Assembly (NCBI GenBank): GCA_020184695.1
Contig: JAANOX010000190.1
Span: forward strand, 186,744 to 250,743
Reading direction: 5' to 3'
DNA: 64,000 bases
From: Histomonas meleagridis 2922-C6/04-290x
Taxonomy: Eukaryota > Protista > Parabasalia
A program made the position numbers and the translations under genes. Of the stretch, positions 1-64,000 are shown one piece after another. The notes under the pieces are model-generated. The model had not been told where the DNA came from, made no database searches, and worked only from the letters and a program-made list of their open reading frames with translations. Position 1 is the stretch's first letter. Each line of letters begins with the position of its first letter.

Positions 1-684
1 TTGAATGCATTTATTATTATGGAGATTCAGAACCAGAAATTAGTGAAAATGCATTTTATAATGTTTTAACAAGTGTTATCACATATCCAACATATGTAGG
101 GAGTAAATTTGGAAATTTAGATGTTGCCAAAGAAAACACAGAAGGAACATGCGAACCACTTCCAACGCATTCATTTAGTCAATCGAATACATTTACTGCA
201 TCATTACAAAGTGATATTTCATTTTCATTATCATTTTCATGTACATTAACAATTACATTATCAATTACACATTCATTAACTATTTATGAAACACAAACGA
301 AAACATTTTCATTATATATAAATAATTCGACATTTTCATATATTGAAACAGAATTTATTTATTACAGTTATACAGTTGTTATTTATTCGACTTATTATAA
401 TTATTATTCCAATTTCTTTACAATGTTTTACACTTCCAATGAAAATTCACCAAATGGAATTACGACAAATGCTTTGATTGGAATTATTTGCGGATCATTT
501 GCATTTGTTTTTGGTCATTGTTGGAATTGTTATATTATTTTTAGTGAAAAGTAATAACAAGAAAGAAAAATCGAAATCAAAGTTACAATTTAAGGACACG
601 ACAACGTCAAGTACAAAGCAAATCGAAGAAGTAAATAGTTTAGTTGAAGATATTGTGAAAGAAGATGAAGACAATTGGCTATGA
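1..684 (+). pseudogene. 3' part of a BspA-like LRR surface protein (S/T-rich stalk, TM helix, acidic tail); 5' end outside window; one +T frameshift
   Basis: Frame 3 from nt 3 reads ECIYYYGDSEPEISENAF..., nearly identical to 2467-2994. An extra T in the T5 run 508-512 shifts frame inside the TM helix; the tail continues in ORF 478-684 (VIVGIVILFLVKSNNKK...EDEDNWL*). May be an assembly homopolymer error. Confidence 0.75.
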
Positions 685-1377
685 ATAAAATGTGTAATAA
701 TAAACATTTTTTGATTCAATTTTTATATAAAAATTATGTGTTGTCATATTAAATAAAATGAAATCATATTAACGAAATATCATTTTTACTTTAAAATGTT
801 TTGAATTAGTGTATTTAAATATGTAATTTTGGATTTTATGATTTTTAAATAGTATCAATAATTTTGAATACTGATTGTAAATACATTTAATGTTCAAAAG
901 CTTTTGAATGAAATTGGATAAACTTTACTTGAATTCATCATTCTCAAAATCGAAAAATATTTTATAAATTAAAGATACAATGTAATTGATTTCGGACATA
1001 AAGAACTCCTTATATTTTGTTTATTTCATATAAAATCATTAATATTCAAACAAGAAATAGCTGAATTGCCAACGTTTTAAAAAAGTATTAATTTTATGAT
1101 GATGGAAACATCTTAGATAAATGAACGGCACACCAAATTAAAGCATAAATTCCGTTCTATAACATATATTCATTGTGTTATTTAAAAGTGAAAATATAAT
1201 GTTTTAAGGCTGTTTCTTTGATTGTCGTTTTGAAAAATCGATAGAAATATTTAAAAATTGGTTTGAAAAACGACAATAAAACAACAGGTTTTTAAAAGTT
1301 TAACCGTGAGATTTTAAACTTTTGAGATAGCCGATGTATAATTGGTGAAGGTCTATAGATATATTACAAGCTGAAAC

Positions 1378-2016
1378 ATGATGATCTTTCTTTTATTCAG
1401 CATTTCGATCATGATGAAACGATTTATAACCGATACAAAGCTTATTACACCTTATATCATTCAAAAAGAAATATTACAAATACAAAACCACGAAAACATG
1501 AAAAGTATGACTTACAAATGTGATGGGGATGTATCAATAAATGAAATTATGAACAAAAAATTTAAAAGATTTCATAATAATTATAAAGTTTTGATAAACA
1601 AATTATTTTTAAATTTGATACCATATAATGAATCTACAATAGTTGTACATCAGAATTTTAATAACAAACAAAAAATTCCAAGAACATATTTTTCAAACAT
1701 TTTGAAAAAATACTTCGAATTTGATATATTTGTCAAAAATGGTATATTTGATAAAACATACAACAAATCTTATGAAGATGTATATCCTATAAATCGTGAA
1801 TTTTCACATTTTTTTATGATGCGAAACTACAACGAAGAAGGACCAAACATTTTGAATGTTTTACTTCATTTAACCATCATTTTTTCAATGACATTTTCGG
1901 TTATTTATATCAAATTTTATCAGAAAAACACAATTTCAGTTCAGAAAATATTAACGACCAAATATGCATTGAAAGTAAAAGATAAGAAAAAAATTGAAAA
2001 TATTTTAATTTTTGTT
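1378..2016 (+). CDS. Hypothetical N/K-rich ORF segment ending in a hydrophobic stretch + basic tail, in frame with the downstream BspA
   Basis: Open frame 1378-2202; C-terminal YIKFYQKN..LKVKDKK resembles YIKFLQKK..LKTKENK upstream of the BspA at 63277. No recognisable domain. Confidence 0.35.
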
Positions 2017-3269
2017 ATGTTTTTCATGAGTACTTATCAAATATATAATGAAGATAATTTAACACTTACAATCATAAATTCAAATGAATTTAATGAAATT
2101 TCTCAATATAAAAATATAACGAAATTTATAATTATCAGTGAAAATATTTATGAAATTCCAAGTGGTTCATTTTTCAGAATGGTCTTCAGTTGTTTCAGTT
2201 GATTTTGGTAACTCAGTCACAAATATTGGGGGTTCTGTGTTTTTCGTCATGTTTTTAATTTAGAAACGATTATAATTGAGGAAATGTTACAACAATTGGT
2301 GATGGAGCATTTTCAATGTGTTCATCAATCAAAAACATTACAATTCCAAATTCAGTTTCAGCAATTGGAAATTATGCATTTTCATCATGTTCTAATTTAA
2401 CTTTATTAACACTTGGATATGGAATAAGAAAAATTGGAGTTTCAGCATTTGGGAATTGTTATCAACTTGAATGCATTTATTATTATGGAGATTCAGAACC
2501 AGAAATTAGTGAAAATGCATTTTATAATGTTTTAACAAGTGTTATCACATATCCAACATATGTAGGGAGTAAATTTGGAAATTTAGATGTTGCCAAAGAA
2601 AACACAGAAGGAACATGCGAACCACTTCCAACGCATTCATTTAGTCAATCGAATACATTTATTCAATCAAATACATATGCACAGTCAGATTCAATAACAT
2701 TCTCAGAATTATACTCATTTAGTCAATTGAATACATTTTCTATTTCGAATACATTTACTGCATCATTACAAAGTGATATTTCATTTTCATTATCATTTTC
2801 ATATACATTAACAGTTACATTATCAATTACACATTCATTAACTATTTATGAAACAAAAACGAAAACATTTTCATTATATATAAATCATTCGACATTTTCA
2901 TATATTGAAACAGAATTTATTTATTACAATTATACGATTGTTATATATTCGACTTATTATAATTATTATTCCAATTTCTTTACAATGTTTTACCCTAATG
3001 TTAATGATAATCAAAATAACGATAATAAAACGACGATTATCATCATTTCTGTTTGTGTAATCGTTATAGTAATAGTCATTATCATATTATTAATAATATT
3101 TTTGAAACATATTCGAAATAAAAAAGAAGAAATTTATGAAAATGATAAATCAGAACAAAATGAAAACGAAACGACTAATACATTTACTACAGGAATAAGT
3201 AACATAAATATTGAAGAAGATCCATTTGCTGAAGATTTTCAAGAAGAAAAATTTATTGAACGAATATAA
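2017..3269 (+). pseudogene. BspA-like (TpLRR) surface protein with TM and DPFAEDFQEE tail, broken by 4 single-base indels
   Basis: TpLRR repeats (ITIPNSVSAIGNYAFSSCSNL), FSQSNTF stalk, TM IIIISVCVIVIVIVIIILLIIF. +T in T5 runs 2170-74, 2240-44, 2252-56 and a -1 near 2279; the net +2 matches the frame change from 2017 to the 2316 ORF. Confidence 0.75.
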
Positions 3270-3559
3270 TTTTCAATATTAGATATTTGTAAATCTAATC
3301 ATAATACTGTTGAACTATTATCAATTTTTATCAAACATATATATCTGAAATCAACACACAAGAAACATATTATTTATTAGAGAAAATGATAGAACAAAAC
3401 TTAATTGATAAAAACATTACTAGAAATATTTATTCAGAATATTTTTCGCATTACAAATCAGAAAAAGAAAACAAATATGCATATAATGATGCATTCGAAA
3501 AATCTTTTTTTTAAAATTATGAGGAGCTCAGAAAGAATGATTGGGAACTTCTTAAACTA

Positions 3560-4130
3560 TTAATTAAAGATGAAGCTAATCCAAATGAAAGTACAAAAAT
3601 AATTCGAAATGATGAAATAGGAAAACTTCAAGAAATAGCATCACAAAAAAATTTTAATTTTAATCAAATAATTAAACCATCACTTTATGAAAGATATTCA
3701 TTTATTAATAAAGAAAATGTATCATGAATTGGTTATACAACATTTTTTTCATCAGTTTTAATGTTTTAAATATTTACTTATGAATAGTTCTAATGTTGAT
3801 AACGCAGGTAAACATGAAATTGCATGTGAAAATGAAGAAATAGTTCATTTATGTGAACAAAATCATTCTTCATTTGAAAAATCATATGAAACAGCAATAA
3901 AGTTTTATCAAAATGATATTTTTAAATATATTTATGAAAATAAATTAGAAAAAACACAACCAAATTCAAAAAACAATAAAATGTTAGGAAACAATGTTAA
4001 TGATTTGTGTTTTTGTTTTAGCATTGGAATTATAAAATATTTTGAAGAAGAAGGAATTAATGTTAATGATTCAACAAGAAATGGAAATTTATGTCTCGTT
4101 AAATATTTTCTTAGAAATAATCTAATTCCA
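3560..4130 (+). pseudogene. Decayed DUF3447-type ankyrin gene fragment
   Basis: Homologous to 7150-7670 and 35120-35690 (IIRNDEIGKLQEIASQ, ENEEIVHLCEQN, GNLCLVKYFL) with stops and frameshifts. Confidence 0.7.
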
Positions 4131-4238
4131 ACGTGCTCCAATTCTTCAAAGAAATTAACCCAAGTTATAACTGTATTGACTTGTCAAGTTTTCACTTTTT
4201 GTAAACATTTAAAACAAAATACAAAAAGTAGAACGTTA

Positions 4239-6470
4239 ATGAAAAGGTGTCTGCAAGTAAATGCAGAACATTTCTCAGTTCTTGACGATGAAGGGACCCT
4301 TGCTCTCACGAGCAATAATAATTTCCAGGTAATAGATGTTGAGTCTAACCTCAAACAAACATTTAATCTTAATAAATCTATCAAATTAATTCAAAGTTCA
4401 CAAAACCTTACACTCGGGACCGATGGTGCAACTTATGTCATGGACAACAAAAGTAACCTAACATCATATTTATTTCCTATTGGCTATGAAAATTCAATAC
4501 CAACTTCATTTTCATATTCAGCTTCAAAATCACATTTGTCAATTTCTGTGGATAACATAGTTTTAGTTTACGATCTTACAAGAAAACTGGATTCTTCTCT
4601 TGTTGCCTTATTACAAGGTCATGATGAAAGAGTTGTAAAATGTTCATTTTTAACATACCCAGGATATGAGCACATGCTAGTTACCTGTGGTGAAGATAGC
4701 AGATTTATAGTTTGGGACTTAAACAAAAGATGTATATGTTATGAATCACCATATGAATCTTCATTTTCAATTAAAGCAGTTTCAGTATTTTCTTCAACGC
4801 ATTACTTCGCTTTAACTTTTGAAGATGGCTATGTTCGACTTTATGATCCTTCACCAATAATAAATGGGAAACCATCAGTTTCGTTTGTCAAAATGATCAA
4901 CGTTTCAAAAATTGAATTGGAAGATTTCGAAGAAGAGGAAGAACAAAGCATAATAATTTCAAAAGTTAAACCAATCAAACAGCCAAAACCATCAACAGCA
5001 GGTGTACTTCCTCCCTCAATCATTTCTGCTGATTCTGCATCAGTTGGTAGCCGTGAATATCTTTTATGTGCTACTTCTAATTCGATCATTGCATTAAATA
5101 TCGCCACATTTGAGAAATTTGTAGTTACAACTTTTGACGAAGAAATCACTGAGATATCTTTCCATGGGTTAGTAGTTGCATCCAAGTCATCTTTTTCCAC
5201 GAAAATTACAATTCAAAGAATTTCGATTGGTTTCATACCTGAAATTGGTTTAAAACTATTTCCTGAAGATCCTCCGCCCGAAAATTCCATTTTAATGACC
5301 AGTATTCAGCTTAAAACTAAGCAAACAACGCCAATTGCAACATTACACAAGAACGTTAAAAGCAGCGGTTATGCCAAAAAACCGCCATCATCCCGCTTTA
5401 CCAACAAAAAGGTTATCAAGAAACCAGTCATCAAGAAAAATGTTAATCCTCAACCATTGGTTACAAAATTTAGTCCACACATGAATATGTCAAACACATT
5501 TACTCCATTTGAAGTACCAATTTATACAGCTGCACTTTCTGCAGATGGGAAACGACTTATTTGTGCAGACAATAATGGAACAATTGTGTTTGTAAAATCA
5601 AAATCAACACCAGCATATATTGGCCATTCACAACTTGTTACATCTCTTTCATGGAATACAAAACATGGATTCCTAAGCTCGTCGCTTGATAGGACTGTTA
5701 AGATATGGGATATTGATAGGCCAGATCCACTTCTTACCATCAACAAAACTAAGAGCGAAACGCGGGGCACCCCATTCACCGATGATGTCACTTTTTCATC
5801 GTTTTTTTGGAACGATAAGTTTATCGTTCTATCGTATGGCAAAACGGTTGCATTATATGGTTATCATCTTCCTTCTTTATCAAGTAATGCAAAAGCAATT
5901 TCAGAAATGCACCAAACTGGAACTTATAAGAATGTCCATTCTACCAATATTTCTTCTGGTAAAATAGTTTCTATGTCTGCATCTAATTTACCTTCGTCAC
6001 CAATTGTTTTGGTTGTTAATAGTGAAAAATTAATTAACGCAATTGATTTTTATACTGGGCAAAAGGTTCTTGACATTCAATCACAACATGAACGACCTGT
6101 TCATACAATAATTGGAAATTATGGAGGGATTTATACTCCGCGAACATCATCAACGCCAGACCTAGCAATCACAGGCGCATTTGATAACACAGTAAAGTTA
6201 TGGGATTTGAGATCTGCAAGATGTGAAAGAACATTTGTCAGTGGATCAAAAACAGTCAAAGTTGGAATGTGTTTTTCGCCTGATTCTAAGTATGTTGCTG
6301 TTGGAACTGATCGCATGGGAGTCGAAATTTGGGATGTTAAGCAAGGTACAGTTATTGAGAAATTGAAAGAGAATGTAAGAGGACATACTGTAACATGGCT
6401 ACAATGGAATCCTGCATCAGGGAGATTACAATGCGGACTTGAAAATGGATCAATAAAAATATTTTCATGA
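4239..6470 (+). CDS. WDR27: WD40-repeat protein, WDR27-like
   Basis: Multiple WD repeats; C-terminal HERPVHTI...TVKLWDLRSARCERTF matches the WDR27 C-terminus. ATG 4239 chosen over the ORF-track start 3780, which lies in the ankyrin remnant; a TCACTT Inr-like motif lies upstream. Confidence 0.7.
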   Translation: MKRCLQVNAEHFSVLDDEGTLALTSNNNFQVIDVESNLKQTFNLNKSIKLIQSSQNLTLGTDGATYVMDNKSNLTSYLFPIGYENSIPTSFSYSASKSHLSISVDNIVLVYDLTRKLDSSLVALLQGHDERVVKCSFLTYPGYEHMLVTCGEDSRFIVWDLNKRCICYESPYESSFSIKAVSVFSSTHYFALTFEDGYVRLYDPSPIINGKPSVSFVKMINVSKIELEDFEEEEEQSIIISKVKPIKQPKPSTAGVLPPSIISADSASVGSREYLLCATSNSIIALNIATFEKFVVTTFDEEITEISFHGLVVASKSSFSTKITIQRISIGFIPEIGLKLFPEDPPPENSILMTSIQLKTKQTTPIATLHKNVKSSGYAKKPPSSRFTNKKVIKKPVIKKNVNPQPLVTKFSPHMNMSNTFTPFEVPIYTAALSADGKRLICADNNGTIVFVKSKSTPAYIGHSQLVTSLSWNTKHGFLSSSLDRTVKIWDIDRPDPLLTINKTKSETRGTPFTDDVTFSSFFWNDKFIVLSYGKTVALYGYHLPSLSSNAKAISEMHQTGTYKNVHSTNISSGKIVSMSASNLPSSPIVLVVNSEKLINAIDFYTGQKVLDIQSQHERPVHTIIGNYGGIYTPRTSSTPDLAITGAFDNTVKLWDLRSARCERTFVSGSKTVKVGMCFSPDSKYVAVGTDRMGVEIWDVKQGTVIEKLKENVRGHTVTWLQWNPASGRLQCGLENGSIKIFS

Positions 6471-6632
6471 GAAATTGCGAAATTGACAAATTGAATGATT
6501 TGCTAATACAAACAAATCATTAATTTTGGACAGCTTAAAAACGCAACATTCTAATTAGAATGAAACTTCTTTGTTTAACTTTTTGTTTCTGTTTGCACTT
6601 TTACATATCCTATTCAAAATAAAACTCAAGCA

Positions 6633-8954
6633 ATGAATGAATGGAAAGCTCTCCAATTTGCTGAAAAAATAATTTTTGAGTTAGATAGCGAGAAAATTAC
6701 TCAATCAATACAAGCGATAATTGGAATTTATGATAAAAATTATCCCTATTCTTTTAATCTAATCATTAGTCAAATGATATATTTATCATTTGTAAAGCAA
6801 AAAGATGATTTTGATACATATTTAAATATTATTAAAGAAATTGAAACATTAGAAGAAACAAATAAAAGTTCTTCCAAAATTTTGGATGTTTTCACACAAT
6901 TTCTGCTTCATAAAAATTCACAAGAATCATATTATCTTCTTGAGACTCTCGTTTTACAAAATTTAATTGATTCAAGCGTCTTAAAGAATAAGAAAGATCC
7001 TTATTTTGCTCATCATATGTCTAAAAAAGATCTTAATAATTTAGCTCGTTATCAAATCGTAAAGAAATTCTTCGAAAACATTGATGAGCTTTCAAAAGAT
7101 GATTGGAAACTTCATAAACAATTAATTCAAGAAAGAGGCAACACATCAAATATTACAAAAGCTATTAGAAATGATAATATTCAAATACTTCAAGAAATAT
7201 CAACACAAAATAATTTCGATCTTAATAAAATAATTGAATTATCACTTTATGAAATAAATTCTTTTGTTGTGAATAATAAAATTACATTAATTGATTATGC
7301 AGCATTTTTTGGATCTGTTAAATGTTTTAAATATTTACTTATGAATGGTGCAAATGTAAATAATACAGGTAAATATGCAATCGCAGGTGGAAATGAAGAA
7401 ATTATTCATTTATGTGAACAAAATCATTCTGTTTTTAAGGATTCATATGAAATTGCAATTGAATTTCATCGAAATGATATCTTTAAATATGTTTATGAAA
7501 ATAAAATTGAAGATATTCCAAAATTAGAAGAACTTGGAAAGAAATGTGTTTTATATCATAACTATGAAATATTTACATTTTTACAAGATGAAGGAATGCA
7601 AATTACTTCTGATATTATTAATGAATCAGCAAAAATTGGAAATCTTTATCTCATTAAATATTTTTTAGAAGATAATCAACCTTCGAAAGATATTTTAGTT
7701 TTTTCATGTGAATCTAGAAATATTGAAGTTGTTCAATATGTTTTAACAAAAGAAGGAATTGATGTAAATGCTAAAGATATTTATTTGTTTTATTTGATAT
7801 TTATTTTAATATTTTGGGATTTCAAAATAATATTTGGAAATTATTTAAATTATTTAATACAGCACTTATGAAAGCATCTGAAAAAGGTTATACAGAAATA
7901 GTTAAATTACTTCTTGAACAAAAAGGAATTGATATTAATGCTAAAGATATTCATATGTTTTATATAGAATATATTTTAAGAATTTTGGATTTCAAAATAA
8001 TATTTGGAAATTATTTAAATTATTTAATACAGCACTTATTAGAGCATCTGCAAATGGTCAGACCGAAATAGTTAAATTACTTCTTGAACAAAAAGGAATT
8101 GATATTAATGCTAAAAATATTTATTTGCTTTATTTAGAATTTATTTTAATAAATCAATATTTCAAAATAATGATTTTTTGTTTTCAAATAATGTTTGGAA
8201 ATGAATCAAATTATTTGATACTGCAAGTATTTTTGCAATTCGAAATGGACATAGTGAAATACTGAAATTATTTCTTGAACAAGAAGGATTTGATGTTAAT
8301 GCATGTGATTTTTATTTATTTTAAATGATGTTTCTTAAAAAAATTAAATATTTTAAAATAAAATTTGGAAATTATTTTAATTGTTTGAGACATTACTTAT
8401 GATTGCAGTTGAAAATAATCATATTAATATAGTAAAAATATTACTAGAACAAGAAAATATTGATGTAAATATGTGTAATATTTTTAATGTTTTACTAAAG
8501 TTTGTTTAAATAATTTTATGTTTCAAAATAATATATGGAAATTCTTTTTATTATTTCAAACAGCACTTCATTTTGCTCTTAATAATATTGAAATAATGAA
8601 ATTGCTTCTTAAACAGAAGGGAATTAATGTTAATGTGCATGATATTTATTCATTTCGCTTCATATTAATATCAATAATATGGAATATCAAACGAATATTT
8701 GGAAATTATACAAATTATTCGAATCATTACTTATGCTAGCTTCTTATGATAATGAAAACGTAGATATAGTTAAATTACTTCTCGATCATGAAGGATTTGA
8801 TGTTAACCTTAGTATTTATTTGTTAAATTTAATGTTTTTAAATAATATTTGCAAAATTTACATATTATTTTTGATGGCACTTAAAAGAGCTTCATTTAGT
8901 AAAAAAATTGTTCAATTGATTCAAAATAAAATACAAGCTTCAAAAGAAAAATGA
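6633..8954 (+). CDS. DUF3447-type ankyrin-repeat protein 1, cryptically discontinuous (28 17-nt inserts); reconstructed about 614 aa
   Basis: Open 6633-7778 (TLIDYAAFFGSVKCFKYLL motif). Ankyrin blocks at 7859, 8029, 8220, 8390, 8560, 8724 and a cap at 8874-8954 are joined by single codons. 2322 - 28x17 - 1 (extra T in run 8174-79) = 1845 nt = 615 codons including TGA. Confidence 0.8.
7779..8873 (+). other. Array of 17-nt AT-rich inserts each followed by one retained codon (20-nt units), ankyrin gene 1
   Basis: Spacers 7779-7858 (DGGN), 7949-8028 (RWGN), 8119-8219 (RNFGD, one extra T), 8310-8389 (DNGE), 8480-8559 (KYGQ), 8644-8723 (HGGE), 8814-8873 (NAL). Confidence 0.85.
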
Positions 8955-9089
8955 GTAAATAGACGTCTCGTCATTATTATTAAAATTTTTTGAAAAATAT
9001 TATTATTTTTTTTTTCTTTTTGAAAAAAATCGACTTTTGCTTGGTTTACATTGAGGGACCGTTTATCGAATTAAGCATTCAATTAATTT

Positions 9090-9108
9090 AACGGTTTGGT
9101 CGACCTTT
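9090..9108 (+). promoter_or_regulatory. Trichomonad M3 (AACGGTT) + M5 (CCTTT) core promoter of a ribosomal protein gene
   Basis: AACGGTT 9090-96 and CCTTT 9104-08 immediately before ATG 9112; this architecture is established for Trichomonas vaginalis ribosomal protein genes. Confidence 0.7.
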
Positions 9109-9111
9109 CCA

Positions 9112-9516
9112 ATGTCTACAGTAGTCGCAGCTGAACACAAGCCAATCATTAAGAAGAAGAAGACAAGGTTCAACCGTATCCAATCAGACCTTTTCGTCCG
9201 CGTTAAGTCAAGCTGGCGTCTTACCCGTGGTATTGATTCAAGATTCCGTAAGAACCAACGTGGAACACCTGCACATCCAAAATGTGGTTATGGAAGTGAT
9301 AAAGAAACAAAGTACATGCTTCCAAATGGTTTCAGACCAGTTATTGTACACAACGTTAAAGAACTTGAACCATTATTCACCAATAACACAAAGTATTGCG
9401 CAGTTATTCACCACGCTGTTGGAGGAAAGCTTCGTCGTCAGATCGAAAAGGCTGCACAAGAAAAGAACATTTTCGTTTACAATGCTGGCTGCAGGATGAA
9501 GAAGGAAGAACAGTAA
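9112..9516 (+). CDS. RPL32: 60S ribosomal protein L32e
   Basis: KKKKTRFNRIQSD...WRLTRGIDSRFR...GYGSDKETKYMLPNGF...VHNVKELE. Confidence 0.97.
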   Translation: MSTVVAAEHKPIIKKKKTRFNRIQSDLFVRVKSSWRLTRGIDSRFRKNQRGTPAHPKCGYGSDKETKYMLPNGFRPVIVHNVKELEPLFTNNTKYCAVIHHAVGGKLRRQIEKAAQEKNIFVYNAGCRMKKEEQ

Positions 9517-9889
9517 ATCGCATTGCCTTATGTTTTTTTGTTACGTGTACATTGTCTTTATATGTTTCATTGTGGGAAAAAAAAATTATTAAAATATCAT
9601 AAACGGCTGCTTCGGGGCGTCCCAATTTTTGAATATATTGAAATTTCTGTTGAGAACGATCATGTGATGAAAAGCTTGAATTGAACACCTTTTAACTCTA
9701 AGCCTAATTCCAAAATAAAATACTTATAAATATATTTGAACCAGAAAAAAAATTGCATCCAGAATTTGAAAATTTAATATAAAATAAATTGATAGAAAAT
9801 ATTTAAAGATAATTTTAAACATTTATAAACAGCCGCATTGGCTTCATCCAAATGCACTCGATGTAATGCAATTCAAGACAAATGTTTTG

Positions 9890-12800
9890 TCATGTGATAT
9901 CAATTCCAATTTTTTTCAACTTCTTTATTTCTTTTTGTATTTTCACCATCGTCACCATTTTGTCTTGTTTTAATTGGTCCGAATCGCGTGTGTATTGCGA
10001 AATCATGTTTTGAATGTTATCGAATTCTTTTTGTGATGTGATGTGTTCGGAATCGGTTTCCACAGAATTTTTCAATGAAATAATTCTCTTTTTGAGAACC
10101 GAAATTTTGTTTTTTAATTTTTCTTTTTTGGAAATTATTTCTTTCAAATATCCAATTCTATCACTTAACACCATTTCTTCAAATGCCAATTTTTTCTTAT
10201 TTTCAATCATTTCATTTTCTTCTTGAATATTTTTTCGTAATAATAATTTGATTTCTTGTAAATTTGTATTGTTTCCGTTTCTTCCTTTTTCGATTTTTAT
10301 TTTTAAAATTTTATGGATTTCTCTTTGTTCATTTATATCATTTTTAAGTTTTTCAATTTCGTTTAATTTTTCGGATATTTTTGCGTCCAAATTCAAATTC
10401 GTTTCAGCGCTTTCGCGTAATGCGATTTCGAATCTTTTTCGTTGTCTTTCGATTTTCGTTGAACCATTAATTAAAGTAATTTTCTCAAGTCGTTCGATTG
10501 CGTTTTTTAAGTTTTTATTTGTTTCTTGATATATATTTAATGAATCGCGAATTTGATTTAATTTAAGTTCAATTAAATTTTTTTCTTTTTTCTTTTTATA
10601 ATATAAAGAATTGTTTTTACTGTTGTTTTTGATTTTATTTGTTATTTCGTTTACATTCGCATTCGTAAGTTTTGTTTGTATTGGAATTGTTCTTTTATTA
10701 AACGATTTTTGTTTTGTGGTCGAAAGTGATACATAAAATGATTCAACAAAATCAAACGAAATGAAATTTTGTTGCTTTTGGTTTTTTCGAGTCATTTTAA
10801 TGCGATTTCCAAGAAATTGTATCTCGTTGTTGATTTTCTTGAGTTTTTTCTTCGCTTCTTTAATCATTTGTTCAATTTCAGATTCTTTGAATTGCTTTAG
10901 TGAATTGACATTTAAGTCTTTTTGTTGCTTTTTCCCAAGCGTTTCAACATTAATGTATAAGTTTTTGGTAAATTCGGTCTTATAAAAACTTGTAATTGGT
11001 TCCGTTGATAAATCTTGTTGATCATTATTAGTTTTTTTATCATTTAATGAAGGTAAAATAGAACTTGTTGTTGGTTTGATTATATTTGCTATTTTGGGTT
11101 TGAAATCAACTGAAGATTTTGCATGTGTAAGTATAGGTCTTATAAAAGTGTCACTGTCGGTTTTGTCATCTATCGTTAATTTTAACGGTTTCCGTGCGCT
11201 AACGGTCGTTTTGCTGAAGAATTCTTCTTTCGAATGTTTGCGGATGATGTTGACGAGTTTATCAAGTTCAGCATTGTTGTCACCTTGATCGGAAACATCT
11301 AATTTGAAAGAGATTGTTTTGGAACTATTTGAGGTTCCAATTGTCACTGAATCAGAATTTTTGGAATATAATTTTTTCGATTTGCTTTTACGTTTTTCAT
11401 TTTCTTTGCGCTTTTTTCTTTCTGAGTTATCTGCGCGTTCGCTGCTTATTGATTTTTCGCCATAACTTTGGTATTCTTCGTTCTCATTTCTATGGGGTTT
11501 TCTATTATTATATAAAATTGCTTCGCTTATTCTTTTTGGTTTTCGGCTATTACTTTTGAGTTCTTCACTCTCTGATTCTTCTTCTTTGATGCTTTTGGAT
11601 TTGTTTTTCATTATTTGTTGTTCTTCGCTCTCTGATTCACTTTCTTCTTCGTTTTCATTTCTATGGGGTTTTCTATTATTATATATTATTGCTTCACTTC
11701 TTCGTTTTGGTTTTCGGCTATTGCTTTGACGCTCTTCAATATCTGATTCTTCTTCTTTGCTTACGATTTTTACTTTGTTTTTTGTTTTGCGATGTTTTCG
11801 CTTTTCTGATTTATCAGTGTATTCATTATGTATTGATTTTTCACCATAACTTTGGTATTCTTCGCTCTCTGATTCACTTTCTTCTTCGCTTTCCTTTCTA
11901 TGGCGTTTTCTACTGTTATATAAAGTTGCTTCGCTTCTTCTTTTTGGTTTTCGGCTATTGATTTGACGCTCTTCAATATCTGATTCATATTCTTTGATGC
12001 TTTTGGATTTGTTTTTCGTTTTTTGTTGTTCGTCGTTCTCTGAATCGCTTTCTTCTTCGTTTTCTCTTCTTTTATGCTTTTTGCCTTTGGATGATACTAC
12101 TTCACTTCTTCTTTTTTGTTTTTGTTGTTCTTCGCTCTCTGATTCATCTTCTTCTTTGCTTACGTTTTTTGCTTTATTTTTCGTTTTGTGATGTTTTCTC
12201 CTTTCTGATTTATCATCACTTTGGTATTCTTCGCTCTCCCATTCATCTTCTTCTTTGCTTACGATTTTTGCTTCATTTTTCGTTTTGTGATGTTTTCTCC
12301 TTTCTGATTTATTAGTGTGTTCATTATGCATTGATTTTTCATCATCGCTTTGGTATTCTTCGCTCTCTGATTCATTCTCTTCTAAACTTATGTTTTTGAA
12401 TTTGCTTTGCTTTCTTTGGCGCTTTTTGCTACAAGACGATATTACTTCGCTTCTTCTCTTTGCTTTTTCATCACCAATTTGCTGTTCTTCGCTCTCTGGT
12501 TCACTTTCTTCTAAATTTATGCCTTTGGATTTATTTTGCTTTCTTTGGGGTTTTGTACAATTAGAAAGTATTAACTCGCTTCTTTCTGATTCATTTTCGT
12601 CAATGCTTCTGCTTCTTACATGACTTTTATTATTTAATACCTCTTCACTTCCTTCTAATTTTTCTTCATTTTCTGATTCATTCGAATAATCGCTTTTGCA
12701 TTTTGGTTTGCTTTTCTTTTTAGATAGTGTTTTTTCGTTTTTTTCTGCTTTTTGTCTGTTATTTCGGTATTTTCCGCCTTTTGATTTCGTGCTATATCCG

Positions 12801-14272
12801 CTTCTTCTGCTTGGCTCTTCACTACTTTTTTGATATTCTTCACTTTCTGATGCATTGGAATTATTGCGATGACTTTGATACTCATCATTTTTATATTTTG
12901 TTTCATTTTTCTGATTAAATTGTTCACTTTCGGATTTATTTGTTTCTTTGTTATTACGCGTCGCTTTATTTGGTGAATTTTCTCTTATTTCATATTTCAT
13001 GCTTCTGTTCTCGTTATTATTTGTCTGATATTCATTTTCTGATTCATCTTTTCCATTTTCTCCATTATTCACTTGATGAAGTTTTTCATTATTTTTATTT
13101 TTTGAAGAAATATTATTATAATTATATTGTCGACTTTCTTTCTCTTTGTAAGTTATGTTTTCATTATTTTTTCGTTTTTCATTTTGCTCCAATTTAGAAT
13201 TTGTTTCTTTTGTTATAGATTTTTGGTTTTCTGTTTCATTATTATTATTATTGGATAAATCTAAAAAATCCTTTTTGCCTTTAGAAAAGGTATTTTTCCT
13301 TGTTTGCAAAATGTTTAAATCTTTTTCCTTTTCTTGTTTATTTTGATTGTCACTTTCCTTCACTTTTTGAATGCTTTCTGATCGGTCTGTTAAACTTCTT
13401 GTTTTCTCTGTAGGAAAATCAGATAATTTACCAGTTGAATCTGCAAAAATTCCATTGGGAGTTGAGCTTAAGTTTGAAGAATTTAATGAATATTTTTCTG
13501 AGAATTCAATAGAATTTCTTTCACAAAATGAACTTAAAGAAATGGCTGACAATACGCTCGACCCAAAAGTTAAAGTTGATGGGAATGCTGATAGAGCATA
13601 ATCTTGAAAAATTTCTTCAAGATTTGAAAAGATTGGAAGTGCTGATTGAAGTTGACCGTTTAATTCATTGAAAAATTGATCGTCATCAACAGAATTATTG
13701 AATTGAGATTTAATCAGAACAATTTTCGCCATTTTGCTTTGTAATGAAGCAATTTGTTCTTGAATATGTGGCGGAATTTTGTATTTAGAAAAATCCATCT
13801 CTTGAAGATATTTGATGGCTTCTTTCTTTAACTCTTTATTCATATTAACAAGTTCATTTTTAAGAGAGTTTAACATAGTAATTTGACTTATTATCTCTTC
13901 TTCCGAATTTAATTTTTCTTTATAAGTCGACGAATAAGACTTTATATCTTCAAGATTAATTTGGAGCTTTTCAATTTCAGATTGGATTCTTTTGAGAGCT
14001 ACTCCACGTGTTTTCTTTAATAAGCTTCCTGAATATTTTTGGAGTCTTTTAGTAGCTGCTTGTTTTTCTTTTATTGCATCCATTTTTAATTTCTCAAAAT
14101 TTATTAAATCCTTTTGAATTGAATCTAAGTAATCACGCTTTTCAATGATTTCTCTTTGCAAACTTTCATTTGATTGAATAATACTTTCAATAGAATTCAT
14201 TAATTGTTCGATTGAATACAACAATTCCTTATTTTGACATTGAGCTTTATGTAGCTTTTTAAGAGTGAACAT
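9890..14272 (-). CDS. Large coiled-coil protein with central acidic/basic low-complexity repeats
   Basis: 1460-aa ORF; N- and C-terminal heptad regions; central EESESEEYQS / KRRSEA / KNVSKEE modules. Confidence 0.8.
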   Translation of the reverse strand: MFTLKKLHKAQCQNKELLYSIEQLMNSIESIIQSNESLQREIIEKRDYLDSIQKDLINFEKLKMDAIKEKQAATKRLQKYSGSLLKKTRGVALKRIQSEIEKLQINLEDIKSYSSTYKEKLNSEEEIISQITMLNSLKNELVNMNKELKKEAIKYLQEMDFSKYKIPPHIQEQIASLQSKMAKIVLIKSQFNNSVDDDQFFNELNGQLQSALPIFSNLEEIFQDYALSAFPSTLTFGSSVLSAISLSSFCERNSIEFSEKYSLNSSNLSSTPNGIFADSTGKLSDFPTEKTRSLTDRSESIQKVKESDNQNKQEKEKDLNILQTRKNTFSKGKKDFLDLSNNNNNETENQKSITKETNSKLEQNEKRKNNENITYKEKESRQYNYNNISSKNKNNEKLHQVNNGENGKDESENEYQTNNNENRSMKYEIRENSPNKATRNNKETNKSESEQFNQKNETKYKNDEYQSHRNNSNASESEEYQKSSEEPSRRSGYSTKSKGGKYRNNRQKAEKNEKTLSKKKSKPKCKSDYSNESENEEKLEGSEEVLNNKSHVRSRSIDENESERSELILSNCTKPQRKQNKSKGINLEESEPESEEQQIGDEKAKRRSEVISSCSKKRQRKQSKFKNISLEENESESEEYQSDDEKSMHNEHTNKSERRKHHKTKNEAKIVSKEEDEWESEEYQSDDKSERRKHHKTKNKAKNVSKEEDESESEEQQKQKRRSEVVSSKGKKHKRRENEEESDSENDEQQKTKNKSKSIKEYESDIEERQINSRKPKRRSEATLYNSRKRHRKESEEESESESEEYQSYGEKSIHNEYTDKSEKRKHRKTKNKVKIVSKEEESDIEERQSNSRKPKRRSEAIIYNNRKPHRNENEEESESESEEQQIMKNKSKSIKEEESESEELKSNSRKPKRISEAILYNNRKPHRNENEEYQSYGEKSISSERADNSERKKRKENEKRKSKSKKLYSKNSDSVTIGTSNSSKTISFKLDVSDQGDNNAELDKLVNIIRKHSKEEFFSKTTVSARKPLKLTIDDKTDSDTFIRPILTHAKSSVDFKPKIANIIKPTTSSILPSLNDKKTNNDQQDLSTEPITSFYKTEFTKNLYINVETLGKKQQKDLNVNSLKQFKESEIEQMIKEAKKKLKKINNEIQFLGNRIKMTRKNQKQQNFISFDFVESFYVSLSTTKQKSFNKRTIPIQTKLTNANVNEITNKIKNNSKNNSLYYKKKKEKNLIELKLNQIRDSLNIYQETNKNLKNAIERLEKITLINGSTKIERQRKRFEIALRESAETNLNLDAKISEKLNEIEKLKNDINEQREIHKILKIKIEKGRNGNNTNLQEIKLLLRKNIQEENEMIENKKKLAFEEMVLSDRIGYLKEIISKKEKLKNKISVLKKRIISLKNSVETDSEHITSQKEFDNIQNMISQYTRDSDQLKQDKMVTMVKIQKEIKKLKKIGIDIT

Positions 14273-14599
14273 GATGAAGGCTTTTTAATGAAATTCACGT
14301 TTTCTTATTTTCGGTGTGATTGAAAACGTATTTTTCTAATTAGCAGCTTAACGGTCAAAAATCTTTTTCAGATCACATGACATATGCTTTATCGTAGTGA
14401 AAATGCCATTTATATTCTCTGAAATATTCGTGTCATTCATTCAATTTCGAAGATAAAAGTGTCGCTTATTTCAATCAAAAGTGGTCACTTCTGTTTGTGA
14501 GGTCTTTTTTGAGGGGTATGTTTGCCCCGTAACGGTTGTTTTTTTGAAATTCAGACCATAACCGTTGTGCTCGGCCTTATTTGGTGAATCATATTTTAG

Positions 14600-16051
14600 A
14601 TGTCTAAATCTGGGAAAAAACAAGCTTCTCAAAGTGCCGATTTGACATTCAGTGCAAGCAAGTCAAACTTCTCTGAATGGTATGAAGAGCTCATGGCAAC
14701 AGCTGGTATTGTTGACACAAAACATTGGGATGTTAAAGGAATGCCAATCTTCCTTCCTTATGGCTACTCAATGCATAAAGCTATCATGAGCCTTTTCGAA
14801 GAAGAGTACAAAAAAATTGGTATAAAACAATGTCAATTTCCAGCATTTATTCCAAAATCATTCTTAACTCGTGAAGCAGAACATGTTAAAGGTTTTGAAA
14901 AAGAATGCTTCTGGCATGAAGATAAAATGTGTCTTCGTCCAACTTCTGAAACAGCAATGTATTCAATGTTTCATTTATGGGTTAAGACAGAAGAAGACCT
15001 TCCACTTATGGTCCAACAATCATGCAATGTTTACCGTTATGAAACTAAGAACACCCGTCCCTTAATTCGTGTTAGAGAGATTCCATGGAATGAAGCTCAC
15101 ACAGCACATGCAACTCCAGAGGAAGCCTACGAGATCCTTGACAAGTTTTGGGATATTGTTCATCATGTTTTAACCGAATGCTTATCAATTGATGGTCTCA
15201 GATTGAGAAGACCAGATTGGGATCGTTTTCCAGGTGCTGAGTACACAGATGTGTTAGATGTTGTCATGCCATGTGGCCGTGTTCTCCAAACAATTGGTTG
15301 CCATTATCTCGGACAACATTTTTCAAAAGTATTTGACATCAAAGCTAATGGCGTCAACAGCTATATGACATGCATTGGTGTTTCCACACGTGCATTAGCC
15401 GCTGTTCTTTCAATGCATGGAGATGACAAAGGTCTTGTTTTGCCAACAATTATTGCACCATATCAAGTCATCATTGTTCCAATTCTTAACAAGAAGACCG
15501 AAGCAGCCATGATTGAGAAAGTCAACGAAATGAAAGAAGCTCTTGTTGCTGCAGGAATTCGTACACGTGTCGATCTTAATCAACAAAAGCGTCCTGGTGA
15601 GAAATACTTCTACTACGAGATGAAAGGAGTTCCATTACGTATCGAATTCGGTATGCGCGACCTTCAAGCCGGCAACTTTGTTCTTGCAATTCGCGGAATT
15701 GATGGCAAACAAACCGTCAAAATTTCAGAACTTGTCCAAAAGTGCCAGGAGTCTTTGGTTCAATATGACAATGCACTTCGTGAACGTGCACAAGCTCATC
15801 TTAAGTCACGAATTGTAGACTGCAGCTCAATCGAAGAGATTGCTGATGTCCTTCAACAAGGAGGATTCGCAAGAATTCCATATTTCACAATGGATAAGAG
15901 CGGAGCGGATGGAGCTGACGAAATACATGAGAAGTGCGGCGGAGAAATTCGTGGATACAGACCTTTGGAACAACAACCGGGCGAAGGAGTGAAGTGCATC
16001 ATCACTGGAAAGCCTGCTAAATACTGGGCATACGTTGCTCGTGCATACTAG
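14600..16051 (+). CDS. proS: Prolyl-tRNA synthetase (eukaryote/archaea-type)
   Basis: FSEWY, LRPTSET, YRYETKNTRPLIRVREIPWNEAH, KGVPLRIEFG, C-terminal VARAY. Confidence 0.95.
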   Translation: MSKSGKKQASQSADLTFSASKSNFSEWYEELMATAGIVDTKHWDVKGMPIFLPYGYSMHKAIMSLFEEEYKKIGIKQCQFPAFIPKSFLTREAEHVKGFEKECFWHEDKMCLRPTSETAMYSMFHLWVKTEEDLPLMVQQSCNVYRYETKNTRPLIRVREIPWNEAHTAHATPEEAYEILDKFWDIVHHVLTECLSIDGLRLRRPDWDRFPGAEYTDVLDVVMPCGRVLQTIGCHYLGQHFSKVFDIKANGVNSYMTCIGVSTRALAAVLSMHGDDKGLVLPTIIAPYQVIIVPILNKKTEAAMIEKVNEMKEALVAAGIRTRVDLNQQKRPGEKYFYYEMKGVPLRIEFGMRDLQAGNFVLAIRGIDGKQTVKISELVQKCQESLVQYDNALRERAQAHLKSRIVDCSSIEEIADVLQQGGFARIPYFTMDKSGADGADEIHEKCGGEIRGYRPLEQQPGEGVKCIITGKPAKYWAYVARAY

Positions 16052-16482
16052 AAACAAATAAAGAACTAAATTTTATCATTAAAAATGATAAATGATAAAG
16101 AAAATTAATGTTTTTGTTGCTTATAAATGTTTAAGAGGAAACTTTTGGATGTCTTTCTCTTTATTATTTTATTCCACATACTTTGCATACGAATGTTTGA
16201 TAGAACTATTTTCTGCAATATCAATTTTTTCGAAAAATTTTGTTATTTGATTGGTACTTGTGTGGGTGTCCTGTTTAAACAGTGTGGAATCAATCACTAA
16301 ATACTTTATTTTTTCCAAATAATATGTGAATTTTAGCTCAGCATTTTGATACGAAAAATGTTTTAAACAAGTTTCATGATAAAGAATATCAACAGCATTT
16401 GTATTGATAATGAAAACATTTTGTCTTCTTCAAAATGCGGTTATTGCGGTTTTGTTGAACAAACCTTGTCAAATTCATAACA

Positions 16483-18198
16483 ATGGATTTCTCTTACTTC
16501 GAAAAACTTAATCAAAGAAGATTCATTAAAATGACAAAAATAGGACATAAGCAGCGTCGCCTTGTAATTTATCCAGGTTTTAAAAACTTTATTTCAAGAA
16601 TTGTCGATGGTCAATCACTTCAAAGAAGCTTTGAGCAAATCCATTTCTTTGACAATGATTTTACCTTTAATTCTGATGAATGCTATGCTTTTATTATCCC
16701 ACCTGAAATCCCAGTAATTCGTCATATCATGTGGTGCAAGGAAAACACAGAGTCTAATCCAATGGTTGAACTTTGGTTCCAACCAAGAATCAATGAAATA
16801 GTCACTGCCTTTTTAGTTGATTCCAATTTTGCACCTGAAGCAATTCTATCAAAATTTCCAACAGAAGAAAACTCTGCGTTAAAAAATGGCCAAACACCTG
16901 TTGAAAACCTCTTTATTTATAACCTAGAATTAGATGTTGTTCCACTTGACAATGACGTTTTGACAATAAATTCACCATTTTCATTTATGAGGGCATGGAC
17001 AATGAATGATCTTACAGTCGTCTCCGAGTTTAGGAAAGCCCTTGATGTTATTAGTAACTACATTGGCTTTGCTAGTATCAGTGCAATTGGAAATTTATCT
17101 ACATCAATTGCTAAAACAGTTCCTACGCCCACCAGCACCAACACAACACATTTGATATTGATAGACAGGTCAACAGATCTCATTACTCCATTAATCACAC
17201 AAATGAATTATGAAGGATTAATTGCAGAATTTCTTGGAATAGACTGTGGTGTCACCTCTGTCGAAAACGAGTCTGGCAAAAAGCAACTTCAAATCCTTTC
17301 ATCTCAAATTGATAAATTATTTGGATACATCAGATCAATGAATCATACCGAAGTTTCAGCTGAAATTGAGAGCCGTACTTCGCAAGTCTCAGAGAAGTTT
17401 AGTAAGAAGGCATCTAATGCCGATGAAACTGTCAGTCTATTTCGTGAGACTGCTCAAGCAGCGCTTGAGAACCAAACATTAGTTGACCATATTAACATCA
17501 CCACTAAAGTTTTAAACATGATGAAACAATCCCGTTTCTTCCGTCGTATGATGAATTCCGAAGCTGACGCATTAAGTGGCACTTTTGATCTAAACGGTCT
17601 CTATAAAGAGATGCTTGAATACGGAGAAGATTTCCGTCGTGTTATCCGTATGTTATGTCTTGAATCCTTATTACGTGGCGGAGTCCAAGATTATCCTAAG
17701 TTAATTAATTTCATTGTGTTTAATTATGGATTTCAAATGGTACCATATCTTCTTCGTTTACAAGAAGCTGGACTTTTTGGACAAAGCGGACCTAAGTGGA
17801 GCCCATTTGTCAAGAATTTCCAGCTCTTTGTAAGTAATTACGAAGAATTAAATGATCAAGCTGCATATTGTTATCTCGGTTATGCACCTCTTTCGGTTCG
17901 TTACGTCCAACGAATCATCGGAGGAGAGTTTGCGGCTGTGAATAAGGCCGTAACTGAGATTTTGCAACAAGAATGTTTGCAAATTGGAAAAGTGTCAAAC
18001 AATTTGGAAGGCGATTTTTTGATTTGCTTCGTCGGAGGATGCACTCACTCGGAGTTAAATTGCTTCAGAAGGCTCCAGGAGAGAGATGTTGGATATCAAA
18101 ACAAACATTTCCAGGTAATGACTACTGACATGATGAGTTCGAATGACTTCTTCGATCATATAGCGTACCAAATACCTGGATGGTCACCAACTGTGTGA
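16483..18198 (+). CDS. VPS33: Sec1/Munc18 family protein, Vps33-like
   Basis: LDVVPLDNDVLT, LILIDRSTDLITPLITQMNYEGLIAEFLGI, GYAPLSVR, CFVGGCTHSELNCFR. Confidence 0.8.
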   Translation: MDFSYFEKLNQRRFIKMTKIGHKQRRLVIYPGFKNFISRIVDGQSLQRSFEQIHFFDNDFTFNSDECYAFIIPPEIPVIRHIMWCKENTESNPMVELWFQPRINEIVTAFLVDSNFAPEAILSKFPTEENSALKNGQTPVENLFIYNLELDVVPLDNDVLTINSPFSFMRAWTMNDLTVVSEFRKALDVISNYIGFASISAIGNLSTSIAKTVPTPTSTNTTHLILIDRSTDLITPLITQMNYEGLIAEFLGIDCGVTSVENESGKKQLQILSSQIDKLFGYIRSMNHTEVSAEIESRTSQVSEKFSKKASNADETVSLFRETAQAALENQTLVDHINITTKVLNMMKQSRFFRRMMNSEADALSGTFDLNGLYKEMLEYGEDFRRVIRMLCLESLLRGGVQDYPKLINFIVFNYGFQMVPYLLRLQEAGLFGQSGPKWSPFVKNFQLFVSNYEELNDQAAYCYLGYAPLSVRYVQRIIGGEFAAVNKAVTEILQQECLQIGKVSNNLEGDFLICFVGGCTHSELNCFRRLQERDVGYQNKHFQVMTTDMMSSNDFFDHIAYQIPGWSPTV

Positions 18199-18453
18199 GA
18201 TTATGAGTAAATTAGTTGGCTATTATAATTTTATATTTTAACATAAATATACAATGAATTTAATCGTATTAACAAAATGGAATTGGATACGTAATTTGAA
18301 CAAAACAAAAATATGAATAATTTACTAAATAAATAAAAATTATTTTCGTAATGTGAAGTGTTTTTGAATTGAAAGAGAAATAATCGTTTACAATTCAATT
18401 ATTCTATCGTTTATATTCTTGAAATAAAAAAAGTAAAAAATTACATATATAGA

Positions 18454-19599
18454 TTAGTTTATATTTTGAAGTTTCTTTTTCCTGAAAAGATTATCTTTTA
18501 TACTTTTTGGTAGTGTATGCATTTCTTTCGCCTTGAATCCAATGACTGCTTTTAATTCTTCAAATTCTTTGTCATCTGTCTTAAGAATAGGAATCTTCCA
18601 TTTCTTGTCATAATCTTGTATCAATCTTCTTCCTTTTATAGTAATGACGCTTTTGATTGACGTCGTATCTACTTCGTCATTAGTTTCTTCTTCATTAAAA
18701 CTTTCGTTCAGATTCGAATCGTTTGACACTTTTTGACCGTTTGTTTGATGAGTGACTCTGTAAACAAAAGACAATGTTCTTGAGCCAAGCATCCAATTAA
18801 TACAGAGTACCTCAATGGTGTCTTTGCTTGTTGGATCAAAACGTGATTGAATTACATCTTGACAAGAATTATTGATGTCAATAATTCGTAATTTGGTGAA
18901 AGACATGTCATTAATATCCCTTGGGTGATATAGAATAGCAAATAGATCTTTTGAATAAGCAGAAATTTGGAAAATATCATCAATTGTTTGGAAATCGGGT
19001 GTTGAGACTTGTGTCTGAAAATTTTTATGGAGATCATATATATAAAATGTACCATCAGCAGAAGCAATAAGAACTGAGCTATCTTCAGTTTCTCCTTTCA
19101 TGTATGGAATAAATGAGATCTTATGTTTACCTTTAGCCGATTTACATAAAACATCACTGTAAGAAAATACTATTTCTTTTGCAATAGTGTCATAGATATG
19201 AATTATCCTATTAATATCTATGAAGGCTAAATATTTGGAATGTTGAAATTCTGATGAAAATGCAACAGAGGTAATAGGTACATCGCTAGAGTAAATTATT
19301 TCAGGTTCCCAAGAACATAGTTTAAAACGCCATAAAATTACTTTTCCATCGTAACCAGATGATGCAAGAATAACTTGATCTCTTTCGATACCAAATGACA
19401 ATCCAAGTACATCATTTGAATGCGCATGAATAGTAAAATTAGTGGTATTTGAAGGAAGAGAAGAAGATTCATTTCCTTGAAGATCATTTGGTGAAAAGCC
19501 CAAAGAAATAGGAAACACATTAATGGATCCGACAGAATTGCCTATGGCTAGATTTATTGAAAAACGATCAACGGCAACACATGTAACACTTGGCTCCAT
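18454..19599 (-). CDS. WD40-repeat protein (divergent, Sec13/Seh1-like repeats)
   Basis: HAHSNDVLGLSF..LASSGYDGKVILW; ATG at 19599 (the ORF-track start 19644 is TTG). Confidence 0.65.
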   Translation of the reverse strand: MEPSVTCVAVDRFSINLAIGNSVGSINVFPISLGFSPNDLQGNESSSLPSNTTNFTIHAHSNDVLGLSFGIERDQVILASSGYDGKVILWRFKLCSWEPEIIYSSDVPITSVAFSSEFQHSKYLAFIDINRIIHIYDTIAKEIVFSYSDVLCKSAKGKHKISFIPYMKGETEDSSVLIASADGTFYIYDLHKNFQTQVSTPDFQTIDDIFQISAYSKDLFAILYHPRDINDMSFTKLRIIDINNSCQDVIQSRFDPTSKDTIEVLCINWMLGSRTLSFVYRVTHQTNGQKVSNDSNLNESFNEEETNDEVDTTSIKSVITIKGRRLIQDYDKKWKIPILKTDDKEFEELKAVIGFKAKEMHTLPKSIKDNLFRKKKLQNIN

Positions 19600-20075
19600 T
19601 TGGTCTGGTGAACGTTTAAACCCAAGAAACTTGAAAAAATACAAATATAATAATAATTAATTATAATCACTATTAGAATCAAAAATATTAAAAAACAAAA
19701 CACTTCGAGCAAAGGGCCATCTATCTATGTATAAATTTTTACATTTAAATATTAATTAATTAAATTTAAACTAATACTTTTGATCCTTTACAAAAAAAAA
19801 TTACATAATATTAATAATTATTCTATGTCAATCAAAAATAAAAATATTTATCATGAATAGAATGTTTTCTTGTGTTAAATTTAAACACAGTTAATTTATG
19901 ATTTAATTTTTGTTCATCATATTTGATACCATCTATATCCTAAAGAAAATTTACAATTCCCTTTTTCTTCCTTTAGCTACAATTAAAATTGCTATATCAA
20001 ATTATTTTAAAATATTCCAAATATTGATATAAAATATCAAAATATAACAGCAAAAATTATTTTATTTAATTAGAT

Positions 20076-20280
20076 ATTTTTGGCATTAACATCAATTCCT
20101 TCTTGTTCAAGAAGTAATTTAACTATTTCTGTATGACCATTTGAAGATAGAAATATAAGTGCTGTTCTGAATAATTTAAATAATTTCCAAATATTATTTT
20201 GATATCCTAAATTATTAAAATGAATAATACAAATAAATATCTTCAGAATAGCATCAATTCCTTCTTGTTCAAGTAATTTG
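20076..20280 (-). pseudogene. Orphan ankyrin remnant with a decayed 17+3 spacer
   Basis: Minus strand block TALIFLSSNGHTEIVKLLLEQEGIDVNAKN (20165-20076), preceded by ATATCAAAATAATATTT-GGA-AATTATTTAAATTATTC-AGA; total spacer 73 nt (degenerate). Confidence 0.75.
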
Positions 20281-20711
20281 ACAAATGGTGGAATATTATC
20301 TTTATTAAGAAAAGCTTTGACAAAGTATAAATTATAATGGGACGATGTTTCACAAATAATATCATCGTAAATTTCAGTTTTATCTTCTAAAAATGAAAAA
20401 AATTGATATTTCTGTTTGAATGCATTTATTTCCTAAGGTATTTATAGTATTTCATATGAAATTTCCTTATCAAATATATTCATTATTGATTCAACTGAAG
20501 ATTCAATATCCATGTCATCTATACTAAAAATAATATGAACCATATTACTTGGTTTGTTAAGGCATTCGAATTTAACAATTTACAAAAAATGAAGCGGCTT
20601 GAGTGTTTAAAGTATTGAAATTTAAACATCGAATTATGACGAATATTGAAATCACATTATTTAAAAATAAATAATAAACGGTATGATAAATTTAACGGTC
20701 TTTAAAAATAT

Positions 20712-21452
20712 ATGAATGAAAATTTAACAACAGATTTCATTATCGAGTTTGTAATTCACAATATTAAATGTAAAAACTCAAAATGCTTGCCAATGCCACT
20801 GATTGTTAGTGTCCCAGGCTGCACTGATTTTGTTATTAATCCAAAAATTGCAACTGTCTGTAAAATAAGTTTCGAAAGTGGAAAAAGACTTAAGTTCACA
20901 CACACAAACATGAAAGCAATGAAAATAGTATTTGCTTTAGTTGAATCATTTAATAATAAGATAATTCATGGTTTTTGTTGTATTGACTTTTTTAATTTCC
21001 TTGATTCAATAGATGACTCAACACCACAAATTTTCAATGTAGAAGCAACTCTTGTTACACCTAATGGGAAAATGTTTGGAATTTTAAATTTTTCATATCA
21101 ATTCTTCAATATGGAAAGCTTCCAACAAACAAAGGAAGATCTAGCTATTTATTCTACGAAGGTTTCTGCCACAAAACAACAAAATTCATCTATTTATACT
21201 CCTCGAAGAAAAATATCATTCCGTCCAACATCGCCAATTTCAGCATTTTCAGAGTCAAAGCCTCACACTCCTACATCGAGTAGGAGCTTTAGAACACACT
21301 CTGTTACAGATTCTTCAATTCATGAAAGATATCTATCCAAAAGTGAAACAACTAGTAAAAGCTCAAGCACAAGAACACCGCGCAGTGGAGGCGAAAATAG
21401 ATCAAATACCAGTCCATTTTCCAGGAAAAGTCGTACTTCATCTTATCATTGA
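20712..21452 (+). CDS. Hypothetical protein, possible C2-like beta-sandwich N-terminus + S/T/R-rich tail
   Basis: 246-aa ATG ORF, beta-rich N-terminus; TAACGGT motif upstream. Confidence 0.55.
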   Translation: MNENLTTDFIIEFVIHNIKCKNSKCLPMPLIVSVPGCTDFVINPKIATVCKISFESGKRLKFTHTNMKAMKIVFALVESFNNKIIHGFCCIDFFNFLDSIDDSTPQIFNVEATLVTPNGKMFGILNFSYQFFNMESFQQTKEDLAIYSTKVSATKQQNSSIYTPRRKISFRPTSPISAFSESKPHTPTSSRSFRTHSVTDSSIHERYLSKSETTSKSSSTRTPRSGGENRSNTSPFSRKSRTSSYH

Positions 21453-21611
21453 TTGATTTCACAAACTTTTTGTTATTAATAAAAAAAAATTGCGTTAATT
21501 TGTTTCTTTTATAAAATCACCAACAACGATTTTTATAAGTAATTTCGAAAAGTTAAATTAAAATTCAATTATTACAAATTAATTTCACAAAAGCTTAACT
21601 CTAATTAACGT

Positions 21612-22307
21612 TTATTTTTTAGATTTTACAGGTTTGAAGAAATCTGAAATTTGTTTATTGTTGGATTTCTTCTGTGGCTTCTTTTTGTTCTTTGGCTTCT
21701 TCTTTTCTTCATTTTCTACGACATTGTTGACTAACTGAGTAATGAACGATTCTGGATAAATCTTTCGGAGCTCATTTTTAAGATTATTTGCAATATCAGT
21801 TGGGATTGAATGTCTAAGAATGTCATATGCAACTTCTATTTGGAATTTATCTTCAAGTGGATTTTGTTGGGAAAGGCAATTCATGAGAAGTTGGGTTTTG
21901 TTAATAAGAAATTCATAAGTTTTGTTTGCTGAAAAGTAATAAAGAGGGCCTTCACCCATATCAAGAGAATCACATATAGTTGAAATATGCGGGATTAAAA
22001 TTTCAGCAATTGGTTCTAATTCAGTTCCTTTAAAAAATTCGTCAGCAATAAGCATTTGTTTTCCCCTAGAACTAGCAATTGGAATAATTAAAAAAATTGG
22101 GTGCATTTTTAATGGTACTAATACAGCTCCATTTGAAACAAATTGTTCTCCAACAAACCAAGAAGAATGAGGTCTATCGATAATTGATAATTCATAAATG
22201 GAAGAACCATTTACTAAAAATGTATGTTCTTTTCCAGTTCTAGGGTGATGAAAGGTATAATATTTTGCTTCTTCTATTAAGTTTTCTGGGGAAAAAGCAA
22301 CCCTCAT
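21612..22307 (-). CDS. RNASEH2B: Ribonuclease H2 subunit B
   Basis: HPRTG, SWFVGE..SNG....MHPIFLIIP, C-terminal PIP-box-like QISDFF; ATG at 22307. Confidence 0.85.
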   Translation of the reverse strand: MRVAFSPENLIEEAKYYTFHHPRTGKEHTFLVNGSSIYELSIIDRPHSSWFVGEQFVSNGAVLVPLKMHPIFLIIPIASSRGKQMLIADEFFKGTELEPIAEILIPHISTICDSLDMGEGPLYYFSANKTYEFLINKTQLLMNCLSQQNPLEDKFQIEVAYDILRHSIPTDIANNLKNELRKIYPESFITQLVNNVVENEEKKKPKNKKKPQKKSNNKQISDFFKPVKSKK

Positions 22308-22379
22308 TGAACCAGAGACTAAGGGGCGCCCCAAATCCGTTTATACGAAAACGTTAAAATCCACCTGACCACAGATTAT

Positions 22380-24614
22380 ATGGGAAAAATTTGCAAATCT
22401 CTTGTATTAAAACAAACATACGAAAGCAAATGGACAAAAGATAGAATAAAACAAATAAATAATGGCTATTTTGCTGCAATTCATGGTTATGATTTATTAA
22501 TTATTGATATAACTTCAGGTGAAACATTTGCAAAATTAGAGGCAGAACAAGAATCTGATGATACAATATATGATTTTGTTGTTGATCCACTTCTTCGTTA
22601 TGCAATTACATCACATGTATCACAACTGTTAAAAATGTGGATTCCGCAAAATGATGAATGGTCAGTAGTTGCTCAATGGAAATGTCCTGGTAGATTTCCT
22701 GGTAATGTTCAACTTGATCCATCAGGTCAAATTCTTGCCTGTTCCACAGCCGCTTCTTCATGTTATCTTTTTTCATTACAAAACCAAAGTCTCATTCGTC
22801 GTTATGATATTCCCAAAGGCCAAACCACATATATGACATATGATTCTGCCGGACATTTATGGATTGGCGATAATTATGGTCATCTTACTGTCATTGATCA
22901 TGAAAACAAGAAGACCAAAGTCATAAATAATGAAGATTCGCATCATCAAGCTGTTACTTCGATTGTATCATTACATCCATATGTCATTACTTCGGGTCTT
23001 GATGAAGTTTTATTAGTATTTGACACTGATGGTGATGTTATCCAAAAGCCCGTTGCTATAATGTACTCCATTAATTCTATTGTTGTTGATCCCGAACATC
23101 AAAACACTGTTTATGCAGCCACAACAGATGGCATCAAACGTGTAAACATTAGTGAGTTACGAATCCTTAAAATCAATTCCACTGAAGTCGATCAATTATT
23201 ATATTTTGATCAATTATATTCATTTGATGCAGATGGTATTTTAAAGACGGTATTTAATGATAATCCAATTTCATATTCGTTAACATTTAATCAAATTTAT
23301 GATATTTCATATGATGAAAAAGAAGATGTTATAGCAGTTGCTACATCATCTAATCGATTTTTAATACAATTATTAAAGGATCATCAAGCATATCAACTTT
23401 ATGGCCATGAAAACACTCCGTTATGTTTAACGACATTTAATGGATTACTTTTAAGTGGTTCCAAAGATACAACTGCTAAGTTATGGTCATTAACAGAACA
23501 AAAATTATTATGTACATTAATTGGTCATACAGAACCAGTTACAGCAGTAAGTTTTATACCGAAATCGAATTGTGTATTAACAGGAAGTTCGGATAAAACA
23601 TTAAAACTTTGGCGTCCAGTTGAATCAGTTACTGAAATTAAATCTGCTTTAGCATCCGTAATAGCGCATGATAAAGAAATTAATACTATAACTGTATCAA
23701 TTGATGGCAAATATATCGCTACAGGTTCACAAGATAAAACAGCGAAATTATGGAAACTTGAAAATGATACAATAACATACTTAAGAACATTTGTCGGACA
23801 TAAAAGAGGAATTTCGAGTTTAGCATTTTCATCTGTTGAAATGGTTTTAGCGACATCGAGTTCCGATAATAGTATTAAGTTATGGAATATCAATGATGGA
23901 ACATGTATCTCAACATTTACTGAGTTTTCATCGACAGTATTACGTTTAATGTTTATTAACAATGGGTTACAATTATTAACATGTGAATCATCCGGAACTA
24001 TTAAAGTAATTAGAATTAAAACTGGAGCACCTGATTTCATTAATGATTCATCACATAATGGACAAATTTGGGGACTTTCCATTATGAATGATGATTATGT
24101 TACTGCTGCTTCTGATGGTAAAATATGTGTATGGAAAGATAACACTGAAGAAATCGAAGCTGCAGAACTCGCGGCAAAAGCTGAAGCTGCTGAAGCTGAA
24201 CAAGAACTAAAGAACGCTTTAAATAATGACGAGTTAGTTAAAGCGTTAAGAATCGCATTCAAGTTTAGAATGCCAAATAAGTTACGCCTCATAATACGGA
24301 AAATTAGCGAAAGTGGATCAGACGCATTGTTGCAATATTTCACGGAATTGGAGGAAATTCCGGACTTCGTACAATGGATCGATTACATCGCTAAATGGAC
24401 AACAAACTCAAAGTGGGCGGACGACGCAACAGAGGCATTGACTGCTTTGCTGAGAGTGAAAACTTTGGACTTCTTCATACATTATAAAAAGGAGTTCAGA
24501 GAGAAAATCGATGCAATGATTCCTTACTTGGAGAGACATATGGGAAGATTGGATAGATTGGCGGTGCAGGCGTATGCTATCGATGATGTGATTAATACAA
24601 TTTCTAATGAATAA
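22380..24614 (+). CDS. UTP13: U3 snoRNP-associated WD40 protein Utp13/TBL3
   Basis: WD repeats (AHDKEINTI, GHKRGISS, HNGQIWGL) plus Utp13 C-terminal domain (KWTTNSK, IPYLERHMGRLDRL). Confidence 0.85.
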   Translation: MGKICKSLVLKQTYESKWTKDRIKQINNGYFAAIHGYDLLIIDITSGETFAKLEAEQESDDTIYDFVVDPLLRYAITSHVSQLLKMWIPQNDEWSVVAQWKCPGRFPGNVQLDPSGQILACSTAASSCYLFSLQNQSLIRRYDIPKGQTTYMTYDSAGHLWIGDNYGHLTVIDHENKKTKVINNEDSHHQAVTSIVSLHPYVITSGLDEVLLVFDTDGDVIQKPVAIMYSINSIVVDPEHQNTVYAATTDGIKRVNISELRILKINSTEVDQLLYFDQLYSFDADGILKTVFNDNPISYSLTFNQIYDISYDEKEDVIAVATSSNRFLIQLLKDHQAYQLYGHENTPLCLTTFNGLLLSGSKDTTAKLWSLTEQKLLCTLIGHTEPVTAVSFIPKSNCVLTGSSDKTLKLWRPVESVTEIKSALASVIAHDKEINTITVSIDGKYIATGSQDKTAKLWKLENDTITYLRTFVGHKRGISSLAFSSVEMVLATSSSDNSIKLWNINDGTCISTFTEFSSTVLRLMFINNGLQLLTCESSGTIKVIRIKTGAPDFINDSSHNGQIWGLSIMNDDYVTAASDGKICVWKDNTEEIEAAELAAKAEAAEAEQELKNALNNDELVKALRIAFKFRMPNKLRLIIRKISESGSDALLQYFTELEEIPDFVQWIDYIAKWTTNSKWADDATEALTALLRVKTLDFFIHYKKEFREKIDAMIPYLERHMGRLDRLAVQAYAIDDVINTISNE

Positions 24615-25061
24615 ATAAATAAAAATTTGGTAAATAAATATTATACAATTACAATAAATTTAATTTTCCACTTGATGTAATTGTGCGGAACAAACGTAGA
24701 ATTAATGAACTCAATCGCAAGACCATTTTCAGTGATTTTTATATACTTTTTTCGCTTAATTTTGTTTTCAATATTGAATTTTAATGTGACCAATTCATGA
24801 TATAACAACATAATTGAAGCATGCATAACTAAATATAAATATATTTTCGAAAATTTCACACCCCACCAGCCCAGAGGACAATTAGAGAAAAATGTTTTTT
24901 GTGAATCAATAAATATATATACTTTTAATTGGAGATAACAATGAGCCTACTTTTATTATTTTATTTATGAATTAAAATATTTTCATCTCAGCTTGAACAA
25001 TTCAACTTTCTGATTATTTAAACAAATTTGAATTGATATATCCGTTATTAATATTTTCCAC

Positions 25062-25608
25062 ATGGGACCAAATGAACATTGCGACTGGGAAACACATCTA
25101 TCAATAAATCAAGAAATTATTAGTTTTAATGAAGAAAATTTCTCTAAATCTTTAGGTTTAATAATCAACAAATTTGATGAAATCCATCCTTTATCTTATG
25201 ATTTAATTATTATTAAAATGATATATTATTCCTTTGTAATTAAAAACAATAAAAAGAATTTATTTTTGAATATTATAAAAGAAATAAGAACATTTGAAGA
25301 GTGTAATAAAATCAAATCGAATATATTTGATATATTTGGACTATTTCTTAAAAATAAACATACAGATTATTTTATACAGCACTCACGTTAGCATCAAAAA
25401 ATGGTCATATAGAAATATTTAAATTACTTCTTGAACAAGAAGGAATTGATATTAATGCTAAAGATTTTTATCTAATATTCGTTCTAATAATAAGATATTA
25501 CAAAATAATATTTGGAATTTATTTAAAATATTTCAAACAGCACTTATGTTAGCATTTGAAAAATGTTATACAGAAATATTTAAATTACTTCTTGAACAAA
25601 AAGCATAG
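25062..25608 (+). pseudogene. Internally deleted ankyrin-family gene with one 71-nt 17+3-type spacer
   Basis: N-terminal helical domain homologous to 6633 and 34550; ankyrin block 25376-25465; spacer 25466-25536 (first unit 9 nt short, then D, G, Q); second block ends in TAG 25606-08. Confidence 0.75.
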
Positions 25609-25734
25609 ATATATTAATATTTACGATCTCTGTATTATAATCAATCTTAAAACAAATTCAAAATCTAAAAAGGTTTCAAATTAGAAATTATTATAATTGC
25701 ATAATGAAATAGAAATTCAATTTTACTAAACAAA

Positions 25735-27162
25735 TTACTTATTTTTCATCAAAATATTTTCACTTGAGCAAATTGATTCCGAAAATATTTTCAAATTTAC
25801 CGATTTTTCGCTATTTTTAATCATTTTCTTAATCAATTTCAACTCATAAAATGAAATTCCTCCCAAAACAATTACATAAACCCCACTAAAGTCCTTTAAA
25901 GTTTTCTTTTTGGAGCTAAAGAACTTACTAAATAATCCCTCAGCAGGTTGAATTCCATCTTCCAATTTTACGTCATTAAAAATTATTCCTTTTAATAACT
26001 TTGGCAAATAAAACAAATCCTCTAAATTATTTTCTTTTTTCTGGTTAAGGTTACAATTCGATTTACAATTTTCGAAGATACTTTGAATTTCATCCTCATT
26101 TCTCATATCGCTCATGCCACTGTTACAATTCCGAAAAGCGGTTAAAACCTCAGAATTAATGTCAAAACCGCCAAAACAATGGAGGAATCCAATTAATGGC
26201 AAACTTTTCCGCAAATCATACGAAACAGTAGAGATTAAATCTTCAAAATCAGCACCCTGGAGGATCGAGCTTTCGAGTTGTTCAAGCTCGATATCATCTG
26301 ATGAGTCATTAAATATATGTGGTAATGATGGATGTGCTTTAGTTAGCTCAAATTGTTCATTAGGCGTGAGGCTTTTCCAATGCTTTAGTAAGCTGTTATA
26401 TGTTTTATGTGTACTTGTGAGTTGGAAAAATTCGGAGATCTGATTAAGAAGTTCTTGTTCACCATAATTTAACTCAGTAGAAATAAATGTGGAATCAATG
26501 AGAGTGGAAACAGTGCTATGTGATGAAGATTTATCAAGATATGATCCTTGATGTACAAATAAAGGGGTAATAATTTCGGAACGATCAATAAGAAATACAG
26601 CTGTGGACACCTCACTATGCTTAGTATTCCACCCAGACTCTAATAAACTTCGAATTTTGTTGCTATAAGGTCCATAACTAAAAAATGATGTAACAGAATT
26701 ATCTAAAATGGATAATAAATTGTCTGTAATAACTTGGTCAGGGATGTCAGTTCTAAGGCCTAATTGTATTGGAAGTGTTTTTGGAAAGATTGGTAATATT
26801 TCAAATAAATCATCTATTTGAATGGAAACTTGTGGAATTGTATATTCAATGTCAGGAGTTGTTCCTATTATATGAATATCAAACCCAAAATTATCCAAGA
26901 TTTGAATTTGATTATCATAATTAGATATTGGTCGAGTTATAAATAGAGCAATGTGCTCAAAATCTATAGTTGACATAAGACGTTCGATTAAAGATTTTAC
27001 TTTTTCAGGATCACCTAGAGTACAAATTAATAAAAACAATGAAGGAACATATTTCATTATACCACCAGAAAGAGCAATTGCATCTGATGCTTGTTCATCG
27101 GCTAATAAAATTGTATTTTGAGGAATTTCGATATCTTGGAAAATATTTATGTGTTTCGCCAT
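25735..27162 (-). CDS. Divergent Sec1/Munc18 family protein
   Basis: VFLIDRSEIITPL and C-terminal VIVLGGISFYEL motifs. Confidence 0.7.
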   Translation of the reverse strand: MAKHINIFQDIEIPQNTILLADEQASDAIALSGGIMKYVPSLFLLICTLGDPEKVKSLIERLMSTIDFEHIALFITRPISNYDNQIQILDNFGFDIHIIGTTPDIEYTIPQVSIQIDDLFEILPIFPKTLPIQLGLRTDIPDQVITDNLLSILDNSVTSFFSYGPYSNKIRSLLESGWNTKHSEVSTAVFLIDRSEIITPLFVHQGSYLDKSSSHSTVSTLIDSTFISTELNYGEQELLNQISEFFQLTSTHKTYNSLLKHWKSLTPNEQFELTKAHPSLPHIFNDSSDDIELEQLESSILQGADFEDLISTVSYDLRKSLPLIGFLHCFGGFDINSEVLTAFRNCNSGMSDMRNEDEIQSIFENCKSNCNLNQKKENNLEDLFYLPKLLKGIIFNDVKLEDGIQPAEGLFSKFFSSKKKTLKDFSGVYVIVLGGISFYELKLIKKMIKNSEKSVNLKIFSESICSSENILMKNK

Positions 27163-27218
27163 TTGTCACTTTTTAATATAGTGTTGAAACAAATTTAAAA
27201 GGTTTAAAGCGGCATAAA

Positions 27219-27599
27219 ATGGTATTCAAAAAGTCACTTTTATTGCCGCCACCAAATGAACTAAGGCGGGCCCGCCTAATGATTTATCATTTTTTGTTAA
27301 TGAGTTCTCAGGAAAATGATGCATTTTATTCTCCATCAGAAATGAGCTCTCCAATACATGTTCCTGAACTCAATTTAGCTACAGAAGAAAAAGGTTGCTT
27401 GATTTCAATTAATCTTCAAGAACAACCAAAACAAATAGAAAGCTACTTATCTTCATTTACAATCCGTCCAAAAAGGCAAGTAAGCTTACCAAAGAAGCCT
27501 TATGTATTTAAGCCATTTCAATCATTTTTCGAAACTGAAAATGTTGTTCAGCAGCTCCACCTTATCTTTAGCGAAAAGGAAAGCCAGAAACATGAATAG
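27219..27599 (+). CDS. Small hypothetical protein (start uncertain; may be ATG 27300)
   Basis: 126-aa ATG ORF between two genes; no recognisable domain. Confidence 0.45.
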   Translation: MVFKKSLLLPPPNELRRARLMIYHFLLMSSQENDAFYSPSEMSSPIHVPELNLATEEKGCLISINLQEQPKQIESYLSSFTIRPKRQVSLPKKPYVFKPFQSFFETENVVQQLHLIFSEKESQKHE

Positions 27600-27935
27600 A
27601 AGCCTAATTTGTATTCAAAATAAATAAATTATATTTTTAGATTATTTTGGTTTCTGATTAATAATTTACATGAATTCGTTTAATATTGTAAAGCTCTTAA
27701 GAGTTCATGGGTTAAATGAACAAGTTAATCGTGTTCAATTTGCAAATTGATTAAAATTGAAAATATTTCAAATTATTTAATCATTAAAAAGTTTTTGTTT
27801 GTAAAAGAACTACACACGTTCAGTATTGGTATAAGATTTCTTTCCAAAAAGAAGTTAATCAAAGCATTTAGTTGAACGTTAAATTTTTATTTGACACTTT
27901 TTTCAATACGATACGGTTTTGACACGCAATCAGCT

Positions 27936-29945
27936 ATGAGTGGAAAACCAAAAGACCCAAACCGTAAGCGCCGCGGAAGGCCACCAAAGAACCACAATCG
28001 TAATCCTCCAAAGCAAGCAACTCCTAAAGTTGAGTTGCCCAAACAAGATGCACCCAAAATCACAATTTCGATTGAGCATCCAAAAGATCCTCTTCGCATT
28101 GTATTACCAAACGGTAACGAAGCTACACCAACAACAAAGCCACAAACTCAACCACAACAACCAGTTCTCCAAATCACACGCCCAACATCCACCAAATGCG
28201 TTCTCTCTGTTTCACCAGAGGCAGCGCAGCACATGCTTGAGCGCAAAGCGGAGCACACTTACACAATCAAACAAATGCGTGCTAAACGTCATACACATGA
28301 ACTTGCATCTCAAAGTGTTTTCAGATTCCACGCCGAGCTACAACTTTATAAGCGTTATATTTCGGGCGGTGCTCATCGTAAGAAAGTGAATTCACAAAAA
28401 GCAAATATTGCAGTTCTTCAACAACGAATCAACAATATTCTTCTTCAATTTAATGTCAACACTTTCCATATTACATTCAACCAAATCTTATCACTTGGTA
28501 TTGAAAGTGATACATTTGTTTTATCATTTGTCAATGTTGTTTTCAAGCAAGCAGCACTTAATCCAAGCCTTGCATTACTCTTCTCTGTTCTTTCAGCTAA
28601 TGTTATGTATGTTCTTAAGCGAACTAAGTATGCAAATATGTTACGAAACTTATTCCAAGAACGATGCAAAGAATCATTTGCGGTACCTAAGAACGACACT
28701 GACAAAGGGACCTTCTTCTTGTTACGAGGCGTTGTAGTCTTTGCTGGGCATCTTTTCAGAGACGGCATCATTCAGATGTCACTTTTGTCTCAATTTGCGA
28801 ATGAGTTAATCAAATCAAAAGAACCGAAATCGGTTCAATTACTGATAAGTTTATTCATTCATGGCGGAACTAATCTCATTGAGCAAAACAAAGAAATATT
28901 AACAACATTATCGAAACGAATGGAAGAAATTCATGATGAAGAAATCATTAATGAATATAATGAATTATGTGAAATGACTAAAACCGGTCTGAAAGAAAAC
29001 GAACAAAGCGAAAGAGAATTAAAGCATCCTGAAATGCAGCATTCGCCTTCGATCGATCAAGATTTAGATATGAAATATCCTTCGCTATTCAAACACAGTG
29101 AGTCAATTCCAGCGCAGCTATCGGCTTTGTCAGGTGAAGAAGAAGACGATAAGACGATGGAATCTATCGTCGGCGGTTACCTGTACTCAAGTAATCCAGA
29201 CGAATTTGCGGTTAAAATTGAGAAGATCGGTTACCATAAGAACGATCAAAAAACGGCGGTTGACTTGATTCGAGCTGTTGCAAAACAACCGGAACAAAAT
29301 CAACTTGTGGTAAGTGAACTGGTGTTGTCGATGAGGAACGCTGGTTACTTCGATGATACAATGCTCAAAAATGCAATTAAAATTGTATCTAAAGAATTTG
29401 CAAACGAAGTAGCACCAGCTATTGCTCTTGGACGGATATACGCTATTCTGGTGAACGAGGAAATCACAACGTTTGATGACTTTGTTGATTTATTTGGTGA
29501 TATGAAAGGAATTTGGAAATCAGTAATTCCTTCGATATTCACATTCGTGGACCAAATTTGCGGATCGTGGTTCGATAATATGATGGAAAGCCAATTTTGG
29601 AGAGATCTCGATTTCATCGATGCAAAGACATTCGAAGAGAAACTCGACAAAATGAAGGAATGGGACATTGCTGATGTGTACCCGCATTATGATGCAGCGA
29701 ACGGATTCATACAACTTGTCAAAGAAGGAAAAGATCCGTCTGATTACATATCGAAACTTGACCAAACTGTAAGTCGCGACGAACTAACAAAACTTATCAT
29801 ACAGCAAATGGAGGCACTCGATGATAAGGAAATAGATAACGTCGTTACGAAGATGAAGGAGTTCTTCAGAGCTGAAAAGGAAATCATCGAATCAATGGCC
29901 ACCAAATCAAAGGTCGCGGCGAAAGTATCCCAACTGCTTCAGTAA
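27936..29945 (+). CDS. MIF4G/HEAT-domain protein (eIF4G-like)
   Basis: Basic/Pro-rich N-terminus, then INNILLQFNVNTF..VFKQAALNPSLALLFSVL..RNLFQERCKESF..GVVVFAGHLF (MIF4G pattern). Confidence 0.7.
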   Translation: MSGKPKDPNRKRRGRPPKNHNRNPPKQATPKVELPKQDAPKITISIEHPKDPLRIVLPNGNEATPTTKPQTQPQQPVLQITRPTSTKCVLSVSPEAAQHMLERKAEHTYTIKQMRAKRHTHELASQSVFRFHAELQLYKRYISGGAHRKKVNSQKANIAVLQQRINNILLQFNVNTFHITFNQILSLGIESDTFVLSFVNVVFKQAALNPSLALLFSVLSANVMYVLKRTKYANMLRNLFQERCKESFAVPKNDTDKGTFFLLRGVVVFAGHLFRDGIIQMSLLSQFANELIKSKEPKSVQLLISLFIHGGTNLIEQNKEILTTLSKRMEEIHDEEIINEYNELCEMTKTGLKENEQSERELKHPEMQHSPSIDQDLDMKYPSLFKHSESIPAQLSALSGEEEDDKTMESIVGGYLYSSNPDEFAVKIEKIGYHKNDQKTAVDLIRAVAKQPEQNQLVVSELVLSMRNAGYFDDTMLKNAIKIVSKEFANEVAPAIALGRIYAILVNEEITTFDDFVDLFGDMKGIWKSVIPSIFTFVDQICGSWFDNMMESQFWRDLDFIDAKTFEEKLDKMKEWDIADVYPHYDAANGFIQLVKEGKDPSDYISKLDQTVSRDELTKLIIQQMEALDDKEIDNVVTKMKEFFRAEKEIIESMATKSKVAAKVSQLLQ

Positions 29946-30242
29946 ATGAGTTGAAGCTTACATTCGTTTTTTTGTTTTGAAATCGAATTTGATGTAAATG
30001 AGATACAATGTGACGCTGATTGGAAGTGTGATGAACACATAACCCGCGAATGCTTTTGCCTTCGAAAATCTATGGTAAGTATGTGTTTTAGTTGTGAAAA
30101 CACGTAATTTTATAAAATGTGCCACCACATTTTTGATGTAAATCATTGAAATTGACAGGACGCGACGGTTATTTCAAGGAATAATTAAATTCATATCTGG
30201 TCGAATCAGGCTGAAAATTTTGTTGTAAATGTGAAATTAAAA

Positions 30243-30851
30243 ATGTTTCAGCTCCTCATTGCAATTGTAACTTCGACTGCAATAACATATACAGTAAGAT
30301 CTGGTGATACATTAACATCAATTGCACAACTTTTTAGTGTCACAATTGCACAAATTCAAGAATGGAACGGAATTTCAAATCCAAACTTCATTACAGTTGG
30401 ACAAGTTCTTAATATTAAAGAAGCGAAAAGAACATATATTACATATACAGTTAAATCAGGTGATTCACTTTCAGTGATTGCAGCAAACTATGGACTTACA
30501 ACGGAAGATCTTGCAATATCCAATATGAAAGCATACCCATACACACTTTATGTTGGAGAAGTTCTCTTAATTCCAGTTCCACTTCCAACACCATCACGAT
30601 CGCCGACAGCTTCACCTTCGAAATCGCCAACCCCATCACTTTCACCACTAGCGAACATTACCACTGATTCGTATGTTGTTCAACGCGGGGATACACTCTT
30701 TAGCATTGCTATTGAACATCACACTACAGTTGAAAATATTTGTATTATTAATGAGATTAAAGATCCAAATCTTATTTATGATGGACAACTTCTTCAACTT
30801 CCGAAATCGACAGAATCTATCGATAATTTTTCTAATGAACCGATTGTCTAA
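30243..30851 (+). CDS. Secreted LysM protein, copy 1 (3 LysM domains)
   Basis: Signal peptide; YTVRSGDTLTSIA, YTVKSGDSLSVIA, YVVQRGDTLFSIA. Confidence 0.85.
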   Translation: MFQLLIAIVTSTAITYTVRSGDTLTSIAQLFSVTIAQIQEWNGISNPNFITVGQVLNIKEAKRTYITYTVKSGDSLSVIAANYGLTTEDLAISNMKAYPYTLYVGEVLLIPVPLPTPSRSPTASPSKSPTPSLSPLANITTDSYVVQRGDTLFSIAIEHHTTVENICIINEIKDPNLIYDGQLLQLPKSTESIDNFSNEPIV

Positions 30852-30883
30852 CAAATTTATCATTTCTTGCTCATCGCCTTCAA

Positions 30884-31327
30884 ATGTTTGGATGGTATAA
30901 TACGTCAGAAGCCATTGTCAGCGATCTTCAGAAATGCGTTGAAGAGTTCATCAGTAGTCGACAATCATTTTTACGTTTCATAAGTCACTGTGCATATAAA
31001 TCGAATTTTGGATTATATACACATAACACGAAAGAAGATATTAATACGAAATACACAGGAAGTGGATATCTCCAAATTGAAGGGTATTCTAAATACGAAG
31101 AATTTTCAGAATATATTTCAGATTCGAAAGTTGTTGACGAAGGTCATTTGTATGTATCTGAACATTATCCATTTCTTATTTCAGGATATTATTGGAGACG
31201 CGAAGGTATTGACTCGTATTGCTGCCAAGGGATCAGTGAAGAAGAAATCGCACTTCGACTTTATGGGAAATATGAAGGAGCTGAAAACATTCGAGAATAT
31301 TACCAACGCGCGCTTGGCATCTTCTAA
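30884..31327 (+). pseudogene. Detached GH19-like (lysozyme/chitinase fold) domain of LysM copy 1
   Basis: FGW...FISHCAYKS...KYTGSGYLQIEG...YYQRALGIF, nearly identical to copies 2 and 3 but out of frame with 30243-30851. Confidence 0.65.
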
Positions 31328-32259
31328 AGATATTTATAGTGTATTTAAATGTTTTTTGTTTTTGTTACTTAATTTTTTTGTGCATGACAAAATAATACTA
31401 AATCTATAAAGTGTTGTTATCTATCGATGCCAAAAATTGAGAGCGCGCCGATCTGTAAGAACAGTTCGTAACGTTTTCATAACGTTCAAGTGTATGTAAA
31501 TCATATAAAAAGCCAAAACTTATTCAACGCTTATTTGGTCGGGGAACTTTTTGATCATATAATGTGCACTTTTTAAAATCAAAGAAGCAAACACTTGATG
31601 AATAAAAGAAAAAATGATTCATATAAATCATTGTTTGATTAACTGTCTAAAATAGATGCAGTTGTATCAGGTATGGAGCACAAGTCCGCCGAAGGATTAA
31701 GTATGAAAAGAAATTCTTGATATACCAATGTTATCATGTAAAATCCATCGTTTCTTATATAAATAACTGTGTGCTTATGCTATTTATATGAATTTTCAAA
31801 ATTATTAAAATTAATTTTTGAATTTTGGATCAAAAATATAAAAAAATAAATATGCATAACAAAATACAACAATATATTCAAGTAATCATTGGATTTCACT
31901 TGCGTTGCAAAAAGAGTTTTAACTTTCAACTTTTTATGCAATGATTCAAAGTAATATAAAATCTTTTCGTTATGAAAAATATTTCATAAGAGAATATTCT
32001 CGCACAATAACAAGCGTTTGTTCACCAATATCATACAACACCACTATCTCTATAATGAAAAACTTAGTCGAGCGACATTTATCGACTAGTTAATTAACCG
32101 AAAAAGTTAACAAAAAAAAAAATCAATAAAAACGATCAAAATCGATTTTGAAACGGAATTGAATGCTTCAAAGAGAAATTCGGTTCACAATTTTTTCAAA
32201 AATTGTGTAAGATAAAACTACAAAAGCATTAGAAAACTGATTTCAATGTGGTTCCAAAA

Positions 32260-33700
32260 ATGTTTTTGATTCTATTAGCAGCGGCAAATTCAGTTGCAAT
32301 AACATATACAGTAAGATCTGGTGATACATTAACATCAATTGCACAACTTTTTAGTGTCACAATTGCACAAATTCAAGAATGGAACGGAATTTCAAATCCA
32401 AACTTCATTACAGTTGGACAAGTTCTTAATATTAAAGAAGCGAAAAGAACATATATTACATATACAGTTAAATCAGGTGATTCACTTTCAGTGATTGCAG
32501 CAAACTATGGACTTACAACGGAAGATCTTGCAATATCCAATATGAAAGCATACCCATACACACTTTATGTTGGAGAAGTTCTCTTAATTCCAGTTCCACT
32601 TCCAACACCATCACGATCACCGACAGCTTCACCTTCTAAATCACCCACAGCTTCACCATCCAAATCGCCAACAGCTTCTCCATCTAAATCGCCAACAGCT
32701 TCTCCTTCTAAATCGCCAACAGCTTCTCCTTCTAGATCGCCAACAGCTTCTCCTTCTAAATCGCCAACAGCTTCTCCTTCTAAATCACCCACAGCTTCTC
32801 CTTCTAAATCACCCACAGCTACTCCTTCTAAATCACCCACAGCTACTCCTTCTAAATCACCCACAGCTACTCCTTCTAAATCACCCACAGCTACTCCTTC
32901 TAAATCACCCACAGCTACTCCTTCTAAATCACCCACAGCTACTCCTTCTAAATCACCCACAGCTACTCCTTCTAAATCACCCACAGCTACTCCTTCTAAA
33001 TCACCCACAGCTACTCCTTCTAAATCACCCACAGCTACTCCTTCTAAATCACCCACAGCTACTCCTTCTAAATCGCCAACAGCTACTCCTTCTAAATCAC
33101 CGACAGCTACTCCTTCTAAAACATTTTCTCCAACAGAAGCATTTACGCAATCAAACACATATACGCCAACAGAAGCGCCGCCGCCATCATCGCCAACTCC
33201 AGCTCCGACGCCATTGCCAAGTTGGACAACAACAGTAACAGCATCGCAATTATCTGCGTTTGGATGGTATAATACGTCAGAAGCCATTGTCAGCGATCTT
33301 CAGAAATGCGTTGAAGAGTTCATCAGTAGTCGACAATCATTTTTACGTTTCATAAGTCACTGTGCATATAAATCGAATTTTTGGATTATATACACATAAC
33401 ACCAAAGAAGATATTAATACGAAATACACAGGAAGTGGATATCTCCAAATTGAAGGGTATTCTAAATACGAAGAATTTTCAGAATATATTTCAGATTCGA
33501 AAGTTGTTGACGAAGGTCATTTGTATGTATCTGAACATTATCCATTTCTTATTTCAGGATATTATTGGAGACGCGAAGGTATTGACTCGTATTGCTGCCA
33601 AGGGATCAGTGAAGAAGAAATCGCACTTCGACTTTATGGGAAATATGAAGGAGCTGAAAACATTCGAGAATATTACCAACGCGCGCTTGGCATCTTCTAA
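32260..33700 (+). CDS. LysM x2 - Pro/Ser/Thr linker - GH19-like protein, copy 2 (one +T frameshift)
   Basis: ATG 32260; extra T in run 33378-82 relative to copies 1 and 3. Confidence 0.75.
32617..33120 (+). repeat. Coding minisatellite, 21 x 24 nt (SPTA[S/T]PSK)
   Basis: 504 nt = 21 units; mucin-like linker. Confidence 0.95.
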
Positions 33701-34549
33701 AGATATTTATAGTGTATTTAAATGTTTTTTGTTTATTATTTGTTATTTCCAAAATATAAAAATTGCATTTCTTTTACCTTTTTATAATTTGATTATTCTG
33801 TTAATATTTTCATTTCATTGTGTTCCAAAATATGAAATAAAAGACTTAATGCACATCTTTAGTTTATTAATCAAAATAAAGTATGAAAAAATTGTAAGAA
33901 TATCTACTTGAGTGTAAGTGCATGCAACTTTCCATATATAAAGCATATACATAATAATTTTTGAAGAAAAAATAATTGTGGCAAATGATTACTAAAACAA
34001 AAAGTTTTTAATTTCGCAATAAAAATTCGGCAATCCTATTTTACTAAATTGTTTACATATTAAATGTAACAAAACGATCAATAAGCAATTAAAATTTTAT
34101 AGGTTCAAATTGCTTTTGAAAAGTTAACGAAATTTATTCCTTCCTCTCTGATAGTTGATTATGTTTTAATGTAAGTGAATGTTTATACACATATTTTATA
34201 TGAACTAATTTTAGAACATATTGAAGGATGTGGATTCAAACATTTTCCTTATTTCAACTTGTTCAATTATAATTTTTTTAACACATAGAATTCAATATTA
34301 AATCCATAAAAACCTCTAAATTCTAATTATATATTTAATGTTGTAGATTATATATAAAATAACATGTTATTGGCAATTTCAATCCATAAAAAATATATAA
34401 ATATTTATAATTTGTTAAATGTTTAAATTAAAGAAAATATTTTAGAAAAAATTGAAGATCTATAGTTCTTCTTTTGTGATCTGGGAAACTTAATACACTT
34501 TTTCAATAAATTATTATTGACTTAAACCGCACATATCATCTGGAAGAAC

Positions 34550-37500
34550 ATGCGAAAACGCAAAACAAATATAAGCAAAAAAGAAAAAATATTTCCCCAA
34601 AACATAAAACTAGAATTATTCTCTAAGCTTGAACAAATAATAATGAATCTAACAGAAGAAAATATAAATTTGTCAGCTAAACATACAATAAAATTATTTG
34701 ATTTTAATTTACCATATTCATTTCATCTTGTTATAAGTAATTTAATTTATTATGCATTTTTATCACAAAGAAATAAGTGTACTACGTATTTTAAATTTTT
34801 AGAAATAATTCAAAAGAAAGAAGAGGAAAAAATTAATTCTAAATACAATATTATTGAAATATTCCTTAATTATATCATAAAAAATAATTCTCAAGAAGCT
34901 CTATATCTAATTGAGCAAATGATTCGACAAAATTTAATTAATGCAAACATTACAAAGATAATTCCTTCAAAATATTTTGCTCATTACAAAACTACAACTG
35001 AAAACAAAGAATGGTTATGTGGTGATCGATTTTGTTCAACTTTTGTAAAAAATTATGACCAACTTTCAAAGAATGATTTTGAACTTCATAAAAAATATGT
35101 TAAAAAAGGACATAATCCGAATGAAATTGCAAAAATAATTCGAAATGATAAAATAGAAAAACTTCAAGAAATATCATCACAAAATGATTTTGACTTTAAT
35201 CAAATAATTGTACCATCACTTTATGAAAGATGTTCATTTATTAACAATCGGAATGTTACATTAATTGATTATGCAGCATTTTTTTCTTCAGTTAAATGTT
35301 TTAAATATTTACTTATGAATCAAGCAAATGTAAATAATACAGGTAAATATGCAATTGCAGGTGGAAATGAAGAAATTGTTCATTTATGTGAACAAAATGG
35401 TTCATCATTTATAGGGTCTTATGAAATAGCAATTAAATCTCACCGAAATGATATTTTTCTTTATCTTTATGAAAATAAAATGGATAATTTGTGTGAGGAA
35501 CATGATACAAAACCTCATAAAAATTATCTGAAATATGAAGATTTAATAAAATTTTGTGTTATGAGTGGAAATTATGAAATCCTATCATTTTTAGAAGGAG
35601 AAGGAACTAAAATCAATGAATCTATCATCAAAAAATCAGCAGAAATAGGTAATATATATCTACTCATGTATTTTCTTCATAATAACAAGAAAATACCAAA
35701 AAATATTTTAATTTATTCTATTAAATCAGAGAATGCTGAAGTTGTGGAATATATCATTCTTAAACATAGAAAAGAAATCAATTTTAATTCTGTAAATATT
35801 TTTTGTAAAATTTCAATGCTTTCATACAATATTTGATAATGATTAATTAAGTTATTTAGAACACCTTTGATATATGTTGCTGAAAAAGGTTACACAGAAA
35901 TAGTTAAATTACTTATTAAACAAAAAGAAATTGATATTAATGCTAAAGATATTTATTTGTTTTCTTTGAGATTTATTTTAATAATTTTATATTTCAAAAT
36001 AATATTTAAAAATTATTTAAATTATTTAGAACAGCACTTATTTATGCATCTAAAAATGGTCATACAGAAATAGTTAAATTACTTCTTGAGCAAAAAGGAA
36101 TTGATATTAATGCGAAAGATAAAATTAATTTGTTTTATTAGGTATTTATTATAATAATTTGATATTTCAAAACAATATTTAGAAATTATTTAAAATATTA
36201 TGGACAGCACTTATTTGGGCATCTTCAAAAGGTCATACAGAAATAGTTAAATTACTTCTTGAGCAAAAAGGAATTGATATTAATGCTAAAGATATTGATT
36301 TGTTTTATTTGAAATTTATTTTAAAAATTTTATATTTCAAAATAATATTTGGAAATTATTTTAATTATTTAAAACAGCACTTATGCTTGCTACTTCATGG
36401 AAACGCATAGATATAGTCAAATTACTTCTTGAACAAAAAAGAATTGATATTAATACTAAAGATATTTTATTCCTTGACCTAAAATTTATTTTAATGATAT
36501 AATATTTCAAAATAATTTTTGGAAATTACAAAAAATATTTAAAACAGCACTTATTTTTGCATCTAGAGATGGTAATTTAGATATAGTTAAATTGCTTTTG
36601 GAACATAAAAGAATTGCTTTAAATGTTATAGATGATTTTTATTTACTATAATCGATATTATTCAGAGTTGCTTTGGGTTTTAAGCCAAAATTTAAAGTTT
36701 TATTATATAATTTGAAACACCATTAATTTGGGCCTCAAAAAATGGTCATAAAGAAATTGTTAAAATACTTATTGAAAAAGAAGGAACTAATATTAATGCC
36801 AAAAATTTTTGAATGTTTTGTTCAAGGTTTAAATTAATTAAAATGGATTTCTTAATAATGTTTGGAAAATATTCATATTGTTTCAAACAGCACTTATAAA
36901 GGCATCTTCAAGTGGATACATTGAAATAGCCAAATTACTTTTAGGAAAAGAAGGAATTGATGTTAATGCTAAAGATATTATTTCTATATTTTGTTTAGAA
37001 TTTATTTATACAATTGGATGTGTTATATGTGTATTTGGGATTTGTTTAAAATACTTGAAACAGCAATTGTGTTTGCAGCTAAAAATGGTCACACAGAAAT
37101 CGTTAAATTACTTCTTGAACAAAAAGGAATTGAAATTAATGCTAAAGATGAATTTTTGTTGTTTTATTTGATATTTATTATTATAATTTGATGTTTTAAG
37201 ATAATATTTGGAATTTACTTAAAATATTTTGTACAGCACTCTTGAAAGCATTGAGAAATGGTTGTACAAAAATAGTTAAATTACTTCTTGAACAAAAAGG
37301 AATTGATATAAATGCTAAAGATATTTATTTGTTTTATTTGATATTTATTATTATAATTTGATGTTTTAAGATAATATTTGGAAATTATTTAAATTATTTA
37401 GAACAGCACTTATGTTAGCATCTTATAATGGTTATACAGAAATTGTTAAATTACTTATTGAACAAAAAGGAATTGATATAAATGCTAAAGATATTTATTT

Positions 37501-37835
37501 GTTTTATTTGAAATTTATTTTAATAATTTTATATATCAAAATAATATTTGGAAATTATTTAAAATATTTGGTACAGCACTTATGAAAGCATCTGAAAAAG
37601 GTCATACAGAAATAGTTAAATTACTTCTTGAACAAGAAGGAATTGATATTAATGATAAAGATAAAATAAATTTAAATAATTTGAAATTTTAAAATAATAT
37701 TTGGAAATAATTTAAATTATTCAGAACAGCACTTATGTTTGCATCTAGAAATGGTTATACAGAAATATTTAAATTACTTCTTGAACAAGAAGGAATTGAT
37801 ATTAATGTAAAAGATATTTATTCGTTTTATTTTAA
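34550..37835 (+). CDS. DUF3447-type ankyrin-repeat protein 2, cryptically discontinuous (47 17-nt inserts); reconstructed 828 aa
   Basis: Open 34550-35797, then twelve stop-free 90-nt blocks at 35861, 36031, 36204, 36374, 36544, 36717, 36887, 37060, 37233, 37403, 37573, 37726. 3286 - 47x17 = 2487 nt = 829 codons, ending in TAA 37833-35. Confidence 0.85.
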
Positions 37836-37855
37836 TTTTATTTTTATTTTTTTAG
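35798..37855 (+). other. Array of 17-nt inserts + single retained codons, ankyrin gene 2
   Basis: Spacer lengths 63,80,83,80,80,83,80,83,83,80,80,63 give NDNR, EYKR, KGDRW, EYGK, KNGK, DDWKE, KWGQ, IRDGE, EDDGC, DDGR, EYGG, KEGR; the terminal units give TAA then TAG. Confidence 0.9.
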
Positions 37856-38315
37856 ACTTCAAAACAATGGATCATTTACACAACCGCAGACCAATTCTAA
37901 AAACAGATTACCATTTGGGAGGTGTCTGGAAAAATATTTTGTTCAAATTTGTGAAATAGTTAGACATTGATAATAAGAAACACTTAAATAAGTAACATTT
38001 ACATATGATGAACCAATCATTGATAATAAATATGAATATATAATTGAACTTTTGTTTTCCGTTTTTGTTTTAACACGAGATGAAGTAATAGCAAATGTAC
38101 GCGATTTAGTCAATGTATTACTTTGTGTATATGTATCACTTCCTTCAACAGTATCATTTTGTTACTGTCATACCACAAAATGTTGAACTTTTATATGAAT
38201 TTTGTGTCAGAACATATTTGATACAAGAAAATATGGAAAATATTAAACTTTGAAATAAATAACTTTCCTTTGTTGAAATATTCCAAATAAAACAAAATGC
38301 AAAAATGGGAATTGT

Positions 38316-40472
38316 TTATGCGTAAAGGTTTGCAACCCATGAAGCAAAGTCGTATCCACCATCGACTTCTTGAAGTTCGGACTTGAGGAATTCGACGTCT
38401 TCTGGTGAGAAGAAGCGTTGAAGTTGTGCCTCGGTGACGACTGGGTTATTTTGTGCGATAGCGCGGAATGCCTCTTCAGTTGTTTCCTTTGTTTCTGCCT
38501 TAGAGAAGCGGTCGAGCATGAACTTGACGTAGTTGTCGAAGTCGAGGGTTTCAGCACCGCCTGTGTACTTGTTGATGATATCCTTGCATTCATCATCGGT
38601 AGCTGGTTCACCGAGTGCTGTCAAGCATGCGTTAAGTTCGTAGTACTGAAGTGTGTTAGAGTTATCAGAGTCGAATGACTTGAATGTCTCACGGAATTCG
38701 GCGAGTTGCTCTTCTGGGATTTCGAGACCTTTAGCGGCAGCAATAGCGCTGTCGATGGCTGCGATGAGTGTGTTGATGTGTGCAAGAATTTGGTCGAACA
38801 TGTCGACGATTGAGTCTGGTGTATATTCGGCATCAAGTTGAAGATCATTTTGTTCGAGCTCTTCGTATGGTGCATTGAGCTCTGAGACGGAGCCCTTCTT
38901 TTCTTCGACTTCATGTGACATTTGGATAAGTTTCTCACGCTTCTCTTCGTTTTCGCCATCAACGCCATTGACTTGTTCTTCGAGTTTCTTGGACTCTTCA
39001 ACCTTCTCGTTGGCGAGTTGGTTGTATGATTGGATCTTAGCATTACGTTCTTCTTCTTCCTTAAGGTTCTCGATGTTAAGTTCAAGGTGCTTGATGTGTG
39101 ATGCAACTTGTTCTGCGTATGACTCAAGGAGTGTTGTTGAGTACTTGGCTCTTGTGTTAAGGTTTAACTTGTCTAATTCTTCATATGGTGCCTTAAGTTC
39201 TTCGATTTCGCCGCGGATTCCGGTTTCCTTCTCCTTAAGTTGTTCAAGAACTGCTAATTGTTCTTCAACGGAGCCGGAAATGGAGTCGATTTCGCCGTGG
39301 ACATCTTGGCATTTTTGAACAAGTTCTGTGCACTTAGTATCATATGCATTGATGAGGTCAAGTTCTGCTTGCTTAAGTTCTTCCTTAAGGCTCTTGGTTT
39401 GGTTGGCTGCTGTTTCATCAAGTTCGTTGAGTTTGTTGGTGAGGACTTCTGGTTCGAGACCTTCTGGTGCAACTGGTTCTGGACGGCCAGTTGTCTTGCA
39501 CTTTGTGCCTAATGATGCCCATGTACGGAGTGCCTTAGCACGAAGTTCGACGATGTTTGGACGAACATTACGTGTGTACTTAAGAACATCAATAAGTTTG
39601 GCCTTGATGCCAACAACAGTCTTTTCATAATCACTGTTGAGTAATGAGTCAGATGCGGATTGCATGGCATCAATGGCTGCACGTGCTTCTTCGGCATATG
39701 TGTTCTTAAGATCGGCGATTTCCTTTTGGATGCCAATTGTACGCTTAAGCTTTTCGGCTTGTTGTTCAACCTTTGATTCTCCAGCAAAGAAGTGGAAGAA
39801 TTCGGCAACTTGTGTAACAACAGATTTTTCATCTGGAATAACATCAACAAGATCTTCTGGATCAAGGTAGACTGTAAGTCCGATTTCATTGCATGCCTTG
39901 AATGCTTGTTCACAGTTGTTTGTGTGGTTGGATTGGTCAAGGGCGTTGTAGTCTAATAAGTTTGGACGGAACTTGTTGATTAAAGCGCAGAAGGCAAGAC
40001 CTGATGACCATGAGTTTGTGAAGTTGGTGATGTTAACACCATCATAGCCTTGTGTGTTCTTTTGGCACCAGATAAGAAGTGCAGAACGTGCTGTGGCTTC
40101 TTCAACAGAGATATCTTCGATGGCGAACTTGTTGATGCAAGACCATGTAAGACCTAATGTAAGCTTTGTGTTCTTGTCAACGATATCATCTGGGCTGATG
40201 TTAACGAGTTTGATGCCCTTCTTGTTGGTGATGTAATCAATGGCCATACCAACATTTTCGATCATGTGATACCTGTTCTTGCATTCCTTGTGCCATTTGC
40301 CAGTGATTGGTTCCTTACCAATAATTTCGAGAAGTTGGATAAGCTTGACACCATCAGCAAATTCATCAAGAACGCTCTCGAACTTGATTCCCTTTGTAGC
40401 AAGGTGTTTAGCGCACCAACGTGAGAAAACTTTGATTTGTGTCTTTTCCCAGCCTTTATCAAGAATTGTCAT
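38316..40472 (-). CDS. ACTN: Alpha-actinin (2 CH domains, coiled/spectrin rod, EF hand)
   Basis: WEKTQIKVFSRW, KLTLGLTWSCI, ALLIWCQKNTQGY, WSSGLAFCALI, C-terminal EF hand FKSFDSDNSNTL; ATG 40472. Confidence 0.95.
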   Translation of the reverse strand: MTILDKGWEKTQIKVFSRWCAKHLATKGIKFESVLDEFADGVKLIQLLEIIGKEPITGKWHKECKNRYHMIENVGMAIDYITNKKGIKLVNISPDDIVDKNTKLTLGLTWSCINKFAIEDISVEEATARSALLIWCQKNTQGYDGVNITNFTNSWSSGLAFCALINKFRPNLLDYNALDQSNHTNNCEQAFKACNEIGLTVYLDPEDLVDVIPDEKSVVTQVAEFFHFFAGESKVEQQAEKLKRTIGIQKEIADLKNTYAEEARAAIDAMQSASDSLLNSDYEKTVVGIKAKLIDVLKYTRNVRPNIVELRAKALRTWASLGTKCKTTGRPEPVAPEGLEPEVLTNKLNELDETAANQTKSLKEELKQAELDLINAYDTKCTELVQKCQDVHGEIDSISGSVEEQLAVLEQLKEKETGIRGEIEELKAPYEELDKLNLNTRAKYSTTLLESYAEQVASHIKHLELNIENLKEEEERNAKIQSYNQLANEKVEESKKLEEQVNGVDGENEEKREKLIQMSHEVEEKKGSVSELNAPYEELEQNDLQLDAEYTPDSIVDMFDQILAHINTLIAAIDSAIAAAKGLEIPEEQLAEFRETFKSFDSDNSNTLQYYELNACLTALGEPATDDECKDIINKYTGGAETLDFDNYVKFMLDRFSKAETKETTEEAFRAIAQNNPVVTEAQLQRFFSPEDVEFLKSELQEVDGGYDFASWVANLYA

Positions 40473-40478
40473 GATAAA

Positions 40479-40484
40479 AAATGA
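40479..40484 (-). promoter_or_regulatory. Trichomonad initiator (Inr) TCATTT
   Basis: TCATTTTTTATC-ATG directly upstream of alpha-actinin; similar TCA(T/C)T motifs precede PP4c (61405) and the transposase (48881). Confidence 0.65.
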
Positions 40485-41137
40485 ACCGAATATAACCACC
40501 AGACAATGTCCGCAAATGATAACCACTTTTCATAGAAATTTCTATCGTGAAACGATCAAATGAGACAATGTGAAGTGAAGTGGTTTGTGTTGTCAAATCA
40601 CCTGACATGGATTAAAAAATGCCTCAATGATCTTTCTGGTTAAATATGAAATCAACATTACACCACATAAAGATGACGCGTTAAAGTTTACGTTTATTTT
40701 TGAACCCAAAATACTATTATTTAGTTAACAACATTCGTGATACATTTAAGGATAAGTGAATAAATTTTTTGGCAAATAGATGGAATTGCTATGATAAGGT
40801 TGTGGAACAAATTAAAACATGTTTTCTTACACATCTTATTCTGATTAAACAGCTTAAGAGGCCATTTATAACTTTTCTTTGCCAAAACAGTCAAAAAGCT
40901 GAAACAATAACATAAACTTTACAAAAGCCATCAAATGCTTATTGAAAAAGTTCTCATTTTTTTCTGCCAGTTTTCAAATTTCAATAAATTTTGTAACTTT
41001 TAGGATTTAAACATTTTAATCATATTTTATTAATCATTTCGCATATCATCTATTATCATGCTACGTATATTTCTTTTATAAAAGTTACTGATTATTCATA
41101 AATTATTATTTAATTTTTATTTATTTAACATACATAT

Positions 41138-43873
41138 TTAGCTGAAAATTTGTGCAAAACAATTGTTTTCATGAATTTTTTTGCACACATCTTCTAAAAA
41201 ACAATAAAAATCATTATTTTTCTTTTGCAAAAGTAACTCGAACATTTGGTCCAAATTTAAATCAAATTTACATTCACAAACTTCTTCAATTCTTTGATAT
41301 ATTTGAACAAAATTTTGGGGATAAAGCAAAGCAATTACTGCCAAAGTTTTACCTCCATCCGTTAATATTAATTTTGGTTTCTTTATAATATTTTGCCATA
41401 AGAACAATGAAATTCTCGAAAACTTTGGTTCTAACTCACTTAAAATTTTATTATTTCTACTTATTATAAGAAAATCACAAAAATTGATCAGAACAGAAAA
41501 AACATTATTAAGATAAAATTCATTGTTAATAAAGAAACAAATAAAATTCATCATAAACATCATGAATTCATGGCCCATTTCATTTAAGTGTCGTTTAGTT
41601 AATGAATTAAATAATGAAATTATTGATAAAGTTGGATTTGGATATTGTGATAAAACATTAAATTGTAAAGTACTCAATACGGTGTAAAGTTGTTGAATCA
41701 AATTCAATAAAATCGGATCTTCATAAATTTGGAAAACTTTAAACATTACATAGTCATTATCAAGTAATTTAGATAATAAATCGGAAATTCTACGAATCAA
41801 TTTAATTTTATATTCAAAATCTATTGATTCATTATAAGATTTAAATGATTGAAATACAAATTTAGAAATTTCTTTAAATAAAATTATTCCATTTGGAGAA
41901 TTTTCTTCAAATGATATATTTTTCCTATTAAGAAATGAAAAAAGCATTTTAATTGTTGCATAAATTATATTTGGATCCAAGTTTTGATAAATAAAATTTA
42001 ATATATTTGGAATTAAATATTCAGAAAATATTAAAAAATCTTTTGTTTCACAAATTCCGTATTTACAAATACTTTCTAAGTCTTTAATAAATATATATAA
42101 ATTACAATTTTCTGAGAATGTGCTTAAAAATTTTTCTGTGTGGTAAAACTTATATGAAGCCATAAATAAGAAGCCGATAAATTCTTCTCTTGCCTTTTTA
42201 TTTAATCCCATAAATAAAAATCGTTCTTCTGAATGGTTTAAGATTAAGTCCATCAAAGTTTCATTCGATGGGAATACCTTATGAAGATTTTTGATCGCAT
42301 ATTGAATTATAAGCGGTTTATCATAAAAAGTTATAACCGATATTAAATTCCTTTCAAATAATTCATTTGACATTTCAAAATTGCTAGAAAAGTGCGTTAA
42401 CCGAAAAGTTGAAATGAATTTAAGTACTGAAATCTCAAGTGAAAAATTTTCTATTTTTTGTTCAATGAAATTTTTTGTTAATCGAATAATTCTTATTGCA
42501 TCATTAAATAAAGGTTCCCAATATTCCGAAATAGTATCGTCAATTGAAGATGATGGCTCAAGTATTAATAACATTGATATAAAATTCAAATATAAAGAAA
42601 GTTCAATTTGATCATTTGTTTCATTAAATAAAGACATTATCATTGATATCAAAGAAGGAACGATTTGTATTAATCCTTTAACAGGAGATAAGTCCAAATC
42701 ATCCAAAAATATAAAAACGTCTTCTAAATCGATGTTACGAATAATTTGTAACAAAAGTTCGATATAACTTTTAGTTAATGTTTCATAATTTTCATACAGA
42801 AACACCTTCACTTCAGTATCTCCCGATTTCATCATCGAAAATGATATACAACCCCAAAAGTTTATTAAATTTTGTAATGTTTCTTTGTTTTCATATAACA
42901 TTTGAGCATTCGAAAATAATGAAATTGTCCAATTAAAACATTCTTTTATAAATGGAATAAAAAATTGATATTTATTTATTTCATTGTGTGTTAACCTCTT
43001 CGAAAATTGTAACAAAATATTCGATTTTAATTCGATTTCTTTTTGGTTCTGAAAAAAGATAATTGAATCTGTTATAAATTGTTCATAAACCAAATCTTTG
43101 CAAGGTGGAACTCCACGTTCAAATGATGAATTAGAAGTCATTACAAAACATTGGATACATTTTAGTGACATTTTATGTTCTGTTTTTGTATAAATATTAA
43201 AATATAAATTTAAGTTTGTTGGATCCGAAATGAATTGTCGCATTTGTGGTAAATGTGCAATTTCGTTTTCTTTTTGGTTATATGATAAACATGAAAGTGA
43301 TAATTGTAACGATAAATCTAAAAAAGCCGAATTAGTTAATAAAAAATCTTTGGAAATATTGTAACATGTTGGTAAAAATTTATTTCCAAAAGTATTGAAG
43401 TTTGTTGAAAATTCACTCGGAGCGCTTGAAAACATTTGTATGGTGTATATTAGAAGATTGAGTCCGAGTGCTTGGTGATTTAAATCGGGATTTTTTAAAA
43501 ATTGTGATGTTAAATTAAAAACTGCTTTGGTTTCGTCTGATTTCCAAAAGGTAACAATAATGACACCAAAAGTTGATGAAAGTGAACGAATGGTTGGTGG
43601 GTTAAAAGAATGTGTGTCCAAAACTTGAAGACACCAATTTGCAATTTGAAGAGCATAATTTAATTCCCACGTAATACAAAATTGTTGAGTTAATTTTAAA
43701 AGTGTTGATGATAAAAATAATTGATATACATCATTCGGATTTCTTTCAAGATAAGATTGACATATTGGAAAACTTGATGGATTTGTTTCAAAATCATGAA
43801 TTCTTGATAAGATTTCTTCATTAGCTGGATTAGAGATTAATTCTTGAAGTTCTTCAAAGGAAATGCTATTCAT
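41138..43873 (-). CDS. XPO7: Exportin-7/RanBP16-like karyopherin
   Basis: 911-aa HEAT-like protein; SPNGIILFKE and DYVMFKVFQIYED correspond to exportin-7 motifs. Confidence 0.65.
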   Translation of the reverse strand: MNSISFEELQELISNPANEEILSRIHDFETNPSSFPICQSYLERNPNDVYQLFLSSTLLKLTQQFCITWELNYALQIANWCLQVLDTHSFNPPTIRSLSSTFGVIIVTFWKSDETKAVFNLTSQFLKNPDLNHQALGLNLLIYTIQMFSSAPSEFSTNFNTFGNKFLPTCYNISKDFLLTNSAFLDLSLQLSLSCLSYNQKENEIAHLPQMRQFISDPTNLNLYFNIYTKTEHKMSLKCIQCFVMTSNSSFERGVPPCKDLVYEQFITDSIIFFQNQKEIELKSNILLQFSKRLTHNEINKYQFFIPFIKECFNWTISLFSNAQMLYENKETLQNLINFWGCISFSMMKSGDTEVKVFLYENYETLTKSYIELLLQIIRNIDLEDVFIFLDDLDLSPVKGLIQIVPSLISMIMSLFNETNDQIELSLYLNFISMLLILEPSSSIDDTISEYWEPLFNDAIRIIRLTKNFIEQKIENFSLEISVLKFISTFRLTHFSSNFEMSNELFERNLISVITFYDKPLIIQYAIKNLHKVFPSNETLMDLILNHSEERFLFMGLNKKAREEFIGFLFMASYKFYHTEKFLSTFSENCNLYIFIKDLESICKYGICETKDFLIFSEYLIPNILNFIYQNLDPNIIYATIKMLFSFLNRKNISFEENSPNGIILFKEISKFVFQSFKSYNESIDFEYKIKLIRRISDLLSKLLDNDYVMFKVFQIYEDPILLNLIQQLYTVLSTLQFNVLSQYPNPTLSIISLFNSLTKRHLNEMGHEFMMFMMNFICFFINNEFYLNNVFSVLINFCDFLIISRNNKILSELEPKFSRISLFLWQNIIKKPKLILTDGGKTLAVIALLYPQNFVQIYQRIEEVCECKFDLNLDQMFELLLQKKNNDFYCFLEDVCKKIHENNCFAQIFS

Positions 43874-43959
43874 TTACTTGAAGTGATTCCAAAATGTTCT
43901 TTTTAAAAAGAACGTTTATAAAAATAGTGACCGTTAAGAAGCGGTTTTGACAAAACCTC

Positions 43960-44184
43960 ATGGGTTCATCTTCAAGTAAAGCAGAAGAAACTATGCTTCT
44001 AGATATTCTTATACCAAAAGCTTTCAGAACATGCGTGGATGATTTATCGACAGAGCATCTCACAGATTCCGAAAAAACAAAAATAAAGAAATTTGTTTAT
44101 CGTTTTGTTGAAACATATTATGAATCAAAACAAACTGTCGGAGAGCAAATGCTACTTTCAGATTATTCAGATTTCTTGTACTAA
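43960..44184 (+). CDS. Small Tim9/Tim10-like chaperone (Cys-poor, hydrogenosomal type)
   Basis: AFRTCVDDLSTEHLTDSEKTKIKKFVYRF resembles the small-Tim helix-loop-helix; only one Cys retained. Confidence 0.55.
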   Translation: MGSSSSKAEETMLLDILIPKAFRTCVDDLSTEHLTDSEKTKIKKFVYRFVETYYESKQTVGEQMLLSDYSDFLY

Positions 44185-44245
44185 ACAATTATTATTATTA
44201 TTTTTTCGAAATTTTCAATACAAAAATCAGTGGTTTTCTTTTTAT

Positions 44246-44812
44246 TTAAAGTTTTTGGTTACTCCAACTTCCGTTGTATGTGTATTCACCTTCTGCTCTG
44301 ATGAAAACAAATTGACATACTTTAACACCAGGCTTAAGTATAAGAGGTCTTGGGCTAAGATTGCAAATTTCAAGTACTTGCCTATTATTAATTCCTGGTG
44401 CCATTAAACTTGCTGTGAAATGAATAAGAAGTCCTAATCTAGCCATTCTACTTCTTCCTTCTAATAGTCCACACATATTTGGTGGCAACTTTACAGTTTC
44501 TTTTGTGATTCCAAGACATGATGTAAATGGTTTCAACAAAAATCCTTCACCATCTTCAACATGTACAAGTTTTGTGATTTTCTCACTTCTATAATCAACA
44601 TCAGCTTCAAGTGTTATTGGCGTTTCATCTTCAAGAAAGATACGAAATTCATTCCCTAAAGTAAGATCGACACTTGCAGGTCCAACATTTTCAAGTTTGA
44701 AAGGTTCGCTTATCTCTATATTGCCCTTTTTTATTTCTTCAATTATGGCATCATGTGTGAGCACACAACCAATGTTACATAACGTAGAAGCATCAGAAGA
44801 TCGTACTTGCAT
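44246..44812 (-). CDS. dcd: dCTP deaminase (prokaryote-type trimeric dUTPase fold)
   Basis: VGPASVDLTLG, LLEGRSRMARLGL, APG....VLEICN, PGVKVCQFVF. Confidence 0.85.
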   Translation of the reverse strand: MQVRSSDASTLCNIGCVLTHDAIIEEIKKGNIEISEPFKLENVGPASVDLTLGNEFRIFLEDETPITLEADVDYRSEKITKLVHVEDGEGFLLKPFTSCLGITKETVKLPPNMCGLLEGRSRMARLGLLIHFTASLMAPGINNRQVLEICNLSPRPLILKPGVKVCQFVFIRAEGEYTYNGSWSNQKL

Positions 44813-44923
44813 CCAAGTACGAGTTTTTCTTTACTTATATGGCCAGCCATCCATTTTCAATTACCGCTTGACCATCACAAACCGTTGTTGTAACGCTCGA
44901 ACGTTAAAAATGAAAAAAGTCAA

Positions 44924-45766
44924 ATGAATATACCACTTGCTTCAATTGATTATATATCTAATTGTATCTTCAGAATTTCGGTTAATTCACCCTATTATAT
45001 ATTTACTATGATGGTAATTTTAGGGCCAACAGTTGGATATTTTGATCAATTGAGGAAAATGATTATCAATAAATCTCCATTTATGTTTAATAAACATACA
45101 GCACTCATTCAAATGCTATCCAACTTATTGAGGTTTATATATTGGCAATTTGAACCATATATTTTTTATTTGCTTTGTCAATCAATATGCGTATTTTCAT
45201 TGCAACTTATTCTTTCTTTTTTATCTTTTCACTATATGGATCCAGGAGAAATATTTGACAATGAACCATTTATTTATAATCCTTTAGGATACAGAATTCC
45301 AATACAAAGCGGTTCAGAAAAACATTATAATTTTTTCTACATATATAAAGCAACAACAGCAATGCAGTTTTTTCTGTCGTTGTGTTTATATTTCTGTATA
45401 ATTTTATTGATCTTCCAGATTGGAAGTGCAATCATCGGATACAAAAATATGGCTACTGTTACAATCCTGCTCTCCAACATCATTGATTCATTCACGTCTC
45501 TTCCACAATTTGTTCAAATTGTATGGTATAGAGAAATCGAAAATGTTTCTTCTGTTCTTGTTGCTCAATTCCTTGCAGGCGACATTATGAAACTATGTAT
45601 GTACATACTTGGTCACGCAGCATGGCCATTCAAGTTTGGTGCATCTTTGCAAACATGTTTAGATACAATATTATTAATTTCTTATGTCAGGCAAAAATGC
45701 TTTGCTCAGCCAACGAATCAACAAAGCCGAAGAAATTCTATGCAAGAGGAAATTCTTCCAAAATGA
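44924..45766 (+). CDS. PQ-loop repeat membrane protein (SLC66/PQLC1-like)
   Basis: GPTVGYFDQ, SNLLRFIYW, IDSFTSLPQF, GDIMKLCMY; multiple TM helices. Confidence 0.8.
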   Translation: MNIPLASIDYISNCIFRISVNSPYYIFTMMVILGPTVGYFDQLRKMIINKSPFMFNKHTALIQMLSNLLRFIYWQFEPYIFYLLCQSICVFSLQLILSFLSFHYMDPGEIFDNEPFIYNPLGYRIPIQSGSEKHYNFFYIYKATTAMQFFLSLCLYFCIILLIFQIGSAIIGYKNMATVTILLSNIIDSFTSLPQFVQIVWYREIENVSSVLVAQFLAGDIMKLCMYILGHAAWPFKFGASLQTCLDTILLISYVRQKCFAQPTNQQSRRNSMQEEILPK

Positions 45767-45962
45767 ATACGTTTAATAGATTTATAAATATTTTCTATCT
45801 ACGAACTATTTTTTTTTTTCAAATTGAACTTATGATAATAAGTTAGTTGCTTCATTCATTAGATAAGCTTGAGCGAAGAAATGCTTCAAAAGGAAACTTT
45901 TGTTTTTTGTGTGGAACAAAAAAACTAAATTCGCTTTTTCAGTACTTTACGTAATTTATAAA

Positions 45963-46430
45963 ATGTGCGATTGCTTCAAATCAAATGCCCAACTTGAAGA
46001 CGTTGATAAATCTCAAATGATTGAATACTCAAGGCAATTATTTGATTTATTCAAGGATGATGTGTACGTAACAATTTTTGATCCAGAATGGAAACCAATT
46101 TGGCAATCAGCTTCATCAGAAAATTTTTCACAAGAATTCCAAAGACAAATTGAAGATGTGGGAAGGTTAATTGCTAGCAGTGAAGAGTCTATCCTTCAAC
46201 TCAATTCAGGATGGCGAGTTGACGAATTAACTTCTTTTCGTTTAACTTGTCATTCAAGTCGAATTTTTGTTTATATCCTACAGCAAACATATAGGCTTGT
46301 AGTAATCAACAAATATTCATCACATGATAATATTGAAGAGGATACAAATTTTGATCAAACCATAAAGTCACTTTGTCACAGTGTTTCAAATTCTATCTAT
46401 GCTTGCTCACAAAGCGATAAAACTGTTTAG
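45963..46430 (+). CDS. Hypothetical protein (possible longin/roadblock-like fold)
   Basis: ATG 45963 ORF; alpha/beta pattern only. Confidence 0.5.
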   Translation: MCDCFKSNAQLEDVDKSQMIEYSRQLFDLFKDDVYVTIFDPEWKPIWQSASSENFSQEFQRQIEDVGRLIASSEESILQLNSGWRVDELTSFRLTCHSSRIFVYILQQTYRLVVINKYSSHDNIEEDTNFDQTIKSLCHSVSNSIYACSQSDKTV

Positions 46431-46679
46431 ACTTTATAATAAGCTTGCGGAAATTTATGTTTTTCTTATAATCCCATAATTTCTTCATTTTTATTAGTAA
46501 AATCTCTATAAGTTATCTTTTGATTAAAAAAGCTTTCTAAATGATGTTAAGAAAGTTTTTTGTTTTGGAAGATTTCTTCGCTTTTTTTAACGTTCAAACA
46601 GTGTCACTTTTGAATAACACTAACAATGCAAATGACAAAAAAAATTTTATAAACATTAGTAATAATTCAAACAGTTTAA

Positions 46680-47927
46680 TTATTCATGTTTCTTGAAGTT
46701 GAGCGTTTTCTTTCTTTTCACAAAGAAGAATGCAACGTAACAAGCAAGTTCAATGAATGAAATCATATACAAAAATGTCGGAACAAACGACGATTTCATT
46801 TCTTTAGATCTGCTTTTTGCTTCATCTGTTAAGTTATCATAGTCTTTAATTCTGTTATAAAATGACATCAATGTATTAATTGAATCATTTTTAGAGTTCG
46901 ATAACGCGTCCATTGCGCATTGCGATATTGAGTCCATTTTATCTTTGACAATGTTTTTAAGATTTTTTAAGTCATCTTGAATTTCGGTGAATGATCGAGA
47001 TCGCTTTTCCATTTTATGTTCAGTCCTCATCAAACTAACAGTTAGCGTTGCGTGTACAAGCCTCTGTAAGTCTTTAGTTGTTAAAGAATCTTTTAACCGA
47101 CTTCTAATTTCAAGAAGAAGATCTCGAATTTCTTGCCCAGAATAATTGTTTTTCCCAGATTGGTCTAGTTTATATGAAGCCTTTTCCATTTCATTGATTA
47201 TGCGCTCCGCAAGTGGGAGAACAGGGTGTGAAATTGGCTTTAAAAGTTTTCTAAGTTTACGACGGTTTGCATCGTCCATTTCGGTTTTATTGAATTTTTC
47301 TGTGTGATTTGGGGGGATCCTTGTCAAAAAGTGGAATAGCTCTGATTCGCCAATGCCTTCTTGGCTCTCAGCAAAAAATGAGAAGTAATTTGCATTTGGA
47401 ATGGTTGCTTCGATTGGATCACCACATTGGGTAAAGTCTGAACCTCGGTCATCTAATGCATAACATGTTATTGTATTATCTTTGTATGTTATGCGAACTG
47501 TGACGTTTTGAGAGTAAACCTGGCAGAGGTTTCGGTGAATTTGATTGTCGTCGTTAAGATAATGAAATGCTATTTTTAGTTTCATATTATCTATTCTTGT
47601 AATGTTGAAAGAAATTTGATTAAAAGATGTTGCATTGGTGTGGATATAATAAGGACAGAAATTGTCTGAGATTATAAAGGATAAGGAACCTTTTGAAACT
47701 TCAGCACGGAACTCAGATAACCAATCATTAGAAGTAGTGGGTAAGCGCTGGCATATACCGCTGTTTTGTTTTTTATAATCTGATGCAAAATGAATAGAAC
47801 TCTTGAGATTTGTTGCCACACCAACAAGAGACCAAAACCCCAGTTCATTTGAATTTGATAACGTTATTGGAGGAAAGATGTCAAATGATCCTTCTAATGA
47901 AAAACATAAGAAAAGGAATGTTCCCAT
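46680..47927 (-). CDS. ERGIC-53/VIP36-like L-type lectin membrane protein
   Basis: Signal peptide, beta-rich lumenal domain, coiled coil, C-terminal TM and KKHE di-lysine-type tail. Confidence 0.65.
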   Translation of the reverse strand: MGTFLFLCFSLEGSFDIFPPITLSNSNELGFWSLVGVATNLKSSIHFASDYKKQNSGICQRLPTTSNDWLSEFRAEVSKGSLSFIISDNFCPYYIHTNATSFNQISFNITRIDNMKLKIAFHYLNDDNQIHRNLCQVYSQNVTVRITYKDNTITCYALDDRGSDFTQCGDPIEATIPNANYFSFFAESQEGIGESELFHFLTRIPPNHTEKFNKTEMDDANRRKLRKLLKPISHPVLPLAERIINEMEKASYKLDQSGKNNYSGQEIRDLLLEIRSRLKDSLTTKDLQRLVHATLTVSLMRTEHKMEKRSRSFTEIQDDLKNLKNIVKDKMDSISQCAMDALSNSKNDSINTLMSFYNRIKDYDNLTDEAKSRSKEMKSSFVPTFLYMISFIELACYVAFFFVKRKKTLNFKKHE

Positions 47928-48234
47928 ATAAAAGAAATGTTATGTGAAATAGCTGAATTCTATTTTGTCCTTTGTGATTTGATAATCAAGATAAAACGGG
48001 TAAAATATTGTTAAGACGACGCAATTTCAACCTTTCATTAGTCATTTTGATTTTCAATATGATAAATGAGAAGTCACTTAATTTATGTTTATGCACATAA
48101 AGTTTCCAGATAAATAACAATTGTTTCCATAGTCATAGCAATAAAAAATCGTGTAAATGTAATTGACTTTGAAACGTTTCATTCTGATTGGAAATTAAAG
48201 TTTCATTTACACTTCTTCTAAAAAAATCATCGAT

Positions 48235-48316
48235 GGTACTTTGGCCGAGTGGTCTAAGGCGTTGGATTTAAGCCCCAATACCGAGAGGTGCGTGGGTTCG
48301 AACCCCACAGGTACCA
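48235..48316 (+). tRNA. trnL-TAA: tRNA-Leu (anticodon TAA)
   Basis: Acceptor GGTACTT/AGGTACC-A, D loop AGTGGTCTA, anticodon loop TT-TAA-GC, long variable arm, GTGGG-TTCGAAC-CCCAC; followed by a T run. Confidence 0.92.
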
Positions 48317-48647
48317 GTTTTTTGTTTTTGATTTATCCTTGAATCATGACTTTCATTCTATTATAAATGTATTCCCTTTTGATGCGATTTCTTCTATAAT
48401 TTCATTGTTCATTTTCATTCCTTCTTTTTCTGAAAACATGAAGATTTCATAATTATTAAATACGATATGCATTTTTTCCCAAGATATATTAAATTTCTAT
48501 CACTTAAATTACAATTATCTTATTTAAGATATTACAATTATCGGCTCTGATGCAAAACGCCCTCCATTTTGCGGTTTTTGAACGATAGGAAATTTGAGGA
48601 AAAATAGAAATGCCACATTAGGGCACCCCATCCATCATCCTGACGGC

Positions 48648-48706
48648 CGGTTTCGATCGTTATCCATTGAAAAACGAAGTTTTTCAATGGATAACGATCG
48701 AAACCG
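48648..48706. repeat. Perfect 28-bp inverted repeat with GAA triloop
   Basis: CGGTTTCGATCGTTATCCATTGAAAAAC-GAA-GTTTTTCAATGGATAACGATCGAAACCG. Confidence 0.95.
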
Positions 48707-48894
48707 CTCGCACCTTCGGTGCTCGCATTTGATACATATTAATATATATATTTTGACGAACAAAATATTTGACATAACGATAATATTTAGATTATTAAAT
48801 AAAATATATAAGATTTATTATAACGGTTATCGATAAAAATTTATTCATATTTTTTGTTTGTAAAGTAGTCAAAAAGTCGATCATTTTTTTATTG

Positions 48895-49793
48895 ATGCAA
48901 TTGCAATTCGAAACCATAAAGAAAGTGTTAAAATTAAATAACAAAAGCTTCATCAAATGGGCCTCTGAGCAGGGAATCATTCCTGATATCCACCAAATTC
49001 AAATATGTCCGAAATGTCAATCGTTAATGAAAGTTTATTTCTCACCAAGTTACCCTGATGGTGCTGCATATAGATGCTGCTCAAGTAAATGCAGAAATTC
49101 AAAATCAATCAGATTAGATTCATGGGTATCACAATCAAAACTTTCATTAAGGGGATTTGTTCACATTTTAGCATGTTGGGTAGAAGGTTTTTGATATAAG
49201 AACTACATCTAAAATTACCGGTGTATGTGAACGATCAGTAATAACATGGTTTCAAACTTTTTCGATCTATTGCAGAAAAAGAATATCGAAAAGATATAGC
49301 TCAGAATTTACTTGGTGATGGAATAGTCGAAATTGATGAAAGTCATTTTTTCGGTGCTAAATACAACAAAGGAAGTGCATTGGAAAAAGAAGAAATTTGG
49401 GTTTTTGGCGAAATAGACAGTAAAACAATGAGAGTTGTTGCTGAGATTTGCGAAAATAGATCGAAAGAAGTTCTCATTCCAATTATTTGTTCAACAGTTA
49501 GACCTAATTCAGAAATTTGGTCTGATGAATGGAAGGCATATAATACTCTTAGTGATTTAGGTTATGTACACAAAACAGTAAATCACTCAGAAAATTTTGT
49601 AGATCCGATTACTGAGGCACATACTCAAAAAATAGAAGGTACATGGAATCTAATAAAAGGATACCTAATAAAAAATGGATTTAGAGACAGAAATTATTTC
49701 GAATCATATATCCATTAATGGTGCTTTCGAAGAAATATAGGAAATACATTTGAAAGATGCTGGAAAGTAATAATTGGTGAAATTTCTTACTAA
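48895..49793 (+). pseudogene. Merlin/ISXO2-like DDE transposase, disrupted
   Basis: Zn ribbon CPKC..YRCC..C; VEIDESHF, IWVFG, IWSDEWKAY, TVNHSENFVDP, HTQKIEGTW. +T at 49188-92 and 49258-62; in-frame TAA 49716-18. Confidence 0.88.
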
Positions 49794-50391
49794 ACTAATG
49801 ATAATTTAAAATATTTTTATTAGAAAAATGATTTCGAAGTGTATCAGACCCCCCCCCCCCAATGATATATTTTGCCATTATTCACTTTTTGAAATGACTT
49901 TGATCTCCTTATCAAAAGTCGAATATTTTTATTGCCATTTTTTTTCCTTTCAAATTTCCTATCGTTCAAAAACCGCAAAATGGAGGGCGTTTTGCATCCT
50001 AACCCAATTATCAATTAATTTTTGATTTTGGAATTCGATTTTGTAAAAGAAGAGTTTGATAATAAAAATTCTCCAATTTTATTTTCATAAAGATAATGAA
50101 AAATTTCATTTTGATGATATTCTATCGCTGTTTCATATGCTTCAACGATGAATTATTTTGTTCACATAAATTAATAATTTCTAAGTTTCCACCTGCTATT
50201 GCATATTTAGATGTACTTTTAATATTCGAGTTATTTAATAACACATATATAAAACATTTAATCGAGCCAAAAAAAAAACATGAGGTGGCCGCAAGAGGCT
50301 GGAAATTTTATAAGTAAATCTTAAAACCCAGTGATCTACTTGTAGCTCATTCATAAGAAGGCACTTTTCGGTTTATTGTACGTTGCAAAAA

Positions 50392-51609
50392 ATGAAAAAA
50401 AAAAGTTTTGATTCTGGTTCATATATTGAAGAAAAAATAGCACCAAATATTGAAGCCAGGATCAAAGAGCTAACACAGAAAAGAGATGAACTTAAATTAC
50501 AAAATCAATCTCTAAATCAAAAGTTATTATCTCTTCAACGGCGAAACGATGAAATACTTAAACAACTCCAACGAGAATCTCAGACTTTTGAGGAAAATCT
50601 CAATGCTCATAAAAAATTATATGAAAAAACCAAAGCAGAATGTGACCAAGAAATAGAAAACTTTAAACATGAAATGGATGAAGAACTTAAAAAATGTACT
50701 CAAGTTCTTGTAGCGCATCGTAAAGATCGGAATTATCTTAGATTTAATCTTCAATCCAAAAAAGAAATTGATGAAACACGAATTGCCATGTTAACTCAAC
50801 GAGACAACTTAACGCAACAACTCAAAGATCTTGTCAAAGAGTTACGTGACGAAACCAACAAATTTGAAAAAGAAACAGCTCTTTTCCGTGGTCAAAAGAA
50901 TGAAGAAGAAAAGGCTAAGCTTCAGCATCTAATTGAAGAAGCAAAAGCCTCTATTGACAAAGAGAAAATCGACACTCTTAAAGAAGCAGAATCTCAAAGT
51001 AAAATTCTTGCAAATAAAGTTGTCAAATTCCAAAAAGTGGTAATTTCACTTCGCGACCGTTATAACAAACTTTTATCAGAAGCGAATGAACTTGAAATGC
51101 AAACAATGGAAGCCAAATTAGTAACACAACTTGTTCACCCAAAATCTACCCAGTCAATTATAAACAAACTTCATCTTGAAAAAGAAAAGATTGAAGAACA
51201 AAAACTGAAAGCTAAAACTGCGCCCGAAGCAGAAAATCGAAGGAAAGCAACTCAACATATGAATGCCATGAAAAAGAAACGAAATGAGTTAAGTGGATTC
51301 ATTAAATTAAATTCTATTAAAAAAGAAGAGTTGACGAAATTAAGAGAATTAGCATCGAATGTTATTGAGCAAAGGAATGCATTGGTTACATTTATGAATG
51401 AAACAATGGCTGCATTAAGACATCAAATTGCAGAAGAATATGATCAAAAAGGTTTACCTTTTCGGACATCAGAACTTATATTGTGTCATCTAAAGGATGG
51501 CGAAGAAAGGAAAAAAGGCGGCGAAATGTCTCCAGATGAACAGTTGTGGATAATGGAAATGCTGTACTCAAGGTTTTGTGGGGTGCCACTTCCAAGGAAC
51601 GAAGATTAA
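50392..51609 (+). CDS. Long coiled-coil protein, possibly basal body orientation factor 1 (CCDC176)-like
   Basis: Continuous heptads; the C-terminal MSPDEQLWIMEMLYSRFCG pattern recalls the BBOF1 C-terminus. Confidence 0.55.
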   Translation: MKKKSFDSGSYIEEKIAPNIEARIKELTQKRDELKLQNQSLNQKLLSLQRRNDEILKQLQRESQTFEENLNAHKKLYEKTKAECDQEIENFKHEMDEELKKCTQVLVAHRKDRNYLRFNLQSKKEIDETRIAMLTQRDNLTQQLKDLVKELRDETNKFEKETALFRGQKNEEEKAKLQHLIEEAKASIDKEKIDTLKEAESQSKILANKVVKFQKVVISLRDRYNKLLSEANELEMQTMEAKLVTQLVHPKSTQSIINKLHLEKEKIEEQKLKAKTAPEAENRRKATQHMNAMKKKRNELSGFIKLNSIKKEELTKLRELASNVIEQRNALVTFMNETMAALRHQIAEEYDQKGLPFRTSELILCHLKDGEERKKGGEMSPDEQLWIMEMLYSRFCGVPLPRNED

Positions 51610-52060
51610 ATATGTTTGTGTTTGTAAAATCGAGTTAAAAATATTTAATTTTTTAATATATTGTATTTGTGAAATTTGTGTGAATTCTTATTATTAATTT
51701 CGAATTTACGCTCTTACCTATTTAGTGATGAAATAAACATCGCCACGCAGAAAATATTATTGCTTACCAACACATTGAATTTGGTATATATGATTTATGA
51801 TGTGTATTTAAATAAATTACATGTGGGTATAAAAATTATCAACCCAATTTATAGAAAGAGAAATTTTTTTATATTATTAGCACATTTTTATTGTTTTGTT
51901 TGAAAAAGTTCGGATTTGTGCCTGAAATTTCGATCGAAAACCACTAACTTCTCAACTAAATATCTTCTCAATAAAAATGGAGTTCCATCATTCTAGTGGA
52001 TATACTAATAATTCAACTGTAATTGATATAATTTACTTAACATTAGATACAACATGCATG

Positions 52061-53626
52061 TTATTATCAATGTCTAACTATTTCACAAATTTGAACAAAA
52101 TATTTTTCCAGACACCTCCCAAATGGTAATCTTTTTCTTCAAAAATTATTATGTATATGCTTTATATATGGAAAGTTGCATGCACTTACACTCAAGTAGA
52201 TATTCTTACAATTTTTTCATACTTTATTTTGATTAATAAACTAAAGATGTGCATTAAGTCTTTTATTTCATATTTTGGGAACACAATGAAATGAAAATAT
52301 TAACAGAATAATCAAATTATAAAAAGGTAAAAGAAATGCAATTTTTATATTTTTGGAAATAACAATTAATAAACAAAAAACATTTAAATACACTATAAAT
52401 ATCTTTAGAAGATGCCAAGCGCGCGTTGGTAATAATCTTGCATGTTTTTCAGCTCCTTCATATTTCCCATAAAGTCGAAGTGCGATTTCTTCTTCACTGA
52501 TCCCTTGGCAGCAATACGAGTCAATACCTTCGCGTCTCCAATAATATCCTGAAATAAGAAATGGATAATGTTCAGATACATACAAATGACCTTCGTCAAC
52601 AACTTTCGAATCTGAAATATATTCTGAAAATTCTTCGTATTTAGAATACCCTTCAATTTGGAGATATCCACTTCCTGTGTATTTCGTATTAATATCTTCT
52701 TTGGTGTTATGTGTATATAATCCAAAATTCGATTTATATGCACAGTGACTTATGAAACGTAAAAATGATTGTCGACTACTGATGAACTCTTCAACGCATT
52801 TCTGAAGATCGCTGACAATGGCTTCTGACGTATTATACCATCCAAACGCAGATAATTGCGATGCTGTTACTGTTGTTGTCCAACTTGGCAATGGCGTCGG
52901 AGCTGGAGTTGGCGATGATGGCGGCGGCGCTTCTGTTGGAGTATATGTGTTTGATTGCGTAAATGCTTCTGTTGGAGAAAATGTTTTAGAAGGAGTAGCT
53001 GTCGGTGATTTAGAAGGAGAAGCTGTTGGCGATTTAGAAGGAGTAGCTGTGGGTGATTTCGAAGGTGAAGCTGTCGGTGATCGTGATGGTGTTGGAAGTG
53101 GAACTGGAATTAAGAGAACTTCTCCAACATAAAGTGTGTATGGGTATGCTTTCATATTGGATATTGCAAGATCTTCCGTTGTGAGTCCATAGTTTGCTGC
53201 AATCACTGAAAGCGAATCACCTGATTTAACTGTATATGTAACATATGTTCTTTTCGCTTCTTTAATATTAAGAACTTGTCCAACTGTAATGAAGTCTGGA
53301 TTTGAAATTCCGTTCCATTCTTGAATTTGTGCAATTGTGACACTAAAAAGTTGTGCAATTGATGTTAATGTATCACCAGATCTTACTGTATATGTTATTG
53401 CAACTGAATTTGCCGCTGTTAATAGAATCAAAAACATTTTTGAAAGAATTGTGAACCGAATTTCTCTTTTGAAGCATTCCGTTTTTATTGAATTTTTTTT
53501 TTGTTAACTTTTTCAGTTAATTAACTAGTCAATAAATATCGCTCGACTAAGTTTTTCATTATAGAAACAATAGTATTATATGATATTGGTGAGCAAACGC
53601 TTGTTATTGTGCGAGAATATTCTCTT
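52061..53626 (-). repeat. Inverted segmental duplicate of 31988-33971 joined to an inverted copy of 37905-37976
   Basis: Reverse-complement identity of promoter, CDS and 3' flank; 52061-52132 is an exact reverse complement of 37905-37976. Confidence 0.9.
52405..53437 (-). CDS. LysM x2 - linker (4 repeats) - GH19-like protein, copy 3
   Basis: Open through the GH19-like domain; one extra A (plus-strand T5 52445-49) shifts the last ~14 codons; the homologous stop is at 52405-07. Confidence 0.8.
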
Positions 53627-53715
53627 CTATTTATTATCTTCTATTTTCTCAAGTGGAAAAAGAATGAATTTTAATTTGCATATTAACAGTTATATAAATA
53701 ATTTACAAACAAATA

Positions 53716-55947
53716 TTATAGCTGCCTCAGCCTCTTCAGCAATGCATTTGTGTTGTATGCCTTCTCTATTGCCCTTGCCTGTTCTTCTATATTCGGCACA
53801 GGTATTTCCGGAAGGGCAAAGTACCATTGATCGCCTCTTGACCCGTCACTTTCTTCACACGCGTTCTCAGCTTGTTCATTCTCACAATTCTCATTTTCAT
53901 AATTTTCAGGTTCCTCATTAACATAATTCTCAGTTTGTTCATTATCATAACTCACATTATCCATATTAACATTTTGTGAATTTTCGCGTTGTCTTATTTC
54001 TTCCTGTGGAATTTGCACCGATATATCACTAAACAAATCCGATGCGTCGTCGTCAGGAATAACTTTTGCTTTCAAGTTACCATTTATGATTATAGCATAA
54101 AGGTCCATCATATGATTAATTGCTTTTCTCTTTATAAGCTTTGCCTTATGCATTTCGTTGATTTCTTTTTCGGGCCATTCCATTTCAAGTTTCGGTCCTC
54201 GATTCATTACAGTTTCGAAGAATGTTTCATATGCTTTACCGGAATCAATTCCATTATTAGCAAATACAATTTTGCAAAGTGTTTTGTTCGATACAAGGAA
54301 CTTCCCAAGTGCCAAAAGTCCTTGTGAACCAAAATCATTATTACTAACATCAAGGAATTTAAGCGTTTGATTCTTTTTTAGATTAGAAAAAAGTATTTGT
54401 GCTGAATCTTCAAGTTGTGCATGTTTTGTTCCTTTTATTGTTAATGATTCTATTGTTTTCTTTGCATTTAGAAACTCTGTTAAAACATTTAATATGGAAT
54501 TCGAATTAGATGAAAAACATCCGTTTAAAACTATTGTTGTGAGATTAGAACAAATATGTAAATATTGGAATAATTGCGTTTGAACATTGTTTTCAGACCA
54601 TATAAATTGAACAAGTGATTGACTTGGAGGAATGCTTTGGATTTTATGGTAAAATTGATTCCATTGTTCAAGTTGAATATGAGACGATGACAAGGAAACC
54701 GTTAACTTTCTTGATGTTGGTTGGTGAGTCATAATAGTTTTGAAGATAGTCGAGAAAGATTGTCCTTCCCATGTAATGTCTTCGAGCATGATTGTGCTCA
54801 GTTGTAGAGGCAATTGTGGGGCCTGTAAATTAGTTGGAGCAGATCCTCCTTTGATTTCAAGATATTCTAGTTTTGTTCTGGATAATAATTGGCACAGCTT
54901 TCCAACATCTACATCACATTCAATGAGTGAAATTTTTTTGAGAGATGGAAGCATTTGAAAAATTGTATCTAAATTTAAATCTCGAGTTTTTTTGATTGTG
55001 AGTGCTTTCAAAGATAATAGCGCAAGACAAATTGATTCATACATTAAGAATTGTTGAAAAACAGGACCACACATTGAATTATCAAAATCAAGTTCTTCAA
55101 ATGGAATTGATCTAAATAGTTTTTCCAAAACAGGGAAATGATCTACTTGGAAGTTAGCTCTGCAAAAAGTGATTTTTTTAAGTTTTCCTTGAGGATTAGA
55201 AGCTAATGCTTCTGCAACTCGTTCTAAGTCCTTTGATGCTGGATCATTAGTAACAACATGATTTAATGTTGTATTTCGCCGAAGGCAATTCGCTAATGAG
55301 GTCCAACATGGGGTATATTGAGCAATTGGAAGAATCAATGTGAAAATAGTTGGCTCGATTTGAAGGCAATCAAGAAGTATATCAGTGAACCCATCGAAAT
55401 TAGGTAATAAGCCTATGTCTAATGTGTGTGTTTTACATATAATTTTTGATAATCTTGTTTCAAGTGCTTTTGGAAATTTTTTGACATGAAGTAATCGCAG
55501 CTGGAACCTAAATCGATTAATGAAAGCTTCATGTTGATGTTCAACTTCAGTAAAAGAATCATCTAAATTAACAAATTCAGGATATTCAGATGGAATTAAA
55601 ACATTCTTGATATGCTTAATTATTAACTTAAGAAGGTATTCAGCTCCACGGTGAGTGATCGTATATGTTTCAATATTGGACGATCCTGAGAATATGAAGG
55701 TTTCTTTATCAACAAGTTCGATTTTTTTGAGATTGTTCCAAAAAAGTTGACCAACTACAGAGAGGTTTTTGGAAAATGTTCCTCTCTCAAGAATGAAAAA
55801 TCCAAATTCTGAAACAAGCATACATGCATTTATTTTTTTGTTTTTTCTTCCTGTATGGATTACATTAACACAACATATAACTTTTTCGTCTTCAAGGAGT
55901 CCTGCAATTGGAGCAACAGCATCCAAAAGATCCCTTTCTATTTCCAT
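53716..55947 (-). CDS. Leucine-rich repeat protein, CARMIL/RNI-like
   Basis: N-terminal PH-like region, RNI-type LRRs (LKFLDVSNNDFGSQGLLALGKFL), acidic tail; ATG 55947. Confidence 0.75.
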   Translation of the reverse strand: MEIERDLLDAVAPIAGLLEDEKVICCVNVIHTGRKNKKINACMLVSEFGFFILERGTFSKNLSVVGQLFWNNLKKIELVDKETFIFSGSSNIETYTITHRGAEYLLKLIIKHIKNVLIPSEYPEFVNLDDSFTEVEHQHEAFINRFRFQLRLLHVKKFPKALETRLSKIICKTHTLDIGLLPNFDGFTDILLDCLQIEPTIFTLILPIAQYTPCWTSLANCLRRNTTLNHVVTNDPASKDLERVAEALASNPQGKLKKITFCRANFQVDHFPVLEKLFRSIPFEELDFDNSMCGPVFQQFLMYESICLALLSLKALTIKKTRDLNLDTIFQMLPSLKKISLIECDVDVGKLCQLLSRTKLEYLEIKGGSAPTNLQAPQLPLQLSTIMLEDITWEGQSFSTIFKTIMTHQPTSRKLTVSLSSSHIQLEQWNQFYHKIQSIPPSQSLVQFIWSENNVQTQLFQYLHICSNLTTIVLNGCFSSNSNSILNVLTEFLNAKKTIESLTIKGTKHAQLEDSAQILFSNLKKNQTLKFLDVSNNDFGSQGLLALGKFLVSNKTLCKIVFANNGIDSGKAYETFFETVMNRGPKLEMEWPEKEINEMHKAKLIKRKAINHMMDLYAIIINGNLKAKVIPDDDASDLFSDISVQIPQEEIRQRENSQNVNMDNVSYDNEQTENYVNEEPENYENENCENEQAENACEESDGSRGDQWYFALPEIPVPNIEEQARAIEKAYNTNALLKRLRQL

Positions 55948-57241
55948 TTTCCCCAAAGTACACTACTGAATTTTTGAATGCAATTGAATCGCATTGTAAT
56001 TCTTTTTTTGTGAGTGATGAAATCTATACGTATTCAAAATTGATTGTGTTTTGGAATATTTTTTCAATTTTGAATGTTTAATAACCGATACAACTGTGAG
56101 GCACAATGAAATCATATTTTCTTCACAATGAAATTAATTTACTTTTTAATGTGCCCATACTTAAAAATCGACATCTGCGCAATTATTACACACATGTCTA
56201 TATGAAAAATTTGAATATTTTTATTGCATTATAAAATGGATCTTAATTACGACATTTCAAAATTACACCTAAAAATGTATGGGAAAATTCGTAATCATAA
56301 TTGAAGAATTTGGAATGATTGATATAATGATTTGTGATGAACCAACCTAAGTTACAAAAAGCAAAAAAAATGAAACTGTTTATTATCAATGTGTTTGTTT
56401 TGGCCTTGTCGGTGCTTGGCATTACAAGTCAAGAGAGTTCAAATTCATTACCACAATAAACACAATGCATACACCAACTACTGCAATCACAAAAATAGCT
56501 ATGACGAAAGAAATTAATTGGGGACATTATTTTCAAAATTAAGGAGCATAGCATTTTTTTAGAGCTATCAATTCTACGAAACATTAAGCATTTGTGGTGA
56601 TCCATAGGTTGATACAAAATTTGCAAAATTGAATTTTAAAATAAATATACAAAATTTAATATAAATATTACATCATCCAAAGCCTAAGCTCACATGGCTA
56701 TCATAGAAAGTATGTGTTCGAGTGATCTGGATGCTTCTCACACAATATAAATGATATTTTGTTACTTCAAAATCAGTTGGATGGTTATTATTCAGAGCGA
56801 AATTAAATTGAATCGAATTGGGTTGACAAATAAATTTCATTATATCCAAGTAGTAATAAAAATTTCCTTCGATTACATGAAATGTGTTGATATTCATAAT
56901 ATATATTCAATAATTAGATTTGTATTATCTGGTGTATATATTTACAATAGGTATTAGTATTAAAGTTAGAAAAATTTGAAATAGTTTTTGTTGGGTTCCG
57001 CCAAAATTCACGAAATCCTGGCGGTTGCTGTAATTCAATTGAATGAAACAACACCAAAATTCAATAAAGTTGTTGTAAAAACAATGCTTCAAAAAAATCG
57101 CTTTTGATTTTGGGTTGTTGTCAAATTCAATTTCAATTACAACGGCTCGTTTCGAACCGATTCTGTTCAATTTTTTATCAAAAAATTCAATTTCTGAACG
57201 AATTCAAATATTAACGGTTTACTATAATTCTGTCCATTATC

Positions 57242-58861
57242 ATGATTCTTGCTCTGCTCATAATGCCTTCATTTCAAGAATATTTTGATGACAACTCCAC
57301 TTTAATAGTATATGAGCAAGAAGATCTTGTGAATTCAAGTGATATTAATCACATTTTCATATATGGCGGAGTTACAGATATTGGATCATGGAAATTCGAA
57401 GATAACATTAACCTGTTGACAATATACATAGGAGATTCTGTCGAAACAATTAGGCAAGGGGCATTTTTTCGATGTTCAAATTTGTCATCAGTTACGTTCG
57501 GTAATTCGATCACAACAATAGCTGAATATGCTTTTAGTGAATGCAAAACCTTATTCAATGTTACATTACCTGATGCAGTGACTTTTCTTGGAACTGTAGC
57601 ATTTGCTTATTGCTCAAATTTGACACTTTTAGTTCTCAGCAAGCAACTTCAAGCGATTCAAGAACGAACATTTAAATTTTGTGCGAATTTGCAAAGTGTT
57701 ACTATTCCTGATTTAGTAACATTTATAGGTGAAGAAGCTTTTTATGATTGTCCAAGCTTAACAACATTAACCATAGGGGAAAATGTGAGGACAATTGGAG
57801 ATAGAGCATTTAAGAATTGCAACAATTTACTTAATGTTACGATTCCGGATTCAGTTACTTCAATAGGCCAAGAGGCGTTCTATAATTGCACAAGTTTAAT
57901 TACATTAATCATTGGAGATGGCCTTACGGAACTTCGAGGTGACAAATTTATGTATTGTTCAAATTTAGAAACACTTATCATTGGAGATAACATTACATCG
58001 ATTGGATCCGAATCATTCGATGGATGCGTAAACTTAAAAACAGTTATACTTGGAGAAAGTGTTGAATCTTTTGGTGTTCGAGCATTCCGCGGCTGCACCA
58101 ACATCGAAACAATTTATTTTTACGGATATAACCAGCCAACGTTTGGATCAGAGTCATTTCTTAATGTTAATGCAATAGTTATAACTAATGATGAATACGA
58201 AGGAACATTTAATGGAATGACAACAATCAAAATCGGAGATCTAAACCCGATGCAGACATTCACAAGTTCGAACACATATTCTCAATCAGACACTTACACC
58301 AAGTCGAACACATATACGAAATCAAATACATTCATAAGTTCGGATACATTCACACGTTCGAATGCATTCACGACTTCTTATAATGTCGATTTCACGCTCA
58401 CAGTTACGTATTTGTTATCAGTCACAAACTCGTTTTCTATATATAATTCCACGAAGTTGAACACATTCACTTTGTCATTACTTGAGTCTGCGCGTACTTA
58501 TGTTCCGATGGTGATTATAATCTATGAGTATACAATTGTTCGGTATCCGACGTATTACGAATATTATTCCAATTTCTTTATAGCTGCGAATGATAATTTG
58601 GAGGATGTCAACGATAACAAAACGAGTCTTCACGTTATTGTCGGAGTTGTTATCGCTGTTGTTGTTGCATTTGTGATTGCTATAGTTTTTGTTGTTGTGA
58701 TGCGTAAGCAGAAATATGTTTCATCAGAGATATCGAACAAAGATGAAAAGCAGAACAAAGTCGAAATGATGGATACTGTTTCGGGATTATCGCTCGATCA
58801 TATTGGAGAAGATCCATTCGCAACTGATTTCCAAGAGGAAAATTTATTTAATATAACTTAA
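57242..58861 (+). CDS. BspA-like TpLRR surface protein, intact
   Basis: Signal peptide, about 10 TpLRR repeats (VTIPDSVTSIGQEAFYNCTSL), YTKSNT stalk, TM, DPFATDFQEE tail. Confidence 0.92.
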   Translation: MILALLIMPSFQEYFDDNSTLIVYEQEDLVNSSDINHIFIYGGVTDIGSWKFEDNINLLTIYIGDSVETIRQGAFFRCSNLSSVTFGNSITTIAEYAFSECKTLFNVTLPDAVTFLGTVAFAYCSNLTLLVLSKQLQAIQERTFKFCANLQSVTIPDLVTFIGEEAFYDCPSLTTLTIGENVRTIGDRAFKNCNNLLNVTIPDSVTSIGQEAFYNCTSLITLIIGDGLTELRGDKFMYCSNLETLIIGDNITSIGSESFDGCVNLKTVILGESVESFGVRAFRGCTNIETIYFYGYNQPTFGSESFLNVNAIVITNDEYEGTFNGMTTIKIGDLNPMQTFTSSNTYSQSDTYTKSNTYTKSNTFISSDTFTRSNAFTTSYNVDFTLTVTYLLSVTNSFSIYNSTKLNTFTLSLLESARTYVPMVIIIYEYTIVRYPTYYEYYSNFFIAANDNLEDVNDNKTSLHVIVGVVIAVVVAFVIAIVFVVVMRKQKYVSSEISNKDEKQNKVEMMDTVSGLSLDHIGEDPFATDFQEENLFNIT

Positions 58862-59223
58862 GGACATTTTGCGTCTTCTTTGTGTGTAATTTTGGCGTTT
58901 TTTATGTTGTAACATGTTGCGAATTATGCGCAAGATGAAAATGTTTATTTTGTATTCATAATTTACAAGAAGAATCCAATGTTGAACAACATATTAAATT
59001 TACATTAAGTGAGAAAAGCCTAAATTTTCCAATTCAAAACATAATGGATGAATTTGATCCAAATTTTTCATATTTATATAAAATAATTATCGATAATTTA
59101 GTTTATTGTCGATTTTATTCAAATGTTTAAGTATGGTATTTATATAATTTTTTGAAATATTTCTTATTCACAAAAGGAATTCTATGGATTTATTCTTTGA
59201 AACAATGTTTTAGTTCTCCTTAC

Positions 59224-59831
59224 TTAGTGATTTAGTGATTTAACTGTGAAGCGATTTCCGATGTAATTACCATTGGCTATTTCATCAATCATTGCAACAG
59301 CATAATCAGAATTTGATATTTTGCTTTCACCTTTTTATATGAATATTGTTTCATTACCACTTAACCTAAACTTACCTTGTTTTTCACCTGGATAAATTTC
59401 CATTGATGAGCATAATACTGTTCCTGGAACAACCTTTTGCTCCAAAACAAGTGTAAGCAATTTAGCATATATGCTGGTGGGAAATCCATATTTCGAGTAC
59501 CATTAGTTATGAGTGTACCTGCACCACCAACAGCAAGAAGACGACGTGCATCAACTTTTTTAGCTGCTTCAATTATATTCTTTGTTGAATTCACTTGAAG
59601 TTCTTCCATTTTTTCAAATGTTGAATTTTTTGGTTGACAGTAAACATGAACAGCAATTTCAACGCCTTTTAATGCATTTTCAAGTTCATGTAAATTAAAA
59701 ATGTCTACTGAAACATATGTGCATTTTCCTTTTGGTAATTCTTTTGATGGATTCCTGCTAATATCTATCGAATCATAGCCTCTTGAAACAGTTTTTTCGA
59801 ATATGTTAGCACCAATAACAGCAACTTTCAT
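59224..59831 (-). pseudogene. Bacterial-type NAD(P)H-binding (YwnB-like/atypical SDR) protein, disrupted
   Basis: MKVAVIGA, RRLLAVGGAGTL, PGEKQGKFRL, SKISNSDYAVAMIDEI..NRFTV; deletions, a frameshift and an in-frame TAA. Confidence 0.75.
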
Positions 59832-60449
59832 ATTAAGAAATGGAGTGATTCTTTCTTCGCACCCAAACTTGAATGCTCGACGACTGGCTGGACGCTGATT
59901 GCAATTTGTCAAAATCAAGCAATTATTGCCAAAAATTAATATGAATGATTTTAAAATCTTTAACTGTAATTCAAAATGTTTTTATTATTATATTATATAT
60001 ATTGATCAAATTTAAATTCAATTCACATTTGTTATATTAATATAAATATTATTATATATTGCTTTCAATAAATTCAATAAATAACACATTTAATGGATAT
60101 TTTTTAAAAAATATCAAAATAACGAATTCCAATCATTACTAAAATTTTTTAATAAGGTATCATGAATTGATGTATCAGAAACAGCGAGGTCAAGCAAAGC
60201 CCAAAGCATGCTTACCAAGTTTATTTTATATTTCATGTCATTCGGCTCGTTCAATTCCGTTCAATATTGAAAAAGTTGTTCAAAGGATTTGCGAGGTTTT
60301 ATCGGATAATTTACCGCAACCGATCAAGTGAAAAATCGGTAGTTGACACAAAAATGAAAGGAGACCTTTTTTTTTCTCAATTATCTAATGTCAGTTCAAT
60401 TGAAACTCATTCAAAAATGCTTGAAATTTTCATCACTTCACTTGTCTGA

Positions 60450-60932
60450 ATGCAGCTACATTTACGTGTGCTTGAAGCATTAGATATTGCCAAAATGGAC
60501 ATCAGCAAGTCCGATCCTTATTGCGTAATTAATGTAAGTTGTTCAAATGATACAAGGAAAACAAGAGTAATCGAAAATTCTCTTAAACCTATGTGGAATG
60601 AAGAATTCCATTTTAATATTCCAAGCCCTGCAAACACTACGCTCAAAATTTTAATGCGTGATGAGGATGTTCTTAAGGATGATGATATGGCAACACTTCA
60701 GGTTTAACTTTGCTCACTTCCAGTTGGTCAAGAAGTAGACCAATGGTATGATATGATCCCATGTGCAAAGGTTAAGAAGGGAGGACGTATTCATCTCGTA
60801 TTACATCTTGCTCCCAATGGTGCACCAGCATTCCAAAGTGCTCCTCCTCCACACGGTCCTCCACATGGTGGACCAGACCTTCTAGCAAGTGGACCTCCAT
60901 TTCCTGGTCCTGTTCTTGGACGACCATGGTAA
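60450..60932 (+). pseudogene. C2-domain protein with Pro-rich tail, one in-frame TAA
   Basis: KMDISKSDPYCVI, PMWNEEFHF, DEDVLKDDDMATLQV*LCSLPVGQEVDQWYDM..KKGGRIHLVLHL; TAA at 60705-07, same frame continues to TAA 60930-32. Confidence 0.75.
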
Positions 60933-61413
60933 AACTAAGTAAATCCAAACACAATTCCATTCTTTTTATTAGAAGAAAAGGAAGAAAATTTTTAAATATT
61001 TTTGTAAAAAAATATTTGATTTAAATACAGATTTTGCTTAAGAACTTATATATGCATCTACAAAATTGTACAATTTTTTGTTGCATTTCTTCTTAAAATG
61101 AACACTATTAATAGTACTAATAATTAAATTTGAATTTGAAAATATAAGACCATTTATGGAATGAACAAAGAAGAAGGTTAAAATTCTATAAGCTTAATGA
61201 TAATCTTTATTTATTTTCTAAATTATAAAGATGATGATCATCAAAAAAAATTTATAATCAATATTTTTTAATATCACTTAAAAAATAAAATCAAATTAGT
61301 TTAAATAAAGAAATAAGTCCATGGTTTGATATTAATATGTTTTTTATTTCCCAAAATCCAAGCTGGAAAAAATAGAATTGTAACGTGCTGTCACTTTTCG
61401 GTTATCATTTAAA

Positions 61414-62340
61414 ATGTCATGGCTTTCTGATCTTGATCAACTTATTGAGAAGCTTCGACGCTGCGAGTATCCTTCTGAGGGCGAAGTTCAAATTCTATGC
61501 CAAAAGGCAATTGAGGTACTTGCTGATGAACCTACAGTTAAAATGGTACCTGCACCAGTTACAATTTGCGGTGATATTCATGGACAGTTTTATGATTTAC
61601 GCGAATTATTCTTTGTTGGAGGAAATCCACCTGAAACAAATTATTTATTTATGGGCGATTATGTTGATCGTGGATTTTATTCTTTAGAAACTTTTCTTCT
61701 ACTTCTAGCATTGAAAGTTCGATACCCATCGAGAATGACAATGCTTAGAGGTAACCATGAATCACGTCAAACAACTCAAGCATATGGTTTTTATGATGAA
61801 TGTTTAAGGAAATATGGTAATCCGAATGTATGGAAAATGTGTACAGATGTGTTTGATTGTCTTACGTTATCAGCTGTTGTTGAAGGCCGCATTTTTTGTG
61901 TTCATGGAGGATTATCACCATCTATTACTTCATTAGATCAACTAAAAGCCCTTGAAAGAAGGCAAGAAATTCCTCATACTGGAGCAATTAGTGATCTCCT
62001 TTGGAGTGATCCAGAAGATTCAATTGAAGGATTTACAATTTCACCAAGAGGAGCTGGATATATCTTCGGACCCGATGTTGTCATGCATTTCAATCAGCAA
62101 AATAATCTTGAACTTGTTGCACGTTCACATCAGCTTGTTATGGAAGGATTCAAGTTGATGTTCAACGATCAACTTGTAACGGTTTGGAGTGCCCCAAATT
62201 ATTGCTATCGTTCTGGTAACGTCGCTTCAATTTTGGAAGTTGATGATACAATGGCTAAAAGTTTCAAAATATTTGAAGCTGCGCCTCAAAGCGAACGTGG
62301 AGGTGTTCCAGAAAGAACTCTTCCGGATTACTTCCTTTAA
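61414..62340 (+). CDS. PPP4C: Serine/threonine protein phosphatase 4 catalytic subunit
   Basis: GDIHGQ, GDYVDRG, RGNHES, SAPNYCY, C-terminal DYFL; PP4-like N-terminus [14 protein letters not shown]. Confidence 0.9.
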
Positions 62341-62763
62341 GGAGTTGAGACACAACTGTTGATGTTGGTACAATACAATTAATCAAAATATTAGTATTAA
62401 GTATAAATTCCTATCCACGCAAATGAATTCTTTGATCATTTATAATCTTTTATAGAGAAAAAGTGAAATCCGAAAATATTTGACACAATTATTCATATCA
62501 AGTCATTGAATTTCAAGTGAATAAAATTTTTTTAACAACAAATCTTTTCAGCTTTCATTATATTATTTAAAAGTGCTGTTAAAAGCATTTTATTCTTGTG
62601 TTTTGCTTGTACACTTTAAATATCGATTGAAAGATTCGATGATTGAATTAAAAAAATTTAAAGAAAACAATAGGCTTATTATCTTTTAACCGTATGAATT
62701 TTAACTTTTGTATTGGCCGATGTGTATTTGGTAAAGGTCTTCAATTATATTTCATCTTGAAAA

Positions 62764-63240
62764 ATGAAAATCCTTCAATTCCTCCTCATTTTGCAGGTCT
62801 CAAAGCAATTTATAACTCATATGAAGCTTAAATCTCCATTTTTCAAACAAATAAAATTTTTGCATATGCCAAAAGGCAGAAACAAAGAAGAACTTGCTCA
62901 TGCTCATAACGTGGATGTTCCAATCTTTGAAACCATAACCAAAAAAAAATTAATTTTTTGCAATATTTCCACAGAGTTCACCAAATGTCATTTAGATGCA
63001 AAACTCATCTTAAAAAATATATGTGCGATGCCAATGAACCATGTTTTAATTCCCAAGCAAAAACTTTTAGAATCAGATTTTACAATATCTCATAAACAAT
63101 CAAGTGAAATCATTACATTTGATCAAGCTATCCTTCCCCTACAAACAGTGGACCAACGATAGCGGCTTATATCAAATTCCTTCAGAAAAAAGTTTATCAA
63201 AAAGATGATGAATTGAAAACAAAAGAAAACAAAACTAAAA
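62764..63240 (+). pseudogene. Decayed homolog of the orphan segment at 1378-2016
   Basis: The end, in a shifted frame, reads GPTIAAYIKFLQKK..LKTKENKTKN, directly upstream of a BspA gene. Confidence 0.35.
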
Positions 63241-63276
63241 ATTTTTAGTTCATTTTTTGTTTTAGTTCATTTTTTC

Positions 63277-64000
63277 ATGAATTCTTATCAAATAATTTTC
63301 AATTATGATAATTCAACGCTTTTAATCGAAAATTATGATGATTTTAATAATATGAATATTTCTTCAAATATGACTGAAAATATTATTTTTGGTGAAAACA
63401 TTACTATAATTCCAAGTAGCACATTTATTGAATGGACATTTGTTGTTTGTGTCAATTTTAGTAATTCAGTAACAAACATTGGATCCGCAGCATTTTCAAA
63501 TTGTTATAATTTAACAATTTTGACACTTGGCACAGGATTAATAAATTTTGGAGAGAAGATATTTGCAAATTGTATATCACTAATAAATATTACAATTCCA
63601 AATTCAGTTCAATTCAATGGAACATCAGCATTTTCAGGATGTTATGGGTTAAAGATAATAACACTTGGCCCAGGATTATCAGTGATTGCAAATGGTGCAT
63701 TTTCGCAATGTTATAATCTTAAATGTATTTATTATTACGGTACTTTACCACCATCGATTGGAGGAAGTGCATTTTCTTCAGTTAATGCAACAGTACTTAC
63801 ATATCCAACATTTGAAAATGCAAAATTTGGTTCATTTACATTTAATGATTATGAAGGAGGAGTATGCATACCATTGTTTACACATTCATTTTCAAGTTCA
63901 AATACATATACACGATCAAACTCATTCAGTAAATCAAATACATATACGCAATCGAATATATTCACAAATTCAAATGCATTCACTAAGTCGAATACATTTA
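63277..64000 (+). CDS. BspA-like TpLRR surface protein, 3' truncated by window end
   Basis: Open frame from ATG 63277 to the end: VTNIGSAAFSNCYNL, ITIPNSV, LKCIYYYG, SNTYT stalk. Confidence 0.85.
   Translation, partial: MNSYQIIFNYDNSTLLIENYDDFNNMNISSNMTENIIFGENITIIPSSTFIEWTFVVCVNFSNSVTNIGSAAFSNCYNLTILTLGTGLINFGEKIFANCISLINITIPNSVQFNGTSAFSGCYGLKIITLGPGLSVIANGAFSQCYNLKCIYYYGTLPPSIGGSAFSSVNATVLTYPTFENAKFGSFTFNDYEGGVCIPLFTHSFSSSNTYTRSNSFSKSNTYTQSNIFTNSNAFTKSNTF

Follow-up and report, generated by a model that had tools for sequence, protein, structure and literature searches.

Putative RNA-level excision of 17-nt inserts from an ankyrin-repeat gene of Histomonas meleagridis

An ankyrin-repeat gene of Histomonas meleagridis is interrupted by 47 AT-rich inserts of 17 nt that are probably removed from its RNA. 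The gene occupies positions 34550-37835 of the window, the 64,000-nt stretch of DNA from this poultry parasite that was analyzed here. A 416-codon N-terminal part runs without interruption and is followed by twelve stop-free 90-nt ankyrin blocks whose reading frames cycle 2, 1, 0 along the array. The spacers between ankyrin blocks are 63, 80 or 83 nt long, lengths of the form 17a + 3b, and each can be divided into isolated codons and, in alternation with them, three or four inserts of 17 nt. Inserts sit at codon boundaries with one or two codons between neighbors. Removal of all 47 reduces the 3286 nt by 799 to a 2487-nt ORF encoding 828 amino acids, with its sole stop at the end. We consider it probable that this is a functional 828-residue DUF3447-plus-ankyrin gene and that its 17-nt inserts are excised from RNA, an assignment that is putative at this locus. 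We infer that the locus is transcribed and processed, that excision takes place at the RNA level and that the excised unit is 17 nt and not a multiple of 17.

All features of the gene lie on the forward strand. The N-terminal part extends from its ATG at 34550 to 35797 and contains DUF3447 and ankyrin matches (Pfam Ank_2, PF12796, 2.1e-08; DUF3447, PF11929, 1.1e-06). It is followed by hairpin 0 (35798-35860, 63 nt), where inserts at 35798-35814, 35818-35834 and 35841-35857 separate the codons AAT, GAT, AAT and AGA (NDNR) and where the conventional ORF ends at the TGA of 35834-35836. Ankyrin block 1 (35861-35950, 30 codons, frame 2) leads into the 80-nt hairpin 1 (35951-36030), in which inserts starting at 35951, 35971, 35991 and 36011 leave the codons GAG, TAT, AAA and AGA (EYKR). 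Block 2 (36031-36120, frame 1) is directly adjoined by AAA, the first codon of the 83-nt hairpin 2 (36121-36203; inserts from 36124, 36144, 36164 and 36184), which decodes as KGDRW. Between block 3 (36204-36293, frame 0) and block 4 (36374-36463) lies hairpin 3 (36294-36373, 80 nt), with inserts starting at 36294, 36314, 36334 and 36354 and the codons GAA, TAT, GGA and AAA (EYGK). Hairpin 4 (36464-36543, 80 nt; inserts from 36464, 36484, 36504 and 36524) gives KNGK, and GT dinucleotides are entirely absent from its spacer. Block 5 (36544-36633) precedes hairpin 5 (36634-36716, 83 nt; inserts from 36637, 36657, 36677 and 36697), which reads DDWKE and is devoid of Gly, while block 6 (36717-36806) precedes hairpin 6 (36807-36886, 80 nt; inserts from 36807, 36827, 36847 and 36867), which reads KWGQ. 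Block 7 (36887-36976) is separated from block 8 (37060-37149) by hairpin 7 (36977-37059, 83 nt; inserts from 36980, 37000, 37020 and 37040), decoded as IRDGE with its Gly specified by GGG. Hairpin 8 (37150-37232, 83 nt; inserts from 37153, 37173, 37193 and 37213) encodes EDDGC, and hairpin 9 (37323-37402, 80 nt; inserts from 37323, 37343, 37363 and 37383), located after block 9 (37233-37322), encodes DDGR. Block 10 (37403-37492) is followed by hairpin 10 (37493-37572, 80 nt; inserts from 37493, 37513, 37533 and 37553; EYGG). After block 11 (37573-37662) comes the 63-nt hairpin 11 (37663-37725), which equals 80 - 17 nt through absence of the first insert and reads KEGR with inserts starting at 37666, 37686 and 37706. 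Block 12 (37726-37815) is followed by a terminal insert (37816-37832) and by TAA (37833-37835) in the retained-codon slot, the proposed stop; with this insert kept in, the frame continues for 47 codons to a TAG at 37957-37959. The original prediction is borne out in its details here: the coordinates and codons of its example spacer are correct (GAA at 36311, TAT at 36331, GGA at 36351 and AAA at 36371, giving EYGK), the further hairpins that it named (KNGK, KWGQ, DDGR, EYGG, KEGR, EDDGC and IRDGE) are all reproduced by decoding, and its 829 codons correspond to 828 amino acids plus one terminal stop.

Retained codons and inserts differ in composition and variability. The inserts are 91% AT with the consensus RTTT-N9-RTTT, and a spacer as a whole shows a 20-nt periodic RTTT-N9-RTTT-RRN pattern. 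GC content is 0.36 in the codon slots versus 0.06 in the 17-mers, and column diversity is highest in the slot register (0.435 versus 0.179; Mann-Whitney p = 5e-5). When a profile built from 890 uninterrupted ankyrin hairpins is used for scoring, register 17 ranks top of the 20 registers (+2.73), and canonical ankyrin hairpins (xxGx) are obtained in the slot register only. The isolated triplets retain this hairpin character down to synonymous Gly codons (GGA, GGG and GGT). Gly had been reported in the penultimate slot of 14 of 18 hairpins over two genes; in the present gene it fills that slot in 8 of 12 (seven GGA, one GGG). The freedom of the slots from stop codons holds as well and is weak by itself, since 10 of the 20 registers are equally stop-free. 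Hairpins 0 and 11 are one 17-mer below the usual 80 nt, yet contain four codons each, and a gap-free alignment is obtained for fourteen heavily substituted 80-nt spacers taken from five loci. Insert ends are loosely conserved (RTTT...RTTT), leaving 31 of the 47 boundaries ambiguous by 1-3 nt. The case for keeping slots 1 and 2 is purely one of composition and variability, and several parses into multiples of 17 have equal hairpin profile scores. In arrays that have diverged further, 17a + 3b with 3-6 codons fails to describe 6 of 16 spacers, one of them a 101-nt spacer of the neighboring gene in the window (8119-8219) that can be parsed only with one insert of 18 nt or by assuming a 1-nt error. 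Length quantization is gone from two decayed fragments of the window, whose spacers measure 73 and 71 nt. Elsewhere in the window, single 17-nt inserts that would restore an ORF are no more frequent than inserts of other lengths, indicating that inserts in this window are confined to ankyrin genes.

The gene lineage is, as judged from its sequence, under purifying selection, and the inserts must consequently be neutralized in some way. In keeping with the twelve stop-free blocks in shifting frames described before, we counted no in-frame stops within the blocks, whose two alternative frames contain 23 and 60; a neutral simulation yields an expectation of 6.6 stops and a probability of 0.0006 for none. 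Between the N-terminal ORF and expressed paralogue contigs there are 10 synonymous and 11 non-synonymous differences, corresponding to a dN/dS of 0.26 (p = 0.003). The statement that substitutions among the blocks are mostly synonymous or conservative proved unsupported: pooled pN/pS is 0.80, and out-of-frame controls of 0.46 and 1.02 render this ratio uninformative.

The decoded protein has the properties of a canonical ankyrin protein. Both H. meleagridis and gut metagenomes contain homologues of the N-terminal part with 45-59% identity, the named ones coming from H. meleagridis and Tritrichomonas foetus. Canonical ankyrin repeats with the D-x-x-G-x-T-[AP]-L turn, twelve in number and 34-35 residues long, appear only after removal of the 17-nt inserts; eight of the twelve have Gly at the turn. 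The decoded protein is colinear with an uninterrupted ankyrin protein (P0188) over 460 residues and aligns to it with 410 bits, versus 342 bits after removal of whole spacers. Searches for processed peptides gave no candidate when a 40-amino acid block-5 query was run against protein collections and returned generic giant ankyrin proteins when protein representatives were searched with a profile. A further protein search (P0118) contained no H. meleagridis protein among the best 120 of 5445 matches.

The 17+3 segmentation is supported by the sequence over all alternatives that we built, namely a 68-nt intron, a 51+17 split, whole-spacer removal and read-through combined with a frameshift. Reading through the spacers in the upstream frame before shifting frame meets in-frame stops in 7 of 11 spacers. 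A single 68-nt intron placed at 13 offsets produces negative hairpin scores throughout, and with 8 of these placements some spacers still contain stops. The 51+17 split (ATT TAT ... GGA AAT) encounters stops in 3 of 14 spacers. Hairpin 6 rules out both read-through and the 51+17 split at its position, as its second triplet is TGA when read straight on from block 6. A generic dynamic-programming decoder allowing insert lengths of 8-29 was uninformative when applied to the whole gene, AT-rich codons being cheap in this genome.

RNA data from four runs show contiguous hairpins. Every junction shown in these runs has 12-15 contiguous letters between blocks. RNA runs contain 0.21-0.30 of the 31-mers of the array and DNA runs 0.41-0.67, the upper value being reached by the two best; the share of these words lying wholly within blocks is 0.34. 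The contiguous 12-15-nt hairpins and the depletion of spacer 31-mers fit a removal of the inserts from RNA and speak against ribosome skipping; the RNA data would be compatible only with a message about 800 nt shorter and not with an insert-retaining message decoded by skipping. Among the RNA contigs shown, none represents the processed form of this locus and no locus-specific junction was recovered. The contig pieces listed for runs X1-X3 (the longest and some at joints) include none in the array above 93 nt. Contigs over the N-terminal part have 3-11 mismatches to the locus, which identifies them as products of paralogues, and an RNA loose end after 37665 (GAA GGA AAA ACA...) belongs to a paralogue with a nearly identical hairpin. 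The sole exact array contig (run X4, 36820-36913) is unprocessed, and its depth of 29 is within the range of exact intergenic contigs (2.7-65), which were taken from the other three runs, none being listed for X4. The claim that this gene confirms a skip code thus stands in one respect, the 17+3 segmentation surpassing every alternative built, and was overstated in another, as none of the contigs shown is the processed form of this locus. Its description as a second, independent locus does not hold: both loci are paralogues, and the second consequently provides no independent confirmation of the first.

The same insert layout is present at two other places in an H. meleagridis assembly (GCA_020186115.1) and on an independent ENA metagenome scaffold (L001). 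Scans of JGI metagenomes for the interrupted signature returned nothing, and those for the joined signature returned one unrelated ankyrin gene, apparently bacterial. In the family, an uninterrupted junction in L005 ('EIN-SLRKVRN-SLIL', 7429-7454) lacks any insert in its DNA; in its paralogue, 'DVN-SPGKV[17 nt]RN-ALIF', two codons are separated by a single insert of exactly 17 nt. This junction and the first junction of P0006, likewise uninterrupted in DNA, would be expected if interrupted arrays were silent, that is, pseudogenes or a reservoir of repeat cassettes, with contiguous ankyrin RNA derived from uninterrupted paralogues and with the 428-residue ORF to 35834-35836 as the conventional product, an explanation that we regard as unlikely. 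Each RNA contig that maps to this locus either differs from it or defies assignment to it, uninterrupted paralogues could supply all contiguous RNA, the submitters' annotation ends related genes at the first spacer (P0008), and the pN/pS of 0.80 among blocks agrees with silence as well. Silent arrays do not, however, account for twelve blocks without a stop where 6.6 are expected, for spacer lengths that are quantized in intact genes and not in the two decayed fragments, or for isolated triplets that keep their ankyrin-hairpin character, including the synonymous Gly codons. In addition, all junctions of this ankyrin subfamily in the window are interrupted, and read-through tails reveal the interruption in 9 of 11 N-terminal homologues inspected, with one further homologue ambiguous. 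Ankyrin is never mentioned in the H. meleagridis genome paper, yet RNA of the organism contains thousands of ankyrin contigs.

The remaining explanations differ in what becomes of the inserts. Since the blocks consist of whole codons, direct joining of blocks is always in frame, and each 63-83 nt spacer could be one non-canonical intron with the 20-nt periodicity as an intron-internal pattern. The hairpin codons would then be lost and 30-residue repeats produced, which appears improbable: the conserved xxGx turn, kept at every RNA junction shown, would be missing from the product, it aligns less well to uninterrupted homologues, and the length steps of only 3 or 17 nt, the lone 17-nt insert of the L005 paralogue and the GC-rich, hypervariable triplet slots would be left unexplained. 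Translational bypassing, with inserts staying in the mRNA and the ribosome hopping 17 nt between codons, would suit inserts of fixed length in phase 0 that are without splice signals. It is nonetheless very improbable, as the take-off codon equals the landing triplet in none of the 47 inserts, 47 hops per protein demand near-perfect efficiency, a conserved bypass-promoting structure is lacking, and RNA contigs have contiguous junctions and few spacer 31-mers. Removal from a somatic or expressed DNA copy, as in the internal eliminated sequences (IESs) of ciliates, is consistent with short, AT-rich, precisely bounded inserts, and the RNA evidence is blind to whether removal occurs at the RNA or the DNA level. 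We hold this to be highly unlikely, given that only 4 of 47 inserts are TA-bounded and that sequence with the inserts is present in DNA runs of cultured cells, the best of which contain 0.67 of the words; moreover, parabasalids are not known to have a germline/soma split.

Under RNA-level excision, each 17-nt insert would be cut from the transcript and the flanking codons joined. The interruptions would fall at the tips of the twelve beta-hairpins and immediately ahead of the stop codon, and the resulting mRNA, about 800 nt shorter, would encode canonical 34-35-residue ankyrin repeats with xxGx hairpins. The machinery that we favor would be a length-measuring activity recognizing the RUUU-N9-RUUU element, candidates being an endonuclease acting with a ligase or a spliceosome that has diverged strongly. 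It appears to us an evenly balanced question whether H. meleagridis and at least one gut-metagenome relative possess a new RNA-processing system characterized by 17-nt AU-rich RUUU-N9-RUUU elements that bear none of the canonical splice signals, single-codon exons, dozens of elements per transcript and ruler-type recognition. Conserved RNA structure was not detected in the spacers: RNAalifold predicted 0 pairs on 14 spacers, leaving no bulge-helix-bulge or HAC1/XBP1-type structure, and a single-spacer fold had z = +0.43. A downstream 76-nt repeat was rejected as a guide RNA, as its duplexes with two spacers reached a z-score of only about -2 and that with a third spacer 0.1.

The inserts differ from known intron classes in their boundaries and arrangement. 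Parabasalid (Trichomonas-type) introns have the form 5' GTAYGT ... ACTAACACACAG 3', and the shortest ones known are about 23-25 nt. Unlike these, the 17-nt inserts have a fixed length below that range and none of the conserved motifs; the branch-point ACTAAC is absent from the insert position table, in which only purines at positions 11 and 14 are conserved. Shared with parabasalid spliceosomal introns is the lineage, in which short introns are present, and H. meleagridis itself has 573-638 annotated introns (PMC8529796). None of the 47 inserts has GT-AG, GC-AG or AT-AC ends even when all product-equivalent registers are allowed; the first dinucleotide is AT in 28, AA in 8 and GT in 6, and the last is TT in 37. 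U12-type (AT-AC) introns possess a conserved ATATCCTT 5' element. The 28 inserts beginning with AT include none ending in AC, and positions 5-8 are A/T-rich and not CCTT. Ultra-short introns measure 15-16 nt in Stentor and 18-21 nt in chlorarachniophyte nucleomorphs, and those of Mikrocytos, Stentor and nucleomorphs, as far as is known, retain standard splice-site and branch signals and lie between ordinary exons. The near-invariant length of about 15-17 nt of ultra-short introns is matched by the inserts, 47 of 47 of which parse as 17 nt. For Mikrocytos mackini, a published account gives ultra-short spliceosomal introns of 16-17 nt with highly conserved sequences (PMC10245619). Like Mikrocytos and Stentor introns, the Histomonas inserts are numerous, tiny, AT-rich, conserved in sequence and of near-invariant length, with 17 nt falling within the Mikrocytos range; unlike them, they delimit 'exons' of one or two codons and occur in runs of 3-4 at one repeat position.

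Comparable differences exist with respect to other interrupting elements. Bypass elements such as those of phage T4 gene 60 (50 nt) and the mitochondrial 'byps' of Magnusiomyces (27-55 nt) remain part of the mRNA and depend on structure as well as on a take-off codon that matches the landing codon. They resemble the inserts in being short non-coding elements within ORFs that lack splice signals, many per gene in Magnusiomyces, whereas the Histomonas inserts have codon matches in 0 of 47 cases and no structure, and their sequence is scarce in RNA contigs. Paramecium IESs are TA-bounded, at least 26 nt long and removed from DNA in the somatic nucleus. Both kinds of element are numerous, short, AT-rich and ORF-breaking, and IES removal is precise; the Histomonas inserts are shorter, show the ciliate-type TA at both boundaries in 4 of 47 cases only and occur in an organism with no known nuclear dualism. 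Animal and plant micro-exons of 3-30 nt are flanked by long canonical introns and require enhancer complexes. Splicing-in of exons down to one codon is a feature of micro-exons that would be shared, in contrast to the stringing of Histomonas codons at 20-nt spacing. Literature searches on 17-nt introns, on introns or splicing in Histomonas or Dientamoeba and on Histomonas ankyrin found no description of such inserts.

If the excision of 17-nt inserts from RNA is true, these would be the first protein-coding genes written codon by codon between fixed-length non-GT-AG elements. They would represent a new class of intervening sequence, challenge the lower size limits of exon and intron and imply a new recognition mechanism, be it a ruler or a reader of AU elements, with the responsible enzyme as a tractable question. 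Gene finders and metagenome pipelines would overlook such interrupted genes everywhere. Because such genes are cut short at their first spacer in the present H. meleagridis annotation, a large ankyrin family would be missing from the proteome that is used for proteomics and vaccine-target work on this significant poultry pathogen.

The ankyrin gene at 34550-37835 carries regularly spaced 17-nt inserts throughout its repeat array. Its N-terminal ORF (34550-35836, plus strand, 428 aa, matches to DUF3447 and ankyrin) lies in an AT-rich window (GC 0.21-0.41), and among named proteins it is closest to two from Histomonas meleagridis (assembly GCA_020186115.1), with about 12 ORFs on gut-metagenome scaffolds also matching at 45-59% identity. 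The conventional ORF runs past codon 416 and meets a TGA at 35834-35836. Located 3' of this TGA are twelve 90-nt ankyrin blocks (T-A/P-L ... I-N-x-K-D) in frames cycling 2,1,0, separated by spacers of 80, 83, 80, 80, 83, 80, 83, 83, 80, 80 and 63 nt, with an extra 63-nt spacer preceding block 1. We enumerated every stop-free arrangement of 17-nt pieces and codons, and the clearly best parse for each spacer has three or four 17-mers interspersed with single codons (slots). Hairpin 11 (63 nt) and the four 83-nt spacers begin with a codon directly next to the block, while hairpin 0 has two adjacent codons between inserts 2 and 3. The decoded hairpins are NDNR, EYKR, KGDRW, EYGK, KNGK, DDWKE, KWGQ, IRDGE, EDDGC, DDGR, EYGG and KEGR. 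Insert 47 (37816-37832) is followed by TAA at 37833-37835. The coordinates, codons and arithmetic of the original prediction are correct: removal of the 47 inserts from 34550-37835 leaves 2487 nt, equal to 828 codons and one terminal stop.

The inserts share a consensus and possess none of the signals of known intervening elements that were looked for. They are 91% A+T, with a purine at position 1 and again at position 14 (44 of 47 each) followed by T at positions 2-4 and 15-17, yielding the consensus RTTT-N9-RTTT. The four inserts of a spacer represent four position-specific sequence classes, one of which recurs unchanged on a metagenome scaffold with only 50% identity in the N-terminal domain. 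GT-AG, GC-AG or AT-AC ends were found in none of the 47 inserts in any register giving the same product, TA-bounded inserts number four and no insert has a take-off codon matching its landing site. Boundaries are ambiguous by 1-3 nt in 31 of the 47. Conserved secondary structure is absent: folding the alignment gives 0 pairs, and one spacer folded alone has z = +0.43. Elsewhere in the window, lone 17-nt inserts restoring long ORFs are not enriched, and within the window the inserts are confined to ankyrin genes. In the neighboring interrupted ankyrin gene, the 101-nt spacer at 8119-8219 lacks a stop-free parse into 17-nt units and codons; to fit, it requires either one 18-nt insert or a 1-nt error within a T run, adjoining an apparent duplicated class-3 insert.

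Arithmetic leaves the unit length open as every length of 2 mod 3 fits 80 and 83 nt. Four observations point to 17 nt: hypervariable G/C-containing triplets recur at intervals of exactly 20 nt; hairpins 0 and 11 each lack one 17-mer, yet yield four codons; 14 spacers of 80 nt from five loci align without gaps, though about half of the insert positions have changed in some; and a paralogous junction pair in another H. meleagridis region (WSYJ01000186.1, 7352-7510 and 8294-8500) differs by the presence or absence of a single insert. This pair reads EIN-SLRKVRN-SLIL continuously in one copy and DVN-SPGKV-[17 nt]-RN-ALIF in the other, with one AT-rich insert at a codon boundary that can be placed in two ways 1 nt apart (Arg encoded by CGA or AGA). 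In the same array, several spacers deviate from the rule by 1-3 nt and the frame breaks inside one block at 7224-7225. The window also contains two short ankyrin fragments in decay, at 20076-20300 on the minus strand and at 25376-25602 on the plus strand, that lack the N-terminal domain, have truncated blocks and spacers of 73 and 71 nt, respectively, and have lost the 17/3 quantization. Indels thus do arise in a dead gene, and the fragments serve as internal negative controls for quantization.

Blocks and slots both bear the marks of coding sequence. The blocks contain no stops in frame versus 23 and 60 in the other two frames. When the 138 observed substitutions were placed at random with the observed spectrum kept, 6.6 stops were expected and the probability of none was 0.0006, a somewhat optimistic value due to the star-tree assumption. 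Slot triplets differ from inserts in GC (0.36 vs 0.06) and G content (0.35 vs 0.03), and the slot register is the most variable of the 20 registers of the 20-nt period (0.435 vs 0.179, p = 5e-5). A hairpin profile was compiled from uninterrupted ankyrin proteins obtained by a search of representatives; it comprises 890 four-residue hairpins and is mostly K/N, N/D, G (71%) and R/N. Scored against it, register 17 ranks highest (+2.73) and contains no stops. That the slots are stop-free is true, yet this does not discriminate by itself, as 10 of the 20 registers are stop-free as well. Substitutions among blocks had been described as mostly synonymous or conservative, which is wrong: pooled pN/pS is 0.80, with out-of-frame controls at 0.46 and 1.02. 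A better test of selection is provided by RNA contigs of a ca. 97% identical paralogue, which differ from the N-terminal ORF at 21 positions (10 synonymous, 11 non-synonymous; synonymous sites 19%), corresponding to a dN/dS of 0.26 (p = 0.003). The gene is under selection and the inserts must therefore be neutralized. The DNA observation of 17-nt inserts and codons is confirmed, with solid statistical support.

The insert-codon layout also occurs in other DNA. It was found in two further H. meleagridis assembly regions and on an independently assembled ENA metagenome scaffold (slots AGA, GCT, GGA, TAT), and contigs of four DNA runs contain 0.41-0.67 of the sampled 31-mers of the array. Among metagenome homologues of the N-terminal domain, 9 of 11 inspected read-through tails stop within the first spacer after a few residues, P0010 being ambiguous; in P0006, the first junction is uninterrupted (VMFE) and the second interrupted. 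Several DUF3447-ankyrin ORFs from metagenome and Logan contigs (P0006, P0016, P0018, P0023) carry a short hydrophobic tail directly after an ankyrin repeat, e.g. ...GIDVNVKTNFEVFILFYK, suggesting that ORFs of other organisms also run into inserts of this kind.

Several alternative ways of reading the spacers were rejected. Read-through with frameshifting meets stops in 7 of 11 spacers and a 51+17 split in 3 of 14. With one 68-nt intron, the hairpins come out hydrophobic and Gly-less and score negatively at every offset, and at 8 of 13 offsets stops remain in some spacers. If whole spacers are removed, the alignment to the uninterrupted ankyrin protein P0188 drops from 410 to 342 bits. Parses of the form 17+34+17 that keep another triplet do equally well against the hairpin profile; the retention of slots 1 and 2 therefore rests on composition and variability, which fall short of proof.

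To examine transcripts, contigs of four RNA runs (X1-X4) were mapped on 34500-40400. Exact contigs on the alpha-actinin-like gene just downstream (38316-40472, minus strand; two CH domains, coiled-coil rod, EF-hands) at a depth of 300-1800 indicate that the runs derive from this strain or one almost identical to it. The ankyrin blocks are matched by thousands of RNA contigs, and every junction or loose end among those shown has 12 or 15 contiguous letters from block end to block start (e.g. IYGD, NRGN, VYGN, EDGK, DNGK), equivalent to the decoded hairpins in length and xxGx character. A loose end after 37665, the consensus of two contigs, reads GAA GGA AAA ACA GCA CTA ATG TAT..., against a prediction of GAA GGA AGA ACA GCA CTT ATG TTT for the decoded locus; it is a near paralogue and is the closest to a locus-related junction. 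The contigs shown do not include a processed transcript of this locus. The listed pieces from X1-X3, which comprise the longest ones and some of those at joints, are at most 93 nt in the array and consequently none shown spans a block through a spacer. The sole exact contig with spacer sequence (X4, 36820-36913) has a depth of 29, within the range of 2.7-65 seen in X1-X3 for exact contigs from intergenic DNA, none of which is listed for X4. RNA runs contain 0.21-0.30 of the array's sampled 31-mers, no more than the share of 0.34 lying wholly inside blocks, compared with 0.67 in the best DNA runs. Every genomic copy of the family inspected is interrupted. Combined with the contiguity of the family RNA, this favors removal from RNA and disfavors ribosome hopping, in which inserts would be bypassed during translation. 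Uninterrupted paralogues elsewhere in the 43-Mb genome could nevertheless supply the contiguous RNA. The best-supported mechanism, which we regard as moderately likely, is RNA-level excision, in which 17-nt units would be cut out and the single codons left and joined.

Further features were observed around the gene. The alpha-actinin-like gene has a GC content of 0.41, far higher than the surrounding DNA, and RNA contigs over 40053-40394 carry 5-15 mismatches, so that a second copy (paralogue) probably exists. A 76-nt element just 3' of the ankyrin gene (37901-37976) has an inverted, 98.7% identical copy 14 kb away (52061-52136), is covered by exact RNA contigs over 37905-38043 (depth 65 in X1) and has no match in Rfam; its predicted pairing with spacers is weak, two of them giving z of about -2 and another 0.1. 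A 24-nt tandem repeat (32616-33120; 21 copies, 96% identity) lies within a 383-codon ORF (32248-33399), where the surrounding region has a strongly negative GC skew. The region 10001-14000 shows strong AT skew (-0.41), tandem repeats of 99 and 129 nt (12121-12584) and a minus-strand ORF of more than 900 codons. A tRNA-Leu (anticodon TAA, 48234-48317) is the sole Rfam/ARAGORN hit of the window.

Uniform ultra-short spliceosomal introns are among the nearest precedents of the 17-nt inserts. They are found in Stentor and chlorarachniophyte nucleomorphs as well as in Mikrocytos, in all of which, as far as is known, standard splice signals are kept, and normal exons lie on both sides. In Mikrocytos, they measure 16-17 nt (PMC10245619). 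Bypass elements (T4 gene 60, Magnusiomyces), ciliate IESs, micro-exons and structure-defined introns each have one feature in common with the inserts or their layout but fail in one defining feature. According to the H. meleagridis genome paper, which leaves ankyrin genes unmentioned, the genome contains 573-638 ordinary introns (PMC8529796), and a literature search for the interrupted 17-nt layout found no description. If true, RNA excision of 17-nt units would represent a new kind of intervening sequence.
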